Source: an uncultured archaeon
GTDB lineage: Archaea > Asgardarchaeota > Hermodarchaeia > Hermodarchaeales > Hermodarchaeaceae
Direction of reading: 5' to 3'
DNA: 64,000 nucleotides
NCBI GenBank assembly: GCA_964347045.1
Contig: CAYFXC010000004.1
Span: forward strand, 65,650 to 129,649
Below, piece after piece: positions 1 through 64,000 of the stretch. Under the pieces are notes generated by a model. That model was not told where the DNA came from and searched no databases. It saw nothing but the letters and a program-made list of their open reading frames with translations. Positions within the stretch are counted from its first letter, which is position 1, and the number at the start of each line of letters is the position of its first letter. The position numbers and the translations under genes are program-made.

Positions 1-131
1 TCTTCTAATCACCCTCTAAACTGAACAATCACTAAATCTTATCTTGAAACCCTCTAGTTAGTACTTTAGGCGTGGTTGGGCAAAGTCCTAAAAGCCCTAA
101 GCCCTAACATCCCTACAGGCGGTCGTTTGAA

Positions 132-1487
132 ATGTCAAATGAAGAGCCCGCAGGTTATTTAGGTAATGCGCAGCAAGCCCTTAACAAAGCAAAGATCCAA
201 GTTGGTGACCTAATCGTCATCCAAACAATAGATAATACCTTTGAAGGTATTGTTATTCCTCGCGCTGAAATCGGAGCGGATGATCAACATATCATCCTCA
301 AACTTGATTCAGGATACAATATAGGTATTCACGTCGACAATATTCAACATCTCAAGCGACTAAAAGCAGGGAAGAAAGTTCAACCCGAACTTCCTTCCAT
401 AGCTCGAAAAACAAAGAAAGGTCTACCCTGGGTTAGTATTCTAAGCACCGGAGGAACTATTGCTAGCAGAGTTGATTACCATACAGGTGCAGTATATCCT
501 GCATTATCTGTGGATGACTTATATACTGTTGTCCCTGAACTGGGAAACTTAGCGAACATCCGAGCAGAAGTCCTTTTCAGCATATTTAGTGAAAACTTGC
601 AACCTAGCCACTGGACCACAATTGCTAAACAGACGGCAAAGCACCTTGATAATTCAGAAGGTGTTGTTATTGCTCATGGAACCGATACAATGGGATATAC
701 TGCAGCGGCATTGAGTTTTGCACTCCAAAACCTCCCACGCCCTGTGATTCTCACCGGTTCTCAACGTTCATCCGATCGACCCTCATCCGATGCCGCACTG
801 AATTTAACTGGTGCTGTTATTGCAGCTTGTCAAGCTCCTTTCGCTGAAGTAGTTATTGCCATGCACAAATCGCCCAATGACACCGCCATCGCCCTTCACC
901 CCGGAACTCAAGTTCGAAAATGCCATACCAGTCGTCGTGATGCATTCTTGACAATAAATTCTGATCTGCTAGGAGAAGTCAAAGATGGGAAAGTGTACAT
1001 GCTTGTCGATCAGTCTGCTTTTCAACATCGCGACTCGAAGAAGGTCCTAAGATTACAACCTGAATTTGATTCGAAAGTTGGTCTTGTAAAAACTACTCCA
1101 GGAATGACAGTAGACCTAATAAATTCGCTTATCGATCACAACTACCACGGAATTGTGCTTGAGGGCACAGGATTGGGTCATGCCCCGAAATCCCTATTTG
1201 AGGTCATTGATCGAGCCCGAGAGGAGCAAATACCGATTGTTATGTCATCACAGTGTATTTGGGGACGCGTTCAGATGCGCGTTTACCGCACTGGAGTAGA
1301 ATTAGTTCAACGTGGAGTTATTCCCGTAGAGGATATGATTGCTGAGACAGCCTATGTGAAGCTGATGTGGGTACTTGCACAGACTCAAGATTTGTTTGAG
1401 GTTCGTTCACGCATACAAGAAAATTTTGTTGGAGAAATGACGAATTGTTCTAAACGCAGTCAATTCGAAGGGATGAACGATCAATGA
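132..1487 (+). CDS. gatD: Glu-tRNA(Gln) amidotransferase subunit D
   Basis: N-terminal GatD domain (KLDSGYNIG), asparaginase motifs TGGTIASRVDY, HGTDT, SQRSSDRPSSD; overlaps gatE. Confidence 0.97.
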   Translation: MSNEEPAGYLGNAQQALNKAKIQVGDLIVIQTIDNTFEGIVIPRAEIGADDQHIILKLDSGYNIGIHVDNIQHLKRLKAGKKVQPELPSIARKTKKGLPWVSILSTGGTIASRVDYHTGAVYPALSVDDLYTVVPELGNLANIRAEVLFSIFSENLQPSHWTTIAKQTAKHLDNSEGVVIAHGTDTMGYTAAALSFALQNLPRPVILTGSQRSSDRPSSDAALNLTGAVIAACQAPFAEVVIAMHKSPNDTAIALHPGTQVRKCHTSRRDAFLTINSDLLGEVKDGKVYMLVDQSAFQHRDSKKVLRLQPEFDSKVGLVKTTPGMTVDLINSLIDHNYHGIVLEGTGLGHAPKSLFEVIDRAREEQIPIVMSSQCIWGRVQMRVYRTGVELVQRGVIPVEDMIAETAYVKLMWVLAQTQDLFEVRSRIQENFVGEMTNCSKRSQFEGMNDQ

Positions 1488-3391
1488 CAAAAATCGATTA
1501 TGCAAAAGTCGGAGCGCTCATTGGTATTGAGGTCCATCAACAATTAGATACAAAGACGAAGTTATTTTGTAACTGTCCCACCGAAATCCGAGAAGATGAC
1601 CCACATTTTACGTTTATCCGACGATTACGACCCACTCAAAGCGAACTCGGAGAGGTGGATCCTGCAGCACTCTTCGAGTTTCAAAGAGGTCGTGTTCATA
1701 TTTACGAGAACTATGATGATAGCATCTGTTTAGTTGAACAGGATGAAGAACCACCTCATCTCCTTGATAAGGAAGCTGTGGATTTTGCACTCGAAATTTC
1801 TTTACTGATGAATGCTCAACCCGTCGATGAGATCCAGGTTATGCGAAAGCTAGTAATTGATGGATCCAATACAACAGGATTTCAGCGAAGTGTCGTTATA
1901 GCATTTGGAGGGTCAATTGATGTTAATGGATTTGCGGTGCCAATTCAAACCATTGGAGTCGAAGAAGATGCTGCCCGGAAAATCCGAGAAGAGGGAACCC
2001 AAACGTACTGGCGTCTAGACCGACTTGGGATTCCACTTATAGAAGTAGCAACTGCACCTGTTATGAAGACTCCAGAACAGGTTCAAGCCACAGCGCTCCG
2101 CATAGGACAAATCTTCCGAGTTACAGGAAAAGTAAAACGAGGGCTAGGAACTATTCGCCAAGACATCAATGTTTCAGTGAAGGGGGGTGCCATAATTGAA
2201 ATCAAAGGAGTCCAAAAACTTAACCTGATAGGACAAGTTGTCCAATTTGAAGTTCAACGTCAGGTCGAACTCCTCAACCTCCGAGAAGAACTAAAGGAGC
2301 GAGGTGTTCGTATCGGACACATCAAACAAACTATTCACAATGTCACTCCGCTCTTTCTAAAAAGTGAAAACAAAGTCATCAAAACCGCCTTGAAACGTGA
2401 GGAAGGAGTATATGCCCTAATTCTTCCTGGCTTTGCCGGATTGGTGGGTAAAGAGATTCAACCAGGACGCCGATTGGGTAGTGAATTCGCAGATTATGCC
2501 AAGTTCTGGGGGGGCGTTCAAGGACTATTTCACACTGATGAACTTCCCAATTATGGTATTACAGCTAGTGAAGTAAGTAAATTGCGAACTCATTTGAAAG
2601 CAAAAGATAAGGATGCTGTAATCATTGTTGCTGCATCGAAATCCGCTTCCACCGATGCACTTAAGGCAGTGGCCAAACGTGCACAACAAACCTTGAAAGG
2701 TGTTCCAACTGAAACCCGGGGACCATTAGCAGACGGAACTACTCGATACTCTCGTCCCCGACCAGGTGCCGCCCGAATGTACCCTGAAACAGATGTGGCA
2801 CCTGTACCAGTAACTTCAAAGCGGCTTGAAAGAATTCGCCATGGATTACCTGAGTTGCCTGAAGAAAAATTACTGAAATTCCGTGATCAGTACCACCTTA
2901 GTGAAGAATTAGCAGAAATAATGATCCGATCTCTTCGCATTGACTTGTTTGAATACATCATAAAAAAACACCCCACATTGGCAGTAATAGCAGCGTCCAC
3001 GCTAGAATCGACATGGCGAAACCTAGAGCGCGAAGGGATCAACGTAGATGATATTCCAGAAGAGCAGATTCTCCTTCTCTTTGACCGATTAAACGAAGAG
3101 AAATTTGCGAAGGAGGCAATTGAAGACCTTTTATTATGGCTCACTAAGCATCCCAAAGGAACCATTGACGATGCCATCAAAGATCTGGAGTTAGGCGTCA
3201 TTGCTAAGGAGGAACTCAAAGCGATTATTGACCAAATCGTACGAGCAAACTCGGCAATGGTCTCAGAGAGAGGACAACGAGCTATCGGTCCATTAATGGG
3301 AATGGTGATGAAGGAAGTTAGAGGACGCGCTGACGGAAAGCTTGTAAACGAACTTCTTCAAAATGCTGTACAAGCGCAGCTGAATTCCTAA
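1484..3391 (+). CDS. gatE: Glu-tRNA(Gln) amidotransferase subunit E
   Basis: GIEVHQQL, DGSNTTGFQR, RLDRLGIPLIEVAT, RGLGTIRQD, RPRPGAARMYPETD, C-terminal YqeY-like domain. Confidence 0.97.
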   Translation: MTKIDYAKVGALIGIEVHQQLDTKTKLFCNCPTEIREDDPHFTFIRRLRPTQSELGEVDPAALFEFQRGRVHIYENYDDSICLVEQDEEPPHLLDKEAVDFALEISLLMNAQPVDEIQVMRKLVIDGSNTTGFQRSVVIAFGGSIDVNGFAVPIQTIGVEEDAARKIREEGTQTYWRLDRLGIPLIEVATAPVMKTPEQVQATALRIGQIFRVTGKVKRGLGTIRQDINVSVKGGAIIEIKGVQKLNLIGQVVQFEVQRQVELLNLREELKERGVRIGHIKQTIHNVTPLFLKSENKVIKTALKREEGVYALILPGFAGLVGKEIQPGRRLGSEFADYAKFWGGVQGLFHTDELPNYGITASEVSKLRTHLKAKDKDAVIIVAASKSASTDALKAVAKRAQQTLKGVPTETRGPLADGTTRYSRPRPGAARMYPETDVAPVPVTSKRLERIRHGLPELPEEKLLKFRDQYHLSEELAEIMIRSLRIDLFEYIIKKHPTLAVIAASTLESTWRNLEREGINVDDIPEEQILLLFDRLNEEKFAKEAIEDLLLWLTKHPKGTIDDAIKDLELGVIAKEELKAIIDQIVRANSAMVSERGQRAIGPLMGMVMKEVRGRADGKLVNELLQNAVQAQLNS

Positions 3392-3399
3392 ATGAGAAT

Positions 3400-3583
3400 A
3401 AGAAATCTCAAGGTCTTGATTAAATATCGCAGCAAGAGCGCCAAGAACAATTGTGACTATAGTTAAGGTACCATCAAACGCCCCAATTACGTTATATCGG
3501 CGAGTAAGCGAACCCAGATCAGTCATTCGCCAGTATTCCTTCCGACATTTAATTCGTCCCATTGAGTTTGCCATAATTGTCAA
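3400..3583 (-). pseudogene. N-terminal remnant of a VIT1/CCC1-family (archaeal TIGR00267-like) membrane protein
   Basis: RRYNVIGAFDGTLTIVTIVLGA resembles the RRY..(N/G)xFDG.LT first helix of this family; similarity stops after one TM helix and the frame runs into the gatE antisense strand. Confidence 0.5.
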
Positions 3584-3698
3584 CTTAACCTGTCATCTAA
3601 TAACGAATACAGGAAATCAATTATATTGAAAATGTCCTGAACCTGAAAAGGACTCACACTATTGCCCAATGATCGATGAAACTGGTTTGGGAGAGTAG

Positions 3699-5189
3699 TT
3701 AAGGATTTAGAAATCGAGGAATTTCACTTATTAAATGACGAGTTTGATTGCCTGTATCTCGGTCACGAATAGTTGCAGTTTCGTCTTCAAGACACTGTGG
3801 GTCAATTGTGACTGCTTTTGGTATTCCAATCTCATCTGCTCGGGCATATCGACGACCAATCCGTCCACTCGCATCATATAGTACAGCAAGCTTCTGCTGT
3901 TTACAGACAGTATATAGGGCAGTAGCTATTTCCTCAAGCGCAGGGCGATTCAGAAGGGGGAGGATAACAGCATGATATGGAGCGAGTTGAAGAGGGAGCT
4001 GGAACCAAGACCATCCACGTGATTCATCCTTTGGACGATAGGTATGTTCTAAAATTGCATAGATTATACGATCAATACCAAAAGATGGTTCAATGACATG
4101 TGGAACTACTTTATTCCCTTCAATGTCAAGACTCAGATCTTTGTTACTCCCTTGTATATGAGATTGGAGATCATAATCTTGCCGATAGGCATTCCCAATA
4201 ACTTCTTTCCAGCCAAAGCTTAGGTGAATTTCTAAATCAAAGTTCCCACCACTATAATGAGGCGTTTCCTCCGGACGCATATGGCGGAATCGAATGGCAG
4301 TCTCAGGAATTCCCAGTAATTTGAAGAATTCTACTTCATCACCGAGAATACAGGCCATCCATTGGTTGGGGACATACTTCTTTTCAAATGCGTCTTGAAC
4401 CGTAAGACGCTTGGAAGAATAGTCAGTGTTTCCTTTTTTCATTGCCTTTTCTTGTATTTCACGTGTGACAAGATTAAGGGGAACTTTTGCTAATTGCTCA
4501 TAGAATGGACAGGCATCAAGTTCGGTGGGATTAATGAAATATTCAATTTCCATTTGTCCAAATTCACGAACCCGTACGATGCTTTGACGGGGTGATATTT
4601 CGTTTCGATATGACCGCCCGATTTGAGCAATCCCGAAGGGTAGCTTTGCCCGCATAGCAGTTTGGACGCGTTTGAAACCCAGAAAGATGTTTTGAGCTGT
4701 TTCGGGGCGAAGAAAAGCTTGACGTCTTTCACCGCCAACAGTTGTCCCAAACATTAGCCCAAAACTTTTAACTTCACATAGGAGATCTCCACAGACCGGG
4801 CAGCGAATTTTGTTTTCTTGAATTATCGCTTCTAATTCTTTGTTAGACTTTCCTTCGGCGGGAATCTTTAGCCGTTCTTCGATAAGTTGATCAATTCGTG
4901 TCACATGCCCTTTTGGACATTCAGCTGATGGATCAGTAAAATGATCTAAGTGTCCAGAGGCTTTGAAAACTGGGTTGGGTAGAAGAGTGTTTCCGCTTAC
5001 CTCGTAAACAATGTCACGTGTTTCAATGAATCGTGTTCGCCAAAGGTTAATGAGATTATTTTGGATTCGTGCCCCAATGGGTCCGAAATCATAGAATCCC
5101 GCAAGTCCTCCATAGATTTCCGCTGTAGGGTAAATGATTCCGCGACGCAAGGATACCGTCATTACTTCTTCAAGGAGTGACTTCACCAT
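3699..5189 (-). CDS. glyS: Glycine--tRNA ligase (archaeal/eukaryotic alpha2 type)
   Basis: EIYGGLAGFYDFGPIG, LRPETAQ, RNEISPR, REFGQMEIE, PHVIEPSFGIDR, anticodon domain GRRYARADEIG; start moved to ATG 5189. Confidence 0.96.
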   Translation of the reverse strand: MVKSLLEEVMTVSLRRGIIYPTAEIYGGLAGFYDFGPIGARIQNNLINLWRTRFIETRDIVYEVSGNTLLPNPVFKASGHLDHFTDPSAECPKGHVTRIDQLIEERLKIPAEGKSNKELEAIIQENKIRCPVCGDLLCEVKSFGLMFGTTVGGERRQAFLRPETAQNIFLGFKRVQTAMRAKLPFGIAQIGRSYRNEISPRQSIVRVREFGQMEIEYFINPTELDACPFYEQLAKVPLNLVTREIQEKAMKKGNTDYSSKRLTVQDAFEKKYVPNQWMACILGDEVEFFKLLGIPETAIRFRHMRPEETPHYSGGNFDLEIHLSFGWKEVIGNAYRQDYDLQSHIQGSNKDLSLDIEGNKVVPHVIEPSFGIDRIIYAILEHTYRPKDESRGWSWFQLPLQLAPYHAVILPLLNRPALEEIATALYTVCKQQKLAVLYDASGRIGRRYARADEIGIPKAVTIDPQCLEDETATIRDRDTGNQTRHLISEIPRFLNP

Positions 5190-5391
5190 TGAAAATCCAC
5201 ATCCAACAAGGAGGCATGGCACTATATTAAATTCTGGTGAGTCAATTTTCTGTTTTATTCCTTTCTGAAAAGGAGCTGATGACTCGAGAGGGTGACGAAA
5301 CATTTTAAGCAATATGTGGGAGTGGTTAATTACCGCTCAGAGAAACGTAGTTGCTACGTTTGCTCATTTGTGGGAAAGGTGTAATTCCGAA

Positions 5392-6096
5392 ATGTCACAG
5401 GAAGAATTTGACGAAATGTACTGGAACGGCGTCCGTGACGCTTTGCGCATGTCTCAAACGTTCCTCTTTTGGAAAGAAAAAAATCCGAACGAGGATCGCA
5501 CGATTGAGACTTTTGTCAGCGAAGCCCTTGAAGCGGTACGTCAAAAATCCGCTCCACAATTGAAAAAGATGCTCGGGATAACTTTTGGTGAAGACGAAGC
5601 AGCAGTGGATGAAATGCTACCCGGCCTTCAAGAGATTGAAGCAGTAAAGGTAGCTCCTGAACCGGAGCCCGAGCTGGTTCCTGAGCCTATTCTAGAGCCT
5701 GAGGCGGTACCACCGCCTGTCCCTCCGGTTCCTGAACCTGAAGCGGCCCCTGAACTCATCCCTGAACCAACGCTCATTGAAGCGCCACCTGAGCCTGAAG
5801 TCTTTCTTGCAGAAGAACCCGAACCAGAGCCAGCCCCGGCACCAACACGAACTTTTGACTTTGGCGAACCCGAACCAGAGCCAGCCCCGGCACCAACCTT
5901 TGAACCAGCACCTGAGTTTGAACCCGCTCCAGAACCAGCATTAGAACCCGCTCCAGAACCCGCTCCAGAACCCGCTCCAGAACCCGCTCCAGAACCAGCA
6001 TTAGAACCAGCCCCAGCCCCTACTGAACCCACAGCTGCTGAAGAAACGGAAGAGAGCGATGAAGAAGAACCTAAACGACGAACTTTCTTCTTCTAA
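5392..6096 (+). CDS. Hypothetical protein: small N-terminal helical domain plus long Pro/Glu-rich (EPAP) low-complexity tail
   Basis: ATG 5392 preceded by AAGGTG; YWNGVRDALRM domain, then PE/EPAP repeats, acidic stretch and terminal KRRTFFF. Confidence 0.8.
   Translation: MSQEEFDEMYWNGVRDALRMSQTFLFWKEKNPNEDRTIETFVSEALEAVRQKSAPQLKKMLGITFGEDEAAVDEMLPGLQEIEAVKVAPEPEPELVPEPILEPEAVPPPVPPVPEPEAAPELIPEPTLIEAPPEPEVFLAEEPEPEPAPAPTRTFDFGEPEPEPAPAPTFEPAPEFEPAPEPALEPAPEPAPEPAPEPAPEPALEPAPAPTEPTAAEETEESDEEEPKRRTFFF
5815..6015 (+). repeat. Coding tandem repeats: 32-bp direct repeat (5815-5846, 5866-5897) and eight 12-bp units (5920-6015)
   Basis: GAACCCGCTCCA x5, GAACCAGCATTA x2 and GAACCAGCCCCA encoding EPAP/EPAL. 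Confidence 0.9.
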
Positions 6097-6141
6097 ACTA
6101 AAACTAGACTTTCCAAACGTCATTCACCCTCTGAGAGGAGG

Positions 6142-6528
6142 TTAGGTTGATCGGAATAGGCGTGAGAGATGTTTGGTTGCCTGCTCAACTAATAAAAGCA
6201 TGGCGCCTAAATGCTGTTTTTTGAAAACCGCCACCATCACCATATCATCGTTGATTCCTCGTAAGATTAAACTCCCTGCTTGTGTATCCAAAATTATTCT
6301 TGCGGGCGTCAATGTGAATAACTTATCCGACAAGTCAACTGCTACATTAAGTAATGTTGCTAAACTTGCTGAGAGCAGGGTTTCATCCACGTGTGCTCGA
6401 ATCCGTGCTGTTACCGGTAATCCCGTCTTCATTAACAAGACTACTGCCACAAGCCCCCCAGCTCGTTCATCAAAATCCTCTAATACCTTATCTACATCGG
6501 CCATTAACTGTTCTGCATCACTCGACAA
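6142..6528 (-). CDS. Roadblock/LC7 (MglB-like) domain protein
   Basis: About 125-aa alpha-beta pattern AVVLLMKTGLPV...LLSASLATLL...IILDTQAGSLIL...LGAMLL; TTG 6528 after AGGGGTG. Confidence 0.85.
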   Translation of the reverse strand: MSSDAEQLMADVDKVLEDFDERAGGLVAVVLLMKTGLPVTARIRAHVDETLLSASLATLLNVAVDLSDKLFTLTPARIILDTQAGSLILRGINDDMVMVAVFKKQHLGAMLLLVEQATKHLSRLFRST

Positions 6529-6674
6529 ACAAACACCCCTAAATAAACTAACCACGCAAACTAAGAAAATAACCGTGTTTAAGAGTTTGGGCAACTCCCA
6601 AACACAACTCAACATAGCACAAGAAGAACCATCGATGAGACATTCGATCCTAATTACGCGCAAAACGCAAGCCG

Positions 6675-6992
6675 CTATTGAATCGCCGCGAGTTCTTTCT
6701 TAATTTCCTCTCGAGGCCAAATACCTATGTGTGTTTGAACCGGCTCACCATTCTTAAACAAAATTAATGTAGGGATTGCACGAACCTGATATTTCATCGA
6801 GGTCTCTGGCGCCTGATCTGCATCAATCTTTGCAATCCGCACTCTACTCGTATCCAATTCCTTCTCCAAATCCTCTAAAATCTGGGCCTGCATTTTACAT
6901 GGACCACACCAGATCGTGTAGATATCTAGGAGTACGACTTCATGTTCCTTAAGAAATGCATCAATAGTTGTATCGGTAAGTTCTTCAACCAT
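6675..6992 (-). CDS. trxA: Thioredoxin
   Basis: WCGPC active site, IPTLILFKNG. Confidence 0.95.
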   Translation of the reverse strand: MVEELTDTTIDAFLKEHEVVLLDIYTIWCGPCKMQAQILEDLEKELDTSRVRIAKIDADQAPETSMKYQVRAIPTLILFKNGEPVQTHIGIWPREEIKKELAAIQ

Positions 6993-7113
6993 TTCTATAC
7001 CTCGTTATTGAATGGGACTACGGTTTTCCGTTTTATGGTTTACTCTTTTGTTGTTTTTTATATCGACCTTCCTTAATTTCACTTGTCTTAGATTTTTCGA
7101 AATCTCGTATCCT

Positions 7114-7632
7114 TTAAGCATTTTCGAGGAGTGTTGCGATGTTGAGTCCTTTGCCGATATCGCCGAGGTATCTGATAAAGCTGGCTAAGAGCTGATTAAG
7201 GCCGAGACCGCGATGAGCTTGAGTGGGAAAAACGGGGGCGCGGATGTTCAATAGTGTCTCGATGTGTTTAGGGTGTATTGCGCCAGGGAGATCCTGTTTG
7301 TTTGCCGCGACAGCGACGGGGGGTGGATGGGAACCAAAGATTTCACGAAGGTACCGTTCTCCTTGAATGATGGTATGAGGATTAGCACTATCAACAACAA
7401 GAATGACACCGTCCGTGCCACCAGAAAGGGCTTTACGAACGAGCCCAAATTGTTGTAGACCTGGGCTACCGAAGAGATGAGCTTTGACATTTTGATATTC
7501 AAGGGTGCCGAAATCAAGGCAGACTGTGCAGCCATTGACATCGGTGGATACGGTGTGATTGGTAACCCTCTTAATGAGTGTAGTTTTGCCGACGCCTTGA
7601 GGTCCAATGACAAGGATCTTGAGATGCCGCAC
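7114..7632 (-). CDS. Small GTPase, MglA/ATP_bind_1-like
   Basis: G1 GPQGVGKT, TVCLDFG, G3-like LFGSPG, G4 NKQD, G5-like TQA. Confidence 0.88.
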   Translation of the reverse strand: MRHLKILVIGPQGVGKTTLIKRVTNHTVSTDVNGCTVCLDFGTLEYQNVKAHLFGSPGLQQFGLVRKALSGGTDGVILVVDSANPHTIIQGERYLREIFGSHPPPVAVAANKQDLPGAIHPKHIETLLNIRAPVFPTQAHRGLGLNQLLASFIRYLGDIGKGLNIATLLENA

Positions 7633-7999
7633 AATGCCTACCTCGATGGTTAAGCCGTTGGTTACGTGGTCTTAAGCCTTAAGGTTTGCGTTCTCTCCCC
7701 CATTTAGAGCTCTTTTAAAGATGTGATATAGAATAGGGGTCGCTGGAAATCCGCGCGGAAACCACAATGGCTTGGTGCTGTGGAGGGATGTTGGGGTGGA
7801 GAAATTTAAACAGTTCATTCGAGGAGGAGGGGAGGGAAATATTGGGATAGGAGGGAGTTCCAAGTTCCTCAACATCCTATCTCCGCGATTTTACGTAATT
7901 GGGATTTTTGTCGGCTCTTTATTATTAAGCCTTATGGCTGTTGTGCTATCATAGCCTTGGAGAAGGAGAAAAACGAGAAATTTGTTGGATTCAGGCTAT

Positions 8000-8329
8000 C
8001 TATTCTTCAACGTAAACAACGGTGACATATTCGATTACTGCAAACCGGTCTTTGCTGCGAGAAATAAGTTTGAGATCATCACGCAGTGCGTTAAGGTGGA
8101 GGAACCGTTTGATATAGGTGCGGAGATGCTTTTTACTAGGATGATGGGCTGTATCACTGCGCACATAGACCTCATTATCAGCCACGGTGACTGTTACATT
8201 TTTGGCGAGTTTTTCGGTAAGGAAGTTTACCATGGCAGTTCCAAGTTCACCACCATGATTGAGCATGTCATTGATTTCGATTGTAATGAAAGTCTTTCCT
8301 GGTTCTGGTTCAGATGTTGATGTTGACAT
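8000..8329 (-). CDS. rpl22e: Ribosomal protein eL22 (L22e)-like
   Basis: FLTEKL...VYVRS...SKKHLRTYIKRFLHLNALRDDLKLISRSKDRF aligns by eye with eukaryotic eL22 [32 protein letters not shown]. Confidence 0.75.
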   Translation of the reverse strand: MSTSTSEPEPGKTFITIEINDMLNHGGELGTAMVNFLTEKLAKNVTVTVADNEVYVRSDTAHHPSKKHLRTYIKRFLHLNALRDDLKLISRSKDRFAVIEYVTVVYVEE

Positions 8330-8395
8330 AGTGTAAGTCCCTCATTAGGTTGAGTATTGTCCTTACCAAAAGTAAGTCCTTTAAAAATTCTATGC

Positions 8396-8944
8396 TTAGT
8401 CACGATGGTCATTTTCTGATTCTATTGAATTTGAAGAAATTAATAGTGGTGGAGGATTTTCCTCTTGGAGTGCATGGCGTTTTTCCCGCCAGCGAATGAG
8501 CCGAGGGGCAAGAGCCCCAAAGCCAAGGGTATAACCCGCATAAAGAATGGGAACAAGAAGAATGTAAAAAAGACTCATGGAAGACAGCACATAACCTACT
8601 GAATAGCCAAGAAGAAAACCGGTTAGAGCACGAACTGGGTTGCGGCTTTCTCGCATTTGCAAGGTTTGCGTGGACCAATCAAAAACGGCAGGGAGGCTGA
8701 GAACAAATGCACCCAAGAACGTTATTGGGTTGATGGAGATAAATATGATGAACGTATGTAAGTAAAGTGCGAAAATTACTCCGACTAAGAGTGCAGAACA
8801 CCGAGCGCAAATATGAAGTGTATGGCCGCGGAACGAGATAGACCAGGTGCGATGCATGTAAGGAGGATCGTGATGACTGATGAGCAAATGGAGAGTATCA
8901 AGAATTCGTCGTTTCCGCGATTTTTTGGGAGGTTGTTCTGTCAC
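8396..8944 (-). CDS. DUF2085-family membrane protein
   Basis: HRTW...ICARC...PAVFDWSTQ...RESRNPVRALTGFLLG signature; 4 TM segments. Confidence 0.8.
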   Translation of the reverse strand: MTEQPPKKSRKRRILDTLHLLISHHDPPYMHRTWSISFRGHTLHICARCSALLVGVIFALYLHTFIIFISINPITFLGAFVLSLPAVFDWSTQTLQMRESRNPVRALTGFLLGYSVGYVLSSMSLFYILLVPILYAGYTLGFGALAPRLIRWREKRHALQEENPPPLLISSNSIESENDHRD

Positions 8945-9422
8945 GATAACACCAGCAATTCTTGGCAGTACCCTGGTTTCTATTGATTAAAAACTCATTA
9001 CTCAACCTAGAGTTTCTCGCAGCGGGAACCACATGTACTCATTTAGGTATACAAATTGCCTTCTACTACCCTTCTCGCCACAGTTTTTGGTATTTTGTTG
9101 AACGATAAGAAGTTGTTAGTCTGTGAGACGCCAATACGGCTTCATAAGATGCAAAGGCGAATGGTGCCCGTAAATCATAATCGCCTTGTCGACAGAACTT
9201 AGTTTATCCAGTGCTAACGATGCTAACGTTAATCAAAGGATACACCTAAAATTTGTGAGATACTTTGGCAATGATGAAGCTATGAAGCAACAAACAATTG
9301 TGTCATCAATCTTATTTGATACAATAATTGAGAGCAAATGATTTACTAGTAATGATTCTAAATAACAGAACAAGTTTAAAGGAAGAAGAATCTGTTGGAG
9401 AGCCTATAAGGAAGGAAGGAAG

Positions 9423-10712
9423 ATGTCTAAAAATAGGAAACAGTCTAGAACTCTCCGAAGCTGGTTGATTCTAACTACAACAATTATTGGCATCAGTGTA
9501 TTTACCATCGGGTTGTTTTTTAGCATGCTAGTTATGTTCATTGGAGTGATAATTATTAGTGTGGCTTTTTTTGTGTGGTTACAAGGGATAATTGGTCAAG
9601 CAAAACGAAAGAGAATTGGACGATTAAGATTTGATCTGTTAACGAAGAATATCAATCCCTATGATGCTCTGGAAGTGATGATTGATTATAAAGAGGCTGA
9701 TGTTGGTCGACAAGAACTGAATAGGGAACAAATTCGAGAGGCAGCGACAGTATTACAAAGTAATCGAGAACGAGATCAGAGAACAGCAACATTACGATTA
9801 CTTATGGCTGGTCCTCGAAGTGTTCCTTACATTAGAGCTAGTCTCCATAGTATGGATGCAGAAGATATTGAAAAAAGCCTGGTAACACTACGATTTTTTG
9901 GGGAAGATGCTTCCTCAGTTGTTGAACCAGTTACAGAACTTTTGAGCAATGAGCTAGCTGAAATAAGAGGTCATTCTGCCCTTCTTCTCGGAAGAATTGG
10001 TTCGGCTGCAAACCCCGCTGTCCCAATGCTAATTTCGCTTCTCCAAGATTCTGATCCATCAGTGGCTCGTGATGCAGCACTAGCCATAGGCATGATTGGT
10101 TTTAAATCCGAAGAAGCCATAAAGGGATTAAAATCCGCACAAGAACGAGATGATCCACAACTCCAACTTTTTAGCAAGATTGGTTTGGTAAAACTAGGCG
10201 AATATTCTGAGGAGATTGTTGATGACTTGATTAAAGCCGTTAACGACCGAGATCCGATGAACGTTATTTTTGCCATACAAACATTAGGAGAACTAGGTAA
10301 TGCCGCGAAGAAAGCTGAACCAATTCTCCTTCGGTTAGCAACTCATCGTCATCCAGCATTACGTTTAGTTGTAGCTCAAGCGCTGCATAGAATTAAATCA
10401 GCACCTGCCCCAATCGCCGAGGCATTAGTTCGAAATTTACCCCTGCGAAAAGCGGAACCATTTATTCGACGAGACAGTTTCAATCTTTTACAGCAGGTCA
10501 TTAAGGATGTTCCAGAAGTTATTCCAATTCTGACTAAACAACTATCAAATCGTGATCCAGTGACAAGAATAATGGCAGCCAGACTTTTGGGGGAATTCGG
10601 AGAGGAAGCGAAGGAAGCTGCATCTGCTCTTGTGAAAATGATGGAAGATCCTCTAATGACCTGTCAATACCATGCCCGTCAAGCCCTAGAAAAAATTTCA
10701 CCAAGCAGTTAG
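9423..10712 (+). CDS. Membrane-anchored HEAT-repeat (PBS lyase-like) protein
   Basis: Two N-terminal TM helices, then repeated L..LL.D.D..VR..AA.ALG.IG units. Confidence 0.85.
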   Translation: MSKNRKQSRTLRSWLILTTTIIGISVFTIGLFFSMLVMFIGVIIISVAFFVWLQGIIGQAKRKRIGRLRFDLLTKNINPYDALEVMIDYKEADVGRQELNREQIREAATVLQSNRERDQRTATLRLLMAGPRSVPYIRASLHSMDAEDIEKSLVTLRFFGEDASSVVEPVTELLSNELAEIRGHSALLLGRIGSAANPAVPMLISLLQDSDPSVARDAALAIGMIGFKSEEAIKGLKSAQERDDPQLQLFSKIGLVKLGEYSEEIVDDLIKAVNDRDPMNVIFAIQTLGELGNAAKKAEPILLRLATHRHPALRLVVAQALHRIKSAPAPIAEALVRNLPLRKAEPFIRRDSFNLLQQVIKDVPEVIPILTKQLSNRDPVTRIMAARLLGEFGEEAKEAASALVKMMEDPLMTCQYHARQALEKISPSS

Positions 10713-10752
10713 AGTAATTGATTTGACTGGGTAATTTGAAAAATAGATTCGA

Positions 10753-10783
10753 CAAGCAGTTTGCAGTTTTTGCAAACTGCTTG
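10753..10783. terminator. Perfect 13-bp inverted repeat between convergent genes (possible bidirectional terminator)
   Basis: CAAGCAGTTTGCA-GTTTT-TGCAAACTGCTTG. Confidence 0.55.
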
Positions 10784-10821
10784 ATAGTAAATAGTTGAAT
10801 TGAATATAGGGATTCAGTGGG

Positions 10822-12141
10822 TTAACAACCATCCCATCCGAATTCGGGTTGGATTTCTGTGGTGAAACCCTCTACACGAGGATTGAGATATGTACCCCAT
10901 TTATCAATAGCGAGTTGAAGTTCCTTCATATTCTTTGGAATATCCTCGAAATTGCCATTTTGCATATATAGATCAACTGCTTGGCGCATTGCTTTTGCTC
11001 CATCAATAGAACCATTAGGATGGGCGTGTACGCCACCACCCGCTCCTAGAATGATATCAGTTCCAAGTTCATGTAGGTTCACTGGGATCATTCCTGGGTA
11101 AACGCCACCTCCAACGATAGGCCAATTAGTTTTGATATGATAGAATGGTGCACGAGAGTTAAGAGCAGAAGTTATTTCATCGAAGTAGGGCATGAATAGT
11201 TTGCCGTGGCTTGTAGGAAGGATATACATATCGCCTCCACATAACCGAACAAATTTTGCGATGGTAGGATAATTGAAACCGTGGAAGCCACGATACCACA
11301 TACCTGCACCAGCAGGATGAGCAAGAATTGGTACCTTCACTGAAGGAGCCTCTGCGACATCACGAAGTATGGTAAATCCTGTAGCAAGAAAATTTATGTG
11401 AAGGGCATTAGCGCCCATTTCCACCATTTTTTCTGCATTTTCTAAGGTGCGGTGACCATCATCAGAAATATTGATTGTATAAAGTGTCTTTTCACCAGTT
11501 TCCGATTCGGCTTTATCTAGCGCTTCCATTACGGCAGTGAGTCGATCTTCTAGAAGACAGTTACAGGGTGATTCCATGAGCTCATCGTCCTTGATAATAT
11601 CAATTCCTCCAAGAGCGCTTTCATAGCATTGCTCAGCAAAGACCTTAGCTTCCAGACCCACACAGGGTTTTATCATTGTTAGTGTCAAGGGTCGTTCTTT
11701 GGCTTTGAGTAGTTCACGAACTCCTTCAACGCCAAATTTTGGTCCTTTGAAGGGGGCTGTGAATGATTTAGGAAATTGGACATCAAGGATTCGGACGGCT
11801 GTGTTCTTAACATAGAAGATATTCCCAGCTATAGCGGCCATAAGCTGGGCTACTGAGGGGAGAAAGTTCGCCATCGGAAAACCGATTTGGGCGATGATAT
11901 TAGTGTAATTTGGTCCTGGCGTTCGATAGAAACCCAATGTCTTGCCAAGAAATTGCCGACGGACCTCATCGGTCTCACGGGGTACACGAATCCATGTACC
12001 GGTTGTTTGTTCGATAGACAGACCTTCAACAATGTGTAGTAAGTCAGTCTCTTGTGTTCGAATATGGAAGGTCGTGATAACATAATCTTCGAGATCAATA
12101 CCTTCTCGAGTTGCTAATCCTTCAGGTTCATATTTGGGCAT
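10822..12141 (-). CDS. RuBisCO-like protein (form IV RLP)
   Basis: GGIDIIKDDE carbamylation motif, EQTTGTW, GGGVHAHPNG; substitutions KPC (K177), AHPAG (R295) and VGGG (S379) argue against a true carboxylase. Confidence 0.9.
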   Translation of the reverse strand: MPKYEPEGLATREGIDLEDYVITTFHIRTQETDLLHIVEGLSIEQTTGTWIRVPRETDEVRRQFLGKTLGFYRTPGPNYTNIIAQIGFPMANFLPSVAQLMAAIAGNIFYVKNTAVRILDVQFPKSFTAPFKGPKFGVEGVRELLKAKERPLTLTMIKPCVGLEAKVFAEQCYESALGGIDIIKDDELMESPCNCLLEDRLTAVMEALDKAESETGEKTLYTINISDDGHRTLENAEKMVEMGANALHINFLATGFTILRDVAEAPSVKVPILAHPAGAGMWYRGFHGFNYPTIAKFVRLCGGDMYILPTSHGKLFMPYFDEITSALNSRAPFYHIKTNWPIVGGGVYPGMIPVNLHELGTDIILGAGGGVHAHPNGSIDGAKAMRQAVDLYMQNGNFEDIPKNMKELQLAIDKWGTYLNPRVEGFTTEIQPEFGWDGC

Positions 12142-12303
12142 ATGGGATTAAACCCCCGGTGGTTGGTATGAGAAATCTGGAAGTTCATAAAGTTTTTTGA
12201 AATTTTAACTAGAGCCTATGATACAAATCAACTTTTAAAAAAATCATAGATTGTTTTAAATAGACCATAGACCACATCGCTACAGAAAGGTGGAGGCAGA
12301 CAG

Positions 12304-12552
12304 ATGGCGAAATCATTTAAAAAAGAAAAGAAAGAAACAGCGCATTTACAGGTTCCGAAACATTCTCATTGTGAGCTATGTGGTGCACCAGTCCGTTATG
12401 GGATGGAGTATTGTAATGCGGAGCACAAAAAATTGTTTGCCAAGAATGCTAGAAATGAACGGCTGAAAAATGCGATTCCGGTAATTTTTGTAATCATTAT
12501 TGCCGCAGCATCACTTATAATTTCAATAATGATGTTTGCCCCACCCCCCTGA
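12304..12552 (+). CDS. DUF2116-family Zn-ribbon membrane protein
   Basis: PKHSHCELCG...YC...H followed by a C-terminal TM helix. Confidence 0.75.
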   Translation: MAKSFKKEKKETAHLQVPKHSHCELCGAPVRYGMEYCNAEHKKLFAKNARNERLKNAIPVIFVIIIAAASLIISIMMFAPPP

Positions 12553-12568
12553 TAAGGATTAAAAGGAT

Positions 12569-13918
12569 TCACCAGGTGGAGAGAGAAGCAACCGCACTGT
12601 CAGGAATTCGACCTTTTTCGACATCACGTAGAGCGGTATCAATGATTTCCAGTGCTCGATCAGCTTCTGATTGTGAGAGATTAAATGCAGGACAAACTCT
12701 AAGAACAGATTCGCCAAGAGTTGTAAGGATAAGACCGAGCTCACCAGCCCGCCAACAAACCTTAGAAGCTTCTAGCCGTGCAGGTTCTCGCGTCTTATGA
12801 TCTTTAACTAGATCGACTCCAATAAGCATTCCTTTACCTCTGACATCACCAATTAGGTGATGATCTCTTCTCATTTCGTCAAAGCGTTTCCGGAGGTACG
12901 CGCCCATCTTTTTTCCCTTATCAATAAGATTGTCTCTCCTGATAGTATCTATTACAGTCAATGCAACCGCGCATACAATTGGATTAGCAATTCCTGTTCC
13001 AATCGCGGAAGGAGGTTTTAGTTCATCTATTACTGAAGCGCGGCCTATGACCCCGCTCAACGGAACTCCCGCAGAAAAGCCCTTACCAAAGGCAACAAGA
13101 TCAGGGATGAGATTATATTGTTCTGATAAGAACCATGAACCGCATCGTCCACACCCAGTTTGGATCTCATCAAGTGCAAATAGCATACCATATTTTTGAC
13201 AAATTTCCTCAAGGCCTTTCAACCATTCGGGAGGTGGAAAGATATAGCCTCCATCTGATCCAACTGGTTCAGTAATAATTGCTGCAACTTCTTCTGGGGG
13301 TACGAGATGTTTTAGTACAGTTTTCAAATAGTCCAAGCATGCTAATCCGCAATGAGGATATTCTTGTTTGAAAATGCATCTGTAACAGTCTGCAAATGGA
13401 ACATGGTAAATCTCTGGGATAAATGGTCCTAAATACCGACGTTGAACCGTTGAAAAAGCACTCAAGGATAAGGCACCATATAGTGCCCCATAATATCCTT
13501 TGAGAAATGTGATGATTTTAGTACGCTTTGTTCCAACACGTGCAAGCTTTACTGTAAGATCCATTGCGGCGGCCCCAGCAAGTTGATATATTGTTCTTTT
13601 AGTGAAATCGCCAGGAGGTAACTGATTTAATTTTTCAGCAAGCTCAACAGCTAGTTCATGATACCCGTAGAGAGGTGGGTAATGAATAAGTTGATCCGCT
13701 TGTTCTTGAATAGCTTTCACTACTGCGGGATGCCGATGACCAATAGGAAGAGCAGCTGCTCCGCCTAGAAAGTCAATGTATTCATTTCCATCCTTGTCCC
13801 ATACTATAGAACCTTCAGCACGAATAGCCACTACCGGATAATATGCTAACCGGAGTGCTTGACCAATAGCGTTCTTATCACGTTTGACTATTTTCAATCC
13901 TTTCCTAACTACTCCCAT
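12569..13918 (-). CDS. Class III PLP enzyme (GABA-aminotransferase fold; possibly amino-acid racemase/epimerase subfamily)
   Basis: WDKDGNEYIDF, DEIQTGCGRCG, PDLVAFGKG (PLP Lys), GDVRGKG, CWRAGELGL; EPVGSDGG has Asp at the usual Glu position. Confidence 0.88.
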   Translation of the reverse strand: MGVVRKGLKIVKRDKNAIGQALRLAYYPVVAIRAEGSIVWDKDGNEYIDFLGGAAALPIGHRHPAVVKAIQEQADQLIHYPPLYGYHELAVELAEKLNQLPPGDFTKRTIYQLAGAAAMDLTVKLARVGTKRTKIITFLKGYYGALYGALSLSAFSTVQRRYLGPFIPEIYHVPFADCYRCIFKQEYPHCGLACLDYLKTVLKHLVPPEEVAAIITEPVGSDGGYIFPPPEWLKGLEEICQKYGMLFALDEIQTGCGRCGSWFLSEQYNLIPDLVAFGKGFSAGVPLSGVIGRASVIDELKPPSAIGTGIANPIVCAVALTVIDTIRRDNLIDKGKKMGAYLRKRFDEMRRDHHLIGDVRGKGMLIGVDLVKDHKTREPARLEASKVCWRAGELGLILTTLGESVLRVCPAFNLSQSEADRALEIIDTALRDVEKGRIPDSAVASLSTW

Positions 13919-13988
13919 TTAGATCACCTTCAGTTGAACTCTTTTTTAGGATTCAAATATCGTAATAAATTCCATTAGTAGAGGATAT

Positions 13989-15098
13989 TTAGTGTGAATC
14001 GTGGAATTCTGTACCCCAGTTATCGATAGCCAAGATGGCATCTCGAACCATCCCCGGTGAAACTGCTATTGGCATATTTCCCATCGTATCCTTAGGGTCA
14101 CAGGCTTTTTCAGCAGCAGTACTAAGGTCATCAACATTGATATCTCCAAGTTGCTTAAGAGTGATAGGAAGCCCTACTTGATGTTCCCATCTCATTATGC
14201 GCTCAATTTCTTGGGGATCACGGTTTTCTAGCACCATTTGTACTAATACACAGAACGCCACAATTTCACCATGATTAGCTTTTACTCCAGAGATAAACGT
14301 CAAACCATTATGAATAGCATGTGCTGCGGCTAAACCTGTACTTTCAGCACAAAGACTACTTAGAAGTTTGATGGATTCGAAGATTCGTTCAACATATGGA
14401 GTAACTAGTTTCTGTTCAAGGTCCTTAGCTGCTCGATATCCATAGGTGAGTAAATTATATTCACATAACTCTCCAATCCAAGGTGAAACAGCAGTAGGAC
14501 GACCAAACAAAAGACTGGAAGCATTCGGTTGAGCAACACAAGCTTTTGCTTCAATATTAGCCCCTAGTGCATCACCCATTCCCCAGACCGTAAATTTGGC
14601 TGGAGCTGTGACAAGGATTTCTGGATCAACTAAAACTAAATCTGGATTTTTAGGATAAAAGAGATATTCAAGCCATTCATGCTTCTCAGTATAAATGACA
14701 GATAAGGCGCTAGCATCAGCGTTGGTTGCACATTGTGTTGGTACACATGCAACGGGTAGTTTTAGCTTGTACGCAACTGCTTTCGCAGTATCAACAGCTA
14801 CTCCACCACCTACACCAATGATGACATCAGCTTTTTCCTTTTTTCCAATCTCACTCAGACGGTCAATTGTTGGATAAGTGGTCATTCGGACAGTATTATC
14901 TAATGCTACGATGCTGGTGTCAAACTGGTGAAGACTCTTTTCGATTCGCTTTTTCGTTATACTCAAAGCAGTTTTTCCACCCAAAATCAACGCTTGTTGG
15001 CCAATTTTACTAATATGTGCACCAAGTTCATCCAGAGAACCACGTCCCTGAACATATCGACTAGCAGACCCGAATATTTTCATTTGACTTGGTTCCAA
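13989..15098 (-). CDS. gldA: Glycerol dehydrogenase-like polyol dehydrogenase
   Basis: RYVQG, GVGGGVAVDTAK, SALSVIYT, GMGDAL, ESTGLAAAHAIHNGLT, HGEIVAF. Confidence 0.82.
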   Translation of the reverse strand: MEPSQMKIFGSASRYVQGRGSLDELGAHISKIGQQALILGGKTALSITKKRIEKSLHQFDTSIVALDNTVRMTTYPTIDRLSEIGKKEKADVIIGVGGGVAVDTAKAVAYKLKLPVACVPTQCATNADASALSVIYTEKHEWLEYLFYPKNPDLVLVDPEILVTAPAKFTVWGMGDALGANIEAKACVAQPNASSLLFGRPTAVSPWIGELCEYNLLTYGYRAAKDLEQKLVTPYVERIFESIKLLSSLCAESTGLAAAHAIHNGLTFISGVKANHGEIVAFCVLVQMVLENRDPQEIERIMRWEHQVGLPITLKQLGDINVDDLSTAAEKACDPKDTMGNMPIAVSPGMVRDAILAIDNWGTEFHDSH

Positions 15099-15230
15099 TT
15101 AATTTCACCTGGTATGATGATTTAGCGCAGTGCTTTTGGAAGCAACTTCTATAAGTAATTCACGCAAATGGAATCTTCAAGTTTTATAATTCCCATAAAC
15201 ACTTTAGACTAAAAGTAGATATTTAGACTC

Positions 15231-16607
15231 ATGACTCCAATTTGGTTTCCAAAAAATGATGAGATTTCAACTCTACTATGTGGTTCTTATCGAACTGATG
15301 TAAATGGTTGGATCCGTATACATCTTTGTGGTGACAACAGACAAATGGGATTCCAACACGGATATTGGCTCGCTCACGAGATTCAGGCAAATGTTAAACA
15401 GACTGGTATGTTTCTGGACAAGGCAGAAAATTACCCTTGGAAGAAGTTCCGATCTGATGCAGAAAAGATATGTTGGCACATGACACCAGAGAGTCTTCAA
15501 GAAGAGATTCAAGGTGTTGAGGCAGGAATGCGACTCCGAGGTATCAAGGATACCTCTTGGAAAGACATTCTCGCAATAAACGCATATGGTGACACACTTT
15601 CTTGTCATTATGCAAAGGAGCACGAAAAAAAACGAGATACCAGTAGAAAAAGTGGTCATTGTAGTGCCTTCATCGCAACCGGAAAAGCAACAAAAGATAG
15701 ACGAATCGTTCTTTGTCACAACACTTGGTTTTCCTATATTATTGGAACGACCTATAACATCATGATGAGCCTGAGTCCCTCTGAAGGTCATAAAATGTTT
15801 ATTCATACATGGCCTGGAGCGATAGGTGGTGCAACAATTGATTGGGATATGAATGCAGCAGGGATTATGTGTGCAGAGACAACAATTACTGGAGCAAGTA
15901 AATTCAAACTAGATGAAATTCCCTATTTTGTTCGAGGTCGATTGGCAATTCAGTTTGCAGATTCAATTGATGAGTGGATGAAAATGATGATTGAAGGTAA
16001 TAATGGGGGATGGGCTAACGCCTATTTAGTTGGAGATGCTAAAACAGATGAAATTGGATGGTTAGAACTGGGAATCTTTGAGCACGCCATTCGTCGAACT
16101 CGAAACGGGTATTTTGTAGGTGCCAATTGGGCGTTGGATGATGCTGTAAAATCAGAATGTGTTGGAGTAAGTTTTGATGAAAAAGCCGCTCATTCCTGTG
16201 CATCAAGAACCCATCGTCTCCTTCAACTGATGGAAAAATTTGATGGGAAAATAGATATTAGTATCGCAAAACAGATAATCAGCGACCACTATGATGTATC
16301 CTTAGATAAGGACCAACCTTCGGCGAATACTATTTGTGGTCATACAGAATTTGATGAAAGGGGATTGAAAGAATGGAAATGTGGTCCTTTTGAACCATTT
16401 GGGGCAACGGATGCGAAAGTTGTTACGAGCACCTTAAATGAAAATGGCTCATGGTGGGCACACTGGGGTCCTGCGTGTAACATTCATTTTGATTCAAAGG
16501 AGTTTTTTTCAAAACACCCAGAATATGGATGGCAGGAACCATATACTCGTAATATTACACCCTATCCTTGGACACTGTTTAGTGCCGATGAGAATTGGAA
16601 GAGATAG
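15231..16607 (+). CDS. C45-family / phospholipase B-like Ntn hydrolase
   Basis: GFQHGY, autoproteolytic GH-CSAFIATG, HNTW, ETTI, NNGGWAN, GATDAKV. Confidence 0.8.
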   Translation: MTPIWFPKNDEISTLLCGSYRTDVNGWIRIHLCGDNRQMGFQHGYWLAHEIQANVKQTGMFLDKAENYPWKKFRSDAEKICWHMTPESLQEEIQGVEAGMRLRGIKDTSWKDILAINAYGDTLSCHYAKEHEKKRDTSRKSGHCSAFIATGKATKDRRIVLCHNTWFSYIIGTTYNIMMSLSPSEGHKMFIHTWPGAIGGATIDWDMNAAGIMCAETTITGASKFKLDEIPYFVRGRLAIQFADSIDEWMKMMIEGNNGGWANAYLVGDAKTDEIGWLELGIFEHAIRRTRNGYFVGANWALDDAVKSECVGVSFDEKAAHSCASRTHRLLQLMEKFDGKIDISIAKQIISDHYDVSLDKDQPSANTICGHTEFDERGLKEWKCGPFEPFGATDAKVVTSTLNENGSWWAHWGPACNIHFDSKEFFSKHPEYGWQEPYTRNITPYPWTLFSADENWKR

Positions 16608-16654
16608 CGGCAAATGCATTATTCGGAGAAGAATTGGTTCAATAGAATGAGCGA

Positions 16655-17614
16655 CTATCCTTGAGTTAACATGAAATCTTTGACCTTTCTTCCTTCAATA
16701 TCAATGATAGCGCCGCGAAGGACTCCTTCAAGATATTCACTACCAGGATTGATAGCCAATGTTTTCCCGATTTTTTGAAACCCTCTTGATTCATGGATAT
16801 GTCCATGCAAACTAAGCAAAGGATGATATTTTTCTATTGCCGCCCGAACGGCTTTACTCCCCACGGGATGATCTTCAATTCGACCTCCTTTAGTTTGCAC
16901 CTGAAGTTCTCCTTTGATCGTTTCTTTCAATACAGGACAGAGGTCTAAAGTTGAATCAAATGGAGGAACATGCATATTAAAGATTGATAACTCAGGATTC
17001 TTCAACTGGGAGGTCAATGCTTCAATGAGTTCCTCTAATTTATCTTCTGGAAGGTCTCGTGGACATTCCCAAGGCGTCACATTTCCATGCCCAATAGAGA
17101 TCATTTCGTGTTCGTTGTCAATCATCACAACTTTCCCATCAGGATTCACCACGTAGTCAGAAGAGTTTAATGTGGCGTCAATATCAAGTCGATCATCATT
17201 ACCTGGACATACAAACATCTTAATTTCTGATTCACCAAGTCTTTCCTCTGCCAACCTCAGCCATCGGTCTAGTTCATTTTGCATTACTTTACTGAATAGT
17301 TTATCAACCGCGGCTTTATTCTCGTGTAATTTCTGGATTTCATTCGTAGATGCGACATATGGATAATACCCACTATTTCTAATAGTTTGAAGAAGTTGTT
17401 CATACTCTTCTTGCGAACTAATCTCGTATGTCTTATTCATGAACGTTGTCGAATATTGATCACCATCTTGTTTAATCGGAATGATTGCCTTACCAGTGAT
17501 ATCTCCACCCATAATCACCACATTGGCTTTGTAAAAAGGTCCTGCGTTAACGAATTTCCTCCAACAACGTTCTGAACCATGAATATCTGTCGTGAAAAAA
17601 ATACGCGTTTTCAT
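16655..17614 (-). CDS. Calcineurin-like metallophosphoesterase (Icc/COG2129-like)
   Basis: DIHGS, GGDITGK, PGNDD, HVPP, LHGHIHES, NPGSEY. Confidence 0.9.
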   Translation of the reverse strand: MKTRIFFTTDIHGSERCWRKFVNAGPFYKANVVIMGGDITGKAIIPIKQDGDQYSTTFMNKTYEISSQEEYEQLLQTIRNSGYYPYVASTNEIQKLHENKAAVDKLFSKVMQNELDRWLRLAEERLGESEIKMFVCPGNDDRLDIDATLNSSDYVVNPDGKVVMIDNEHEMISIGHGNVTPWECPRDLPEDKLEELIEALTSQLKNPELSIFNMHVPPFDSTLDLCPVLKETIKGELQVQTKGGRIEDHPVGSKAVRAAIEKYHPLLSLHGHIHESRGFQKIGKTLAINPGSEYLEGVLRGAIIDIEGRKVKDFMLTQG

Positions 17615-17748
17615 TTACATAAATCACCACTAGAATTCTCAGCTTTAGATCGGAATTCGATGAGCAACAAGAGAATCTTGGAGCGATAGCTGACTCTGTT
17701 GATTAAAAGATTTTCGAATCCGTAAACATTTGAGAAAGGCTAAAGAGT

Positions 17749-18822
17749 TCATTCAATAACTCCTGTGTTTCGGGCAAGTCGGATAGCCGCCTCTTCAGTG
17801 AGACCATTTTCTCCTAGAATAGTATACCGTTGTGGATTGATTTTATGCGCTATTTCAAGAGCTTTGATAACATATTTTGACTCAATGCCGAGCTGTTTTG
17901 CTGTGGTTGGAGCACGAACAGCTGATAACGCATCACGAATTTCCTGCCAGTTAATTCCATGAAGATATGCCATCATAATCGTTCCCAAGCCAGATTGTTC
18001 TCCATGCAGAGCAGGCTCGGGTGCGAGTTGATCAAGTGCATGACTGAACTTATGTTCAGCACCACTTGAAGGCCTACTTGAGCCGGCGATTCCCATTGCA
18101 ATACCACTGGCAATAAGGGCTTCAAGAACAAGTCGTGCACTTTGCACATCATTGGGTTTTATCATTTGAGAATTATTGATAATAATCCTAGCGGACATAA
18201 GCGAAAGAGAAGCCGCATAGTCTCCATAATATTCATAACCCAAAGTATTAGCAAGCCTCCAATCACGTACAGCAGTGATGTTGGCAATTAAATCACCACA
18301 ACCAGCTGAAGTAAAACGGAACGGAGCCTCAGCTACAACCTTTGTATCAGCTACAATAGCTATCGGCGAATGACCCTGTATAGAAACAGATTTCCCCTTT
18401 TCTTTAATGGATGCTCGAGGACTTGAAAGTCCATCATGAGATGCTATCGTGGGTACACTAATGAAAGGCCGATTTTCACGAGCAGAACTTAACTTTGCCG
18501 TATCAATAACTGAACCTCCACCACACCCAACAATAAGCCCTGCCTTGTGTTTTTGAATAATTTCTTGGGCTTCTTCAACGGCATTGGATGTTGCCCCCTT
18601 AATCATTAGAATCTCAACATCAAATTTATCCTCTGTTAAGGCGTTTAAAGCCCGTTTGCCCACAATGCGAAACACATCCTTATCTGTAACCAGAATTACA
18701 TGTCTCGTCTCTACAACCTGATGCACAACTTCCCCCAACAGATCAACCACATTCGGTCCAATAACAACATGTCCAGGTAATTGCATACGATGAGCATTAT
18801 TCTCAACTGTCACCAGGTTCAC
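17749..18822 (-). CDS. egsA: sn-glycerol-1-phosphate dehydrogenase
   Basis: GGGSVIDTAK, PTIASHDG.SSPRAS, SSRPSSGAEHKFSHALD, LHGEQ, RYTILG. Confidence 0.93.
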   Translation of the reverse strand: MNLVTVENNAHRMQLPGHVVIGPNVVDLLGEVVHQVVETRHVILVTDKDVFRIVGKRALNALTEDKFDVEILMIKGATSNAVEEAQEIIQKHKAGLIVGCGGGSVIDTAKLSSARENRPFISVPTIASHDGLSSPRASIKEKGKSVSIQGHSPIAIVADTKVVAEAPFRFTSAGCGDLIANITAVRDWRLANTLGYEYYGDYAASLSLMSARIIINNSQMIKPNDVQSARLVLEALIASGIAMGIAGSSRPSSGAEHKFSHALDQLAPEPALHGEQSGLGTIMMAYLHGINWQEIRDALSAVRAPTTAKQLGIESKYVIKALEIAHKINPQRYTILGENGLTEEAAIRLARNTGVIE

Positions 18823-18849
18823 CCTTCTAATCCATCGAAAAATTCCAAC

Positions 18850-19240
18850 TAGAATGCTAATAATCTGTCATAGCGATCTTATGAGTAAAAATAACTTGCT
18901 CAAAATTTAGTACCAATCGTTTATTGAAGTTTCTTATTTAAAACCACCTGTTGAAAAATTTAATCAAATAATAATCGGAACCGTCTATAATATTTAATGA
19001 CAATTTATTTTTATAAAACATTCAAGTGAATTATATAAAAAAAATACTAAAAATTATTAAAATAAAAAAATACCATTTGTATATATCCATTGTAACACTA
19101 AAAGATTAAGAACTCCCTGAATATCTTGCAATTTCTTTTTTTTGAGTAACGGTTTTATACAAAGTGGGTACGAAGGAGTGGCGTTTGGTATACTGTTAGA
19201 AACCAGACAACACCCATAAAAAAATCATTCATGAGTTGAA
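18850..19240. promoter_or_regulatory. Long, very AT-rich divergent promoter region between egsA and the APC permease operon
   Basis: A/T tracts and several TATA-like hexamers (for example TTTATA near 19154); exact elements not resolvable. Confidence 0.45.
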
Positions 19241-19246
19241 TGAACA

Positions 19247-20851
19247 ATGGGAGAAGAAATCTTCGTTCGAAAAGCTTCCGGTCTTGTTCGCAATGTCAGT
19301 GCTTGGGACGCTCTAGTTATGTGCATTCTGATTCCAGGTATCTTTTGGCCTTGGGTTTATCAGATGTGGTCAGTGGGTCTTCATGGACCAGGAGCATGGA
19401 TGCCTCTTTCATCGCTTATTGCTATCGCTTTCATGATCCCGAACGCCATCATGTACGTTATGTTTAGCGTCGCGATGCCTCGATCAGGTGGCGATTATGT
19501 CTGGGTAAGTCGAGTCATCCATCCCGCCGTTGGATTTGCAGTAAACTGGTATCTCACCTTGATCCTTCTTTCGTGGGCAGGACCCTTCGCATCATGGATT
19601 GTTGAATGGGGCATTTCACCCATCTGGCTTACCTGGGGAACGATGACAGGCGATCCAACAGGATTAGCTATTTTCAACGTTTTGAACATAAACGAGGTAA
19701 AACTAGCGATAGGCACAGTGATAATCATCTTTATGGCCGTCCTCTCCTTCCTTGGATCCAAGTGGGAATTCCGAGCAGAATGGCTAGCCATTATCATGGG
19801 CTACATAGGTCTAATGGTATGGTCTGGCGTAATGATTGCTGGAGCCCCCCTAATTGATGCCCGTATGCAGCTATTAACTGGAGGGGTCTTGTCGTTCTCA
19901 AGCATAGTGTCTACAGCTTCAGCGGCAGGCTGGGTCGTCTCGGCAGCGTTACCGGTTGGAATTGGAGTGACATTTATGGCGACAACATATACAACGTTAA
20001 ACTTCCTTGGATATACAAACTCTGCTTATATTGCTGGAGAAATCAAGGGAGTAACGCGGTCGCATATTATCGCCATTATTGGCGCACTCTTCATCTTCGG
20101 TTTCACTGCCTTTGGCCTATATGCGGTCTATAACTATTCCTTTGGTCCTGTTGTGATCAATAGCATAGCCTATCTAGACGTAGCTGGAGATCCTCTTTGG
20201 TGGAACCTATTCCCAATAGAACCGTTAGGGAACATTCTATCAATGTTTGCCACAACGATTCCCTTTATTCCGCCGTTTCTGACGGTTTGTTTCGCTTTTG
20301 GCTGTTTTGGGGCTGCACTTGGTCTATTCATTTCAAGTGTCCGTAACATTTTCGCTTGGTCCTTTGACCGAGTACTTCCCAGTTCTCTTTCACTGGTAGA
20401 CAAGCGATTCAGGGCACCATGGGTTGCTATTCTAGTGACATTCATCATCACTATGATAATGAATATACTCTACATCTACACCACAGCACTCGATTACTTC
20501 ACCTACAGCATTCTTGCCTGGTGGATTGCGATGGTCATTGTGGGCATCGCAGGAATTATCTTTCCATGGCGTAGAAAGGATATCTTCGAACTTGCTCCAG
20601 ACTTTGCTAAGAAGAAAATTGCAGGTATTCCACTGATCTCGTTATTCTCATTGATTTCGATTCCAATCTCAGTTTTCATTGGATATGCTTCCGTATCTCC
20701 TGCGGTAGCAGGTGCAATTGACTGGTCATTTATGCTAGCAGTCGTTGTGACCTTCATTATCGCACCCATTATCTACTATATCAGTTACTTCTACCACAAG
20801 GCTAAGGGCATTACAATCAGTATGGCACAGGCGGAGATTCCACCTGAGTAA
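19247..20851 (+). CDS. APC-superfamily amino acid/amine permease (archaeal type)
   Basis: FVRKASGLVR N-terminus, MPRSGGDYVWVSR, AYIAGEIK, RNIFAWSFDR, about 12 TM segments, EIPPE end. Confidence 0.92.
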   Translation: MGEEIFVRKASGLVRNVSAWDALVMCILIPGIFWPWVYQMWSVGLHGPGAWMPLSSLIAIAFMIPNAIMYVMFSVAMPRSGGDYVWVSRVIHPAVGFAVNWYLTLILLSWAGPFASWIVEWGISPIWLTWGTMTGDPTGLAIFNVLNINEVKLAIGTVIIIFMAVLSFLGSKWEFRAEWLAIIMGYIGLMVWSGVMIAGAPLIDARMQLLTGGVLSFSSIVSTASAAGWVVSAALPVGIGVTFMATTYTTLNFLGYTNSAYIAGEIKGVTRSHIIAIIGALFIFGFTAFGLYAVYNYSFGPVVINSIAYLDVAGDPLWWNLFPIEPLGNILSMFATTIPFIPPFLTVCFAFGCFGAALGLFISSVRNIFAWSFDRVLPSSLSLVDKRFRAPWVAILVTFIITMIMNILYIYTTALDYFTYSILAWWIAMVIVGIAGIIFPWRRKDIFELAPDFAKKKIAGIPLISLFSLISIPISVFIGYASVSPAVAGAIDWSFMLAVVVTFIIAPIIYYISYFYHKAKGITISMAQAEIPPE

Positions 20852-20861
20852 TCGGGTTGAA

Positions 20862-20886
20862 TCCCTCCCCCCCCTTTCTTTTTTTA
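20862..20886 (+). terminator. Pyrimidine/oligo-T tract after the permease
   Basis: CCCTCCCCCCCTTTCTTTTTTT, typical of archaeal terminators. Confidence 0.5.
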
Positions 20887-21016
20887 GCCAATATTCAACA
20901 CACTTCTAATTGTACTGTCGACAACCACTAGTATTAATTACACAAATCGACACGAACATCCAGAAGCTTGATTATACGTAAACTCAAAAAGATAATTACG
21001 CCTAGGAAACAAGTAG

Positions 21017-22111
21017 GTGCTCACTGTGTTTGACCCATCGTATCTAGTTCGTGAGTGTGTGAAAAACTCAACTGGTTATAATGTTAGTCATTTCATACGA
21101 GCATGGTCTAACAGAGATCTGCTCCGTATGATGTCCAATGAAAACCCAATTCAGCCTTCAAAGGCGGTTATTGAGGCTATGATTCAAGAGATAGAAGAAA
21201 CGAATCTTTATCCGGCCCCTCCTTCAGGACTTTGCGAACGGTTTGCTCAGCATGTGAAGATGAAACCTGAAAATATCGCTGTTTGTTCAGGTTCCATGGA
21301 GGTTATTGATGTTTTAATTCGGACATTTGTTGAACCGGGCCAAGAAGTAATAATTCATTCACCTACGTTTTCTGCTTATGAAAAGTTCGCAAATCTTCAT
21401 GGTGCTAAGCTTATCTCCGTTAAAATGGATCCTCCGAATTTCGATTATCCTTTTGAAGAGATGGAGAGAAATATTACTAGGAAAACAAAAATTGTGTTTG
21501 TTTGTACGCCTAATAACCCTACAGGTAATTATTGTGAAAAAAGAGATATTAAGAAATTAGCAAAAAATAATGTAATTATTGCTGTTGATGAAGCTTATGC
21601 AGAGTTTATCAATCAAAATATGACGGATCTTATTGCTTCGTACCGAAATGTTGTTTTCATTCGAACATTATCAAAGGCATGGGGTCTGGCTGGTTTACGA
21701 ATTGGCTATCTGATGGCTGATGAAAACGTGATAGAGTATTTCAATCGGGTAAGACAACCCTTTCACATTTCAATGCCAATACAACGGGGAGTAGAAGCAG
21801 CCTTTGATGATCCTAATTATCTCCGTGAGCGGGTTCAAGCAAATAACCAAGGCGTGAATTACATTCGAAGAGAGCTAGACAAAATTCCTGGGATAACTAC
21901 GTTCCCATCCAGTGGGAATTTTGTGCTAATTAATGCTGGTGATACAGGGCATGAAACTCAAGAGATAATTGAAAAATTATTAGGGATGGGAATTTTTGCA
22001 AGGGATATGTCCAGTCACCGACTTGGAGGCGCTTATTTCCGCGTTACCGTTAGTTCAGAAGCGAATAACCAACGATTTATTGAAGCGATAAAGAAAATTC
22101 TCAAATCATAA
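21017..22111 (+). CDS. Histidinol-phosphate aminotransferase-like PLP enzyme (class I/II)
   Basis: SNENP, PNNPTG, VDEAYAEF, RTLSKAWGLAGLRIGY. Confidence 0.88.
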   Translation: MLTVFDPSYLVRECVKNSTGYNVSHFIRAWSNRDLLRMMSNENPIQPSKAVIEAMIQEIEETNLYPAPPSGLCERFAQHVKMKPENIAVCSGSMEVIDVLIRTFVEPGQEVIIHSPTFSAYEKFANLHGAKLISVKMDPPNFDYPFEEMERNITRKTKIVFVCTPNNPTGNYCEKRDIKKLAKNNVIIAVDEAYAEFINQNMTDLIASYRNVVFIRTLSKAWGLAGLRIGYLMADENVIEYFNRVRQPFHISMPIQRGVEAAFDDPNYLRERVQANNQGVNYIRRELDKIPGITTFPSSGNFVLINAGDTGHETQEIIEKLLGMGIFARDMSSHRLGGAYFRVTVSSEANNQRFIEAIKKILKS

Positions 22112-22143
22112 GATACTCGTTTCCTTCAAAGGGAGTAGCAATT

Positions 22144-23676
22144 ATGAGTGAAAAAGATGGTTACATAATAGCGCATGATTTTGGAACCAGTGGTGATAAG
22201 GCTGTTTTAACAGATCTGAAAGGTAACGTACTGGCTTCAGAATACAGAGAATATCCTCTCCTTTATCCGAAAGCACATTGGGTGGAGCAAGATCCAAAAG
22301 ATTGGTGGAGAGCATTTTGTGAAACTACACAGGCAGTGGCAAAGAAAGCAAAATCTCCAGATGAAATTCTAGCATTGGCTCCGTCTGCTCAAATGATAAC
22401 TATCATGCCTGTCGACCAAAAAGGAAAACCTTTACGTAATTCAATTAATTGGCTTGATTTACGTGCTACTAAAGAAGGCGATTGGCTTCAACAATTTGTG
22501 GATGAGATTTACCCAGTTCTTGGAATGGCTCCTTCTGTAAAAGACATTGTCAGTCGAATCCTATGGATAAAAGAAAATGAGCCCCAAATTTATGCTAAAA
22601 CTCACAAATTCATGGATTGTAAAGATTATCTCGAATTGAAACTTACAGGAAATTTTGTGACAGATTGGAGCAATGCTTCACTTTATGGACTGTTTAATAT
22701 AAACAAGCATAAATGGTCTGAACGAGTGTGTGAAATCACAGGGATTTCACCTGAGAAACTTCCTGACGCCTATCCCTCCACGGAAATAATAGGCGAGGTT
22801 ACTCAAAAAGCAGCCAAAGAAGTTGGTGTGCCTACGGGAACTCCTGTAATTGCAACAGGAGGCGATGTTGCGGTTGCGGCTATTGGGTCAGGATCCGTCA
22901 AGGAGGGGGATAGTCATGTTTGCATTGGAACAGCTACGTGGATAGGAGTAACAACAAAAGAAGTCATAATAGATCCACAAAAACGATACCTCACTATGTG
23001 CTCGGGAGATCCTAAAAAGAAAATTCTCATGGGTGAAATGGAAACAGGAGGAGCCGCGTTACGCTGGCTACGAGACATGTTGAGAAGAACCCTTAATTTA
23101 CCTAATCCCGAAGCGCTTTCATATTCGACCATGGATAAATGGGCAACCAAAGTGCCTCCTGGCTCTGATCAATTATTATTTACGCCGTGGATGTCAGGAG
23201 AGCGTTCTCCCCTTAACGACCATAATGCTCGAGGAACCTATTTGGGACTTAAGCTTGGCCATACAGCCGGTCATTTAATTCGTGCGATTCTTGAGGGAGT
23301 TGCTTTTAACATCAGATGGATCCTTGATTCAGTCGAGGAAACCGCTCCCTTCCACATTCAAGATATTTCTGGCGTTGGTGGAGGAGCAGCAAGTAAACTA
23401 TGGATGCAGATTATATCAAATGTTACTGGTCGAAAAATACGAATTGTAAAGGAACCCCTAAACGCGGGTTCAATCGGAGCATCCTTAACTGCAGCTGTTG
23501 CATTAGATGTGTTCCCAGATTTCGAATCACTGTTAGAAGTAATTCCAATCAAAACCCAAATACAATGTAAACAGGATGCATATTACATATATTCACAACT
23601 CTTTCCCATCTATAAAGAAGCCTATAAACAATTATCTCCAATCTTTAACAGGCTCGCAGAATTAGATAAACATTAG
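22144..23676 (+). CDS. FGGY-family carbohydrate kinase (xylulokinase-like)
   Basis: DFGTSGDKA, VEQDP..WW, WLDLR, GGD, GERSP, RAILEGVAF, GGGA. Confidence 0.92.
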   Translation: MSEKDGYIIAHDFGTSGDKAVLTDLKGNVLASEYREYPLLYPKAHWVEQDPKDWWRAFCETTQAVAKKAKSPDEILALAPSAQMITIMPVDQKGKPLRNSINWLDLRATKEGDWLQQFVDEIYPVLGMAPSVKDIVSRILWIKENEPQIYAKTHKFMDCKDYLELKLTGNFVTDWSNASLYGLFNINKHKWSERVCEITGISPEKLPDAYPSTEIIGEVTQKAAKEVGVPTGTPVIATGGDVAVAAIGSGSVKEGDSHVCIGTATWIGVTTKEVIIDPQKRYLTMCSGDPKKKILMGEMETGGAALRWLRDMLRRTLNLPNPEALSYSTMDKWATKVPPGSDQLLFTPWMSGERSPLNDHNARGTYLGLKLGHTAGHLIRAILEGVAFNIRWILDSVEETAPFHIQDISGVGGGAASKLWMQIISNVTGRKIRIVKEPLNAGSIGASLTAAVALDVFPDFESLLEVIPIKTQIQCKQDAYYIYSQLFPIYKEAYKQLSPIFNRLAELDKH

Positions 23677-23731
23677 GATATAAAACATAGTAAAAACATT
23701 TGTACCAAAAATATGAGGATGATATATTTCG

Positions 23732-24598
23732 ATGAATGAATCTCCAAAAGCCCCGATGTCTGATAAAGAATTTCTGAAAGAAGCCATCCACATCGTCGAT
23801 CAAGCCGAGGAATACGGCGTTACAATTCGCATTTTAGGAGCTTTAGCTATCAGAATGCAAACGCCAAATAAAATTGGTTTACATCATACACTAGATAGGC
23901 TTGGAGAAGGAAAGATGAGCTTCACGGATATTGACTTAATTGGTCCAAAGTCTCAAAGACGAAAAATCGAGAATTTCTTTGAGAAAGAATTAGGATTCGA
24001 AGTTGATCGGTATGCATTACTTGCAGCGAAAGACCGCTACATTTACCATCATCCTCAAAAGCCATATCATGTAGATGTTTTTTTAGACTGTTTAGACTTC
24101 AGCCATAAAATTCAATTCGCACATAAAAATGACTTTCATCGATTGAGTCTTGATAAACCCACAATAACCTTAGCAGATCTTGTTTTAGAAAAGACTCAAA
24201 TTCATGATATTAATGAAAAAGATATCAAAGACCTCATCACATTATTTGCTGGTCATGAAGTGGGGACAACAGATAAGGATCCAAAAACAATCAATGAAAT
24301 CTACATAGCCGAAGTCCTGTCCGATGATTGGGGATTTTGGTATGATGCAACGGCGAATTTAAGAAAGGCATTGGAGTTCTGTAAGAAATATTGTGCAGAA
24401 GAACTCATTGAAAAAAATGAAAGTAATACTGTAGTTGCTAAAATCGAAGAATTATTGAAAACTATTGATGAGCACCCAAAGACGAAAAACTGGGAAAAAC
24501 GTGCAAAAAAGGGAACAAGTAAAAAATGGTGGAAGGATGTCGAAGAATCGGATCGGGGAGCAGACCAACACACCATAAAAAGAGATAGTTGGTTCTAA
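23732..24598 (+). CDS. Uncharacterised nucleotidyltransferase-fold-like protein (paralogue of 47523-48311)
   Basis: RILGALA...TDIDL...HVDVFLD pattern (hG[GS]..DxD..D), KTQIHDINEKDIKD, DWGFWYD. Confidence 0.7.
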   Translation: MNESPKAPMSDKEFLKEAIHIVDQAEEYGVTIRILGALAIRMQTPNKIGLHHTLDRLGEGKMSFTDIDLIGPKSQRRKIENFFEKELGFEVDRYALLAAKDRYIYHHPQKPYHVDVFLDCLDFSHKIQFAHKNDFHRLSLDKPTITLADLVLEKTQIHDINEKDIKDLITLFAGHEVGTTDKDPKTINEIYIAEVLSDDWGFWYDATANLRKALEFCKKYCAEELIEKNESNTVVAKIEELLKTIDEHPKTKNWEKRAKKGTSKKWWKDVEESDRGADQHTIKRDSWF

Positions 24599-24619
24599 CC
24601 ACAAAGAGTCCAATTTTGT

Positions 24620-25305
24620 AAGGTTAGTCTTTTTTTCAACTTTGCGTTTGATTTCACCAAATTTAACAAGTGCGCATATGGCTTTTACGGCTCTCGCAGG
24701 AGTAGGAAGGGCAGGAAATCCCACATTTTCAAGAAGTTCTCCACCTTTCATAGTGTACCGTCCACCAGCCGTACAAGCTACGAGTGGTTTGTTATATTTA
24801 CGAATAATCGCAACAAGTCGATCTACAATATCGAGATCTAGTAAAGCTATTTGTATCATTACAACTACAATGGCTGCATCATTATGATCTAATCCTAAAA
24901 GTGCATCTAGAGCAATTTGATACCTTTTCGCATCTATTTCATCTGTGAGGTCAATAGGATTATCTACACTGCAATGGCCGGAAACGCCTCGCATAGAAGC
25001 CTTTTCGTGTCTTCAGGAGGTTAAGGGACGGACAAGCCAAGTTCCCTACAGGTATCCACGGTCACCACACCAGTGCCACCAAATGTCCGCCACGATGAGT
25101 ATGCAATTACCTTTAGTAATTGGTTGATCAGCCAAGGTCTCTGTCATTTCAAATCCATCTTCGAAGTCGGTAGCAATGATTATTCCGGTCTGATGAAAAG
25201 CAGAATCATAAAGCCGGGCATCACCAGCCAAAGCCGCCGTATGACTTGCAACTGCTGCCGATCCTCGTTTAGATCGATTTGATTTTTTTACTATTACTAG
25301 TTGGC
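24620..25305 (-). pseudogene. acdA: Degraded acetate/acyl-CoA ligase (ADP-forming) alpha subunit, C-terminal half
   Basis: ASHTAALAGD...YDSAFHQTGII...QP..KG in one frame and NPIDLT...KPLVAC..GG...PTPARAV.A..AL in another; frameshifts, no N-terminal half. Confidence 0.8.
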
Positions 25306-25318
25306 TAACTCAAAGAAT

Positions 25319-25849
25319 CTAGGCATCGATAAGAATCCGAAGGAGTTCGACGCTGAAGTACCCTTTTGCACGGAGAACGTCTAAAGGCGTGTGGAATTTA
25401 ATTGTTACAAATGAAGCCACACCTGTGGCACCAACAATTTTTTTGTAAACCTTCTTAAAATCGGCTAGGGTTGAAGTCATGGCTAAAACTCCGGCAGCTT
25501 CGTCAGATATTCGAATGAAGACATCCGATTGGACACTCCTTTCCAGTGATAATCCCATAGGTTGAACACCTTCCTTCTTTAGAAGAACCGGTTCACCTCC
25601 AACAATAAGCTGTAGCCGAGTATCATTCAATGCCTTCGTTTTTGCACTAATGTCAGGAGTGGCTAAAAGGTCTCCGAGCCGCTGAATAAAAGCATTAACC
25701 GGATCAGTCAACGAAACTAGCGTACTTTCCGGTAATGTTGACTTCTCAGGTGGAAGAGGAGTTTTGATGTCAGGCGTCAAATCTTCCTCTTTGGGTTCTT
25801 CAGGCGATTTTTCAATTTCATCCTGTTTTCTTCGTTTAAACCAGCGCAT
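25319..25849 (-). CDS. Hypothetical protein, possible SCP2-like fold
   Basis: Disordered N-terminus, then LQLIVGGE...SDVFIRISDEAA pattern reminiscent of SCP2 domains. Confidence 0.55.
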   Translation of the reverse strand: MRWFKRRKQDEIEKSPEEPKEEDLTPDIKTPLPPEKSTLPESTLVSLTDPVNAFIQRLGDLLATPDISAKTKALNDTRLQLIVGGEPVLLKKEGVQPMGLSLERSVQSDVFIRISDEAAGVLAMTSTLADFKKVYKKIVGATGVASFVTIKFHTPLDVLRAKGYFSVELLRILIDA

Positions 25850-26027
25850 TGTTTTTCACTCCAACCAGACTTTGAATGTGTTGTTGCATAGTTGGAAGGC
25901 ATTAGAAGCCATAAAAGCATACCGAAGCAAATTCAGGAAATGATGCCGAAGAATAGAAAAACGTAGAATCACGCAAAAGGAGGTGCTTTATATCAGCTCT
26001 TATCGCAATAGCCAATGGTGACTAGCT

Positions 26028-26324
26028 ATGACGAAAGTAACTGAAATTGTCCACTTCTTCGAACAAAAAATCTCATCAATACTTACCGTAGATGGTTTCC
26101 CACCAGAAACGAAAAAGGATCGCTTTGTAAAGGAAGGAGGATTTTTCGTTCGTGTGGCTGATGGTGATGGGAATGCGCAAACCATCAAATTAAGCGATAC
26201 GGAAATGACCGCCCTTATTCAGGACATAAAAATTGCATTGAAGAATCATCGACACCAAAAACTTAAACTATATGCAGAAATCGATGAGCGCCAACGCTCG
26301 GTGTCTTCGAAAGATAGCGAATGA
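26028..26324 (+). CDS. Hypothetical protein (beta-strands plus helix, weakly PC4/Whirly-like)
   Basis: ATG after GGTGA; FFVRVADG..QTIKLSDTEMTALI pattern. Confidence 0.55.
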   Translation: MTKVTEIVHFFEQKISSILTVDGFPPETKKDRFVKEGGFFVRVADGDGNAQTIKLSDTEMTALIQDIKIALKNHRHQKLKLYAEIDERQRSVSSKDSE

Positions 26325-26332
26325 TATCTCAC

Positions 26333-27052
<720 letters not shown>

Positions 27053-27163
27053 CTAAACGTATAATCTTTACCCCCAAATCAAGCACAATACATGTCATCA
27101 ATCTGGTTCAAGTAACACCCATACACTTTTAGTCAGAACCAAAAGGGAAGGACTACCAACCAC

Positions 27164-27574
27164 ATGGAAGTGATGGAATTGTCAACAAACCAACAAATGA
27201 TAGAAGAACTAAAGCAAATTAGAAAAGCCCTGGTCCCACCTCCTCCACCTCCGCCGGAAAAGAAAAACCTTTGGCAAGAATTCAAAGAATTTCTAGATCA
27301 ATACAAAGTCATGGGTCTGGCTGTAGCCTTCATAATGGGCCTGTATCTTGGCAGACTGGTACAATCCTTAGTTACAGCCTGGATCACACCAATTATCAAC
27401 ATCACCTTATTATCTATAGGTTTACTTTCGCCAGATCAGGTGACACTGAATCCAAGTGCATATCCACTATTTTTCAATCCAGCCCTCTTTATCAGTGAGC
27501 TAATTACCTTTATTATCGTAGCATTTGTCATTTTCATCCTCGTAAAATTCACAAAGCGTCTTGGAATAAAATAG
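27164..27574 (+). CDS. mscL: Large-conductance mechanosensitive channel
   Basis: EFKEFL...VMGLAVAFIMG...LVQSLV...FISELITFIIVAFVIF; N-terminal poly-Pro extension. Confidence 0.88.
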   Translation: MEVMELSTNQQMIEELKQIRKALVPPPPPPPEKKNLWQEFKEFLDQYKVMGLAVAFIMGLYLGRLVQSLVTAWITPIINITLLSIGLLSPDQVTLNPSAYPLFFNPALFISELITFIIVAFVIFILVKFTKRLGIK

Positions 27575-27664
27575 GTTGATTACCTATTTGGTAATTCTAA
27601 CCAAGATTACTTGACCCTCTATGAGGTTCTGCAGTATTAGTTTAGTGGACACTGTAACAGATTC

Positions 27665-28186
27665 TCATTCTCTCAATAAAAATTCCCAAGCACACCACCA
27701 TTCATCAGGGTGTGGGTCGGGTGGACAGCCAAGACAGCGTGTCACAATTCGAGGATCAATGGTTTTGGCGAATTCGGAATACTCAACAAGACCCACTGAT
27801 TTACAGGGAAAATCAGCCAATCCTTTCCGTTTTCGAGCATCTTGGACACGACATTGCTCCATACGGAAAACAAATCGAGTCTCGTCGATGTCTTCAATTG
27901 ATTGTTTATTCAACCGAGCATAGACTCGATATTGTAAAGCTTTTTTCAATCCCATCAAACCAGAATTATTTGGAATTGCCATTTCCTTCATGATTCGCTT
28001 AGCTTCAATAGGTGAAAACCGCCGCCACGATTCAGCATCTAGTTCAATTGCCGTTTCGATATCAAATTTTTGCTCAGCCGCTAGAAACCATGTACCATCG
28101 ATAGCGAGCCAATTCTTGGCATACATATCAATGATTTTTAGCAGATCTTTGCGAGAGAGTTTTTCAAAAATAACTTGATAAGACAA
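27665..28186 (-). CDS. DUF6125-family protein
   Basis: KNWLAIDGTWF, CRVQDARKRKGL..FPCKSVG..EY..FA..IDPRI...C..CPPD. Confidence 0.8.
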   Translation of the reverse strand: MSYQVIFEKLSRKDLLKIIDMYAKNWLAIDGTWFLAAEQKFDIETAIELDAESWRRFSPIEAKRIMKEMAIPNNSGLMGLKKALQYRVYARLNKQSIEDIDETRFVFRMEQCRVQDARKRKGLADFPCKSVGLVEYSEFAKTIDPRIVTRCLGCPPDPHPDEWWCAWEFLLRE

Positions 28187-28252
28187 AAAAGCGTGGCCTC
28201 CGCTAACTCCTTTGCTACGCCGTTATTTTAGTCTAGCTCGTACTCGCGATGA

Positions 28253-29212
28253 CTAAAATTCTACAGCGAGTTTGAGTTCGCGGACGAGTTCTTTATAACG
28301 ATTACGCACGGTAACTTCTGTGACGCGAGCGACCTCCGCAATTTCGCGTTGCGTTCGTCGTTCGCCCTCCATAATTGCTGAAATATATAGTGCAGATGCG
28401 GCAAGACCAGTGGGATCTTTTCCGGCAGTAATGCCTTTCAAGCGCGCATCTTCGAGGATTTTTATGGCTCTTCGTTGGACGCGACTACTTAACCCAAGAC
28501 TTTCAGCGAATCGCGGAATGAAGTTACTTGGATGAGAAATAGGCATTCGGACGTCAAGTCGACGAAGGAGTAACCGATAGCAGCGACCGAGTTCTTTCCG
28601 GTTAATCCGACTGTGGTAGGCGATTTCATCAAGAGTACAGGGCGCTTCTCGAAGCCGACAACCTGCATACATGGCTGCGGCAATCATTGCATCAATACTG
28701 CGACCTCGGATGAGTCGGCGTTCAAGTGCCCGTCGATACAGGACAGCAGCTGTTTCTTTTACAGTCTGGGATATGCCAAGTTGACTGCTGAGTCGATCTA
28801 GTTCACTCATTGCACTGGCAAGGTTGCGTTCAATGCTTGAGTGAACACGTGATCGACGCTGCCATTTTCGGAGTCGATAAATTTCTGCACGTCGATTGGA
28901 GGTGATTTGACGACCAGCGGCATCACGATTTCGCCAGTCAATCATGGTGCTTAGATCATGATCTTGTAGGGCATAATTAATGGGACTTCCCGTTCGTGCT
29001 CGCTTATCACGTTCTTCAACGGTGAAGGCACGCCATTCAGGACCAGAATCAATGGTATTCTTATCTAGCACAAGCCCACAGTTCGCGCACGTGACTTCCC
29101 CTCGGCTCTCATCTCGAATCGCATCTCTTTCACCGCAGTCAGGGCATGGACGGTGTTCCTGCGAATCTTGGAATTGCCGATGTTTTTCATGAATTGAGGA
29201 ATTTTCTTCCAT
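28253..29212 (-). CDS. tfb: Transcription initiation factor IIB, paralogue 1
   Basis: CPDCG/CANCG Zn ribbon, GPEWRAF, RLRKWQ, two cyclin repeats, GKDPTGLAA, VTEVTVRNRYKEL; ATG 29212 after AGGAG. Confidence 0.96.
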   Translation of the reverse strand: MEENSSIHEKHRQFQDSQEHRPCPDCGERDAIRDESRGEVTCANCGLVLDKNTIDSGPEWRAFTVEERDKRARTGSPINYALQDHDLSTMIDWRNRDAAGRQITSNRRAEIYRLRKWQRRSRVHSSIERNLASAMSELDRLSSQLGISQTVKETAAVLYRRALERRLIRGRSIDAMIAAAMYAGCRLREAPCTLDEIAYHSRINRKELGRCYRLLLRRLDVRMPISHPSNFIPRFAESLGLSSRVQRRAIKILEDARLKGITAGKDPTGLAASALYISAIMEGERRTQREIAEVARVTEVTVRNRYKELVRELKLAVEF

Positions 29213-29378
29213 TGTACATTCTTCTCCTAATATATGGTTAGGGAAGTTTAGGATGCATACGGTGCTTTGCATATCACGTCAAAGTGTTTCAAGGCGACCA
29301 AGAGGTTCAAAAGAGAACCTGGTTTGGTAGATTATCTAGCAAGATAAGGTAAATGTCGCCGCGTGACTCAACGATAAC

Positions 29379-29394
29379 CTTATAAACTTTCCCA
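29379..29394 (-). promoter_or_regulatory. Candidate BRE/TATA for tfb paralogue 1
   Basis: Minus-strand GGGAAAG-TTTATAAG. Confidence 0.4.
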
Positions 29395-29489
29395 TTTATT
29401 TTTTAGTTGAACAAGTATTTAAATGTTCGCTTTTTTATCGGATTAACCCAACGAGGAACAAGAAGCCACTAGATAGCTTCGATTTTTGA

Positions 29490-30461
29490 TTAAATTTCTA
29501 CTAGCAGTTCAAGAACGCGAACCATTTCCTTGTAACGATTACGAACGGTGACTTCGGTTACACGAGCAACGGCTGCAATTTCGCGTTGAGTTCGCCTTTC
29601 ACCTTCTTGGATTGAAGCAATATAAAGTGTCGCTGCAGCCAGACCTGTGGGGTCTTTGCCCGCAGTTATTCCTTGGGCTTTAGCTTTATCGAGAATGTCA
29701 ATGGCTCGACGTTGGACTCGACTTGTTAGATCTAGAGCTTGCGCAAATCGAGGAACAAAGTCGGTTGGTTGTGAAATGGGTACCCGCATATCGAGCTTTC
29801 GAAGAAGAAGCCGATAGCAGCGACCCAGTTCTTTTCGGTTAATCCGACTATGATGAGCAATCTCATCGAGGGTGCGAGGAACTTGTCGAAGTCTACAGCC
29901 GGCATAAACGCACGCCGCAATCATCGCTTCAATGCTTCGTCCACGAATTAAATGGCGTTCAACAGTTCGTCGATATAGAATCGCTGAAGCCTCTTTTACA
30001 GGCCGAGGAACACTGAGTTGACTAGTGATTCGATCGAGTTCACTCATTGCTCGAGCAAGATTTCGATCAATACTGGAATGAACACGAGTACGGATTTGCC
30101 ATTTACGAAGCCGATAGATTTGTGCTCGCAGACCTGGAGCAAGCTTTCGACCATTGGCATCACGATCTCGCCAATCGATGGTGGTGCTTAAACCTTTATC
30201 ATGACGTGTGTAATCAATCGGGGCACCGGTACGGGCTCGCGCATCACGTTCTTCGCTTGTAAATGCCCGCCATTCAGGTCCATGGTCTACCATATGAGAA
30301 TCTAGCACCAGTCCACAACTTGTGCAGATAACTTCACCACGGACAGGATCACGAATCACGTCGGAGGTCCCACAGTCACTACAGTGGACTGCTGCGGCGT
30401 CAGATTGCTCCCGTTGACGCTGGGAGCGAGCAAATGAATCATTATGAATAGGATTTGCCAT
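29490..30461 (-). CDS. tfb: Transcription initiation factor IIB, paralogue 2
   Basis: CSDCG/CTSCG, GPEWRAF, HDKGLSTTIDW, RGRSIE, VTEVTVRNRYKEM. Confidence 0.97.
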   Translation of the reverse strand: MANPIHNDSFARSQRQREQSDAAAVHCSDCGTSDVIRDPVRGEVICTSCGLVLDSHMVDHGPEWRAFTSEERDARARTGAPIDYTRHDKGLSTTIDWRDRDANGRKLAPGLRAQIYRLRKWQIRTRVHSSIDRNLARAMSELDRITSQLSVPRPVKEASAILYRRTVERHLIRGRSIEAMIAACVYAGCRLRQVPRTLDEIAHHSRINRKELGRCYRLLLRKLDMRVPISQPTDFVPRFAQALDLTSRVQRRAIDILDKAKAQGITAGKDPTGLAAATLYIASIQEGERRTQREIAAVARVTEVTVRNRYKEMVRVLELLVEI

Positions 30462-30787
30462 TTATTTTCTACCAATGATTTTGATGTTGCGCGGAGATAT
30501 AGTCTCTCCTAATATACGAATGAACATCCTTTGGGAGGAACTCCGACAGGGATTTGAAACAGACGGAAACTCTTCGAAACTCATGAAAAGAATCCATGGG
30601 AATTGAGAGAGCGAGAGATGGCATATGAAATCGAGGAGTAACCTCGCGCAAAGTGACGAAACTTTTTTAAGGTTCCGAGTAGCGTTTGACACTTCTTTCT
30701 ACTATAAAAATGTTATTAATTTATCCGATTTTTTCGCCAAAACTGCCAAGCACTAATAAGTTCAATGAGAATCAGATCGATGATTTC

Positions 30788-31672
30788 TTAGATTGCTTTT
30801 CCACACGCATTACAAAACTGTGAGCCCCGTATAATAGTAGCATTACAATGAGGACAGCGCGACTGCCCTGCCGGAACTTGTTGTCCCGTCCCCTTTAGGT
30901 GTTTAGTTACTTTTCCTTTTAATGAGGCAATTGCTTGAGCACTAGGTGAACCCTCTTTAGATGGAAGAGGAGGAGAAGGAGCCTCTTCGATGGGATGTGG
31001 AGTCGGAATAGGAGGTGTTGGTGCTTCCGGCATCACTTGAGAAGGATGTCCTGCAGCGCTTTCTACGTCTGGAAAAGCAGGTGCAAGTTCAGCTCCAATT
31101 GATGTTTCAGCAGTGGGTTCAGCAAGAGGTGGAACCTGATCAGCAGGTTCGGGAGCAGTAACCACATACAGATCCGATCGACGGGTTACATACCCACTAA
31201 CTCCAGTAATAAGCAGTCCAATGATGCCAATGAACAATGACCCAACGAGAAATTCAAGAAAAATTGCCAAGATAGATGTTCCGCCCGCTAACTCGCGGAG
31301 ACTTGCCGCATAATTCGAAAGAATCGGCATAAAGGGTACGAACGAATTTACAAATAATTGAAAATCGTTCCAAGCCAAGATAATTGCATCCAAGTACAGA
31401 GGATGAAACTGAATACCACCAATAAGTGTGGCACTGAGTGCGAGAAACGCCATCAGACCCATGTAAAGAATAAAGGAAATTAGTACGAGATGCAGGACAC
31501 GAAGGCGTCCTACTCCTCCGATAATTAGACAAGCCATGATGAATCCCACCGGGATTAACCATGTTCGAATGGATAAGTCAATGAGAATGATCCCTGCAAG
31601 AAGAGTGAACAAAATCATGGTTATTGTTCCAGTAAGGACGGCGAGTAGACTCCGATCCATTGGAAGCACCAA
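30788..31672 (-). CDS. Membrane protein with Pro-rich linker and C-terminal zinc ribbon
   Basis: About 4 TM helices, PE-rich linker, CPHCNA...FCNACG. Confidence 0.8.
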   Translation of the reverse strand: MVLPMDRSLLAVLTGTITMILFTLLAGIILIDLSIRTWLIPVGFIMACLIIGGVGRLRVLHLVLISFILYMGLMAFLALSATLIGGIQFHPLYLDAIILAWNDFQLFVNSFVPFMPILSNYAASLRELAGGTSILAIFLEFLVGSLFIGIIGLLITGVSGYVTRRSDLYVVTAPEPADQVPPLAEPTAETSIGAELAPAFPDVESAAGHPSQVMPEAPTPPIPTPHPIEEAPSPPLPSKEGSPSAQAIASLKGKVTKHLKGTGQQVPAGQSRCPHCNATIIRGSQFCNACGKAI

Positions 31673-31985
31673 TATCTAGTGTTCTCCAAGATTCTTTATA
31701 AGGAGATTGTCAAGCTGTGCAGGTATTGCAAACTTTGGCGAGAATCGTAATACCTAAATATTGGATGGTAGAATGCGCAGATAATCGATTCGATTGTATT
31801 GGAGGTGTATTGCATTATGCCAATCTTAGTATATTTTTCGCATTGGAAACATTCTATCTTTAGTGTAGGTGTAATTGCAGCCTCCAAAGATAGGCTCTAG
31901 TATAACCCGTTTTTTGGGAAAATCATTGGCCAACCCTATCGTTTTAACAACATAGAGAATCGGGCGTTTCAAGCCGGTATTTCTG

Positions 31986-32858
31986 TTGTTCGTGATGATA
32001 GCGGCAAGGCGAATCAAAACAAGAGAAAGAGTTAGAAAAAAAGTGCCCAATGACCCAGCACCATATATCAGTACGCGCAGCCTAGCGCACCGTCAAATGA
32101 GTAAAATTGATGGCCAACGAGGACGATTGGAAGATCTACCAGAAATTACTTTATCCTCGGTCCGAGCGGAAGCTATTGCCACTCAGCTAGCGACCGATGT
32201 TAGTGGAACAATTAGCGCCGGAAAAGAGGCAACTGTTTTTTATGCATTCTGGCACGACTTCCCCCTTGCCTTGAAAGCCTACCGATTTTATGCCACGCCA
32301 CATGCTAAGGGTGGAAAACGAAAAAAAATGGGGGGCGGAAAAACTGGTTTCTCAAAGGACATCATGAGTTACTGGGCAGCCCGTGAATTCTGGATTTTAG
32401 ACCGAGCCTTTCGCGCAGGCGTCAAGGTTCCAACTCCCGCCCGACATATTGATAACATGTTTACAGCTCGCTTCTTAGGAGACAATGGAATTGCTGCACC
32501 ACTCCTGAAGGATGCAACAGTTGAGCATCCACAACGAATCTTTGGTGAAATCATCGAAAGTATCTTTACCCTTTATCGCGTATTCATCATCCACGGCGAT
32601 TTATCAGGATATAATATCCTCTTCTTAAATCAAGAGCCATGGATAATTGACTTCCCCCAAGCAATTGACTTCGCATCGAGACCTGGGCGACATCAGACTC
32701 TGAAAAAAGGTCGTTCAATTCTGTTACGAGATATCACTAATATTACCCGATTCTTCCAAAGCTATGGGATTTCTGCAGATCCAGTTGCACTTTGTGATGA
32801 ATGTATGGACCAAATTGGTGAACATGATCGTTTTGATCCAAAACTCTTTGTGCGCTAG
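31986..32858 (+). CDS. RIO-family (Rio1-like) atypical Ser/Thr kinase
   Basis: ISAGKEATVF, ALKAYR, HGDLSGYNIL, IIDFPQA; true start may be downstream. Confidence 0.9.
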   Translation: MFVMIAARRIKTRERVRKKVPNDPAPYISTRSLAHRQMSKIDGQRGRLEDLPEITLSSVRAEAIATQLATDVSGTISAGKEATVFYAFWHDFPLALKAYRFYATPHAKGGKRKKMGGGKTGFSKDIMSYWAAREFWILDRAFRAGVKVPTPARHIDNMFTARFLGDNGIAAPLLKDATVEHPQRIFGEIIESIFTLYRVFIIHGDLSGYNILFLNQEPWIIDFPQAIDFASRPGRHQTLKKGRSILLRDITNITRFFQSYGISADPVALCDECMDQIGEHDRFDPKLFVR

Positions 32859-33667
32859 CCTGTAATGGTTGTTAGTCGACTAGGATGTGTGTAAACATTC
32901 ATACGTGTACCTCTTACAAACCCGATCAACGTTATGCCTGCAGCATCAGCCAATTCAATCCCTGAATCAACAGCTGCGCTAATTGAAGCCAAAATAGGAA
33001 TTTGAGCTACAGCCACTTTAAGAACTAAATCTGATGTCAATCGACCAGAGGATACAAGAAAGGATGTAGAAAGATCAATTTTCCGTTCAAGCCCTTTTCC
33101 AATAACACGATCCACCGCATTATGACGCCCAATATCCTCAGCATGGACCATTAAGTGCCCATCCTGATCAGCTAAAGCCGCACCATGGGTTCCACCTGTA
33201 GTTTGATACAGTTGCATCGCTTCGCCTAGGCGTAGAATCGCTTTTCGAATAATCGCCGGAGGTATGAAATAAGATGTCTTAACCGCAGGAAGGTCACAAG
33301 CTCGCCAAACCCCAATCGCACTTTCTTCTGGTCCACATATACCGGATACTAATCGAGCTGTAGGCTTTAAATCGGTGACTTTAGTATGAAGGTCGCAGGC
33401 ATCGGCTAGACGCACTTTGGCTAAACGATTCTTCACGATTACTTGTAATACGTCAGAAGGCTGAGAAATGAGCCGTGAGGTGAAGAGTAATCCAATAATC
33501 AATGCACGAGGTTCATCAGGTAATGTGTGGATAATAGCAAAATCTTCCTCACCAAGAGAATCAATCAATAATATCCGTAAACTCATTTCACGGACAACTG
33601 AATCCTGCATTTGCGAACAGCTATCTTGTTCACACCGGGATATGGATACTTTTCGAGTATTTGCCAT
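32855..33667 (-). CDS. fdhD: Formate dehydrogenase accessory sulfurtransferase
   Basis: TGGTHGAAL, EDIGRHNAVDRVIG, SGRLTSD, TLIGFVRG..MNVYTHP.R. Confidence 0.92.
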   Translation of the reverse strand: MANTRKVSISRCEQDSCSQMQDSVVREMSLRILLIDSLGEEDFAIIHTLPDEPRALIIGLLFTSRLISQPSDVLQVIVKNRLAKVRLADACDLHTKVTDLKPTARLVSGICGPEESAIGVWRACDLPAVKTSYFIPPAIIRKAILRLGEAMQLYQTTGGTHGAALADQDGHLMVHAEDIGRHNAVDRVIGKGLERKIDLSTSFLVSSGRLTSDLVLKVAVAQIPILASISAAVDSGIELADAAGITLIGFVRGTRMNVYTHPSRLTTITG

Positions 33668-33900
33668 AGAAATCAGCTCTGTATAAGTAAATTATGTTTA
33701 CGGGGTATCAATAAATAATCACTGATTCGAGCATCTACTAGCCATGAAGTAAATTTTCAAACTTTCTAGCGTTTCATAGTATTTTGGAAGGTCTAGACCT
33801 ATAATTTGAATTCGGAAATTAATACCCCAAAGAGACAGAAAATCACTTAAAGACTCCCTGAACAAAGCTCACTTGCAAATAAGATTTAGGTTGAATCTCT

Positions 33901-35565
33901 ATGAAGCGCGAACCGATTCGAGCCTATCGTGGAACGCAGTTACATTGTAAGAACTGGCAGATCGAAGCCATTCTTCGAATGCTACAAAACAATCTGGATC
34001 CCGATGTTGCAAAAGACTGGGAAAATCTCATAGTGTATGGCGGCACCGGTCAAGCCGCCAGAACCTGGGAGTGTTTTGATAAGATTGTGGAAACTCTGCT
34101 TAAATTAGAACCTAATGAAACGATGCTAATTCAATCAGGAAAACCTGTAGCAGTTTTTAAAACCCACCTAGACGCCCCACGTGCTCTAATTGCCAATTCA
34201 TTGATCGTTCCATTTTGGGCCACGGAAGAGAATTTCCATGAATTGTACAAGAAAGGCCTAACAATGTTCGGACAAATGACTGCAGGTTCATGGATTTATA
34301 TTGCCACTCAAGGAATCCTTCAAGGTACCTTCGAGACCTTTGCCGCAGTTGCAGATCAACACTTTGGAGGAACCCTAAAGGGGAAACTCACTCTTACAGG
34401 TGGCGTGGGGGCAATGGGAGGAGCCCAACCTTTAGCAGTCACCTTCAATGAAGGTGTGATCATCGCAGTTGATGTTGATGAAGCCTCTATCGAAAAACGG
34501 ATACGCGCAGGCTATTGCGAGATGAAGACCGAAAGTCTTGATGAAGCTTTAGCATTAGCAGAAGAAGCTTTGAATAAGAAAACGCCTCGATCTATTGCGC
34601 TTGTCGGAAATACTGCCGAGACCCACCCTGAAATTGTCAAAAGAGGTATCAAAGTGGATGTGGTTACCGATCAGACTGCAGCCCATGACCCCTTGACAGG
34701 TTATTATCCTGCAGGCTACAGTATCGAAGAAGCTGATCGGTTACGTGAAAATGATCCCCAAGACTATATTCGCCATTCAAAAGAATCGATGATTCACCAC
34801 GTCAAAGCAATATTACAGCTTCAAGAGCGGGGAGCGATAGCGTTTGACTATGGGAATAATCTTCGACAACATACACACACTATTTCGTGGGATGAAAAAA
34901 GAAACCACTGGAAATACCCAGGTTTCGTTGAAGCCTATGTGCGTCCACTTTTCTGTGAAGGACGTGGTCCTTTCCGATGGGTCGCTTTATCCGGCGATCC
35001 TGACGATATTTACCGTACCGATGATTTGGTTCTAGAACTATTTCCTGAGAACTATATATTGAAACGATGGATCAAGCTAGCTCACGAAAAAGTCCAATTC
35101 GAAGGACTTCCAGCCCGTGTTTGCTGGCTGGGATATGGTGAACGTGCAAAGTTTGGCAAAGCCCTTAACGATCTAGTTGCCAGTGGGAAACTTAAAGCGC
35201 CAATTGTGATCGGTCGCGACCATCTCGACGCAGGTTCTGTTGCGTCTCCTAACCGCGAAACCGAAGGTATGCGCGATGGAAGTGACGCAATCGCCGATTG
35301 GCCCGTTCTCAATGTACTCATCAATGCAATCGCAGGGGCAACATGGGTTTCATTACACCAAGGAGGAGGTGTTGGAATTCCATATGCAATCTCAGCAGGT
35401 CAAGTCTCGGTCGCAGATGGGACTCCTGAAGCAGAGCAAAGACTCTTACGTGTCTTAACAACAGACCCAGGTATGGGCGTTGCACGTCATGTTGACGCAG
35501 GATATCAAGAAGCAATTAAATTTGCCAAAGAACAGGTTATCAAAATCCCTTTCCTCAACAACTAG
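33901..35565 (+). CDS. hutU: Urocanate hydratase
   Basis: [55 protein letters not shown]. Confidence 0.98.
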
Positions 35566-35567
35566 GC

Positions 35568-36524
35568 ATGGTGGATATCTTGAAACAAATAGTGGAATGT
35601 GTACCCAATTTTAGTGTAGGCGATGACTCGAAAGCAATCGAGGCCATCGTTGAAGCGATTCGTCAAAGTAAAGGAGTTCACCTCCTCGATTATGAGCACG
35701 ACACCGCATACAATCGCTTGGTCGTGACCTTTTTTGGTGAACCACAAGCCTGCAAAACGGCATTACTCAACGCTGGACGAGTAGCCGTGGAATGCCTTGA
35801 TATGCGAAAACATAAGGGACAACATCCGCGAATCGGTGCATTGGATGTTGCACCTTTTGTTCCTATACGAAATATCACAATCGGAGAATGTATTCAGTTG
35901 GCGAAGGAATTTGGAAAAGCGTTCGCAGAAGAAAACCAAGTACCGGTCTATTTGTATGGAGAGGCGGCTGAAACTCCGGATAAAGGTGATGTTGACTGGA
36001 TTCGAAAAGGGGAATGGGAAGCACTAGAAAAGAACATGCAAGATCCTGAACGTCAACCTGCTTTTGGACCAAATAAACCACATCCAACCGCTGGAGCCAC
36101 AATGACAGGTGCCCGAGAAGTAATGGTTGGCCTTAACATTAATTTGGGAACAACTGATTTACGTATAGCAAAAGCGGTTGCAAAAGCGATACATAAAAAG
36201 AAAGGTGGGCTGGTCCGAATCAAAGCCATGGGCTGTCTTTGGGAAGATAGAGGAATCACCCAAATTGGAATCACCAATACAGATTTTCGAAAATCCCCTC
36301 TTTATCGTCAATTCGAGCTTGTTAAAATTGAAGCCGCCCGATATGGCGTACCCGTTGTTGGTGCAGAGTTTTGTGGTCTTGTTCCCATTCAAGCTATCGT
36401 CGATGTAGCGAATTACTATCTTCGCCTTGAAGGATTTAAGATGGATGATTTACTTGAAGTTGCAATTGACCGAAAACTCGCTGAAATTGATCCAAAGCAC
36501 GCTAGTTCTCTTAGCCACGAGTAG
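35568..36524 (+). CDS. ftcD: Glutamate formiminotransferase (stand-alone FT domain)
   Basis: VECVPNFS, YNRLVVT, H.GQHPRIGALDVAPFVP, HPTAGA...GAR. Confidence 0.93.
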   Translation: MVDILKQIVECVPNFSVGDDSKAIEAIVEAIRQSKGVHLLDYEHDTAYNRLVVTFFGEPQACKTALLNAGRVAVECLDMRKHKGQHPRIGALDVAPFVPIRNITIGECIQLAKEFGKAFAEENQVPVYLYGEAAETPDKGDVDWIRKGEWEALEKNMQDPERQPAFGPNKPHPTAGATMTGAREVMVGLNINLGTTDLRIAKAVAKAIHKKKGGLVRIKAMGCLWEDRGITQIGITNTDFRKSPLYRQFELVKIEAARYGVPVVGAEFCGLVPIQAIVDVANYYLRLEGFKMDDLLEVAIDRKLAEIDPKHASSLSHE

Positions 36525-36582
36525 ACTGGCAAAAGTCGATAAGATGTTGATTTATTAAGCCCAACTTCCTTCAGATGTAGTA

Positions 36583-37854
36583 ATGGAACGCCTAGATCTC
36601 GATCTGATCATTCTGAATGCTAACGAACTCCTGACCTTGAAGGGAGCCAGCCATACCCCAAAACTTGGTCACGATCTCAGAGAGTTAGGAATTATTGAAA
36701 ATGGAGCAGTAGCCATTCGAGGTAACCAAATTCTTGCCGTGGATTCTACCAAGAACATTAAGCGCTTAGTCAAACCAGGGAGTCATCCTCGTATTATCGA
36801 CGCCAAGAACCGAACCGTCCTGCCAGGCTTAATCGATGCCCATGCTCATCTAGCTTTTGCGGGTAGCCGTGAACGCGAATTTGTTCAAAAAATCCAAGGC
36901 AAATCCTACATGGAGATTCTTGAATCCGGTGGTGGCATAAATGTCACAGTAAAAGCTACTCGAAAAGCAAGCAGGAATACTCTTGTACGCCAAGGACAAG
37001 CCACATTGGACCGCATGCTCGAATACGGCACAACCACAGTTGAAGGAAAATCAGGGTATGGCCTTGAACCGAAGCATGAGTACAAGCAGCTTTTAGCAAT
37101 CCGTGACTTGAATCTCATTCATCCCATTGAAATCGTTCCTACCTTTATGGGAGCGCATGTAGTGCCTACTAAACATAAGGAACATCCAGAAAATTATGTA
37201 AACTTAATTATTGAGAAGATGATCCCTACTATTGGAAAAAGAGGTCTAGCTGAATTTTGCGATGTGTTTACAGAAAAAGGCATCTTTGATATTGATCAGT
37301 CCCGTCGTATTCTACTTGCAGGAAAAGCCCATGGACTTGTCCCGAAGATTCATGCGGATGAAATGACAACCTTTGGAGGAGCAGAACTTGCAGCAGAGGT
37401 TGGAGCGATCTCTGCAGATCATCTACTTAAGGTCTCAAAGAAGGGAATTAGATCATTAGCAAAAGAACAGGTTATTGCGGTTCTCTTACCTGCTACCGCA
37501 TTTGTCTTAATGGAAAGAGAATATGCGCCTGCACGTGAACTCATCAATGCTGGAGTACCCGTTGCCATAGCTACAGACTTTAATCCAAACTGCATGACTG
37601 AATCAATGCAGTTGATTATGACGCTAGCTTGCTTGAATATGAGGATGACTCCAGCAGAAGCAATTTCGGCAGCCACTATAAATGCCGCCCATGCCATTAA
37701 CCGCTCACATATCTTAGGAAGTCTTGAACCTAACAAACAAGCCGATATTGTGATTATGGATGTGCCGAATCATGAACATATTCCTTACCATTTTGGTGTG
37801 AATTTGGTGGACAAAGTAATCAAAGCTGGACGGTTGGTCTATTCAGCGTCTTAA
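36583..37854 (+). CDS. hutI: Imidazolonepropionase
   Basis: PGLIDAHAH, GGGI..TV, GTTTVEGKSGYGL, DVFTEKG, HADE, SADHL, ATDFNP. Confidence 0.96.
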   Translation: MERLDLDLIILNANELLTLKGASHTPKLGHDLRELGIIENGAVAIRGNQILAVDSTKNIKRLVKPGSHPRIIDAKNRTVLPGLIDAHAHLAFAGSREREFVQKIQGKSYMEILESGGGINVTVKATRKASRNTLVRQGQATLDRMLEYGTTTVEGKSGYGLEPKHEYKQLLAIRDLNLIHPIEIVPTFMGAHVVPTKHKEHPENYVNLIIEKMIPTIGKRGLAEFCDVFTEKGIFDIDQSRRILLAGKAHGLVPKIHADEMTTFGGAELAAEVGAISADHLLKVSKKGIRSLAKEQVIAVLLPATAFVLMEREYAPARELINAGVPVAIATDFNPNCMTESMQLIMTLACLNMRMTPAEAISAATINAAHAINRSHILGSLEPNKQADIVIMDVPNHEHIPYHFGVNLVDKVIKAGRLVYSAS

Positions 37855-37867
37855 CATTCGTTCGGTG

Positions 37868-39727
37868 TTAGGCAGAAAATTCGGCAGTAAACCCTTTTGT
37901 TGATTTTCCCACTTGCTTTGCCAAGCGACCTTCATGGACTAGTAACCAGAGTTTGTTAATTTCTTGGTGAACGAGTACATCCTGAGTGAGCCGATCGCGT
38001 GGTACGCTATTAGCTTCAATCTTTCGGGGTACGATCTGTCGAACTAATTTGTGGGCTATTTTGGTTCCATTACCCATTTTAACTGGTTTACGCAGTTGGC
38101 GGATGTCTAAACCTTGACTGGCACAAAGCAATTCGATGGCAATGATGTTTTCTACATTGTTTAGGATTTCGCGTGAATGACGAGCGGCTATCGTTCCCAT
38201 ACTAACGTGGTCTTCTTGATTGGCAGAAGTTGGAATGGATCGAACACTCGCAGGGGTACAGAGTTTTTGACTCTCTGCTGCCAATGAGGCCGCGGTAATA
38301 TGAGCAAGTCCAAGCCCATAATAGACGCCATAATTGGAAAGGGCAGGGTGAACAAGAAGAAGAGGTAATCCGTTGCTAAGTTTGTTATCGATTAATCTGG
38401 CAATTCGCCTTTCAGCAATACTTCCTACGCTAGTAATTGCGATGCTCAGACAATCCATTGCGACAGCAATTGGTTGACCGTGAAAGTTACCTCCGGACAG
38501 GAAGGTTTTGTCACTTGGGAAAATGAGCGGGTTGTCAGTGGCTGAGTTAATTTCGATACTTACTATTCGCCTAGCATACTCAATGACATCTCGAGCAGCT
38601 CCAATCACTTGGGGGGTACAACGAAGAGAATAGGCATCTTGAACTCTACGTGTGTTCTGAGCGACCTTTAAAGCAGCCTCGAAAGCATCAGCTGACACTC
38701 CAAGAGTCTCGAAATGCTTTTGGATTTGCTCACGCTTGATTTTTAGAGACTTTGCCGATTTATGAGGCTCTACAAGAATTTGATAGTCAAGAGTAATAAC
38801 AGATTGAATAACCTGATGGAGAATCGATCGAATGGTATCATAATCAGAAACATGAGCGAAGGCATCATGAAAATCAGCCGCGGCCTTCTTTGCATATTGT
38901 GCACGTGTTTGAGAAGTTAAAACTTGTCCGCTATTGTTTAGTAATGCTGCTAGGTTTGCAGCACTATGTTGTTGTCCCGGATGTGGTCGAACTAGGTGAA
39001 TACGCGGATCATATGCATCAAAAACCCCCTCAAGAGCTTCTATGGACATAGCGGCAGCGATTTCAGCAGAGGCAACCAAGTTTTTTGCATCTACCACCGC
39101 TAGTGCAGCAATGGCGGTCATAATCTGGGTTCCGTTGATCAAGGCGATTCCTTCTTTTTGTGCTAGCTCAATGGGTTTGAGACCTGCATGTCTGAGAGCT
39201 TCTGCGCCTGAGAAGATTTCGCCACGGTATTCGGCATGTCCTTCTCCAATTAAAACAAGAACTAAATGGGCCAGTGGAGCTAAATCACCACTTGCCCCCA
39301 CTGAACCTTTCTCAGGAATAATAGGATGGACCCCTTCGTTTAGCAACGCAATAAGTAAATCTAAGGTTTGAGGTTGTATTCCAGAATAACCTTTAGCGAG
39401 CGTATTTGCACGAAGTAATATCGCTGCCCTAACCACTTCCGTTGGTAGGGGATTACCAACGCCAGTTGCATGACTAATGATGAGGCTCCATTGTAATTCA
39501 CTTGATTTCTCAGGAGGGATTATTATTTCGCTAAAAGGACCAAAGCCGGTTGTTACTCCATAAATCACTTCGCCAGATTCAACCCACTCTGAGACTAGAC
39601 GAGCAGCTGTTTCAACTCTCTTCTTTGCTTGAGATCCCAATTTCACGGGTTGGTTGTAACGAGCTACGTTAACTACTTCATCAATTGTTAGTGTATCTCC
39701 TGTCAGAACAATTTTTGAGCGGCTCAT
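37868..39727 (-). CDS. hutH: Histidine ammonia-lyase with a large internal insertion
   Basis: YGVTTGFG, SH.GVG, MIO motif GASGDLAPL, QDAYSLRC, NSATDNP, GGNFHG, NQEDHVSMG. Confidence 0.94.
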   Translation of the reverse strand: MSRSKIVLTGDTLTIDEVVNVARYNQPVKLGSQAKKRVETAARLVSEWVESGEVIYGVTTGFGPFSEIIIPPEKSSELQWSLIISHATGVGNPLPTEVVRAAILLRANTLAKGYSGIQPQTLDLLIALLNEGVHPIIPEKGSVGASGDLAPLAHLVLVLIGEGHAEYRGEIFSGAEALRHAGLKPIELAQKEGIALINGTQIMTAIAALAVVDAKNLVASAEIAAAMSIEALEGVFDAYDPRIHLVRPHPGQQHSAANLAALLNNSGQVLTSQTRAQYAKKAAADFHDAFAHVSDYDTIRSILHQVIQSVITLDYQILVEPHKSAKSLKIKREQIQKHFETLGVSADAFEAALKVAQNTRRVQDAYSLRCTPQVIGAARDVIEYARRIVSIEINSATDNPLIFPSDKTFLSGGNFHGQPIAVAMDCLSIAITSVGSIAERRIARLIDNKLSNGLPLLLVHPALSNYGVYYGLGLAHITAASLAAESQKLCTPASVRSIPTSANQEDHVSMGTIAARHSREILNNVENIIAIELLCASQGLDIRQLRKPVKMGNGTKIAHKLVRQIVPRKIEANSVPRDRLTQDVLVHQEINKLWLLVHEGRLAKQVGKSTKGFTAEFSA

Positions 39728-39782
39728 ATTTTTTCACCAAGATTGAAAGCCCTTTATCGAAAATACAGGTTCTGTTTGTTAA

Positions 39783-41429
39783 TTATTCTTGCCGTATATA
39801 GGAGTGGGAAGCCCAAAGAAGTAGAATGAGTACAAGGCATATTGTATAGGGTGTGATAAGTAGCGAGCCGAACAGCATAAGTGTAACGCCACCAGGTAAG
39901 AATCCAAGTTGAAAAAGTAATACCGGAATAATCGCTACCCAAGAAATGAAGGGAAAGGTGATTACGAGAGCAAGAGGTTTTTCATTTTTTGCACGTGAGG
40001 CTACGGGATATCGGCTTCCTAATCCGACGCCAATGGCCGTTGCAATGAGAATTGCATGTGGGAGAATAGCAAGGGCAACAGGAAGTACGTGTAGACTCCC
40101 TAAGATTGCAGCGAAGTAAAGAGCAAAGGAAGTAGCCAAACAAAGCGGAGTTACGAGAAATTGAAGATACTTAATAAAGGTGAGACGAAAAGGTGCTACC
40201 GGTGCTAAGCGAAGTAGGTAAATTGTGTTGTATTCACCTTGAAAGGGATCAGAGGAAGATATCGCAAGGAGGGGAACTATCACCACAAGAATAATGGCAT
40301 AAATCATCTCAGGGAAAGAGGTAAACTCGGGCGGAACTGGAATTGTGAATCCAAAGAGAGGAATCAGACTAACAAAGACTAACGAAAAGACAAAATTCCC
40401 AACAATTCCAATAAGATAGAAGGTTTTTCCCTGTTTGCGTAAACCTGTTATGAAATCTTTCTTAAAGAGAGCTCGAATCGGAGTCTTAGCTGCTGAGAAG
40501 CTAATTGGAAGTTGACTAAGAGCACCACGTGGCTTACCTTTACTTCGTGCAATATCTGCAATTTCTTCATAGAGGTCAACTGTAGTCTTATCTGTTAGCC
40601 ATCGTGTGAGAAACAAAATAGCAGCTAGGGCTAGAATCAGGCCTAATATCACCCATGGGATTGCAGGATAATAGAGATATGTAAAACTACCTTCTGAGCC
40701 TGGTAAGGTTCCGCTGAAAAGAATGGATACCAACATATATGCAAGACAATAGATCGGCGAGGGAACGAGTCCACCGTTTACTAGCCAAACAGGGCTTAGA
40801 AGCAAAACAGTGCCAATTGTCAAAGCAACGAAAAATATTATTTGATATATTCGGTGTTGATGACGTGGCTGAGAAACGAATTTTCGTAGCGAATAAAGTC
40901 CGTGTGTCGCAACCGAGCCGATTTCGGCGAGAAGGAACGTTATGAAAACAAAGAGAACAAACATTCCCAATGTTAAACCAAAATTCATTCCAAAATACCA
41001 CAAGATTGGCTGAAAAGCCAGTATTATGTAGAAGAATAACATAAAACGACGTGGGATTGACCGGAGATACTTTGCAGTATAGAAAACATGTCCTTGCATT
41101 GGCACGGGAAATAAGTAATCTACATCAGCTTGTTCCGATAGAGATTCGAGCGGAACACTAAAGATAGCTTTAACAATTTGTTGCGCAATAATGAGGGATA
41201 GAATCGCATAGACAATCCAAACCGTATTGGTGCCAATTAGCTCGCTGTTGATAATTAACCAATACAAGGAACCTCGAAGAGAAACAGGTAATAAAAATAA
41301 GAAGACCCAAAGCAGCCAGATAATGAGAACGATAATAGTTAGAGAGAGGATTTGTACCGAAATGAAAAAGGGTTGACGTAGCGATTTACGTAGATGGTTC
41401 CATGTTCGTCGATATTCCCATCGAGTCAC
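39783..41429 (-). CDS. ABC-2-type exporter permease (two-domain)
   Basis: About 12 TM segments, DVDYLFPVP and YLLRLAPV motifs, directly downstream of an ABC ATPase. Confidence 0.75.
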   Translation of the reverse strand: MTRWEYRRTWNHLRKSLRQPFFISVQILSLTIIVLIIWLLWVFLFLLPVSLRGSLYWLIINSELIGTNTVWIVYAILSLIIAQQIVKAIFSVPLESLSEQADVDYLFPVPMQGHVFYTAKYLRSIPRRFMLFFYIILAFQPILWYFGMNFGLTLGMFVLFVFITFLLAEIGSVATHGLYSLRKFVSQPRHQHRIYQIIFFVALTIGTVLLLSPVWLVNGGLVPSPIYCLAYMLVSILFSGTLPGSEGSFTYLYYPAIPWVILGLILALAAILFLTRWLTDKTTVDLYEEIADIARSKGKPRGALSQLPISFSAAKTPIRALFKKDFITGLRKQGKTFYLIGIVGNFVFSLVFVSLIPLFGFTIPVPPEFTSFPEMIYAIILVVIVPLLAISSSDPFQGEYNTIYLLRLAPVAPFRLTFIKYLQFLVTPLCLATSFALYFAAILGSLHVLPVALAILPHAILIATAIGVGLGSRYPVASRAKNEKPLALVITFPFISWVAIIPVLLFQLGFLPGGVTLMLFGSLLITPYTICLVLILLLWASHSYIRQE

Positions 41430-41458
41430 TGTAGCGGTATCAACCGTTTGCAGAACCC

Positions 41459-42223
41459 TTATCTCCCCCGTAAAGTCCTAATATAATAGTCCTCTAAAGC
41501 TGCCCCGCCACCAACTTCTCTGCGTAATTTATTAACGGTTCCCGAGGCGACCTTAACCCCTTCGGAGAGAATAGTAAATTCATCACTCACTTCTTCAGCC
41601 ACACTAAGAATGTGTGTAGAAAGTAATACTGTACTTCCTTTTTGAGCTAGTTCGCGAATTACTTGTTTTAGGACATACCCTCCTTCTGGATCTAGACCAT
41701 AGAGTGGTTCATCCATCAATAAGACTTTGGGGTTTCTGATCAGCAATCCGCTCAAAAGAGTTCGTTGTAACATCCCACGAGAGAGTTCACCAAGATATTT
41801 CTTCAAGAATCCTCCTATTTCAAAGCGGTTGATATATTCCAATCGACGCTGTTTGAATTCTTCTTCTGGAATCCTGTATAGACTCCCTATAAAAGAGAGA
41901 AATTCATTGACAGTGAGAGATTCATAAGCTGCGGGAGTATCAGGAAGAAAACCAAGATTGGTTTTTGCTTGCCAAGATTCTCGAAGCATATCATAGCCCA
42001 TGATGAAAATGCTTCCTCGCGTTGGACGACTGAGACCTGCAATTAGACGAAGTGTTGTGGTTTTACCAGCACCATTGGGACCAACAAGAGCATGGACCAC
42101 ACCTTGCCGAATTTTTAGATTTAACCTGTTGACGGCCAATACACCAGGCGGGAAAATTTTACTAAGACGAAAGGTTTCCAATGCGGGTTTTTGTTCATAT
42201 GAAAGGTCGGTCTTATTCGACAT
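41459..42223 (-). CDS. ABC transporter ATP-binding protein
   Basis: GPNGAGKTT, LSRGM, LLMDEP, STH. Confidence 0.95.
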   Translation of the reverse strand: MSNKTDLSYEQKPALETFRLSKIFPPGVLAVNRLNLKIRQGVVHALVGPNGAGKTTTLRLIAGLSRPTRGSIFIMGYDMLRESWQAKTNLGFLPDTPAAYESLTVNEFLSFIGSLYRIPEEEFKQRRLEYINRFEIGGFLKKYLGELSRGMLQRTLLSGLLIRNPKVLLMDEPLYGLDPEGGYVLKQVIRELAQKGSTVLLSTHILSVAEEVSDEFTILSEGVKVASGTVNKLRREVGGGAALEDYYIRTLRGR

Positions 42224-42269
42224 TCACATGACCTCATATTTTTATGCAAGTATTTTTCTAAATCTCAAG

Positions 42270-42725
42270 TTATGGCAAAATCCACTGAGCAGGAAGTGGA
42301 ATAAAAACAATTACAACGATAATAATCAACACCGCGCTGATAGTGAGTACAGCTCTGACAATTGGTGTTATGCTTTTGTAACCTGATTTGAGTGCAAGAG
42401 AGAATAATGCGGCTGCAATTAAGAATCCACCAAGTCCACGAAACACAATATAAATTGGAGCTAGTATCCAAGTAAGAGTAACTAAGAATGTTAAAAGAGC
42501 TAGGATAAATGTGGCAAGCGTTACGAAGAACAGCCCTACAATCAGGAACCGATGCTCAGAGAATGATTTGAGTTCACCAAATTCTTGAAGAGCATATTGT
42601 TTTTCAATAAGTGTAATCAATTCGGCACGACTCATCGGTTCTGTAATCAAGACTCCTACCTTTTCTGCTTCTTTTTCAAGCCCCTTACGGTCCAATGTCA
42701 GTAACCTATCACGTATATCTGTCAA
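42270..42725 (-). CDS. Membrane protein with N-terminal Rho_N/HeH-like helical motif
   Basis: LLTLDRKGLEKEAEKVGV...MSRAELITLI followed by 3 TM helices. Confidence 0.6.
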   Translation of the reverse strand: MTDIRDRLLTLDRKGLEKEAEKVGVLITEPMSRAELITLIEKQYALQEFGELKSFSEHRFLIVGLFFVTLATFILALLTFLVTLTWILAPIYIVFRGLGGFLIAAALFSLALKSGYKSITPIVRAVLTISAVLIIIVVIVFIPLPAQWILP

Positions 42726-42842
42726 ATTCCTACCTCCTCACCAAAGTAATTACATGAACAATTACCAATCAGCTTGAGAATAATAGCAATTTGCGTTCTA
42801 ATATCCTATTATAGATTTGTATCTTGGTAAAAATCTGTTGAA

Positions 42843-43133
42843 TTAAAAGTCGAATAAAATGTAATTTGGAATTTCATCAACTTCAGGTGAGTAACTCGGT
42901 TTGATTGGATGAGATGTTGTCGTGGCGAGAAGATACAAACCGAAGAAAAAGAGAATAACAAAGATTCCAGAAGAGATGAAAAAGAAGATGGTTTTGAAAA
43001 AGTCTGAACCAAGAATTGGGTACCACTCAGGCCAGAAAGGCGATGTCCAGCCAATTGCGAATATTATTACAGATATGGAAAGAAGAAGCGATGCAAGAAT
43101 CCAACGACCGCGATTTGTTAATTTGAGTTCCAT
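42843..43133 (-). CDS. Small two-TM hypothetical protein
   Basis: Two hydrophobic helices; start moved to ATG 43133. Confidence 0.5.
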   Translation of the reverse strand: MELKLTNRGRWILASLLLSISVIIFAIGWTSPFWPEWYPILGSDFFKTIFFFISSGIFVILFFFGLYLLATTTSHPIKPSYSPEVDEIPNYILFDF

Positions 43134-43207
43134 TTTCAGTACCACAAAAACATTGAGAAATTTGATAATGCTGTCTGTTTTCCAATATTTTGCCTTAACT
43201 CTTTCTC

Positions 43208-46036
43208 TCAACTACTAACGGTTGATTGCTCAGTTGAATGGCGAGCTCTGTATCGGATACCAAATTTAAAGATTTCAACAACGACAAAGACAGAGAGTGA
43301 GAGGAAAATGATAAGAAGCCAATCTTGAAGTAGAAGTGGGACAGTTCGAAAGACAACTTGGAGGGGTGGGAAATAGACGATAACTAGTTGGAGGAGAATT
43401 GAGATTCCGACTGCTAGTAAGAGATACTTGTTCTTGAAAAAGCCAACTTGAAAGACCGAAAGGTGTCCTGAACGTGAATTAAAGGCATGAACCATTTGTG
43501 TCATCACTAGAAGTGTTAATGCTAGTGTACCTGCACGATAAACAGCTTCACCAGGAGAAAGGCCAAGTCCTATTGTCAAGTTAATCATTGAAACTGAATA
43601 AATTCCAAGGGTCACGAACGCTATTGTAATCCCCACAATCCAGATTAGAATCCAAACCTGTCTTGTTATGACTCCTTCGCGGGGATCTCTGGGTCCTCGT
43701 TTCATAACGTCTGGTTCCATTGGATCCATTCCGAGAGCAAGCGCGGGTAATCCATCAGTAACGAGATTGATGAAAAGGATCTGAATAGCCAAGAGTGGGA
43801 GTGGCCATCCGAATAAGATGGAAAGGGTGATACTTGCAACGAATATAACAAGAATTTCACCTGCATTACATGAGAGTAGGTAGGAGATGAATTTCCTTGT
43901 GTTATCCCCAATCCCGCGTCCTTCCTCAATGGCATTTACAATTGATGCGTAATTATCATCAGTTAGAATCATATCAGAAGCTTCTTTGGCAACATCTGTA
44001 CCTGTGACACCCATTGCAATTCCAATGTCAGCGTATTTGAGGGCGGGGGCATCGTTAACGCCATCACCGGTCATGGCTGTAACATGTCCTTGAGTTTTTA
44101 ATGCTTGCACAATGCGTAGTTTATGTTCCGGTGATACTCGTGCATAGACACGAACTTGTGGGGCTGCATCCTTAAGATCCTCATCTGAAAGGGCGTCAAG
44201 AGCAATTCCAGTTAACACAGCATCATCTTCTTCAAACATACCAAGTTCATTAGCCACCGCAACGGCTGTATATTGATTGTCCCCAGTAATCATAACGGAC
44301 TTGATACCAGCCCCACGGGCGATTTTAATTGAGTCGTAGACTTCTGGGCGAGGTGGATCCATCATTCCGACTAAACCGACAAACACCAAGTTGTTTTCCA
44401 CCCCTTCTGGAGATATATCACAGAGATCTTCGGGGCAAATTCGATATGCCATACCAAGAACACGTAATGCTTTATTTGCCATTTTATCATTATTGCTGAG
44501 GATTTCAGCGCGTTGGTCCTTAGAAAGAGGTTGAATGCCCCTTCTTGTGAAGATATGAGTACTTTCCGCGAGAACAACTTCAGGAGCACCTTTAATATAG
44601 GCAATGGTTTCGTTTTCAGGAGTATCATGAAGTGTGGACATCCTTTTGCGGTCTGGGTCAAATGGGAGTTCAGCTATGCGAGGATACTCTTTGAAGAGTT
44701 CGTCGGTGTAGCCGGCTTTCATCGCAGCAACGACCAAGGCACCCTCTGTAGGATCACCAATTACTTCCCAAACACCATTGTGTTGTCGAACCGTTGCATT
44801 ACTACAGAGTTTACCGATTCTCAACAACAAAGAGAGTTGTTCATTTTCTAGTGGAGTGATTTTCTGGTGATCAGCAAAAAAATTCCCACGTGGTGAATAC
44901 CCAGCTCCAGAAACCTCAACGGAATAACCGGGTACATAGATTTCTCGAACGGTCATTTCATCCTTTGTTAGAGTTCCAGTCTTATCTGAACAAATTATAT
45001 CAGCAGAGCCAAGAGTTTCTACAGCCGGAAGGCGTCGAATAATGGCATTTCGCCTCACCATTCGTTGAACACCTAATGCTAATGTGATTGTAACAACAGC
45101 GGGTAACCCTTCAGGAATTGCAGCCACAGCTAATGCGACGGCGATAACAAATAGGTCAAGAAATGTGGAAAAACTAAGTATAGTCATAAACCAAGCTACG
45201 ATAACCTGAACTGTGAGTACAATCATGCAGATTATTAAGATGGCAATTCCGAGTTGTCGACCTAATTGCCGCATTCGCTTCTGCTGCGGGGTTTCCTTTT
45301 CTCCCACCTCTGAAATGAATCCAGCGATACGACCAATTTCGGTAGTCATCCCAGTTTCAGTTACAACAGCAAAGCCACGACCCGACGTAATAGCAGTCCC
45401 TGCATGCACCATGTTGGCTTGATCAGCTAATGGAATATTTCGGTCTAGGATTGTCTCAGCTTCCTTTTTCACAGGCATTGATTCACCTGTCAACGAAGCT
45501 TCATCGGTGTAAATGTTATGTGACTCAATTAAACGAGCATCAGCTGGTAGTCGATCACCCATCTCTAACCGCAGAATTTCACCTGGTACAACTTCAATGG
45601 CAGGAATGTCAACAGGTTCTCCATCTCGTAAGACATGAGCCTGAGGAGCTGCCATTTGCTGAAGAGCCTCAATTGATTTCTCTGCCCTATATTCTTGGGT
45701 AAATCCAAGGATAGCGTTAATTATTACAATAATCATGATAACGATCGCGTCAATGGGAGGCTCAAAAAGTCCGGTTATCATACCAGCGTAAACATTGACC
45801 AAAAATGAGATTATTGCAGCAAAAATAAGAATGATCACTAATGCTTCCTTGAACTGTGAAAGAAACATAGAAAGAGCATTGGGCCCCTTGGCTTCTTCAA
45901 GAGTGTTGGGACCGTATTCAGCTAATCGTCGTTGTGCCTCGTTTTTACTAAGCCCCTCTATTGTTACCTGCAATTGCTTCATGACTGTAGCTGCGTCCTG
46001 AGTGTGTGGTAGAGGCTTTTCAGTCGTCAAGGACAC
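43208..46036 (-). CDS. P-type ATPase, P2A Ca2+-transporting (SERCA/PMR1-like)
   Basis: LTGES, AIPEGLP, DKTGTLT, KGAPE, MITGD, TGDGVND, SCNAGE, NLVTDGLPA. Confidence 0.95.
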   Translation of the reverse strand: MSLTTEKPLPHTQDAATVMKQLQVTIEGLSKNEAQRRLAEYGPNTLEEAKGPNALSMFLSQFKEALVIILIFAAIISFLVNVYAGMITGLFEPPIDAIVIMIIVIINAILGFTQEYRAEKSIEALQQMAAPQAHVLRDGEPVDIPAIEVVPGEILRLEMGDRLPADARLIESHNIYTDEASLTGESMPVKKEAETILDRNIPLADQANMVHAGTAITSGRGFAVVTETGMTTEIGRIAGFISEVGEKETPQQKRMRQLGRQLGIAILIICMIVLTVQVIVAWFMTILSFSTFLDLFVIAVALAVAAIPEGLPAVVTITLALGVQRMVRRNAIIRRLPAVETLGSADIICSDKTGTLTKDEMTVREIYVPGYSVEVSGAGYSPRGNFFADHQKITPLENEQLSLLLRIGKLCSNATVRQHNGVWEVIGDPTEGALVVAAMKAGYTDELFKEYPRIAELPFDPDRKRMSTLHDTPENETIAYIKGAPEVVLAESTHIFTRRGIQPLSKDQRAEILSNNDKMANKALRVLGMAYRICPEDLCDISPEGVENNLVFVGLVGMMDPPRPEVYDSIKIARGAGIKSVMITGDNQYTAVAVANELGMFEEDDAVLTGIALDALSDEDLKDAAPQVRVYARVSPEHKLRIVQALKTQGHVTAMTGDGVNDAPALKYADIGIAMGVTGTDVAKEASDMILTDDNYASIVNAIEEGRGIGDNTRKFISYLLSCNAGEILVIFVASITLSILFGWPLPLLAIQILFINLVTDGLPALALGMDPMEPDVMKRGPRDPREGVITRQVWILIWIVGITIAFVTLGIYSVSMINLTIGLGLSPGEAVYRAGTLALTLLVMTQMVHAFNSRSGHLSVFQVGFFKNKYLLLAVGISILLQLVIVYFPPLQVVFRTVPLLLQDWLLIIFLSLSVFVVVEIFKFGIRYRARHSTEQSTVSS

Positions 46037-46149
46037 ATCCGTCTATTCATATAATAGCTCAAATACAAGTGTTTCTCAACGTTGCATTCAGCGCGTCTCG
46101 TTTATTTAACATTGTGTATCTTTATAGTGAACCAACTAGCTCTGCGCGT

Positions 46150-46803
46150 TCATTTGCTTGCTTTTTCACTTTTCAATTCTTTTGGGAAGAGGATTTTTGC
46201 AATGTCGTTTCTGTATTTAACCTCAACCTGAGATAGCAATGTTTCAATTCTGTAATCCACTGTGATGTTGCCATCTTTATTCTGAACCATAACACCACCG
46301 ATCATGTTTACCACCTGTTTTCCAACAGAAATCTTGGAACTTTGGCCAGCCTCCTTAGAGATTGCAGTGCCAAGACCTGTGAACTTAGATATGATTGGTA
46401 AATCTTCTTTTCGAGCGAGGACAATCAAATCTCCACCACCAATCTGAACTCCCGCACTAATTATGAGGTTCTTCAGAAAGGTTTTGTATTTAGCAGTTCC
46501 CTGTTCCTTTTCAAATTGCTTCTGCGCTTGTACAAAAGCTGAATCAATCATATTCGCTTTGGCAGTCATGATTCGCATATGCGCATCGTTTCGAGCCTTC
46601 CCAATGATTCGATCACCCGAACCTTGTGCCATTTGTTTCCGGCGTTCCGCCCAACCGACTAAATTCGCGTGGGCATTTTCTTGAGAGTCTTCGATAAGTT
46701 GTTTTGCAGTAATTTCTGCATCTTTGACGATGCGTTTAGCTTCCGACTTTGCATCATTGATAATCGTTTGCTGAATTTGTGCGGACGGTGAGGAATTGCT
46801 CAT
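46150..46803 (-). CDS. atpE: A1AO ATP synthase subunit E
   Basis: N-terminal coiled coil (IINDAKSEAKRI), C-terminal IGGVMVQNKDGNITVDYRIE...IAKILF. Confidence 0.88.
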   Translation of the reverse strand: MSNSSPSAQIQQTIINDAKSEAKRIVKDAEITAKQLIEDSQENAHANLVGWAERRKQMAQGSGDRIIGKARNDAHMRIMTAKANMIDSAFVQAQKQFEKEQGTAKYKTFLKNLIISAGVQIGGGDLIVLARKEDLPIISKFTGLGTAISKEAGQSSKISVGKQVVNMIGGVMVQNKDGNITVDYRIETLLSQVEVKYRNDIAKILFPKELKSEKASK

Positions 46804-47135
46804 TTGCTGGCACCTCCAAAAGCATAGACCGCAGAAATTATCAAGTCAATGGTCTTCTTCATGTTCTTCTTCCCCTGTTCTTGAAGAGAGACAACCTCTT
46901 GGTCCGCTGCAGAAAGAATTGCTTTGGATTGCGTTTGTGCTTTCTTCTCTACGCCCTTCTTTTGAACTTCAATTTTCTCAGCTAGCTCACGCCGCACAAT
47001 TTGTTCTATTTCACGCGCCTGTCTTTCAGCATCACGCTGAATTTGCTCAGCTTTTGCTTGGGCTTCTTCGATAATTTTTGTCGCTTGAGCCTCAGCTTTT
47101 TGGATACCAGATATGACCTCGCTCAACGTCAACAC
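46800..47135 (-). CDS. atpH: A1AO ATP synthase peripheral stalk subunit H/G
   Basis: IQKAEAQATKIIEEAQAKAEQI coiled coil; overlaps atpE start. Confidence 0.8.
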   Translation of the reverse strand: MLTLSEVISGIQKAEAQATKIIEEAQAKAEQIQRDAERQAREIEQIVRRELAEKIEVQKKGVEKKAQTQSKAILSAADQEVVSLQEQGKKNMKKTIDLIISAVYAFGGASK

Positions 47136-47522
47136 CGAAATGATTCAATACTATTTCAATTGATTATCGTCTTTCAACGATGACCTTGCCTAATAAAACT
47201 TTACGCTATACAGACTTATCCTATTTAGTTGAGCGAATGTCGAAACAGAATGACCGTTCTAGCCCTAAGCGCTTCAGGTTTTCATAGTGCCTACCCAAGC
47301 CGATTTCTAGGAGCGCTCATGGGAAAGGGGATGCTTCGGTAATTCCCTGCCCACCTCGCGCGAAATGCTGTTCGAATTTTAATCAATTTATGGTGCCTTA
47401 CTTTAGGAATCACGCTATTCCTCGTATTCTAAACAATTTTTCTTTAGTCAGATAGATTGCTTCATAAGGTAGCACCACAACCCTACGATAAGCATAATGG
47501 TCACAGGAGGGTTTCATTACTG

Positions 47523-48311
47523 ATGAACGCTCAGGATCAGGATAAGCGCATTCGTGCTGCTCAACAAATTATAGATGCGGCACAAACCAAGCATGTGCTG
47601 CTCCGTTTAATAGGCGGGCTTGCCATCCGTCGCCATTGTGAATTTATCGATTTTTGTGAACGCGATTATGCTGATATTGATTTAGTGGGGCTCCGGAGGC
47701 AAAGCGCTCAAATCTTAGAAGTAATGGAGAACCTGGGGTACAAAGAAGATTCCCAGATTGCCTTAGCCACTGCTGGAGAACGCATGCTATTCCGTAAACC
47801 CGGGTCCTCCGACCACGTTGATGTCTTCTTAGACACCTTCCGAATGGAACACACCATTGATTTGCGGAAGCGATTAACAATTGAAGCCTATACCATTTCT
47901 GTAAGTGATCTGTTGCTGATCAAACTCCAGATTTATCAACTTAACGAAAAAGACGTAAAGGACATCTTAACCATCATCAAAGATTTACCACTAGGGACTC
48001 ACGATGAGCCTGGCGTCATTAATGTGCAATATTTGGCAACCCTCTGCGCAAAAGACTGGGGCTTATACCATGATGTTACCACCAATATCGCGAAAACACT
48101 TCAGCAGATGAAAAATTACACTCTTTCTTCCACAGAACGCGAACAAATCCAACAACGCTTACTTGACATCAAAACCGCCATCGAACAGACACCAAAAAGT
48201 CTCCAATGGAAGCTCCGAAAACGTATTGGAACACGAAAAACCTGGCGAAGCCAAGTTGAAGATCAGACAACAACCCCTAAATTAGAAGACCCCTCTGATT
48301 CGCTTCCCTAA
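47523..48311 (+). CDS. Uncharacterised nucleotidyltransferase-fold-like protein (paralogue of 23732-24598)
   Basis: LRLIGGLA...RDYADIDL...HVDVFLD, KLQIYQLNEKDVKD, DWGLYHD; ATG 47523 after AGGAGG. Confidence 0.72.
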   Translation: MNAQDQDKRIRAAQQIIDAAQTKHVLLRLIGGLAIRRHCEFIDFCERDYADIDLVGLRRQSAQILEVMENLGYKEDSQIALATAGERMLFRKPGSSDHVDVFLDTFRMEHTIDLRKRLTIEAYTISVSDLLLIKLQIYQLNEKDVKDILTIIKDLPLGTHDEPGVINVQYLATLCAKDWGLYHDVTTNIAKTLQQMKNYTLSSTEREQIQQRLLDIKTAIEQTPKSLQWKLRKRIGTRKTWRSQVEDQTTTPKLEDPSDSLP

Positions 48312-48659
48312 GAACCACCATCGGATTTGGACCCAAAAAAAAGACCACTACTCTCATGAATCCTATATGGATTCAGTCGGTGTATATGAAAGCATTAATT
48401 AATTCGCCTATACGAGCCTCCAGCGATGATATAGGATAGATTTCAGAGTTTGCAAAGAGTAGTCTGAATTAGGCTAGTCCTAATCGGGATTCTTCTACTT
48501 CAAATACCAATAATCAATATTACTCTCACGAATACAACCCTTAACAAGAAAGTAGCTATTGCATCAGAACTCCCCTTACCCGATGTTATTCTCGAAACCT
48601 AAGTCATTTACGTTCTCAATGCCCCATATTCTAATCCCTTATTCAGGGTACCTAAATCT

Positions 48660-48927
48660 GATCCTGGTCTGAACAACTTTAGTTTGATGTCCTTGAGGTA
48701 TTTGTGATATTCGACAAAGAGTTCGTTGAGGGTGTTGATGGTCTTGTTGTTTTTGGGGGAGAGTGTTGCAAGTGTGAGTTGTGGATGATGTTAGTCGAGA
48801 TATCCGTAGAAGTATTTGAGAATATCTTTAATCTCGATGTTAGTGGCAGCGTTGTGGTTTCGGAGTTGGTAGCGAGTAAGTATTCGTCTATTAGCTGCTG
48901 ATTTGACCATTTCTCGTTTTTCGCCAT
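48660..48927 (-). pseudogene. Degraded ORF resembling the N-terminal (core-binding/SAM-like) domain of a tyrosine recombinase
   Basis: MAKNEKWSNQQLIDEYLL, then frameshift to NIEIKDILKYFYGYLD*HHPQLTLATL...NELFVEYHKYLKD. Confidence 0.4.
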
Positions 48928-49171
48928 CACGTTAGGGCTCTTTCCACAACTAAAATTTCTAACGTTATCGGTTTTCATGTGCATACCCGAAAAATACTCG
49001 GATACTCACCCAAATAAAACCTGCCTACACCTGATGTGCTGGCTTTAAAGTTCCAACAAGCCATATTATCATTTAAATTTCCTGAATTTGAATAATCTTC
49101 CGAAACCTTAAGAATGGGGAAAATTACTACTATCGAAACTCAACTAAGACTTATTCTCAACGGGTCTTTCG

Positions 49172-49408
49172 GTGACTGAAATGAGTGATGAACCCCCAAG
49201 CACGATGGGAAAGGCATTTCGATATACAACAATCGGGTGTGAAATTCTTATTTTTGCTATTGTGGGGTGGTTTGTTGGGCCTTATATTTTTGGGCAAAAT
49301 GGAGATATAATTGGCGCATTTATTGGAGCCCTAATTGGGACATTGATGATGTTTTGCACGCTCTTTTATCTTGCAGGGCTATTTGGAAGAAGAGCAACGA
49401 AGGAATAA
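49172..49408 (+). CDS. AtpZ/AtpI-like small two-TM protein upstream of ATP synthase subunit C
   Basis: IGCEILIFAIVGWFVG...GAFIGALIG resembles the ATPase_gene1 (AtpZ/AtpI) pattern; co-oriented with atpC. Confidence 0.6.
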   Translation: MTEMSDEPPSTMGKAFRYTTIGCEILIFAIVGWFVGPYIFGQNGDIIGAFIGALIGTLMMFCTLFYLAGLFGRRATKE

Positions 49409-49448
49409 GGAGACGGTTTATCATAGATAACAGGCGAGATGATACATA

Positions 49449-50498
49449 ATGTCGGTGGCGCGATATAGTTTCATAAATGCAAAAATTAGGTCCATGAAAG
49501 CTGATATTCTCACACCCGCACAGTGGGATGCCCTTATTGGTGCGCGAGATATGTTTGCAGCTCTCAGGATTCTAGATTCTACTAGCTACGCTCACCTCGT
49601 TCAAGATATGGGTGAAACAACCTCACCAATAGAAGTTGAACATGTTTTACAAAAAGACTTTAACAGAGTCCTTGTTGAAATTAAGAATGACATCCCCACA
49701 GCTAACCAGACGTTAATGACTTGGATTACAAGAAAATTCCAAAAAGAAGTTGTTAAGAGTATCCTTCGACTATTCACATCTCGCTCAGACCAAGCCACAG
49801 CGGAAAAATTACTCATTCCTTTAGAACCCTTTACATCTAATCGACTTATGGCGCTTTTAGAAGCCAAAGATCTTCGATCGATGGTTTCGGAATTTCCAGA
49901 ACAATTCTTTCAAAGTGAAATCCAAAAAATACTACCCCAATATGAGGAAACAGATAATCTCTTCATCCTTGAACACACACTTGATGCGTTAGTGATTCAA
50001 AACCTCTTCAAAGAAGTGCAACAACTTGAGGGACAAGATCGCGAAATCACTGCAAGACTTGTGGGAACCGAAATTGATCTCATGAACCTCATGATTACTC
50101 TTCGAACACATTCTCTAGGGTTTTCTTCAGCCGAAACGGAAAACCTACTAATCAATGCAGCTTATCGGCTACCTTTGGAATTATGCCATAGAGCCCTTAT
50201 GTCGAGAAACTTTGAAGAGCGTGTCCGAATACTTCAATCCAGCTATTACAAGGATCTGATTGCAAAAAGTTGGGAAGCATATGAACTTCAACAAAGTCTT
50301 GCAGTTTTTGAGCACAATGCTCATATTCAAATCCGAACAGATAGTGAAGAAGCCCTCATAGGGTACCCCTTCCATTTTGGCATTGTTCTTGGATTTTTAA
50401 ATTTGAAATGGTACGAGACACTCAACCTAAAAGCAGTCATGAATGGTAAAGCCGATCAACTCGATCCAAATATAATTCGACGAGCCCTTATCCTTTAG
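49449..50498 (+). CDS. atpC: A1AO ATP synthase subunit C
   Basis: YSFINAKIRSMK..L, EIDLMNL...LR, PFHFGIVLGFL..K..E..NL..V..GK. Confidence 0.9.
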   Translation: MSVARYSFINAKIRSMKADILTPAQWDALIGARDMFAALRILDSTSYAHLVQDMGETTSPIEVEHVLQKDFNRVLVEIKNDIPTANQTLMTWITRKFQKEVVKSILRLFTSRSDQATAEKLLIPLEPFTSNRLMALLEAKDLRSMVSEFPEQFFQSEIQKILPQYEETDNLFILEHTLDALVIQNLFKEVQQLEGQDREITARLVGTEIDLMNLMITLRTHSLGFSSAETENLLINAAYRLPLELCHRALMSRNFEERVRILQSSYYKDLIAKSWEAYELQQSLAVFEHNAHIQIRTDSEEALIGYPFHFGIVLGFLNLKWYETLNLKAVMNGKADQLDPNIIRRALIL

Positions 50499-50571
50499 CT
50501 TGGCGAAATTTGAAAATAAAAAGGTTCGATTACAGGAAACACTTAATGGACGAAACGGAAGGTGTTCAACT

Positions 50572-50946
50572 ATGGGCAAGAAAGAATTACTTTTTGATGA
50601 AAATCTCAGTATGTCACCAAAAACCCTAAGCGGGCAACTTCGCCTTCTTCTAGAACAGCGCAAATGGACCATCCATTCAGTTCATGAGATTCCAGAGCTA
50701 GTTGGACAGCCAGATGAACAAGTTATTTCCTTTGCCAAAAAACACGGATATGCACTACTTACTTTAGATAAACGTATGGCATATATTGCTGTTAAAGAAC
50801 AAGTTGATGTTTATCTCGTTCTTCACGAAAAATATGCTGCTGTCGCTGATGCAACGGAAGAGCTAACAGTTGTTCGTTTAGAACCGTTCGCCAATGTACA
50901 AGCTAAAACCAGCTACCGTGCAGAATTTAGCCCCAATAAACCTTAG
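50572..50946 (+). CDS. DUF5615/Mut7-C-like PIN-domain protein
   Basis: LLFDENLS, PDEQVISFA, LLTLDK; ATG 50572 after GAAGGTG. Confidence 0.75.
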   Translation: MGKKELLFDENLSMSPKTLSGQLRLLLEQRKWTIHSVHEIPELVGQPDEQVISFAKKHGYALLTLDKRMAYIAVKEQVDVYLVLHEKYAAVADATEELTVVRLEPFANVQAKTSYRAEFSPNKP

Positions 50947-50970
50947 ACAAAAAGAAAACCGGTCAAAGAA

Positions 50971-52428
50971 GTGATAATCCTGACACAAGAGGATCACGAG
51001 TTGTCAATCCAAGTTGATCAGTCAACATGTGATTCATCAAAGTGTCGACAGGAATGTGTTGACGCTTGTCCAATCTATCTACGCAAAAGTGGTCCATTTC
51101 CAATCTCCATTTGGAAACAAACAGGAAAAGCAAAAATCAACCCTAGTTTCTGTACGGCTTGTGAAGTATGTATCACAAAATGCCCATTAGAGGCAATTTC
51201 AAAAACGAAAGTTTCTTCGATTGTTCGACAACAAAAAACTTACGAAATGAAATTCAATCTTGAAGAATGGGTAAGGAGTCCATATGTCGTTGATACCGAA
51301 GTATTTCATCGTTTTAGAGAAGATAACACCATCTTTGCCCGAGTAATGAATGATCCCGAGTTTCCCGATTATCTAATTGGCATCTATTCCCATCAAGACG
51401 CAATAATTCAGTTAAAGCGACCAGGTTATTCGAAAACCGATGCAGCACTCAGTTCTGCGGCATGGACTGTTTATGATCATTTCCGAGAAGCATTCTTATG
51501 GAAAAAACTTCAAGCATCACCAGAAGCAAAATTTGACGCCGAACTTGCTCAACCTGAGATTCGAAAATTGCCTTTAAAAGAGATCCGCGACATAACTCAC
51601 ATTATCAAGCAATCTGCAAAAGCGTATGGTGCAGCAGTCGTCGGTGTATGTAATCTTAATCGCGATTGGATTTATTCACATGATAAGCGAGGAGAGCCAC
51701 TTTCCATCCCAGACCATATTACCTACGCCATTATTATTGGAGTCGAAATGGATCTTGAAAGTCTCCAAACATCTCCCGCTTATCCTGCATCTTTTGCAAC
51801 AGGAAATGGCTACTCCCGTATGGCATTTATTCAATCTTGCATGGCGGAGTTCATACGCTTACTAGGCTATGACGCAATCCCTGCAGGCAATAATGTGGGG
51901 CTAAGTGTCCCATTAGCAATTGAAGCTGGGCTGGGTGAATATGGACGACATGGACTTCTCATCAACCCCGAATTTGGTTCAAACCTACGAATATGCAAGA
52001 TTTTTACTAATCTTCCCTTGATTCCAGATAAACCAATAAAGTTCGGCGCTCTCCGCTTTTGTCAAACTTGTAAACGCTGCGCTGAATCCTGCCCCGCACA
52101 ATCCATCTCATATGACGACCAGCCCACATGGTCTGGGTCCAGCAAATCTAATAATCCTGGAATTCTGAAATGGTACGTAAACGTTGAGACCTGCTACCAC
52201 TTCTGGACCCAAAATGGCAACGATTGTAGCAACTGTATAGTCTCATGCCCCTTTACAAAAAATCGTCACTGGTCCCACCGAATAGCACGCTTCTTCATTA
52301 AACGGTTCCCAATTTTCAATCGCCTATTTGTTTCCCTTGATCACATCTTAGGTTATGGTAAACAACGGGACCCTTCAACTCTCTGGAAAACCGATAAAGA
52401 ATTCATTCATACTCGGAAAGGAAAGTAG
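50971..52428 (+). CDS. rdhA: Reductive dehalogenase (RdhA-like) with N-terminal ferredoxin domain
   Basis: YSRM, GYDAIP, PLAIEAGLGEYGRHGLLI.PEFG, TNLPL.PDKP, FCQTCKRCAESCP, W..N...C...W....DCSNCIVSCPF; extra N-terminal CxxxxCxxxCxxxCP and CxxCxxCxxxCP. Confidence 0.82.
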   Translation: MIILTQEDHELSIQVDQSTCDSSKCRQECVDACPIYLRKSGPFPISIWKQTGKAKINPSFCTACEVCITKCPLEAISKTKVSSIVRQQKTYEMKFNLEEWVRSPYVVDTEVFHRFREDNTIFARVMNDPEFPDYLIGIYSHQDAIIQLKRPGYSKTDAALSSAAWTVYDHFREAFLWKKLQASPEAKFDAELAQPEIRKLPLKEIRDITHIIKQSAKAYGAAVVGVCNLNRDWIYSHDKRGEPLSIPDHITYAIIIGVEMDLESLQTSPAYPASFATGNGYSRMAFIQSCMAEFIRLLGYDAIPAGNNVGLSVPLAIEAGLGEYGRHGLLINPEFGSNLRICKIFTNLPLIPDKPIKFGALRFCQTCKRCAESCPAQSISYDDQPTWSGSSKSNNPGILKWYVNVETCYHFWTQNGNDCSNCIVSCPFTKNRHWSHRIARFFIKRFPIFNRLFVSLDHILGYGKQRDPSTLWKTDKEFIHTRKGK

Positions 52429-52528
52429 ATTCTGAAAATCGTCATTAAATAAGAGGGAGTTAAGAAAAATGATTGAGATTACGCTAGTAATGTACTTATT
52501 ATTTGATTTTCTAAAAAAAGGGGAGAGT

Positions 52529-52876
52529 CTAGATAGGTTTCCGCTCCTTCACTTTCCCGATGAATTTATCAAAATCCCCTTTCCTAGCAGAATATATTTA
52601 ATACGCGGTCTTTCCCGAATCTTCATCGAAGGTCAAATACAAACTTGTAGGTCCACCACTCCATCGTTCATAACTATGGCCTCTAAGTCGGTCCACTGGA
52701 AAGCCATGTATTCGTTTCTTCTCTTTCTTGAAAGTACCTGTTACTTCGAGAAAGATGAATTCTTTTTCTATTAGAACTAATTCGCCTTTCGTTTTCTCAA
52801 GCGTGTTGAATCCACCTTCATCTCGGATCTCATGCGTTGCCCTAATGGAAATAATAACTTTTGCTCTTGAAAGCAA
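52529..52876 (-). pseudogene. PH-like domain gene with premature stop
   Basis: GELVLIEKEFIFLE...FPVDRL...LYLTF, then TAA at 52598-52600; in-frame continuation IYSARKGDFDKFIGKVKE supplies the terminal strand and helix. Confidence 0.45.
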
Positions 52877-53010
52877 ATCAGTTTCCGTAATTGATCAAAA
52901 CTTGAAAGGCAAAGTAACAATGAAAGATAAAAGCGTAAAGAAGATATCAGGTCCACATCAGCAGAAATGCTCTATAATTCTGAATTAGTGTTTACTCATA
53001 GATTAAACAA

Positions 53011-53466
53011 TTAGAGGGTTTTTCGCATCACCCATGCGGTTGTGCATAATGCTGTAAATTCGACTGATTGTTTAACATTCTCAAAGACTTGCTCTCGGTC
53101 AATCAATTGGAAACCAAATTTCTGAAAGAAGCCCACAGCGGAATCTGTAAGTAAAAACAGAAAACGAATCTTTTGCTCTTTGACCTGTTGGATTATTGCT
53201 TCTGTAAGCTGTGTTCCAAGACCTTGGTTTTGATAATCTGGATGAATTGCAAGAGAGCGAAGTAAGGCAGATTTCCCATACTGTTCGAGGCCAACGCAAC
53301 CGATGATTGGTGCGGAGTGTTTCTGTGAGTCATCACTGGGAGCAGTGGCTATGAGGAAAGTGTTGAAATGGTCTTTAACTCCTTCAGTAGGTAATTCGAC
53401 TATGCGCAATAGTGCTAGCACATTTGAAAGGTCTTCTGGATTAGATTTTCGGATAGTTTCAATCAC
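53011..53466 (-). CDS. GNAT N-acetyltransferase, ArsN2-like
   Basis: LPTEG..H, GCVGLEQYG.SALLRSLAI, QNQGLG, FLLTDSA..FF...GF, S.EF..LC. Confidence 0.82.
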   Translation of the reverse strand: MIETIRKSNPEDLSNVLALLRIVELPTEGVKDHFNTFLIATAPSDDSQKHSAPIIGCVGLEQYGKSALLRSLAIHPDYQNQGLGTQLTEAIIQQVKEQKIRFLFLLTDSAVGFFQKFGFQLIDREQVFENVKQSVEFTALCTTAWVMRKTL

Positions 53467-53468
53467 GA

Positions 53469-54518
53469 TTAGTCACTAAAAACAATGAGAGCAGCCCTAA
53501 TAGCTGTTAGGATGTGATGATAAATTGTTTCAGCTTTTTTCGAAGTAGAAACGCCTTTTACCAAAATATTACCTTCACCGACAATGCTGACTTCTACTCC
53601 CTTCGAATACTGAATTTGAACACCTAAAGAACTCTGAGCAATGATAGGATAATGCTTACGAAGGAGTTCTGTTGCTCGAACAATGTCTATGGGAACTGGG
53701 TTATTTGAATGCACTAGGAAAGTCTCCTCAGTACAAAGTTCCGTGATTTCAAGTTCTGGACTTTTCTCAAGTTTAACAAGCTCAGCATCAAGACCGCACA
53801 CAGGACACGCATCATGCGACTGAATTGGGATCAAATCAAGTCGAAACCTGTTGATATCAAATACCAGCAATTGATTTGTCAACAATGGTGGCTGACGAAG
53901 AATAAGGTGAAGTACTTCTTGCACTTGAAGGTTAGCGATAACACCTAGCAAAGTTGGATAGATACCTACTGTTGCACAACTTGGCTGATCCTCATCAATT
54001 CCACTGAACACACATTCTAGACAAGCAGTTTTCCCAGGAACTATGGTCGACAAATTCCCGACTCCTGCAAGAGCACCTGCAAACACGTAGGGGACCTTTT
54101 GACGAACACATGCGCGATTCAATGCATATCGTGGTTTAAAACTATCCAACCCATCCACCACTACATCCATCCCCTCAACCACTCGATCAGCTGTTGCTTC
54201 TGTAACTGAAAAAGCCATAGCTTCAACTTTAACATCGGCATTAATCTGATGCAACCGATTCAAAGCTACCTCAACCTTGGGTTTTCCCACGTCATTGGCT
54301 GTGTATAATAATTGGCGTTGAAGATTGGATTCTTCCACGATGTCGCGATCAACAATACGCAAGGTGCCAACGCCTAGAGATGCTAGTTGCCTAGCAGAAA
54401 CACTGCCAAGCCCACCAATTCCTACTACTACAACTTTTGCTTTCCGAATTCGTTGGAGACCAGATTGGCCAATGCCATCTAAAACTCGGAAACGACTATA
54501 ACGATCTTCAGAAGCCAT
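53469..54518 (-). CDS. MoeB/ThiF/UbaA E1-like adenylyltransferase with C-terminal extension
   Basis: RYSR, GIGGLG, DRDIVEESNLQRQ, CLEC, CATVG, CPVC. Confidence 0.92.
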   Translation of the reverse strand: MASEDRYSRFRVLDGIGQSGLQRIRKAKVVVVGIGGLGSVSARQLASLGVGTLRIVDRDIVEESNLQRQLLYTANDVGKPKVEVALNRLHQINADVKVEAMAFSVTEATADRVVEGMDVVVDGLDSFKPRYALNRACVRQKVPYVFAGALAGVGNLSTIVPGKTACLECVFSGIDEDQPSCATVGIYPTLLGVIANLQVQEVLHLILRQPPLLTNQLLVFDINRFRLDLIPIQSHDACPVCGLDAELVKLEKSPELEITELCTEETFLVHSNNPVPIDIVRATELLRKHYPIIAQSSLGVQIQYSKGVEVSIVGEGNILVKGVSTSKKAETIYHHILTAIRAALIVFSD

Positions 54519-54540
54519 ACATTGTTCTCTCCAATTTAAT

Positions 54541-55542
54541 TCACTCACCATTCACAGAAAAAAATAGTTCCTTTATGTATTCACAAGCCGAACACTGCAC
54601 ACGTGATGTTGGTTCACCACAACTTTGACACGCCTGAAAGGATTTTGAATCATCTGTTTTGATGACGTTTATAATTCTACAAAGATTTTCCTGTAAATGA
54701 TTTTTTGTGCCTGGGCGGAAAACCTCAATTGAATTGAGCCAATTACGAATTTCGCTTCGTAATGATTGCGACCCGTAAGGGCAGGGACATTTGTAATAGG
54801 GTACATGCAACCCTTTTACAAATTGAGTGATTTCATTTTCATGAATTTCAAAAAGCGGTTTGATCCGAGGGATTAACCAGCCTTCTAGGCCTTTTAGCAC
54901 AGGATTTATTCGAGACAGCCGTTGAATATCACCTCGGATAAGGTTCATCATCATCGACTGTATTTCATCATCTAGATTATGACCTAATGCGAGACTGTCA
55001 GCATTTATCCGCCTAGCCAAGATATTGAGCCCCTGACGTCGGAGAACACCACAATATGCGCAGGTTGAAAGGGGAGAGTTGAGATTAGTTGCATGTTTAT
55101 GAATTTGATCAAGATCAATGTCATAGAGCTCCTGGTATGATGCAGAAACATGTTCAATACCGAGTATCTGAGTAGCAAGCTTCAAAGTGTGTTTTCTATT
55201 TCTGGCTTCAGCTATACCCTCTTCAATTGTAATTGCAACAAGCTCGATACTATCGTATCGTTCCTGTAATTCAGAAAGAACAGCTAACAATGCTGTGCTA
55301 TCTTTCCCACCAGAATAAGCAATAGCGATCCGATTTCTTGGTTGTATCATCTTCCATTTTGAGATTGTAGTTTCAACCCTAGATTTAATGGATAATTGGA
55401 AACAAGATTGGCAGAGAACTTCACGTGAATAGGGTTTAACATAGAAGGATTCATGACCGCAATTATTACATGAGTTATCGTGAAAATGATTTGACATCAT
55501 ATCAACCAAGTAATGATTATCGATTCGCTCGGAAATGAACAC
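54541..55542 (-). CDS. ncsA: tRNA 2-thiolation protein NcsA/TtuA/Ctu1 family
   Basis: PP-loop SGGKDS, CAYCGVLRR, GHNLDD, RIKPL, CPY, N- and C-terminal Zn fingers. Confidence 0.88.
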   Translation of the reverse strand: MFISERIDNHYLVDMMSNHFHDNSCNNCGHESFYVKPYSREVLCQSCFQLSIKSRVETTISKWKMIQPRNRIAIAYSGGKDSTALLAVLSELQERYDSIELVAITIEEGIAEARNRKHTLKLATQILGIEHVSASYQELYDIDLDQIHKHATNLNSPLSTCAYCGVLRRQGLNILARRINADSLALGHNLDDEIQSMMMNLIRGDIQRLSRINPVLKGLEGWLIPRIKPLFEIHENEITQFVKGLHVPYYKCPCPYGSQSLRSEIRNWLNSIEVFRPGTKNHLQENLCRIINVIKTDDSKSFQACQSCGEPTSRVQCSACEYIKELFFSVNGE

Positions 55543-55845
55543 ACACCCATGACTAGTGTGATGAGACTAAATGAATAATCGCTTGCCAATTCTAATTTAA
55601 ATGTTTAAGTGCATTGAAATTACTATTTGTTTTCTTGTGAGCGCTTGGCGACTTACAGGTTAAACCAAACTAAATTCGGTTAGAAAAACAAAGCGTCTTG
55701 GTTTCGAAAATTATGCTGAAAAATACAGCCAATATTAAACTGCGAATAAGTCTTTCTTTAACCGAAATTAACGTCTAATATAAAAGATTAAACAAGCTTG
55801 ATTCATATTTTTATGAAAAACTTGGGAAGAGAGAAGTAGGATACT

Positions 55846-58800
55846 TCAGATACGCATAATGAGCATAAACGCGACTAGTAATGCGTAGATGGCTAGCGCC
55901 TCCGCAAGGACGACCGGCACCATTGATTTACTAAAAATTCCTGGTTTCTTTGCAATAGCCCCAATTAACCCTGCTCCTGCCCAACCTATTGCAATCCCAG
56001 CCATTAACGCCCCTAAACCAACAGTTGCGGCCGCTGCAACACCCACAAACGCCCCAATATCTGTAATGGCGTCCAATCGCATCACCAGCATAAATGCGGT
56101 CAACAATCCATAAATGCCAAGTGCCTCGGCTAAAACTACAGCCACTAAACCCTTACTGAACGATTCCGGTGCTGATCTTATTCCTGTGCATAACGCTTCA
56201 CCTGAATACCCAATGCCTAAACCCCCACCAATTCCTGCAACACCAATTGCCAATCCTGCACCAATCGCCAACCATCCCTGAGCTGGTAAGGTTGCGGAAT
56301 CAATTCGCATCACTACCATGAACCCGACTAATAACCCATAAATACCAAGAGCTTCTGCGAGGACAACGGCCACAAGTCCCTTACTGAATGCACTTGGTTC
56401 CAAAGAAATTGTACGTGCTAACGTAGCACCAGCATGAGCAATACCAAAACCTGCTCCGAAACAAGCAAAGCCCACAGCGAGGGCTGTTCCCAATCCCATC
56501 AATCCTTGGCTTATATCCATAACTGAATCTATTCGCATAATCAACATGAAACTCATTAATAGTCCATAGATTCCAAGCGCTTCAGCTAGTACGACACTTA
56601 CTAGACCTTTGGAAAATACGTCCGGGGCTGAAACTAGACTCACACAAAGCGCTGCACCCGCTAAAGCAATGCCAATCCCTCCACCTATTGCCGCAAGTCC
56701 AATCGCAGCACCTGCACCAATTCCAACCAATCCCTGACCAAAAAAAGTGACCGATTCCATTCGCATAAGCAACATGAAACTTGATAACAGACCATATATT
56801 CCTAAGGCCTCAGCTAGTACAACTGCTACCAATCCTTTACTGAATATCTCAGGACGATGTACTAAACCTTCAGACAAAGCGGATCCACTTTTTGCGATAC
56901 CTATACCCGCACCAATAGCCGCCAAACCGATACTTAGACTTGCACCAACTGCGAGAAAACCAGGAGTGACATCGACAACTGTGTCGATACGCATCAAGAG
57001 CATGAAGCTTGCAAGCAAACCATAAATACCCAAGGCTTCCGCGAGAACAACACTAACCAACCCTTTACTAAACACTTCTGGACGAGCAGCAAGGCTTCGT
57101 GATAAAGCCGCACCAGCGAGGGCAATTCCAAATCCAGCACCAATAGCCGCAAGTCCAATAGCAAGACCCGCTGAAACTGCAACAATACTTTGGCCAATCT
57201 GAGTAACTGTATCAATGCGCATCAACAACATAAAACTAGTGAGCAACCCATAGATGCCCAAAGCTTCAGCTAAAACAACACTCACCAAGCCTTTGCTAAA
57301 GGATTCGGGAGCATACACAATGGTTCGAGACATGCTGGCACCTGCACGCGCAATACCAATACCAGCACCAAAAGCAGCGAGACCAATAGCCATACCAGCA
57401 CCAACACCCACAAGCCCCTGAGCCATTCCAACTGGGTCAACCCCAATCGTGTCAATCCGCATCAATAACATGAAACCAGCGAGTAAGCCATAAATCGCAA
57501 GGGCTTCAGCAAGGACAACCCCGATAAGCCCTTTACTGAAAATTTCTGAACGTTCACCTAGACTTTCAGATAAAGCACTTCCAGCAAATGCAATACCGAT
57601 TCCTGCTCCAATACCTGCAACACCAACAGCAATGGCTGCAGCCAATCCCATGAAGCCTTGTCCTATACCGGAAATTGCATCTATCCGCATAAGTAACATG
57701 AAGCTTGCAAGCAAACCATAGATACCTAAAGCTTCAGCTAAAACAACGCTCACGAGTCCTTTACTGAATGCTTCAGGTGCAACAACGAGAGTTCGGTTGA
57801 TGGAAGCCCCCGCTTTAGCAATACCATAGCCTGCACCAATGGCCGCAAGCCCAATGGCCAATGCCGCAGCTAAACCTACTAACCCTTGACCAATTAGTGA
57901 AACCGTTTCGATGCGCATCAGCAACATAAAACTCGCCAACAACCCATAGATCCCGAGCGCTTCCGCTAACACTACACTCACAAGACCTTTGCTGAAAACT
58001 TCCGGACGATCAACAAGACTTTGTGATAAGGATGCGCCTGCTGCTGCAATACCAACCCCTGCACCAAATGCGGCCAGCCCCACACCCAAAGCCGCTGCTG
58101 TGGCAATCAAGCCTTGGGCTTCGAGAGTAACCGTATCTATTCGCATGAGTAGCATGAAACTAGCTAACAACCCATAGATGCCAAGAGCTTCCGCTAAAAC
58201 GACACTCACCAAGCCTTTGCTAAAGGATTCCGGTGCTTCAACAAGAGACTTGCTAAGTGCGCCACCTGCAGCAGCGATGCCAATACCTGCACCGAGCCCA
58301 GCAATCCCAACCGCGAGCCCCGCTCCAATTCCCACTAGTCCCTGGGCGATGAGCGTTGATGTTTCGATGCGCATCAGCAACATAAAACTCGCCAACAACC
58401 CATAGATCCCGAGCGCTTCCGCTAACACTACACTCACAAGACCTTTGCTAAACACCTCGGGCCGCCTGGTTAGACTTTCTGATAGAGAAGCCCCACTTTG
58501 TGCAATACCAATACCAGCCCCAAAAGCAGCAAGTCCGACTCCAAGTGCTGCCGCAATAGCTATCAACCCTTGACCGAGAAAACCAACCGATTCGATGCGC
58601 ATTAAGAGCATAAAGCTTGCGAGCAAACCATAAATGCCCAAAGCTTCAGCGAGGACAACGCCGACAAGTCCTTTACTAAAAGACTCGGGTGCGATTACGA
58701 GAGCCTTATTGAGAGCAGCACCTGTTTTTGATATGCCAATACCAGCGCCAAGGGCGGCAAGACCAATGGCAAGCCCTGCCGCAATTGCCACGAACCCTTG

Positions 58801-59286
58801 ACCAATATTTGTGGCAGTCTCGACTCGCATGAGCAACATAAAACTGGTAAGCAGCCCATAGATTGCTAAAGCCTCAGCAAGGACAACGGAGACAAGGGCT
58901 TTGCTGAATGTTTGAGGGGCAGCCGCTGTACTTGTTGCCATGGCACTTCCTGCTTTCGCGATGCCAATACCAGCACCGATACAGGAAAGCCCGATTGCTA
59001 GACCTGCACCGAGTGCAACCAAACCTTGTGCTTCATTGGTGATAGCGCCAATGCGCATCAACAGCATGAAACTTGCAAGTAGACCGTATATGGCTAAAGC
59101 TTCAGCAAGGACAACAGTAATCATGCTTTTACTGAAAGATTCTGGTTTTTCGGCGACAGCACTAACCATAGCACTTCCGCTGAAGCCGATGCCGATTGCC
59201 GCGCCTGCGGCCCCTAACCCAGCGGCAAGGACGGCACCAAATGCGGTGTAGACTTGACCAATGTTAAGGAGAAGTACCTGGAGCAT
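55846..59286 (-). CDS. atpK: A1AO ATP synthase proteolipid subunit K (c) with 15 fused hairpins
   Basis: 15 consecutive 75-80-aa c-subunit hairpins (79+7x76+80+5x76+75 = 1146 aa), each with FSK..V.VVLAEAL(A/G)IY-type motif; directly downstream of subunit I. Confidence 0.96.
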   Translation of the reverse strand: MLQVLLLNIGQVYTAFGAVLAAGLGAAGAAIGIGFSGSAMVSAVAEKPESFSKSMITVVLAEALAIYGLLASFMLLMRIGAITNEAQGLVALGAGLAIGLSCIGAGIGIAKAGSAMATSTAAAPQTFSKALVSVVLAEALAIYGLLTSFMLLMRVETATNIGQGFVAIAAGLAIGLAALGAGIGISKTGAALNKALVIAPESFSKGLVGVVLAEALGIYGLLASFMLLMRIESVGFLGQGLIAIAAALGVGLAAFGAGIGIAQSGASLSESLTRRPEVFSKGLVSVVLAEALGIYGLLASFMLLMRIETSTLIAQGLVGIGAGLAVGIAGLGAGIGIAAAGGALSKSLVEAPESFSKGLVSVVLAEALGIYGLLASFMLLMRIDTVTLEAQGLIATAAALGVGLAAFGAGVGIAAAGASLSQSLVDRPEVFSKGLVSVVLAEALGIYGLLASFMLLMRIETVSLIGQGLVGLAAALAIGLAAIGAGYGIAKAGASINRTLVVAPEAFSKGLVSVVLAEALGIYGLLASFMLLMRIDAISGIGQGFMGLAAAIAVGVAGIGAGIGIAFAGSALSESLGERSEIFSKGLIGVVLAEALAIYGLLAGFMLLMRIDTIGVDPVGMAQGLVGVGAGMAIGLAAFGAGIGIARAGASMSRTIVYAPESFSKGLVSVVLAEALGIYGLLTSFMLLMRIDTVTQIGQSIVAVSAGLAIGLAAIGAGFGIALAGAALSRSLAARPEVFSKGLVSVVLAEALGIYGLLASFMLLMRIDTVVDVTPGFLAVGASLSIGLAAIGAGIGIAKSGSALSEGLVHRPEIFSKGLVAVVLAEALGIYGLLSSFMLLMRMESVTFFGQGLVGIGAGAAIGLAAIGGGIGIALAGAALCVSLVSAPDVFSKGLVSVVLAEALGIYGLLMSFMLIMRIDSVMDISQGLMGLGTALAVGFACFGAGFGIAHAGATLARTISLEPSAFSKGLVAVVLAEALGIYGLLVGFMVVMRIDSATLPAQGWLAIGAGLAIGVAGIGGGLGIGYSGEALCTGIRSAPESFSKGLVAVVLAEALGIYGLLTAFMLVMRLDAITDIGAFVGVAAAATVGLGALMAGIAIGWAGAGLIGAIAKKPGIFSKSMVPVVLAEALAIYALLVAFMLIMRI
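57905..58449. repeat. Exact 89-bp direct repeat inside atpK (57905-57993 and 58361-58449)
   Basis: Identical copies 456 bp (two hairpins) apart, covering helix 2 of hairpins 6 and 4. Confidence 0.9.
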
Positions 59287-59301
59287 ACTTGGTCACATGG
59301 A

Positions 59302-61245
59302 TTATGTGGATGTTATGGTCCAATTTTTCGGTATGCGGAGAGGTTGGTATTCGTAGCCTGTTCCGGCATAGAATTTCAAGAAGGCTTCAACCCAATGGAG
59401 ACGGAGAGTATGGATGAAGGAAAGCAGACCTTCCATCAGGAGGACAAAAACGGTGCCTAGAACAAGCAGAGCAAAGAAAGTGATCCAAAGGGTAATAGTA
59501 CCCGTTCCGAGTTGGAAAATGACCGAGTTAATCTCGGCGGCAGTGATACCAGCCAAGAAGAGAAAGGTCTTAGCGAAACCAGCGTGAGCCATATTAAGAG
59601 CAAGTATTCGTGAATAGCTGATGGTATTGCTGATACTTTCGATGAGGTGCTCGAGGCCTTCCATAAAACCATCCATAAACCCGAAGAAGACCATCCCTCC
59701 TAAGAACATAATTATTGCAGGAAGAATGAGGAACAATACCATTTCCACAATTGGCCAGGCCATGAAGTTGATTCCAAATTGGAAGATCATATAGGCAAGA
59801 CCCCAAAGGAAGAAGAGCCAAATGATAGGTCCGAAGATCGCGTGTTTCCAATCGCGGTGGCGGATTTTATTTAATGCGTCGAAACCAATAGCAATTGAGA
59901 GGTGGATGAAACCAATCATAATGCTGAGAACAAAAAGAATCCACGTTGGACTGGCTACATTTGCAGGAAGGTGTTCAGGCATTTCAAATGCACTGAACCA
60001 AATAGGTGAGGTATGTCCATGAGCAGGATCCAGAATCCATGCATTATAGGGGCTGTTGGAATCAAGGAACCAATTGACACCACCATCAAAATCGAAGAAT
60101 TGGAAAAGACCTACAAGGGCGTTTTTCATAGCTTCGCCAAAAGGCGAGTACTTGAGCTGCTGGTACACATATACACCGTTGATTTGCAATCCTGTTATGT
60201 CAATACCCAAAAATTCACCATATAATACGCCGAAAAAGATTGATGCCAATGCAATAATCAGTATCATTCCAGAGCCTTGGATAAAGTAATTGACCATTTC
60301 TCCTGCGTCAACTTTACGGCGTTTAGCAATAAAACCAAGAAGTGCAAATAAGGAGAGTAGAATCCCGTGGCCGATATCACCGAACATTAGACCAAAAATT
60401 ATCGGGAACCCAAGAGCCATAAACCAGACAGGATCGATTTCAAAATGACTCGGGAAGCCAAAGGCGTCAGTGAGGTTTTGGAATGACCGGAGCCATCTCG
60501 GATTAGTTTGTTTGGTGGGGGGTGAAACAGGTTCCTCAGCGGCAACAGCACCTTCAAGGGGACCAATTTCAGCGGGGTATTCTCCGTATGCGGGTTCGTC
60601 TATATGAGCTTGGATATTCAAAGCGATATTGATGCCTTTTAGTGCTTCAACCCTTTTGGTGAATTCCTTGATTTTTTTGGTTGGAATCCACCCATACATC
60701 ACGTATGTTCGTTCGGTTTTCCCAAAGAAGGTCTTAGTTTCTTCGAGAGTGTGTTCGCGCGTGACGAGTTCTTCCCATCCTAGGAGGGCACCTCGTTTTT
60801 CTTCCGCGAGGGCTTCAATTTCCTTTTTTATTGCTTTTTTCGCCTTCTTATCCTCTCTGGCTTCTGCAGTTGCAAGTTTCTGAGAGAGGTCATTGAAATC
60901 ATCTTCAATCGCTTTGAGATTCTTTTCGATTTTGTTAAAATACGCATCATCCGGAATAGAGGGAACTTCTAACGGATCTTTGACTTTTCCTCCGCGGTAT
61001 ACTTTCATTTCACCGATAAGAGTACTAATGCGTGTTAGAAGATTTGAAAGATAGTAAAAACGCTCAGAAGGTTCAACAGGATCCAAAACTTTGAGATGCT
61101 CCTTTTGGCTCTCTTTCACATCGGAGAAGTGAACGAGCTCAGTACTGGCCATGAAACGCAGACTTGAATCCATTTCTGTGTCTAGCACAACGGCTATAAG
61201 GTTACTCATTTTCGCTGGGAGCATCGGAGCCAATTTTAACACCAT
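59302..61245 (-). CDS. atpI: A1AO ATP synthase subunit I (a)
   Basis: GWIP, PPT...NP, EIDP, FGLMFGDIGHG, essential Arg in SNTISYSRILAL, LRLHWVEAF.KFY.G.G. Confidence 0.96.
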   Translation of the reverse strand: MVLKLAPMLPAKMSNLIAVVLDTEMDSSLRFMASTELVHFSDVKESQKEHLKVLDPVEPSERFYYLSNLLTRISTLIGEMKVYRGGKVKDPLEVPSIPDDAYFNKIEKNLKAIEDDFNDLSQKLATAEAREDKKAKKAIKKEIEALAEEKRGALLGWEELVTREHTLEETKTFFGKTERTYVMYGWIPTKKIKEFTKRVEALKGINIALNIQAHIDEPAYGEYPAEIGPLEGAVAAEEPVSPPTKQTNPRWLRSFQNLTDAFGFPSHFEIDPVWFMALGFPIIFGLMFGDIGHGILLSLFALLGFIAKRRKVDAGEMVNYFIQGSGMILIIALASIFFGVLYGEFLGIDITGLQINGVYVYQQLKYSPFGEAMKNALVGLFQFFDFDGGVNWFLDSNSPYNAWILDPAHGHTSPIWFSAFEMPEHLPANVASPTWILFVLSIMIGFIHLSIAIGFDALNKIRHRDWKHAIFGPIIWLFFLWGLAYMIFQFGINFMAWPIVEMVLFLILPAIIMFLGGMVFFGFMDGFMEGLEHLIESISNTISYSRILALNMAHAGFAKTFLFLAGITAAEINSVIFQLGTGTITLWITFFALLVLGTVFVLLMEGLLSFIHTLRLHWVEAFLKFYAGTGYEYQPLRIPKNWTITST

Positions 61246-61483
61246 CAGAACGGATAGGTCGTTTTCAAAGTGAAGATAAACCAGTAACTGTGTAGGTATA
61301 AGGCTTACTCTAGTTTATGCTCTTGTCCTTGCTCACCCCACAACACTTATTCACAAACTTGAAGTCTACCTCGCTTGGTGAATACCCATGGGGAATTTAT
61401 TTTGTTTCAAGTAGCCCCGCGGTGAAGCCATACTCCTACTCTTTTTTGGATCATTTCTTCTTCAATCCATATTTTGGAAAGAG

Positions 61484-63007
61484 ATGGGAATTACTGAATC
61501 GCCTCGGAGGTCAGCAATGATGAAACCAAAATCCCGCCATCGTGAATCTGCTGATCTGCGGATTTATAACTCATTGACTAAGAAGAAGACCCGTTTTGTG
61601 CCTTTTGAACCTAAAAGGGTTCATATGTACACGTGCGGGTTAACTGTGAATTATTTAATGCATATTGGTCATGCACGAACCTATATTTTCTGGGATATCG
61701 TTGAGCGGTTCCTTGAGTATCTAGGATATGAAGTTAAACACGTATCCAATATAACGGATATCAGCGTTGATGATAATATCCTAAGCCGAGTACGCAGCAG
61801 TGGTGAACCATTTCAACAACTTACAACTCGACACACTATCGATTATTACCGAGACCGGCAGCGCTTAGGTATCCGTGAACCATTTACCTATGCAATAGCA
61901 ACTCAACATATTCAAGAGATGATTGAGCTCGTCCAACGCTTACTTGAACGTGGATTTGCCTATGAAGCCGAAGATGGAATCTATTTTCGTATAGAAGCCT
62001 TTCAGCGCTATGGTCATTTATCGGGCCTGGACCCTCATACCCTTCGAGCGGGAGCCAGTGAACGGGTTGATAAAGACGAATATGCCAAAGAATATGTAAG
62101 CGACTTTGTGCTCTGGAAACAGGTAAAACCTGGTGAACCCTTTTGGCACAGCCCATGGGGACCTGGACGCCCTGGATGGCATCTTGAATGCAGTGCAATG
62201 TCCATGAAATATCTTGGTGAAACCATCGACATTTCTGGAGGTGGTGAGGATAACCTTTTTCCTCATCATGAAAATTCCATCGCTCAAAGTGAAGCTGCCA
62301 CTGGTAACCCCTATGTGAGATATTGGATGCATGTTCGCCATCTCCAATTAGGTCGCGATAAAATGTCTAAATCTACAGGAAATTTTATCACTGTTCGTGA
62401 TGTGGTCGAAGAATATGATGCCGCTAGTTTGCGATTGTTCTTGCTGAGCACACATTACCGTAAACCTATCACCTTTACAACAAACGCTATTCGCCGAACC
62501 TCTAATCAGCTAAATCGGCTGCGTCACATATTGAATCGTCTACAAGTCATCAGTGAAAACGCTGATGAAGTCGTTTACGATGAATCTGAGGTTCTTCTGT
62601 TGACCCAAGAAGCACGTACTCAATTTGAGAGTGCCATGTTAGATGATTTTAATTCGGGACGTGCAATCAACCACTTCTTTCAGTTTGTTAGTAAAATACA
62701 AACCCTTCTTGAAACCCAGAAATTACAGAGCCCAGAAACCGCTAAATCGGTGCTTCAGTTTTTCCACGATACCGGATCCATTCTTTTTGGAGATCTCTAT
62801 AAGCATGAAATCCTGTTAACAACCGATCCGATGGTACGCTCTTTGATTGTTCTATTACTTAATGAACGAGCAAAACTACGCACCAAAAGGCAATATCACC
62901 AAGCAGATACCATTAGAACCGCTTTGCAAAGTTTGGGATTAGAAATTTCTGATACAAAGAAGGGAACCGTTTGGTGGACAAAATCAAAAGTAGAAAAAAA
63001 TGAGTAG
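61484..63007 (+). CDS. cysS: Cysteine--tRNA ligase
   Basis: MYTCG.TV...HIGHAR, DFVLWK, PWGPGRPGWHLECSAM, FPHHEN, KMSKS; true start may be near 61518. Confidence 0.95.
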   Translation: MGITESPRRSAMMKPKSRHRESADLRIYNSLTKKKTRFVPFEPKRVHMYTCGLTVNYLMHIGHARTYIFWDIVERFLEYLGYEVKHVSNITDISVDDNILSRVRSSGEPFQQLTTRHTIDYYRDRQRLGIREPFTYAIATQHIQEMIELVQRLLERGFAYEAEDGIYFRIEAFQRYGHLSGLDPHTLRAGASERVDKDEYAKEYVSDFVLWKQVKPGEPFWHSPWGPGRPGWHLECSAMSMKYLGETIDISGGGEDNLFPHHENSIAQSEAATGNPYVRYWMHVRHLQLGRDKMSKSTGNFITVRDVVEEYDAASLRLFLLSTHYRKPITFTTNAIRRTSNQLNRLRHILNRLQVISENADEVVYDESEVLLLTQEARTQFESAMLDDFNSGRAINHFFQFVSKIQTLLETQKLQSPETAKSVLQFFHDTGSILFGDLYKHEILLTTDPMVRSLIVLLLNERAKLRTKRQYHQADTIRTALQSLGLEISDTKKGTVWWTKSKVEKNE

Positions 63008-63043
63008 GGGTGCGCCTTCGCAATTGTGGGCGCTAAAAGTGAA

Positions 63044-64000
63044 CTATGGAGTGGGTACTGGGAAGAGTGGTTGAAGTGCACCAAAGGCAGCTTGAGTGGC
63101 GAAGTCAATGAAGAGTCCAGGGAATAGTCCAAAGAGTATTATGAAAACCATTAGCACACCGACGACAAATTGTAACAACCTGGGGGGACGCTCAGCGGTT
63201 GCAGCTTCAGGACTAGGTTCGGAAAAGACCAAAATCTGGATCATGCGTAGATAAAAGACTACACTGAATGCACTCATCAGAACCATGATGATAGTCGCTA
63301 GATACGTGCTTGCAATGATCGACCCCCAGATGATGTAGAATTTACTGTAAAATCCTACAAGTGGAGGTACTCCTGCAAGTGAAAGTGCACCTATTGTGAA
63401 ACAAAACATTACAAAAGGCATGCGACGTCCAATTCCACGGAGTTTATCAAAGTCTCGGGTTCCGATTTGATGCAAAAAGATTCCAGCGATTAAGAAGAGC
63501 ATGCCTTTTGCCAGCATATGGCTAAAAATATGGGTCAAACTTCCGGTCACTGAATAGAGTAGGGCATACTCAATAGCGGTTTGTGTTGGGAGCCATAAAG
63601 CAAGGGGCATCATGGCTACACTGAACCCGAATAAAATGAAGCCGACGTTAACAATGGTAGAGTATGCGAGAAGCCGTTTTAAGTCCTTTTGAGTCAAAGC
63701 CATGAGGTTTCCGTATATCATGGTGAAGAGGGCGAACCAACTTAGTACTGCTCCGTAGTAGGTGAAACTATACGGATCATAGAAAAGCACAAGCAGCCGA
63801 ATGATGGCATAAGCACCTGTCATAATGACAACACCACTTAACATGGCGCTGATGCCACTCGGAGCAGCAGGGTGCGCATCCGGAAGCCACGCATGAAAAG
63901 GAACCAACGCAGCCTTGAGCCCGAAGCCGGCAATAAACAAACACAAGGCAAAAGCAAGACCGGCGCTTAAACCCGAGCTTTCGATGGCTTTTGAGATGTA
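63044..64000 (-). CDS. Proton-translocating antiporter-like subunit (MrpD/NuoN/MbhH family), 5'-truncated by the window edge
   Basis: GFGLKAALVPFHAWLPDAHPAAP, DLKRLLAYST, H...KG.LF, SLAGVPPL.GF.SK; frame stays open to position 64000. Confidence 0.92.
   Translation of the reverse strand, partial: YISKAIESSGLSAGLAFALCLFIAGFGLKAALVPFHAWLPDAHPAAPSGISAMLSGVVIMTGAYAIIRLLVLFYDPYSFTYYGAVLSWFALFTMIYGNLMALTQKDLKRLLAYSTIVNVGFILFGFSVAMMPLALWLPTQTAIEYALLYSVTGSLTHIFSHMLAKGMLFLIAGIFLHQIGTRDFDKLRGIGRRMPFVMFCFTIGALSLAGVPPLVGFYSKFYIIWGSIIASTYLATIIMVLMSAFSVVFYLRMIQILVFSEPSPEAATAERPPRLLQFVVGVLMVFIILFGLFPGLFIDFATQAAFGALQPLFPVPTP

Follow-up and report, generated by a model that had tools for sequence, protein, structure and literature searches.

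RuBisCO-like proteins related to RLP-A

Published reactions of RuBisCO-like proteins (RLPs) include the isomerisation of 5-methylthio- and 5-deoxy-ribulose-1-phosphate (PMC6302742, PMC10176493), and the RLP of Rhodospirillum rubrum is a 5-methylthio-D-ribulose-1-phosphate 1,3-isomerase (PMC6302742). The D-apiose pathway RLPs OiaX and OiaC, as summarised in a secondary account (Carter et al. 2018, cited in PMC10176493), belong to a catabolic gene cluster that also encodes a kinase and dehydrogenases and leads to central metabolites. The MtnW/YkrW proteins of Bacillus subtilis (2zvi), Geobacillus kaustophilus (2oek) and Alicyclobacillus (4nas) are 2,3-diketo-5-methylthiopentyl-1-phosphate enolases. 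RLPs of another, uncharacterised clade, found in anaerobic archaea and bacteria, are encoded beside an FGGY kinase and an amine-handling enzyme.

The window analysed here, a 64,000-nucleotide stretch of DNA, comes from a Promethearchaeota (Asgard) MAG that is 89% complete (G000; compared genomes are numbered G0xx). A monocistronic gene at 10822..12141 (minus strand) encodes RLP-A, a divergent form IV RLP (RuBisCO_large 161 bits; Pfam, NCBIfam) and the third RuBisCO-family member of this genome besides a complete form III enzyme and the common Asgard RLP. Identity to RLP-A is 93-97% inside the genus and at most 47% outside it. Residue analysis indicated that E60, N123, K175, K201, D203, E204, H294, K334, G381, G403 and G404 are retained, with alterations at K177C, R295P, H298, H327I and S379G. 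RLP-A is predicted to keep the carbamyl-lysine/Mg site and one phosphate site only.

The best solved matches of RLP-A are the three MtnW structures (E 4e-66 to 6e-62, about 227 bits), with which it shares the fold, the carbamyl-lysine/Mg triad KDDE and K175. Like these enolases, RLP-A lacks the second phosphate site, and the substrate therefore presumably carries a single phosphate. RLP-A has Asn (GNIF in the alignment) where the enolase structures have Lys (GKLS), a residue for which Imker and colleagues reportedly described a catalytic role in 2007. Assignment as an MtnW enolase was rejected, since RLP-A falls below both MtnW cut-offs (290 bits vs 409; 244 vs 514). The partner genes also differ, and neither MtnB nor ARD was found in the genome. 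The placement of RLP-A outside the characterised methionine-salvage family, as originally predicted, was thereby borne out. The R. rubrum enzyme can be likened to RLP-A by its reaction type, which matches the ketose-1-phosphate isomerisation proposed below. RLP-A resembles OiaX and OiaC in lying with a kinase and dehydrogenases, but its NF042437 score is 178 bits (cut-off 700), and amine-handling enzymes do not figure in the D-apiose cluster as it is summarised. The kinase of that cluster is of a different family, DUF1537.

The closest relatives of RLP-A (41-47% identical) belong to the kinase-linked clade, with which it has K177C and the loss of R295 and H327 in common. It differs from this clade in several respects. 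RLP-A lies outside the core of the clade on a stem 1.3 substitutions per site long, and at 39 of the 140 columns conserved in the clade it has other residues, the HMD, NN and PSGG motifs being among those affected. A sister placement with the operon-type RLPs was rejected (AU p = 0.0115). Because of this placement and the altered columns, RLP-A may have a different function. Its gene is 10 kb away from the island kinase and transcribed alone, and travels with extra genes unseen elsewhere.

An accessory island within one Asgard genus

The RLP-A gene lies in a variable island of about 16.3 kb (9026..25301) between a DUF2085 gene and the orf176/tpiA backbone. Of the genus's 15 genomes, 8 carry the island, which occupies three different insertion sites among them. 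In G003, G001, G004, G008, G013 and G010 the empty site is evident, with window positions 8000-9025 directly adjoining 25302-27997. Gene order is identical in the islands of G004, G008, G010, G013 and G014, and the full order has survived at least two relocations. DNA identity between G000 and G014 is 83-85% over the island and 71% over the backbone. The segment from about 9.0 to 25.3 kb is an accessory island, exchanged between genomes of the genus and relocated there without being broken up.

Two gene remnants are scars of an earlier site. One (9138..9300) derives from the 5' portion of the thiolase gene (identified by Pfam) flanking the G014 island, and has DNA matches beside AT3 or the thiolase gene in G006, G002 and G005. 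The other (24646..25267, minus) is a pseudogene fragment of the ADP-forming acyl-CoA synthetase alpha subunit with two in-frame stops, which is 79% identical to the intact, Pfam-identified gene adjoining the G014 island and 68% identical to the source genome's own C3 copy. For every island gene pN is well under pS, indicating purifying selection throughout. RLP-A is the most constrained gene (dN 0.031, the lowest of the island).

The island comprises about seven convergent and divergent transcription units rather than one operon, and no shared operator was found across its promoter regions. A HEAT-repeat gene (9423..10712, plus; HEAT_2 97 bits) opens every copy, is 66-80% identical among copies (dN 0.23) and is convergent with the RLP-A gene. 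Between the two lies a perfect hairpin, read from the sequence as terminator-like (10753..10783; one exact match only in the window). Divergent from the RLP-A gene is a gene for a small DUF2116 zinc-ribbon protein (12304..12552, plus; PF09889 28.5 bits), which is kept in all island copies. The next genes encode a class III PLP enzyme, AT3 (12569..13918, minus; 336 bits), and, upstream on the same strand, a glycerol-dehydrogenase family enzyme, GldA (13989..15098, minus; NF006941 364 bits, cut-off 336), the sole copy in the genome. The closest solved relatives of AT3 are amino-acid racemases/epimerases. These are followed by genes for a C45-family Ntn autoproteolytic hydrolase/acyltransferase (15231..16607, plus; NF040521 115 bits, cut-off 85), a weakly matching calcineurin-like metallophosphoesterase (16655..17614, minus; Metallophos 28 bits, cut-off 21.5), for which the search for solved relatives gave no informative one, and a G1P dehydrogenase, the egsA paralogue (17749..18822, minus; NF002022 477 bits, cut-off 413).

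A four-gene plus-strand unit completes the island. It encodes an APC-superfamily permease (19247..20851; AA_permease_2 78 bits; 90-94% identical among islands), a HisC-like aminotransferase (21017..22111; TIGR01141 311 bits, cut-off 277), an FGGY kinase of the RLP-linked subfamily (22144..23676) and a 288-aa protein (23732..24598). The last had no Pfam or NCBIfam matches. It is probably a Pol-beta-fold nucleotidyltransferase, as suggested by protein-atlas neighbours, by G..DxD..D motifs and by fold matches that are all of the Pol-beta type, weak at E >= 0.0075 with a model pLDDT of 63. A paralogue is encoded at window positions 47457-48311.

All genes listed in the original prediction are present at the coordinates given, and methionine-salvage genes are indeed missing from their vicinity. 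The extent given for the unit needs correction, since the HEAT and DUF2116 genes had been overlooked and tpiA (26333..27019, minus) is a backbone gene outside the island. The suggested link to tpiA is not upheld, as the adjacency is peculiar to the source genome and the island sits elsewhere in relatives. A role for egsA in the pathway fared no better. The island copy, 67% identical to the housekeeping gene at C5:134953-136002, is missing from two islands (G008 and G013), has the second highest dN (0.20) after the HEAT gene, and is a dispensable paralogue. Nor is the proposed end point at DHAP supported; it remains conjectural.

Recurrence of the kinase, amine-enzyme and RLP families

FGGY kinases of the island kinase's subfamily adjoin relatives of RLP-A in 15 of 76 loci, which belong to Chloroflexota, Bathyarchaeia, Methanofastidiosia and Thor-type Asgards. 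In 9-10 of these 15 loci there is also a class III aminotransferase gene, and in four a saccharopine-dehydrogenase-like gene. The island kinase clusters with the RLP-adjacent kinases (clade SH-aLRT 99), and its closest relatives outside the genus (43-45% identical) are members of operons with class III aminotransferase, HisC-like and RLP genes. A same-strand operon of these four genes (class III aminotransferase, HisC-like, FGGY, RLP) is found in three Asgard genomes (G045, G054 and G062), and HisC-like/FGGY pairs in G025, G029, G039 and on contig C10 of G000 itself. The recurrent partners of the module are a permease and interchangeable enzymes for handling amines (class III aminotransferase, HisC-like, saccharopine-dehydrogenase-like and GNAT); its relatives carry MFS or APC transporters. 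The four families RLP, FGGY, HisC-like and class III PLP thus recur together, and the island contains one of each, as the operon does. Identity between AT3 and the operon-type class III enzyme is no more than 32-35%. No published account of such a module was found in the collection of papers searched.

In the other genomes examined the module is never accompanied by GldA, the C45 hydrolase, the phosphoesterase or the NTase-like gene, so the co-occurrence originally expected holds for the four families and fails for these. Together with the second G1P dehydrogenase they are lineage-specific additions, which may broaden the substrate range through polyol oxidation, deacylation or dephosphorylation.

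The island HisC-like enzyme retains the NENP and SK motifs and both C-terminal Arg motifs, and its closest solved relatives are all HisC. It differs from HisC in its setting, on an accessory island and with an FGGY kinase gene downstream. The source genome has two HisC-like genes, and an FGGY kinase gene follows each of them. It has no detectable histidine pathway: IGPD and HisD gave no match in it, whereas both were detected in 14 of 14 control genomes. At 89% completeness the absence of the pathway is unproven. Because the pathway is undetected, the HisC-like enzymes probably act on a 2-amino-1-phosphate other than that of histidine synthesis.

Proposed route and alternative explanations

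The best overall explanation, with a probability of about 0.45, is a mobile island whose core comprises RLP-A, the FGGY kinase, the HisC-like aminotransferase and the class III PLP enzyme, with the APC permease, and which carries a kinase-aminotransferase-RLP route for an amino-polyol or amino-alcohol. In this route the permease would import a small amino-polyol or amino-alcohol, and the kinase would phosphorylate its terminal hydroxyl. The HisC-like enzyme would convert the resulting 2-amino-1-phosphate to a 2-keto-1-phosphate, in reverse of the histidinol-phosphate reaction, and RLP-A would enolise and isomerise this ketose-1-phosphate-like product to a central sugar phosphate. Against this reading stand the position of the RLP-A gene, 10 kb from the kinase gene and in a unit of its own, the placement of RLP-A apart from the operon-type RLPs, the low identity of AT3 to the operon-type enzyme and its presence in three genomes lacking the island, and the failure of the remaining enzymes to recur with the module. 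The core of the original prediction holds, because relatives of its RLP, FGGY, HisC-like and class III PLP genes form an operon or adjacent pairs elsewhere. The 15 FGGY-RLP loci and the operon in three Asgards make its sequence of amine compound, kinase, aminotransferase and RLP a reasonable reading; the parts given to tpiA, egsA and DHAP drop out.

The island could instead be a patchwork of unrelated travelling genes, with RLP-A functioning separately from the kinase and the aminotransferases. The numerous divergent and convergent units, the branching of RLP-A outside the kinase-linked RLPs and the loss of egsA from two islands would fit such an origin, as would the finding of AT3 in three genomes that lack the island (G006, G002 and G012) and the unrelated neighbours of C45 relatives elsewhere, none of which is an island gene. 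The survival of gene order through relocation, the purifying selection on all genes and the presence of one member of each operon family, unlikely by chance, make a patchwork improbable.

Somewhat less probable still is a role for RLP-A in the salvage of S-adenosylmethionine by-products. Its reaction would then be an isomerisation of 5-methylthio- or 5-deoxy-ribulose-1-phosphate like that of the R. rubrum RLP, with the 1-phosphate provided by the FGGY kinase and methionine re-formed from its keto acid by an aminotransferase. The published RLP isomerisations and the MtnW enolases as closest solved relatives speak for this. An MtnA-type isomerase above cut-off (C10:20502-21509) is encoded in the genome, so that the ketose-1-phosphate can be made, and aminotransferase genes adjoin mtnW in Bacillus. 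However, MtnB did not exceed its cut-off and ARD was not found in the genome, no salvage gene lies inside or beside the island, and enzymes of sulfur or nucleoside metabolism are absent among the recurrent partners. An accessory island present in half of the genus would also be odd for a housekeeping step.

Scavenging of glycerophosphodiesters or lipid head groups is quite unlikely. Here the phosphoesterase would free an amino-alcohol, to be handled by the kinase, aminotransferase and RLP, and glycerol phosphate, whose glycerol part would reach DHAP through GldA and the second G1P dehydrogenase. The joint presence of the phosphoesterase, GldA and the G1P dehydrogenase paralogue, the Pfam match of the C45 protein to the phospholipase-B family and a glycerophosphodiester phosphodiesterase (GDPD) paralogue directly adjoining the island in G004, G008 and G013 agree with it, but the islands of G000 and G014 lack the GDPD paralogue, the second G1P dehydrogenase is a dispensable copy, and RLPs elsewhere are not accompanied by any of these genes. 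Equally unlikely is a biosynthetic module that would turn a ketose into an amino-polyol phosphate (for example a solute or head-group precursor) through phosphorylation, isomerisation by the RLP and amination by the HisC-like enzyme. It would accord with the aminating direction of HisC in histidine synthesis, with dephosphorylation by the phosphoesterase and with activation of the product by the NTase-like enzyme, but a permease heads the operon, MFS or APC transporters accompany the relatives, and the patchy distribution suits nutrient use better.

The kinase-aminotransferase-RLP route thus remains the preferred reading. The RLP, kinase and amine-handling enzymes of the island point to a pathway not yet described, probably for the breakdown of a small amino-alcohol.

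Gene content and transcription of the island

The original prediction described a catabolic region around a form IV RuBisCO-like protein (RLP), and every gene that it named was recovered in its predicted place by an ORF listing and profile searches. The genes located at 10822-12141 (minus strand), 12569-13918, 13989-15098, 15231-16607, 16655-17614 and 17749-18822 encode the RLP of the window (RLP-A), a class III PLP enzyme, a glycerol-dehydrogenase family enzyme that exceeds the NCBI subfamily cut-off (GldA), a C45 Ntn proenzyme, a calcineurin-like phosphoesterase (a weak match) and a copy of glycerol-1-phosphate dehydrogenase (egsA), respectively. An APC permease, a HisC-like aminotransferase, an FGGY kinase and a 288-aa protein are encoded, in that order, on the plus strand at 19247-24598. 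The order of this run is as predicted, and the nucleotidyltransferase-like identity of its last product is suggested by weak fold matches of a poor model. The 288-aa protein has no family match in profile searches; its closest protein-atlas clusters are nucleotidyltransferases and it contains G..DxD..D motifs. Its model (pLDDT 63) has no Foldseek match at E 0.001 or better, and all the weak fold matches are Pol-beta-type nucleotidyltransferases. A paralogue of this protein (32-34% identical) is encoded at 47457-48311 on the plus strand. The role of the class III PLP enzyme is the least certain, since its closest resemblance is to archaeal amino-acid racemases and it is also found without the island.

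Strand and spacing indicate about seven transcription units in the region, not a single operon. A gap of 32 bp separates the HisC-like gene from the FGGY kinase gene downstream of it. RLP-A is monocistronic and lies 10 kb from the kinase gene on the opposite strand. Between the convergent HEAT and RLP-A genes, at 10753-10783, two perfectly matched 13-bp arms enclose a 5-nt loop; this inverted repeat is probably a terminator common to both genes. No operator motif common to the island promoter regions was found, the only shared elements being AT-rich 9-12-mers judged to be due to chance.

Lateral exchange of the island

A DNA search of the genus revealed an empty site in six relatives, in which the sequence of window 8000-9025 directly abuts that of 25302-27997. 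This identifies the segment at about 9026-25301 as an insertion. The tpiA gene (26333-27019), which the original prediction noted as close by, lies outside it in the conserved backbone and is rejected as a member of the pathway. Gene order between HEAT and the 288-aa gene, both included, is identical in five other genomes (G004, G008, G010, G013 and G014), and across the genus the island occupies three different insertion sites. It lies between DUF2085 and tpiA in the genome under study (G000), between the genes for an ADP-forming acyl-CoA synthetase and a thiolase in G014, and near a gene for SelR and one for an NADH-dehydrogenase subunit in G004, G008 and G013.

The flanks of the island in G000 carry the scars of a G014-type site. 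A pseudogene fragment of the ADP-forming acyl-CoA synthetase alpha subunit with two in-frame stops (24646-25267, minus strand) shares 79% identity with the G014 gene and 68% with the copy of G000 itself on contig C3, and a short multi-copy DNA match at 9138-9300 represents a remnant of the 5' part or upstream region of the thiolase gene. The thiolase matched by 9138-9300 flanks the island in G014 and a lone class III PLP gene in genomes G006 and G002. DNA identity between G000 and G014 is 83-85% in the island vs 71% in the backbone. The island is thus closer to G014 than the backbone is, which, together with these scars, shows that the block has been exchanged laterally within the genus. No recombinase genes were found at the island borders, where the flanks hold gene fragments, and no tRNA gene was found in the window.

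Kinase-linked RLP modules in other genomes

The neighbours of RLP relatives were clustered from 76 loci with 10-kb flanks. An FGGY kinase gene is present beside the RLP gene in 15 of these loci, which belong to Chloroflexota, Bathyarchaeia, Methanofastidiosia and Thor-type Asgards. Also found there are genes for a class III aminotransferase (9-10 loci) and a saccharopine-dehydrogenase-like protein (four loci); the outer flanks are variable. The island kinase falls in one clade with the RLP-adjacent FGGY kinases (SH-aLRT 99), and the same clade includes two more FGGY paralogues of G000, on contigs C27 and C10. The former follows a saccharopine-dehydrogenase-like gene (C27:8932-11827), and the latter follows a second HisC-like gene amid peptidase and glutamine-synthetase genes (C10:71468-74210).

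The nearest relatives of the island kinase outside the genus (43-45% identical) were found in genomes G045, G054 and G062, where a tight same-strand operon encodes a class III aminotransferase, a HisC-like aminotransferase, an FGGY kinase and an RLP. Pairs of HisC-like and kinase genes without an RLP gene were identified in G025, G029 and G039. The HisC-like gene is directly beside the kinase gene in the island and in all six of these genomes. In the operon of G045, G054 and G062 the RLP gene is in one unit with the kinase gene, whereas in the island RLP-A is apart from the kinase gene and monocistronic.

The co-occurrence in other genomes put forward in the original prediction holds for the FGGY kinase, HisC-like, class III aminotransferase and RLP families, which recur as a unit and each of which has one member in the island. 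It does not extend to the genes for GldA, the C45 proenzyme, the phosphoesterase, egsA and the 288-aa protein, which were never found beside the module, either at the RLP loci or in the operons of the kinase relatives. The neighbours of C45 relatives from other Asgards are unrelated, and none is shared with the island. A patchwork island whose genes share no common pathway is considered a rather unlikely explanation.

GNAT-type genes near RLPs are another amine-modifying partner. A GNAT-type acetyltransferase gene (C6:6529-7377) is located directly upstream of the gene for the common Asgard RLP of G000 (RLP-B), and a weakly GNAT-like 266-aa gene (L118:9135-9932) lies between the kinase and RLP genes of a Chloroflexota operon. 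One of the fetched contigs, L056 (DATKTW010000037.1), is titled Candidatus Nanopelagicaceae (Actinomycetota), yet its RLP neighbourhood is of the Loki type and almost the same as on Asgard contigs, which points to probable mis-binning.

Family assignment and divergence of RLP-A

By its homologues G000 belongs to Promethearchaeota (Asgard). Three RuBisCO-family genes are present in G000, encoding a form III enzyme with every catalytic residue (contig C2), RLP-B (C6:5018-6277) and RLP-A. Both RuBisCO large-subunit domains, N- and C-terminal, are present in RLP-A (PF00016, 161 bits; PF02788, 37 bits). Relative to the intact form III enzyme of G000, RLP-A retains E60, T65, W66, N123, T173, K175, the KDDE carbamyl-lysine/Mg motif, H294, K334 and the G381/G403/G404 phosphate loop, and shows the changes K177C, R295P, H327I and S379G and the loss of H298. 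Residues for ribulose bisphosphate binding and carboxylation have thus been lost, which fits the form IV definition. From the residues kept and lost, RLP-A is predicted to be still capable of enolising a bound keto-sugar phosphate, with one phosphate site only.

RLP-A scores under the cut-offs of every curated RLP and RuBisCO model. Form III RuBisCO was rejected by the score (TIGR03326, 257 bits vs a cut-off of 497) and the lost catalytic residues, and the 3-oxo-isoapionate-4-phosphate decarboxylase OiaX by the score (178 bits vs an equivalog cut-off of 700). The separation from known RLP families is based on NCBIfam cut-offs and PDB alignments. The best solved relatives are the DK-MTP-1-P enolases (MtnW), for which RLP-A also scores below the cut-offs (NF007095, 290 bits vs 409; TIGR03332, 244 vs 514). 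The MtnW enolases 4nas and 2zvi have Lys, the general base of these enzymes, at the RuBisCO Asn123 position, whereas RLP-A has Asn there. Salvage of S-adenosylmethionine by-products by RLP-A is a distinctly unlikely alternative: an MtnA-type isomerase is present in G000, but in this 89% complete genome MtnD/ARD has no match and the best MtnB match reaches 66 bits vs a cut-off of 137. RLP-A is not MtnW and therefore lies, as the original prediction requires, outside the characterised methionine-salvage clade. The sub-cut-off MtnB match is a class II aldolase/MtnB-like gene upstream of the window (C4:52997-54860) that adjoins another FGGY kinase paralogue.

RLP-A was detected in 8 of the 15 genomes of the genus with 93-97% identity, and no relative outside the genus exceeds 47% identity among 5.8 billion proteins. 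Its nearest relative is the kinase-linked RLP clade, and it branches outside the core of this clade on a long stem. A sister relationship to the operon-type RLPs, of which L122:6611-7870 is one, was rejected by the AU test (p = 0.0115), a result in which long-branch effects are possible. In the trees the stem measures about 1.3 substitutions per site, with almost no divergence inside the genus. In comparison with the nearest clade, 39 of 140 conserved columns differ, including active-site-adjacent motifs (HMD to HPA, NN to LT and PSGG to VGGG). The long stem, low divergence within the genus and changed columns are the pattern expected of a copy whose function changed and was later fixed. The island genes were ranked by dN between G000 and G004, dN being used alone because saturation of synonymous sites (pS about 0.7) makes dN/dS unreliable. 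RLP-A has a dN of 0.031, followed by the APC permease (0.055), GldA (0.071), the class III PLP enzyme (0.096), DUF2116, the kinase, HisC-like enzyme, C45 proenzyme, phosphoesterase and 288-aa protein (0.12-0.16), the egsA copy (0.20) and HEAT (0.23).

HisC-like enzymes and the proposed route

Two genes of G000 exceed the HisC model cut-off and each is followed by an FGGY kinase gene. The island HisC-like enzyme scores 311 bits vs the HisC equivalog cut-off of 277 and keeps the HisC motifs NENP, SK and the paired arginines; its tree is a polytomy. Imidazoleglycerol-phosphate dehydratase (IGPD) and histidinol dehydrogenase (HisD) have no match in G000 (89% complete), and both were found in 14 of 14 control genomes. 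The organism may be a histidine auxotroph. In the simplest reading, the substrate pair of the HisC-like enzymes would be a different 2-amino-1-phosphate and the corresponding 2-keto-1-phosphate, the phosphate ester coming from the kinase.

Known RLPs act on 2-keto-1-phosphates with a 3-hydroxyl (PMC6302742, PMC10176493). A 2-keto-1-phosphate formed by the HisC-like enzyme would be of this substrate type, which suggests the order permease, FGGY kinase, HisC-like enzyme and RLP. The kinase would add the phosphate ester, and the HisC-like enzyme would turn the 2-amino-1-phosphate into the 2-keto-1-phosphate. In a further-reaching reading, RLP-A and the kinase-linked RLPs in general would catalyse a reaction new for RLPs, namely the isomerisation or epimerisation of a 2-keto-1-phosphate derived from a 2-amino-polyol or amino-diol by FGGY kinase and HisC-type transaminase. 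This last reading is tentative, with a probability of about 0.3.

Scavenging of glycerophosphodiesters or head groups is very unlikely. A glycerophosphodiester phosphodiesterase (GDPD) paralogue adjoins the island HEAT gene in three genomes, G004, G008 and G013 (L024:4920-5630, L027:3001-3705 and L028:5329-6063), which favours such a role, but the egsA copy is dispensable. The GDPD paralogue shares 35-43% identity with its backbone counterpart and is missing from the islands of G000 and G014, and the egsA copy, which is 67% identical to its housekeeping paralogue on contig C5, is gone from those of G008 and G013. Operation of the module in the biosynthetic direction is likewise improbable.

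Novelty and biological significance

The literature searched contained no description of an RLP that is accompanied by aminotransferases and an FGGY kinase. Four elements are new: an RLP copy that is private to the genus and deeply diverged, the 16-kb island that carries this copy together with extra genes and has been exchanged laterally, the occurrence of three kinase/amine-enzyme pairs in parallel in G000, and the missing histidine pathway of this genome (89% complete). The few RLPs with known reactions are enolases, isomerases, decarboxylases/transcarboxylases and oxygenases (PMC10176493), and each newly found RLP reaction is informative on the evolution of RuBisCO chemistry. G000 offers an unusually clean natural experiment, as its RuBisCO family comprises a true form III enzyme, the RLP common in Asgards and a third, private copy that diverged fast and is now strongly constrained, and as it also has three paralogous kinase/amine-enzyme pairs. 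The island narrows the candidates to the kinase, the HisC-like enzyme and RLP-A, and sister genomes with and without it can be compared.

Asgard archaea swap whole metabolic blocks inside one genus without recognisable mobile-element genes. If the proposed RLP reaction is correct, the module would constitute an oxygen-independent route for the breakdown of amino alcohols (serinol-, amino-tetritol- or sphingoid-type). Such a route would occur widely among the archaea and bacteria of sediments, and in this Asgard genus it would be traded as a mobile island with a neofunctionalised RLP copy.
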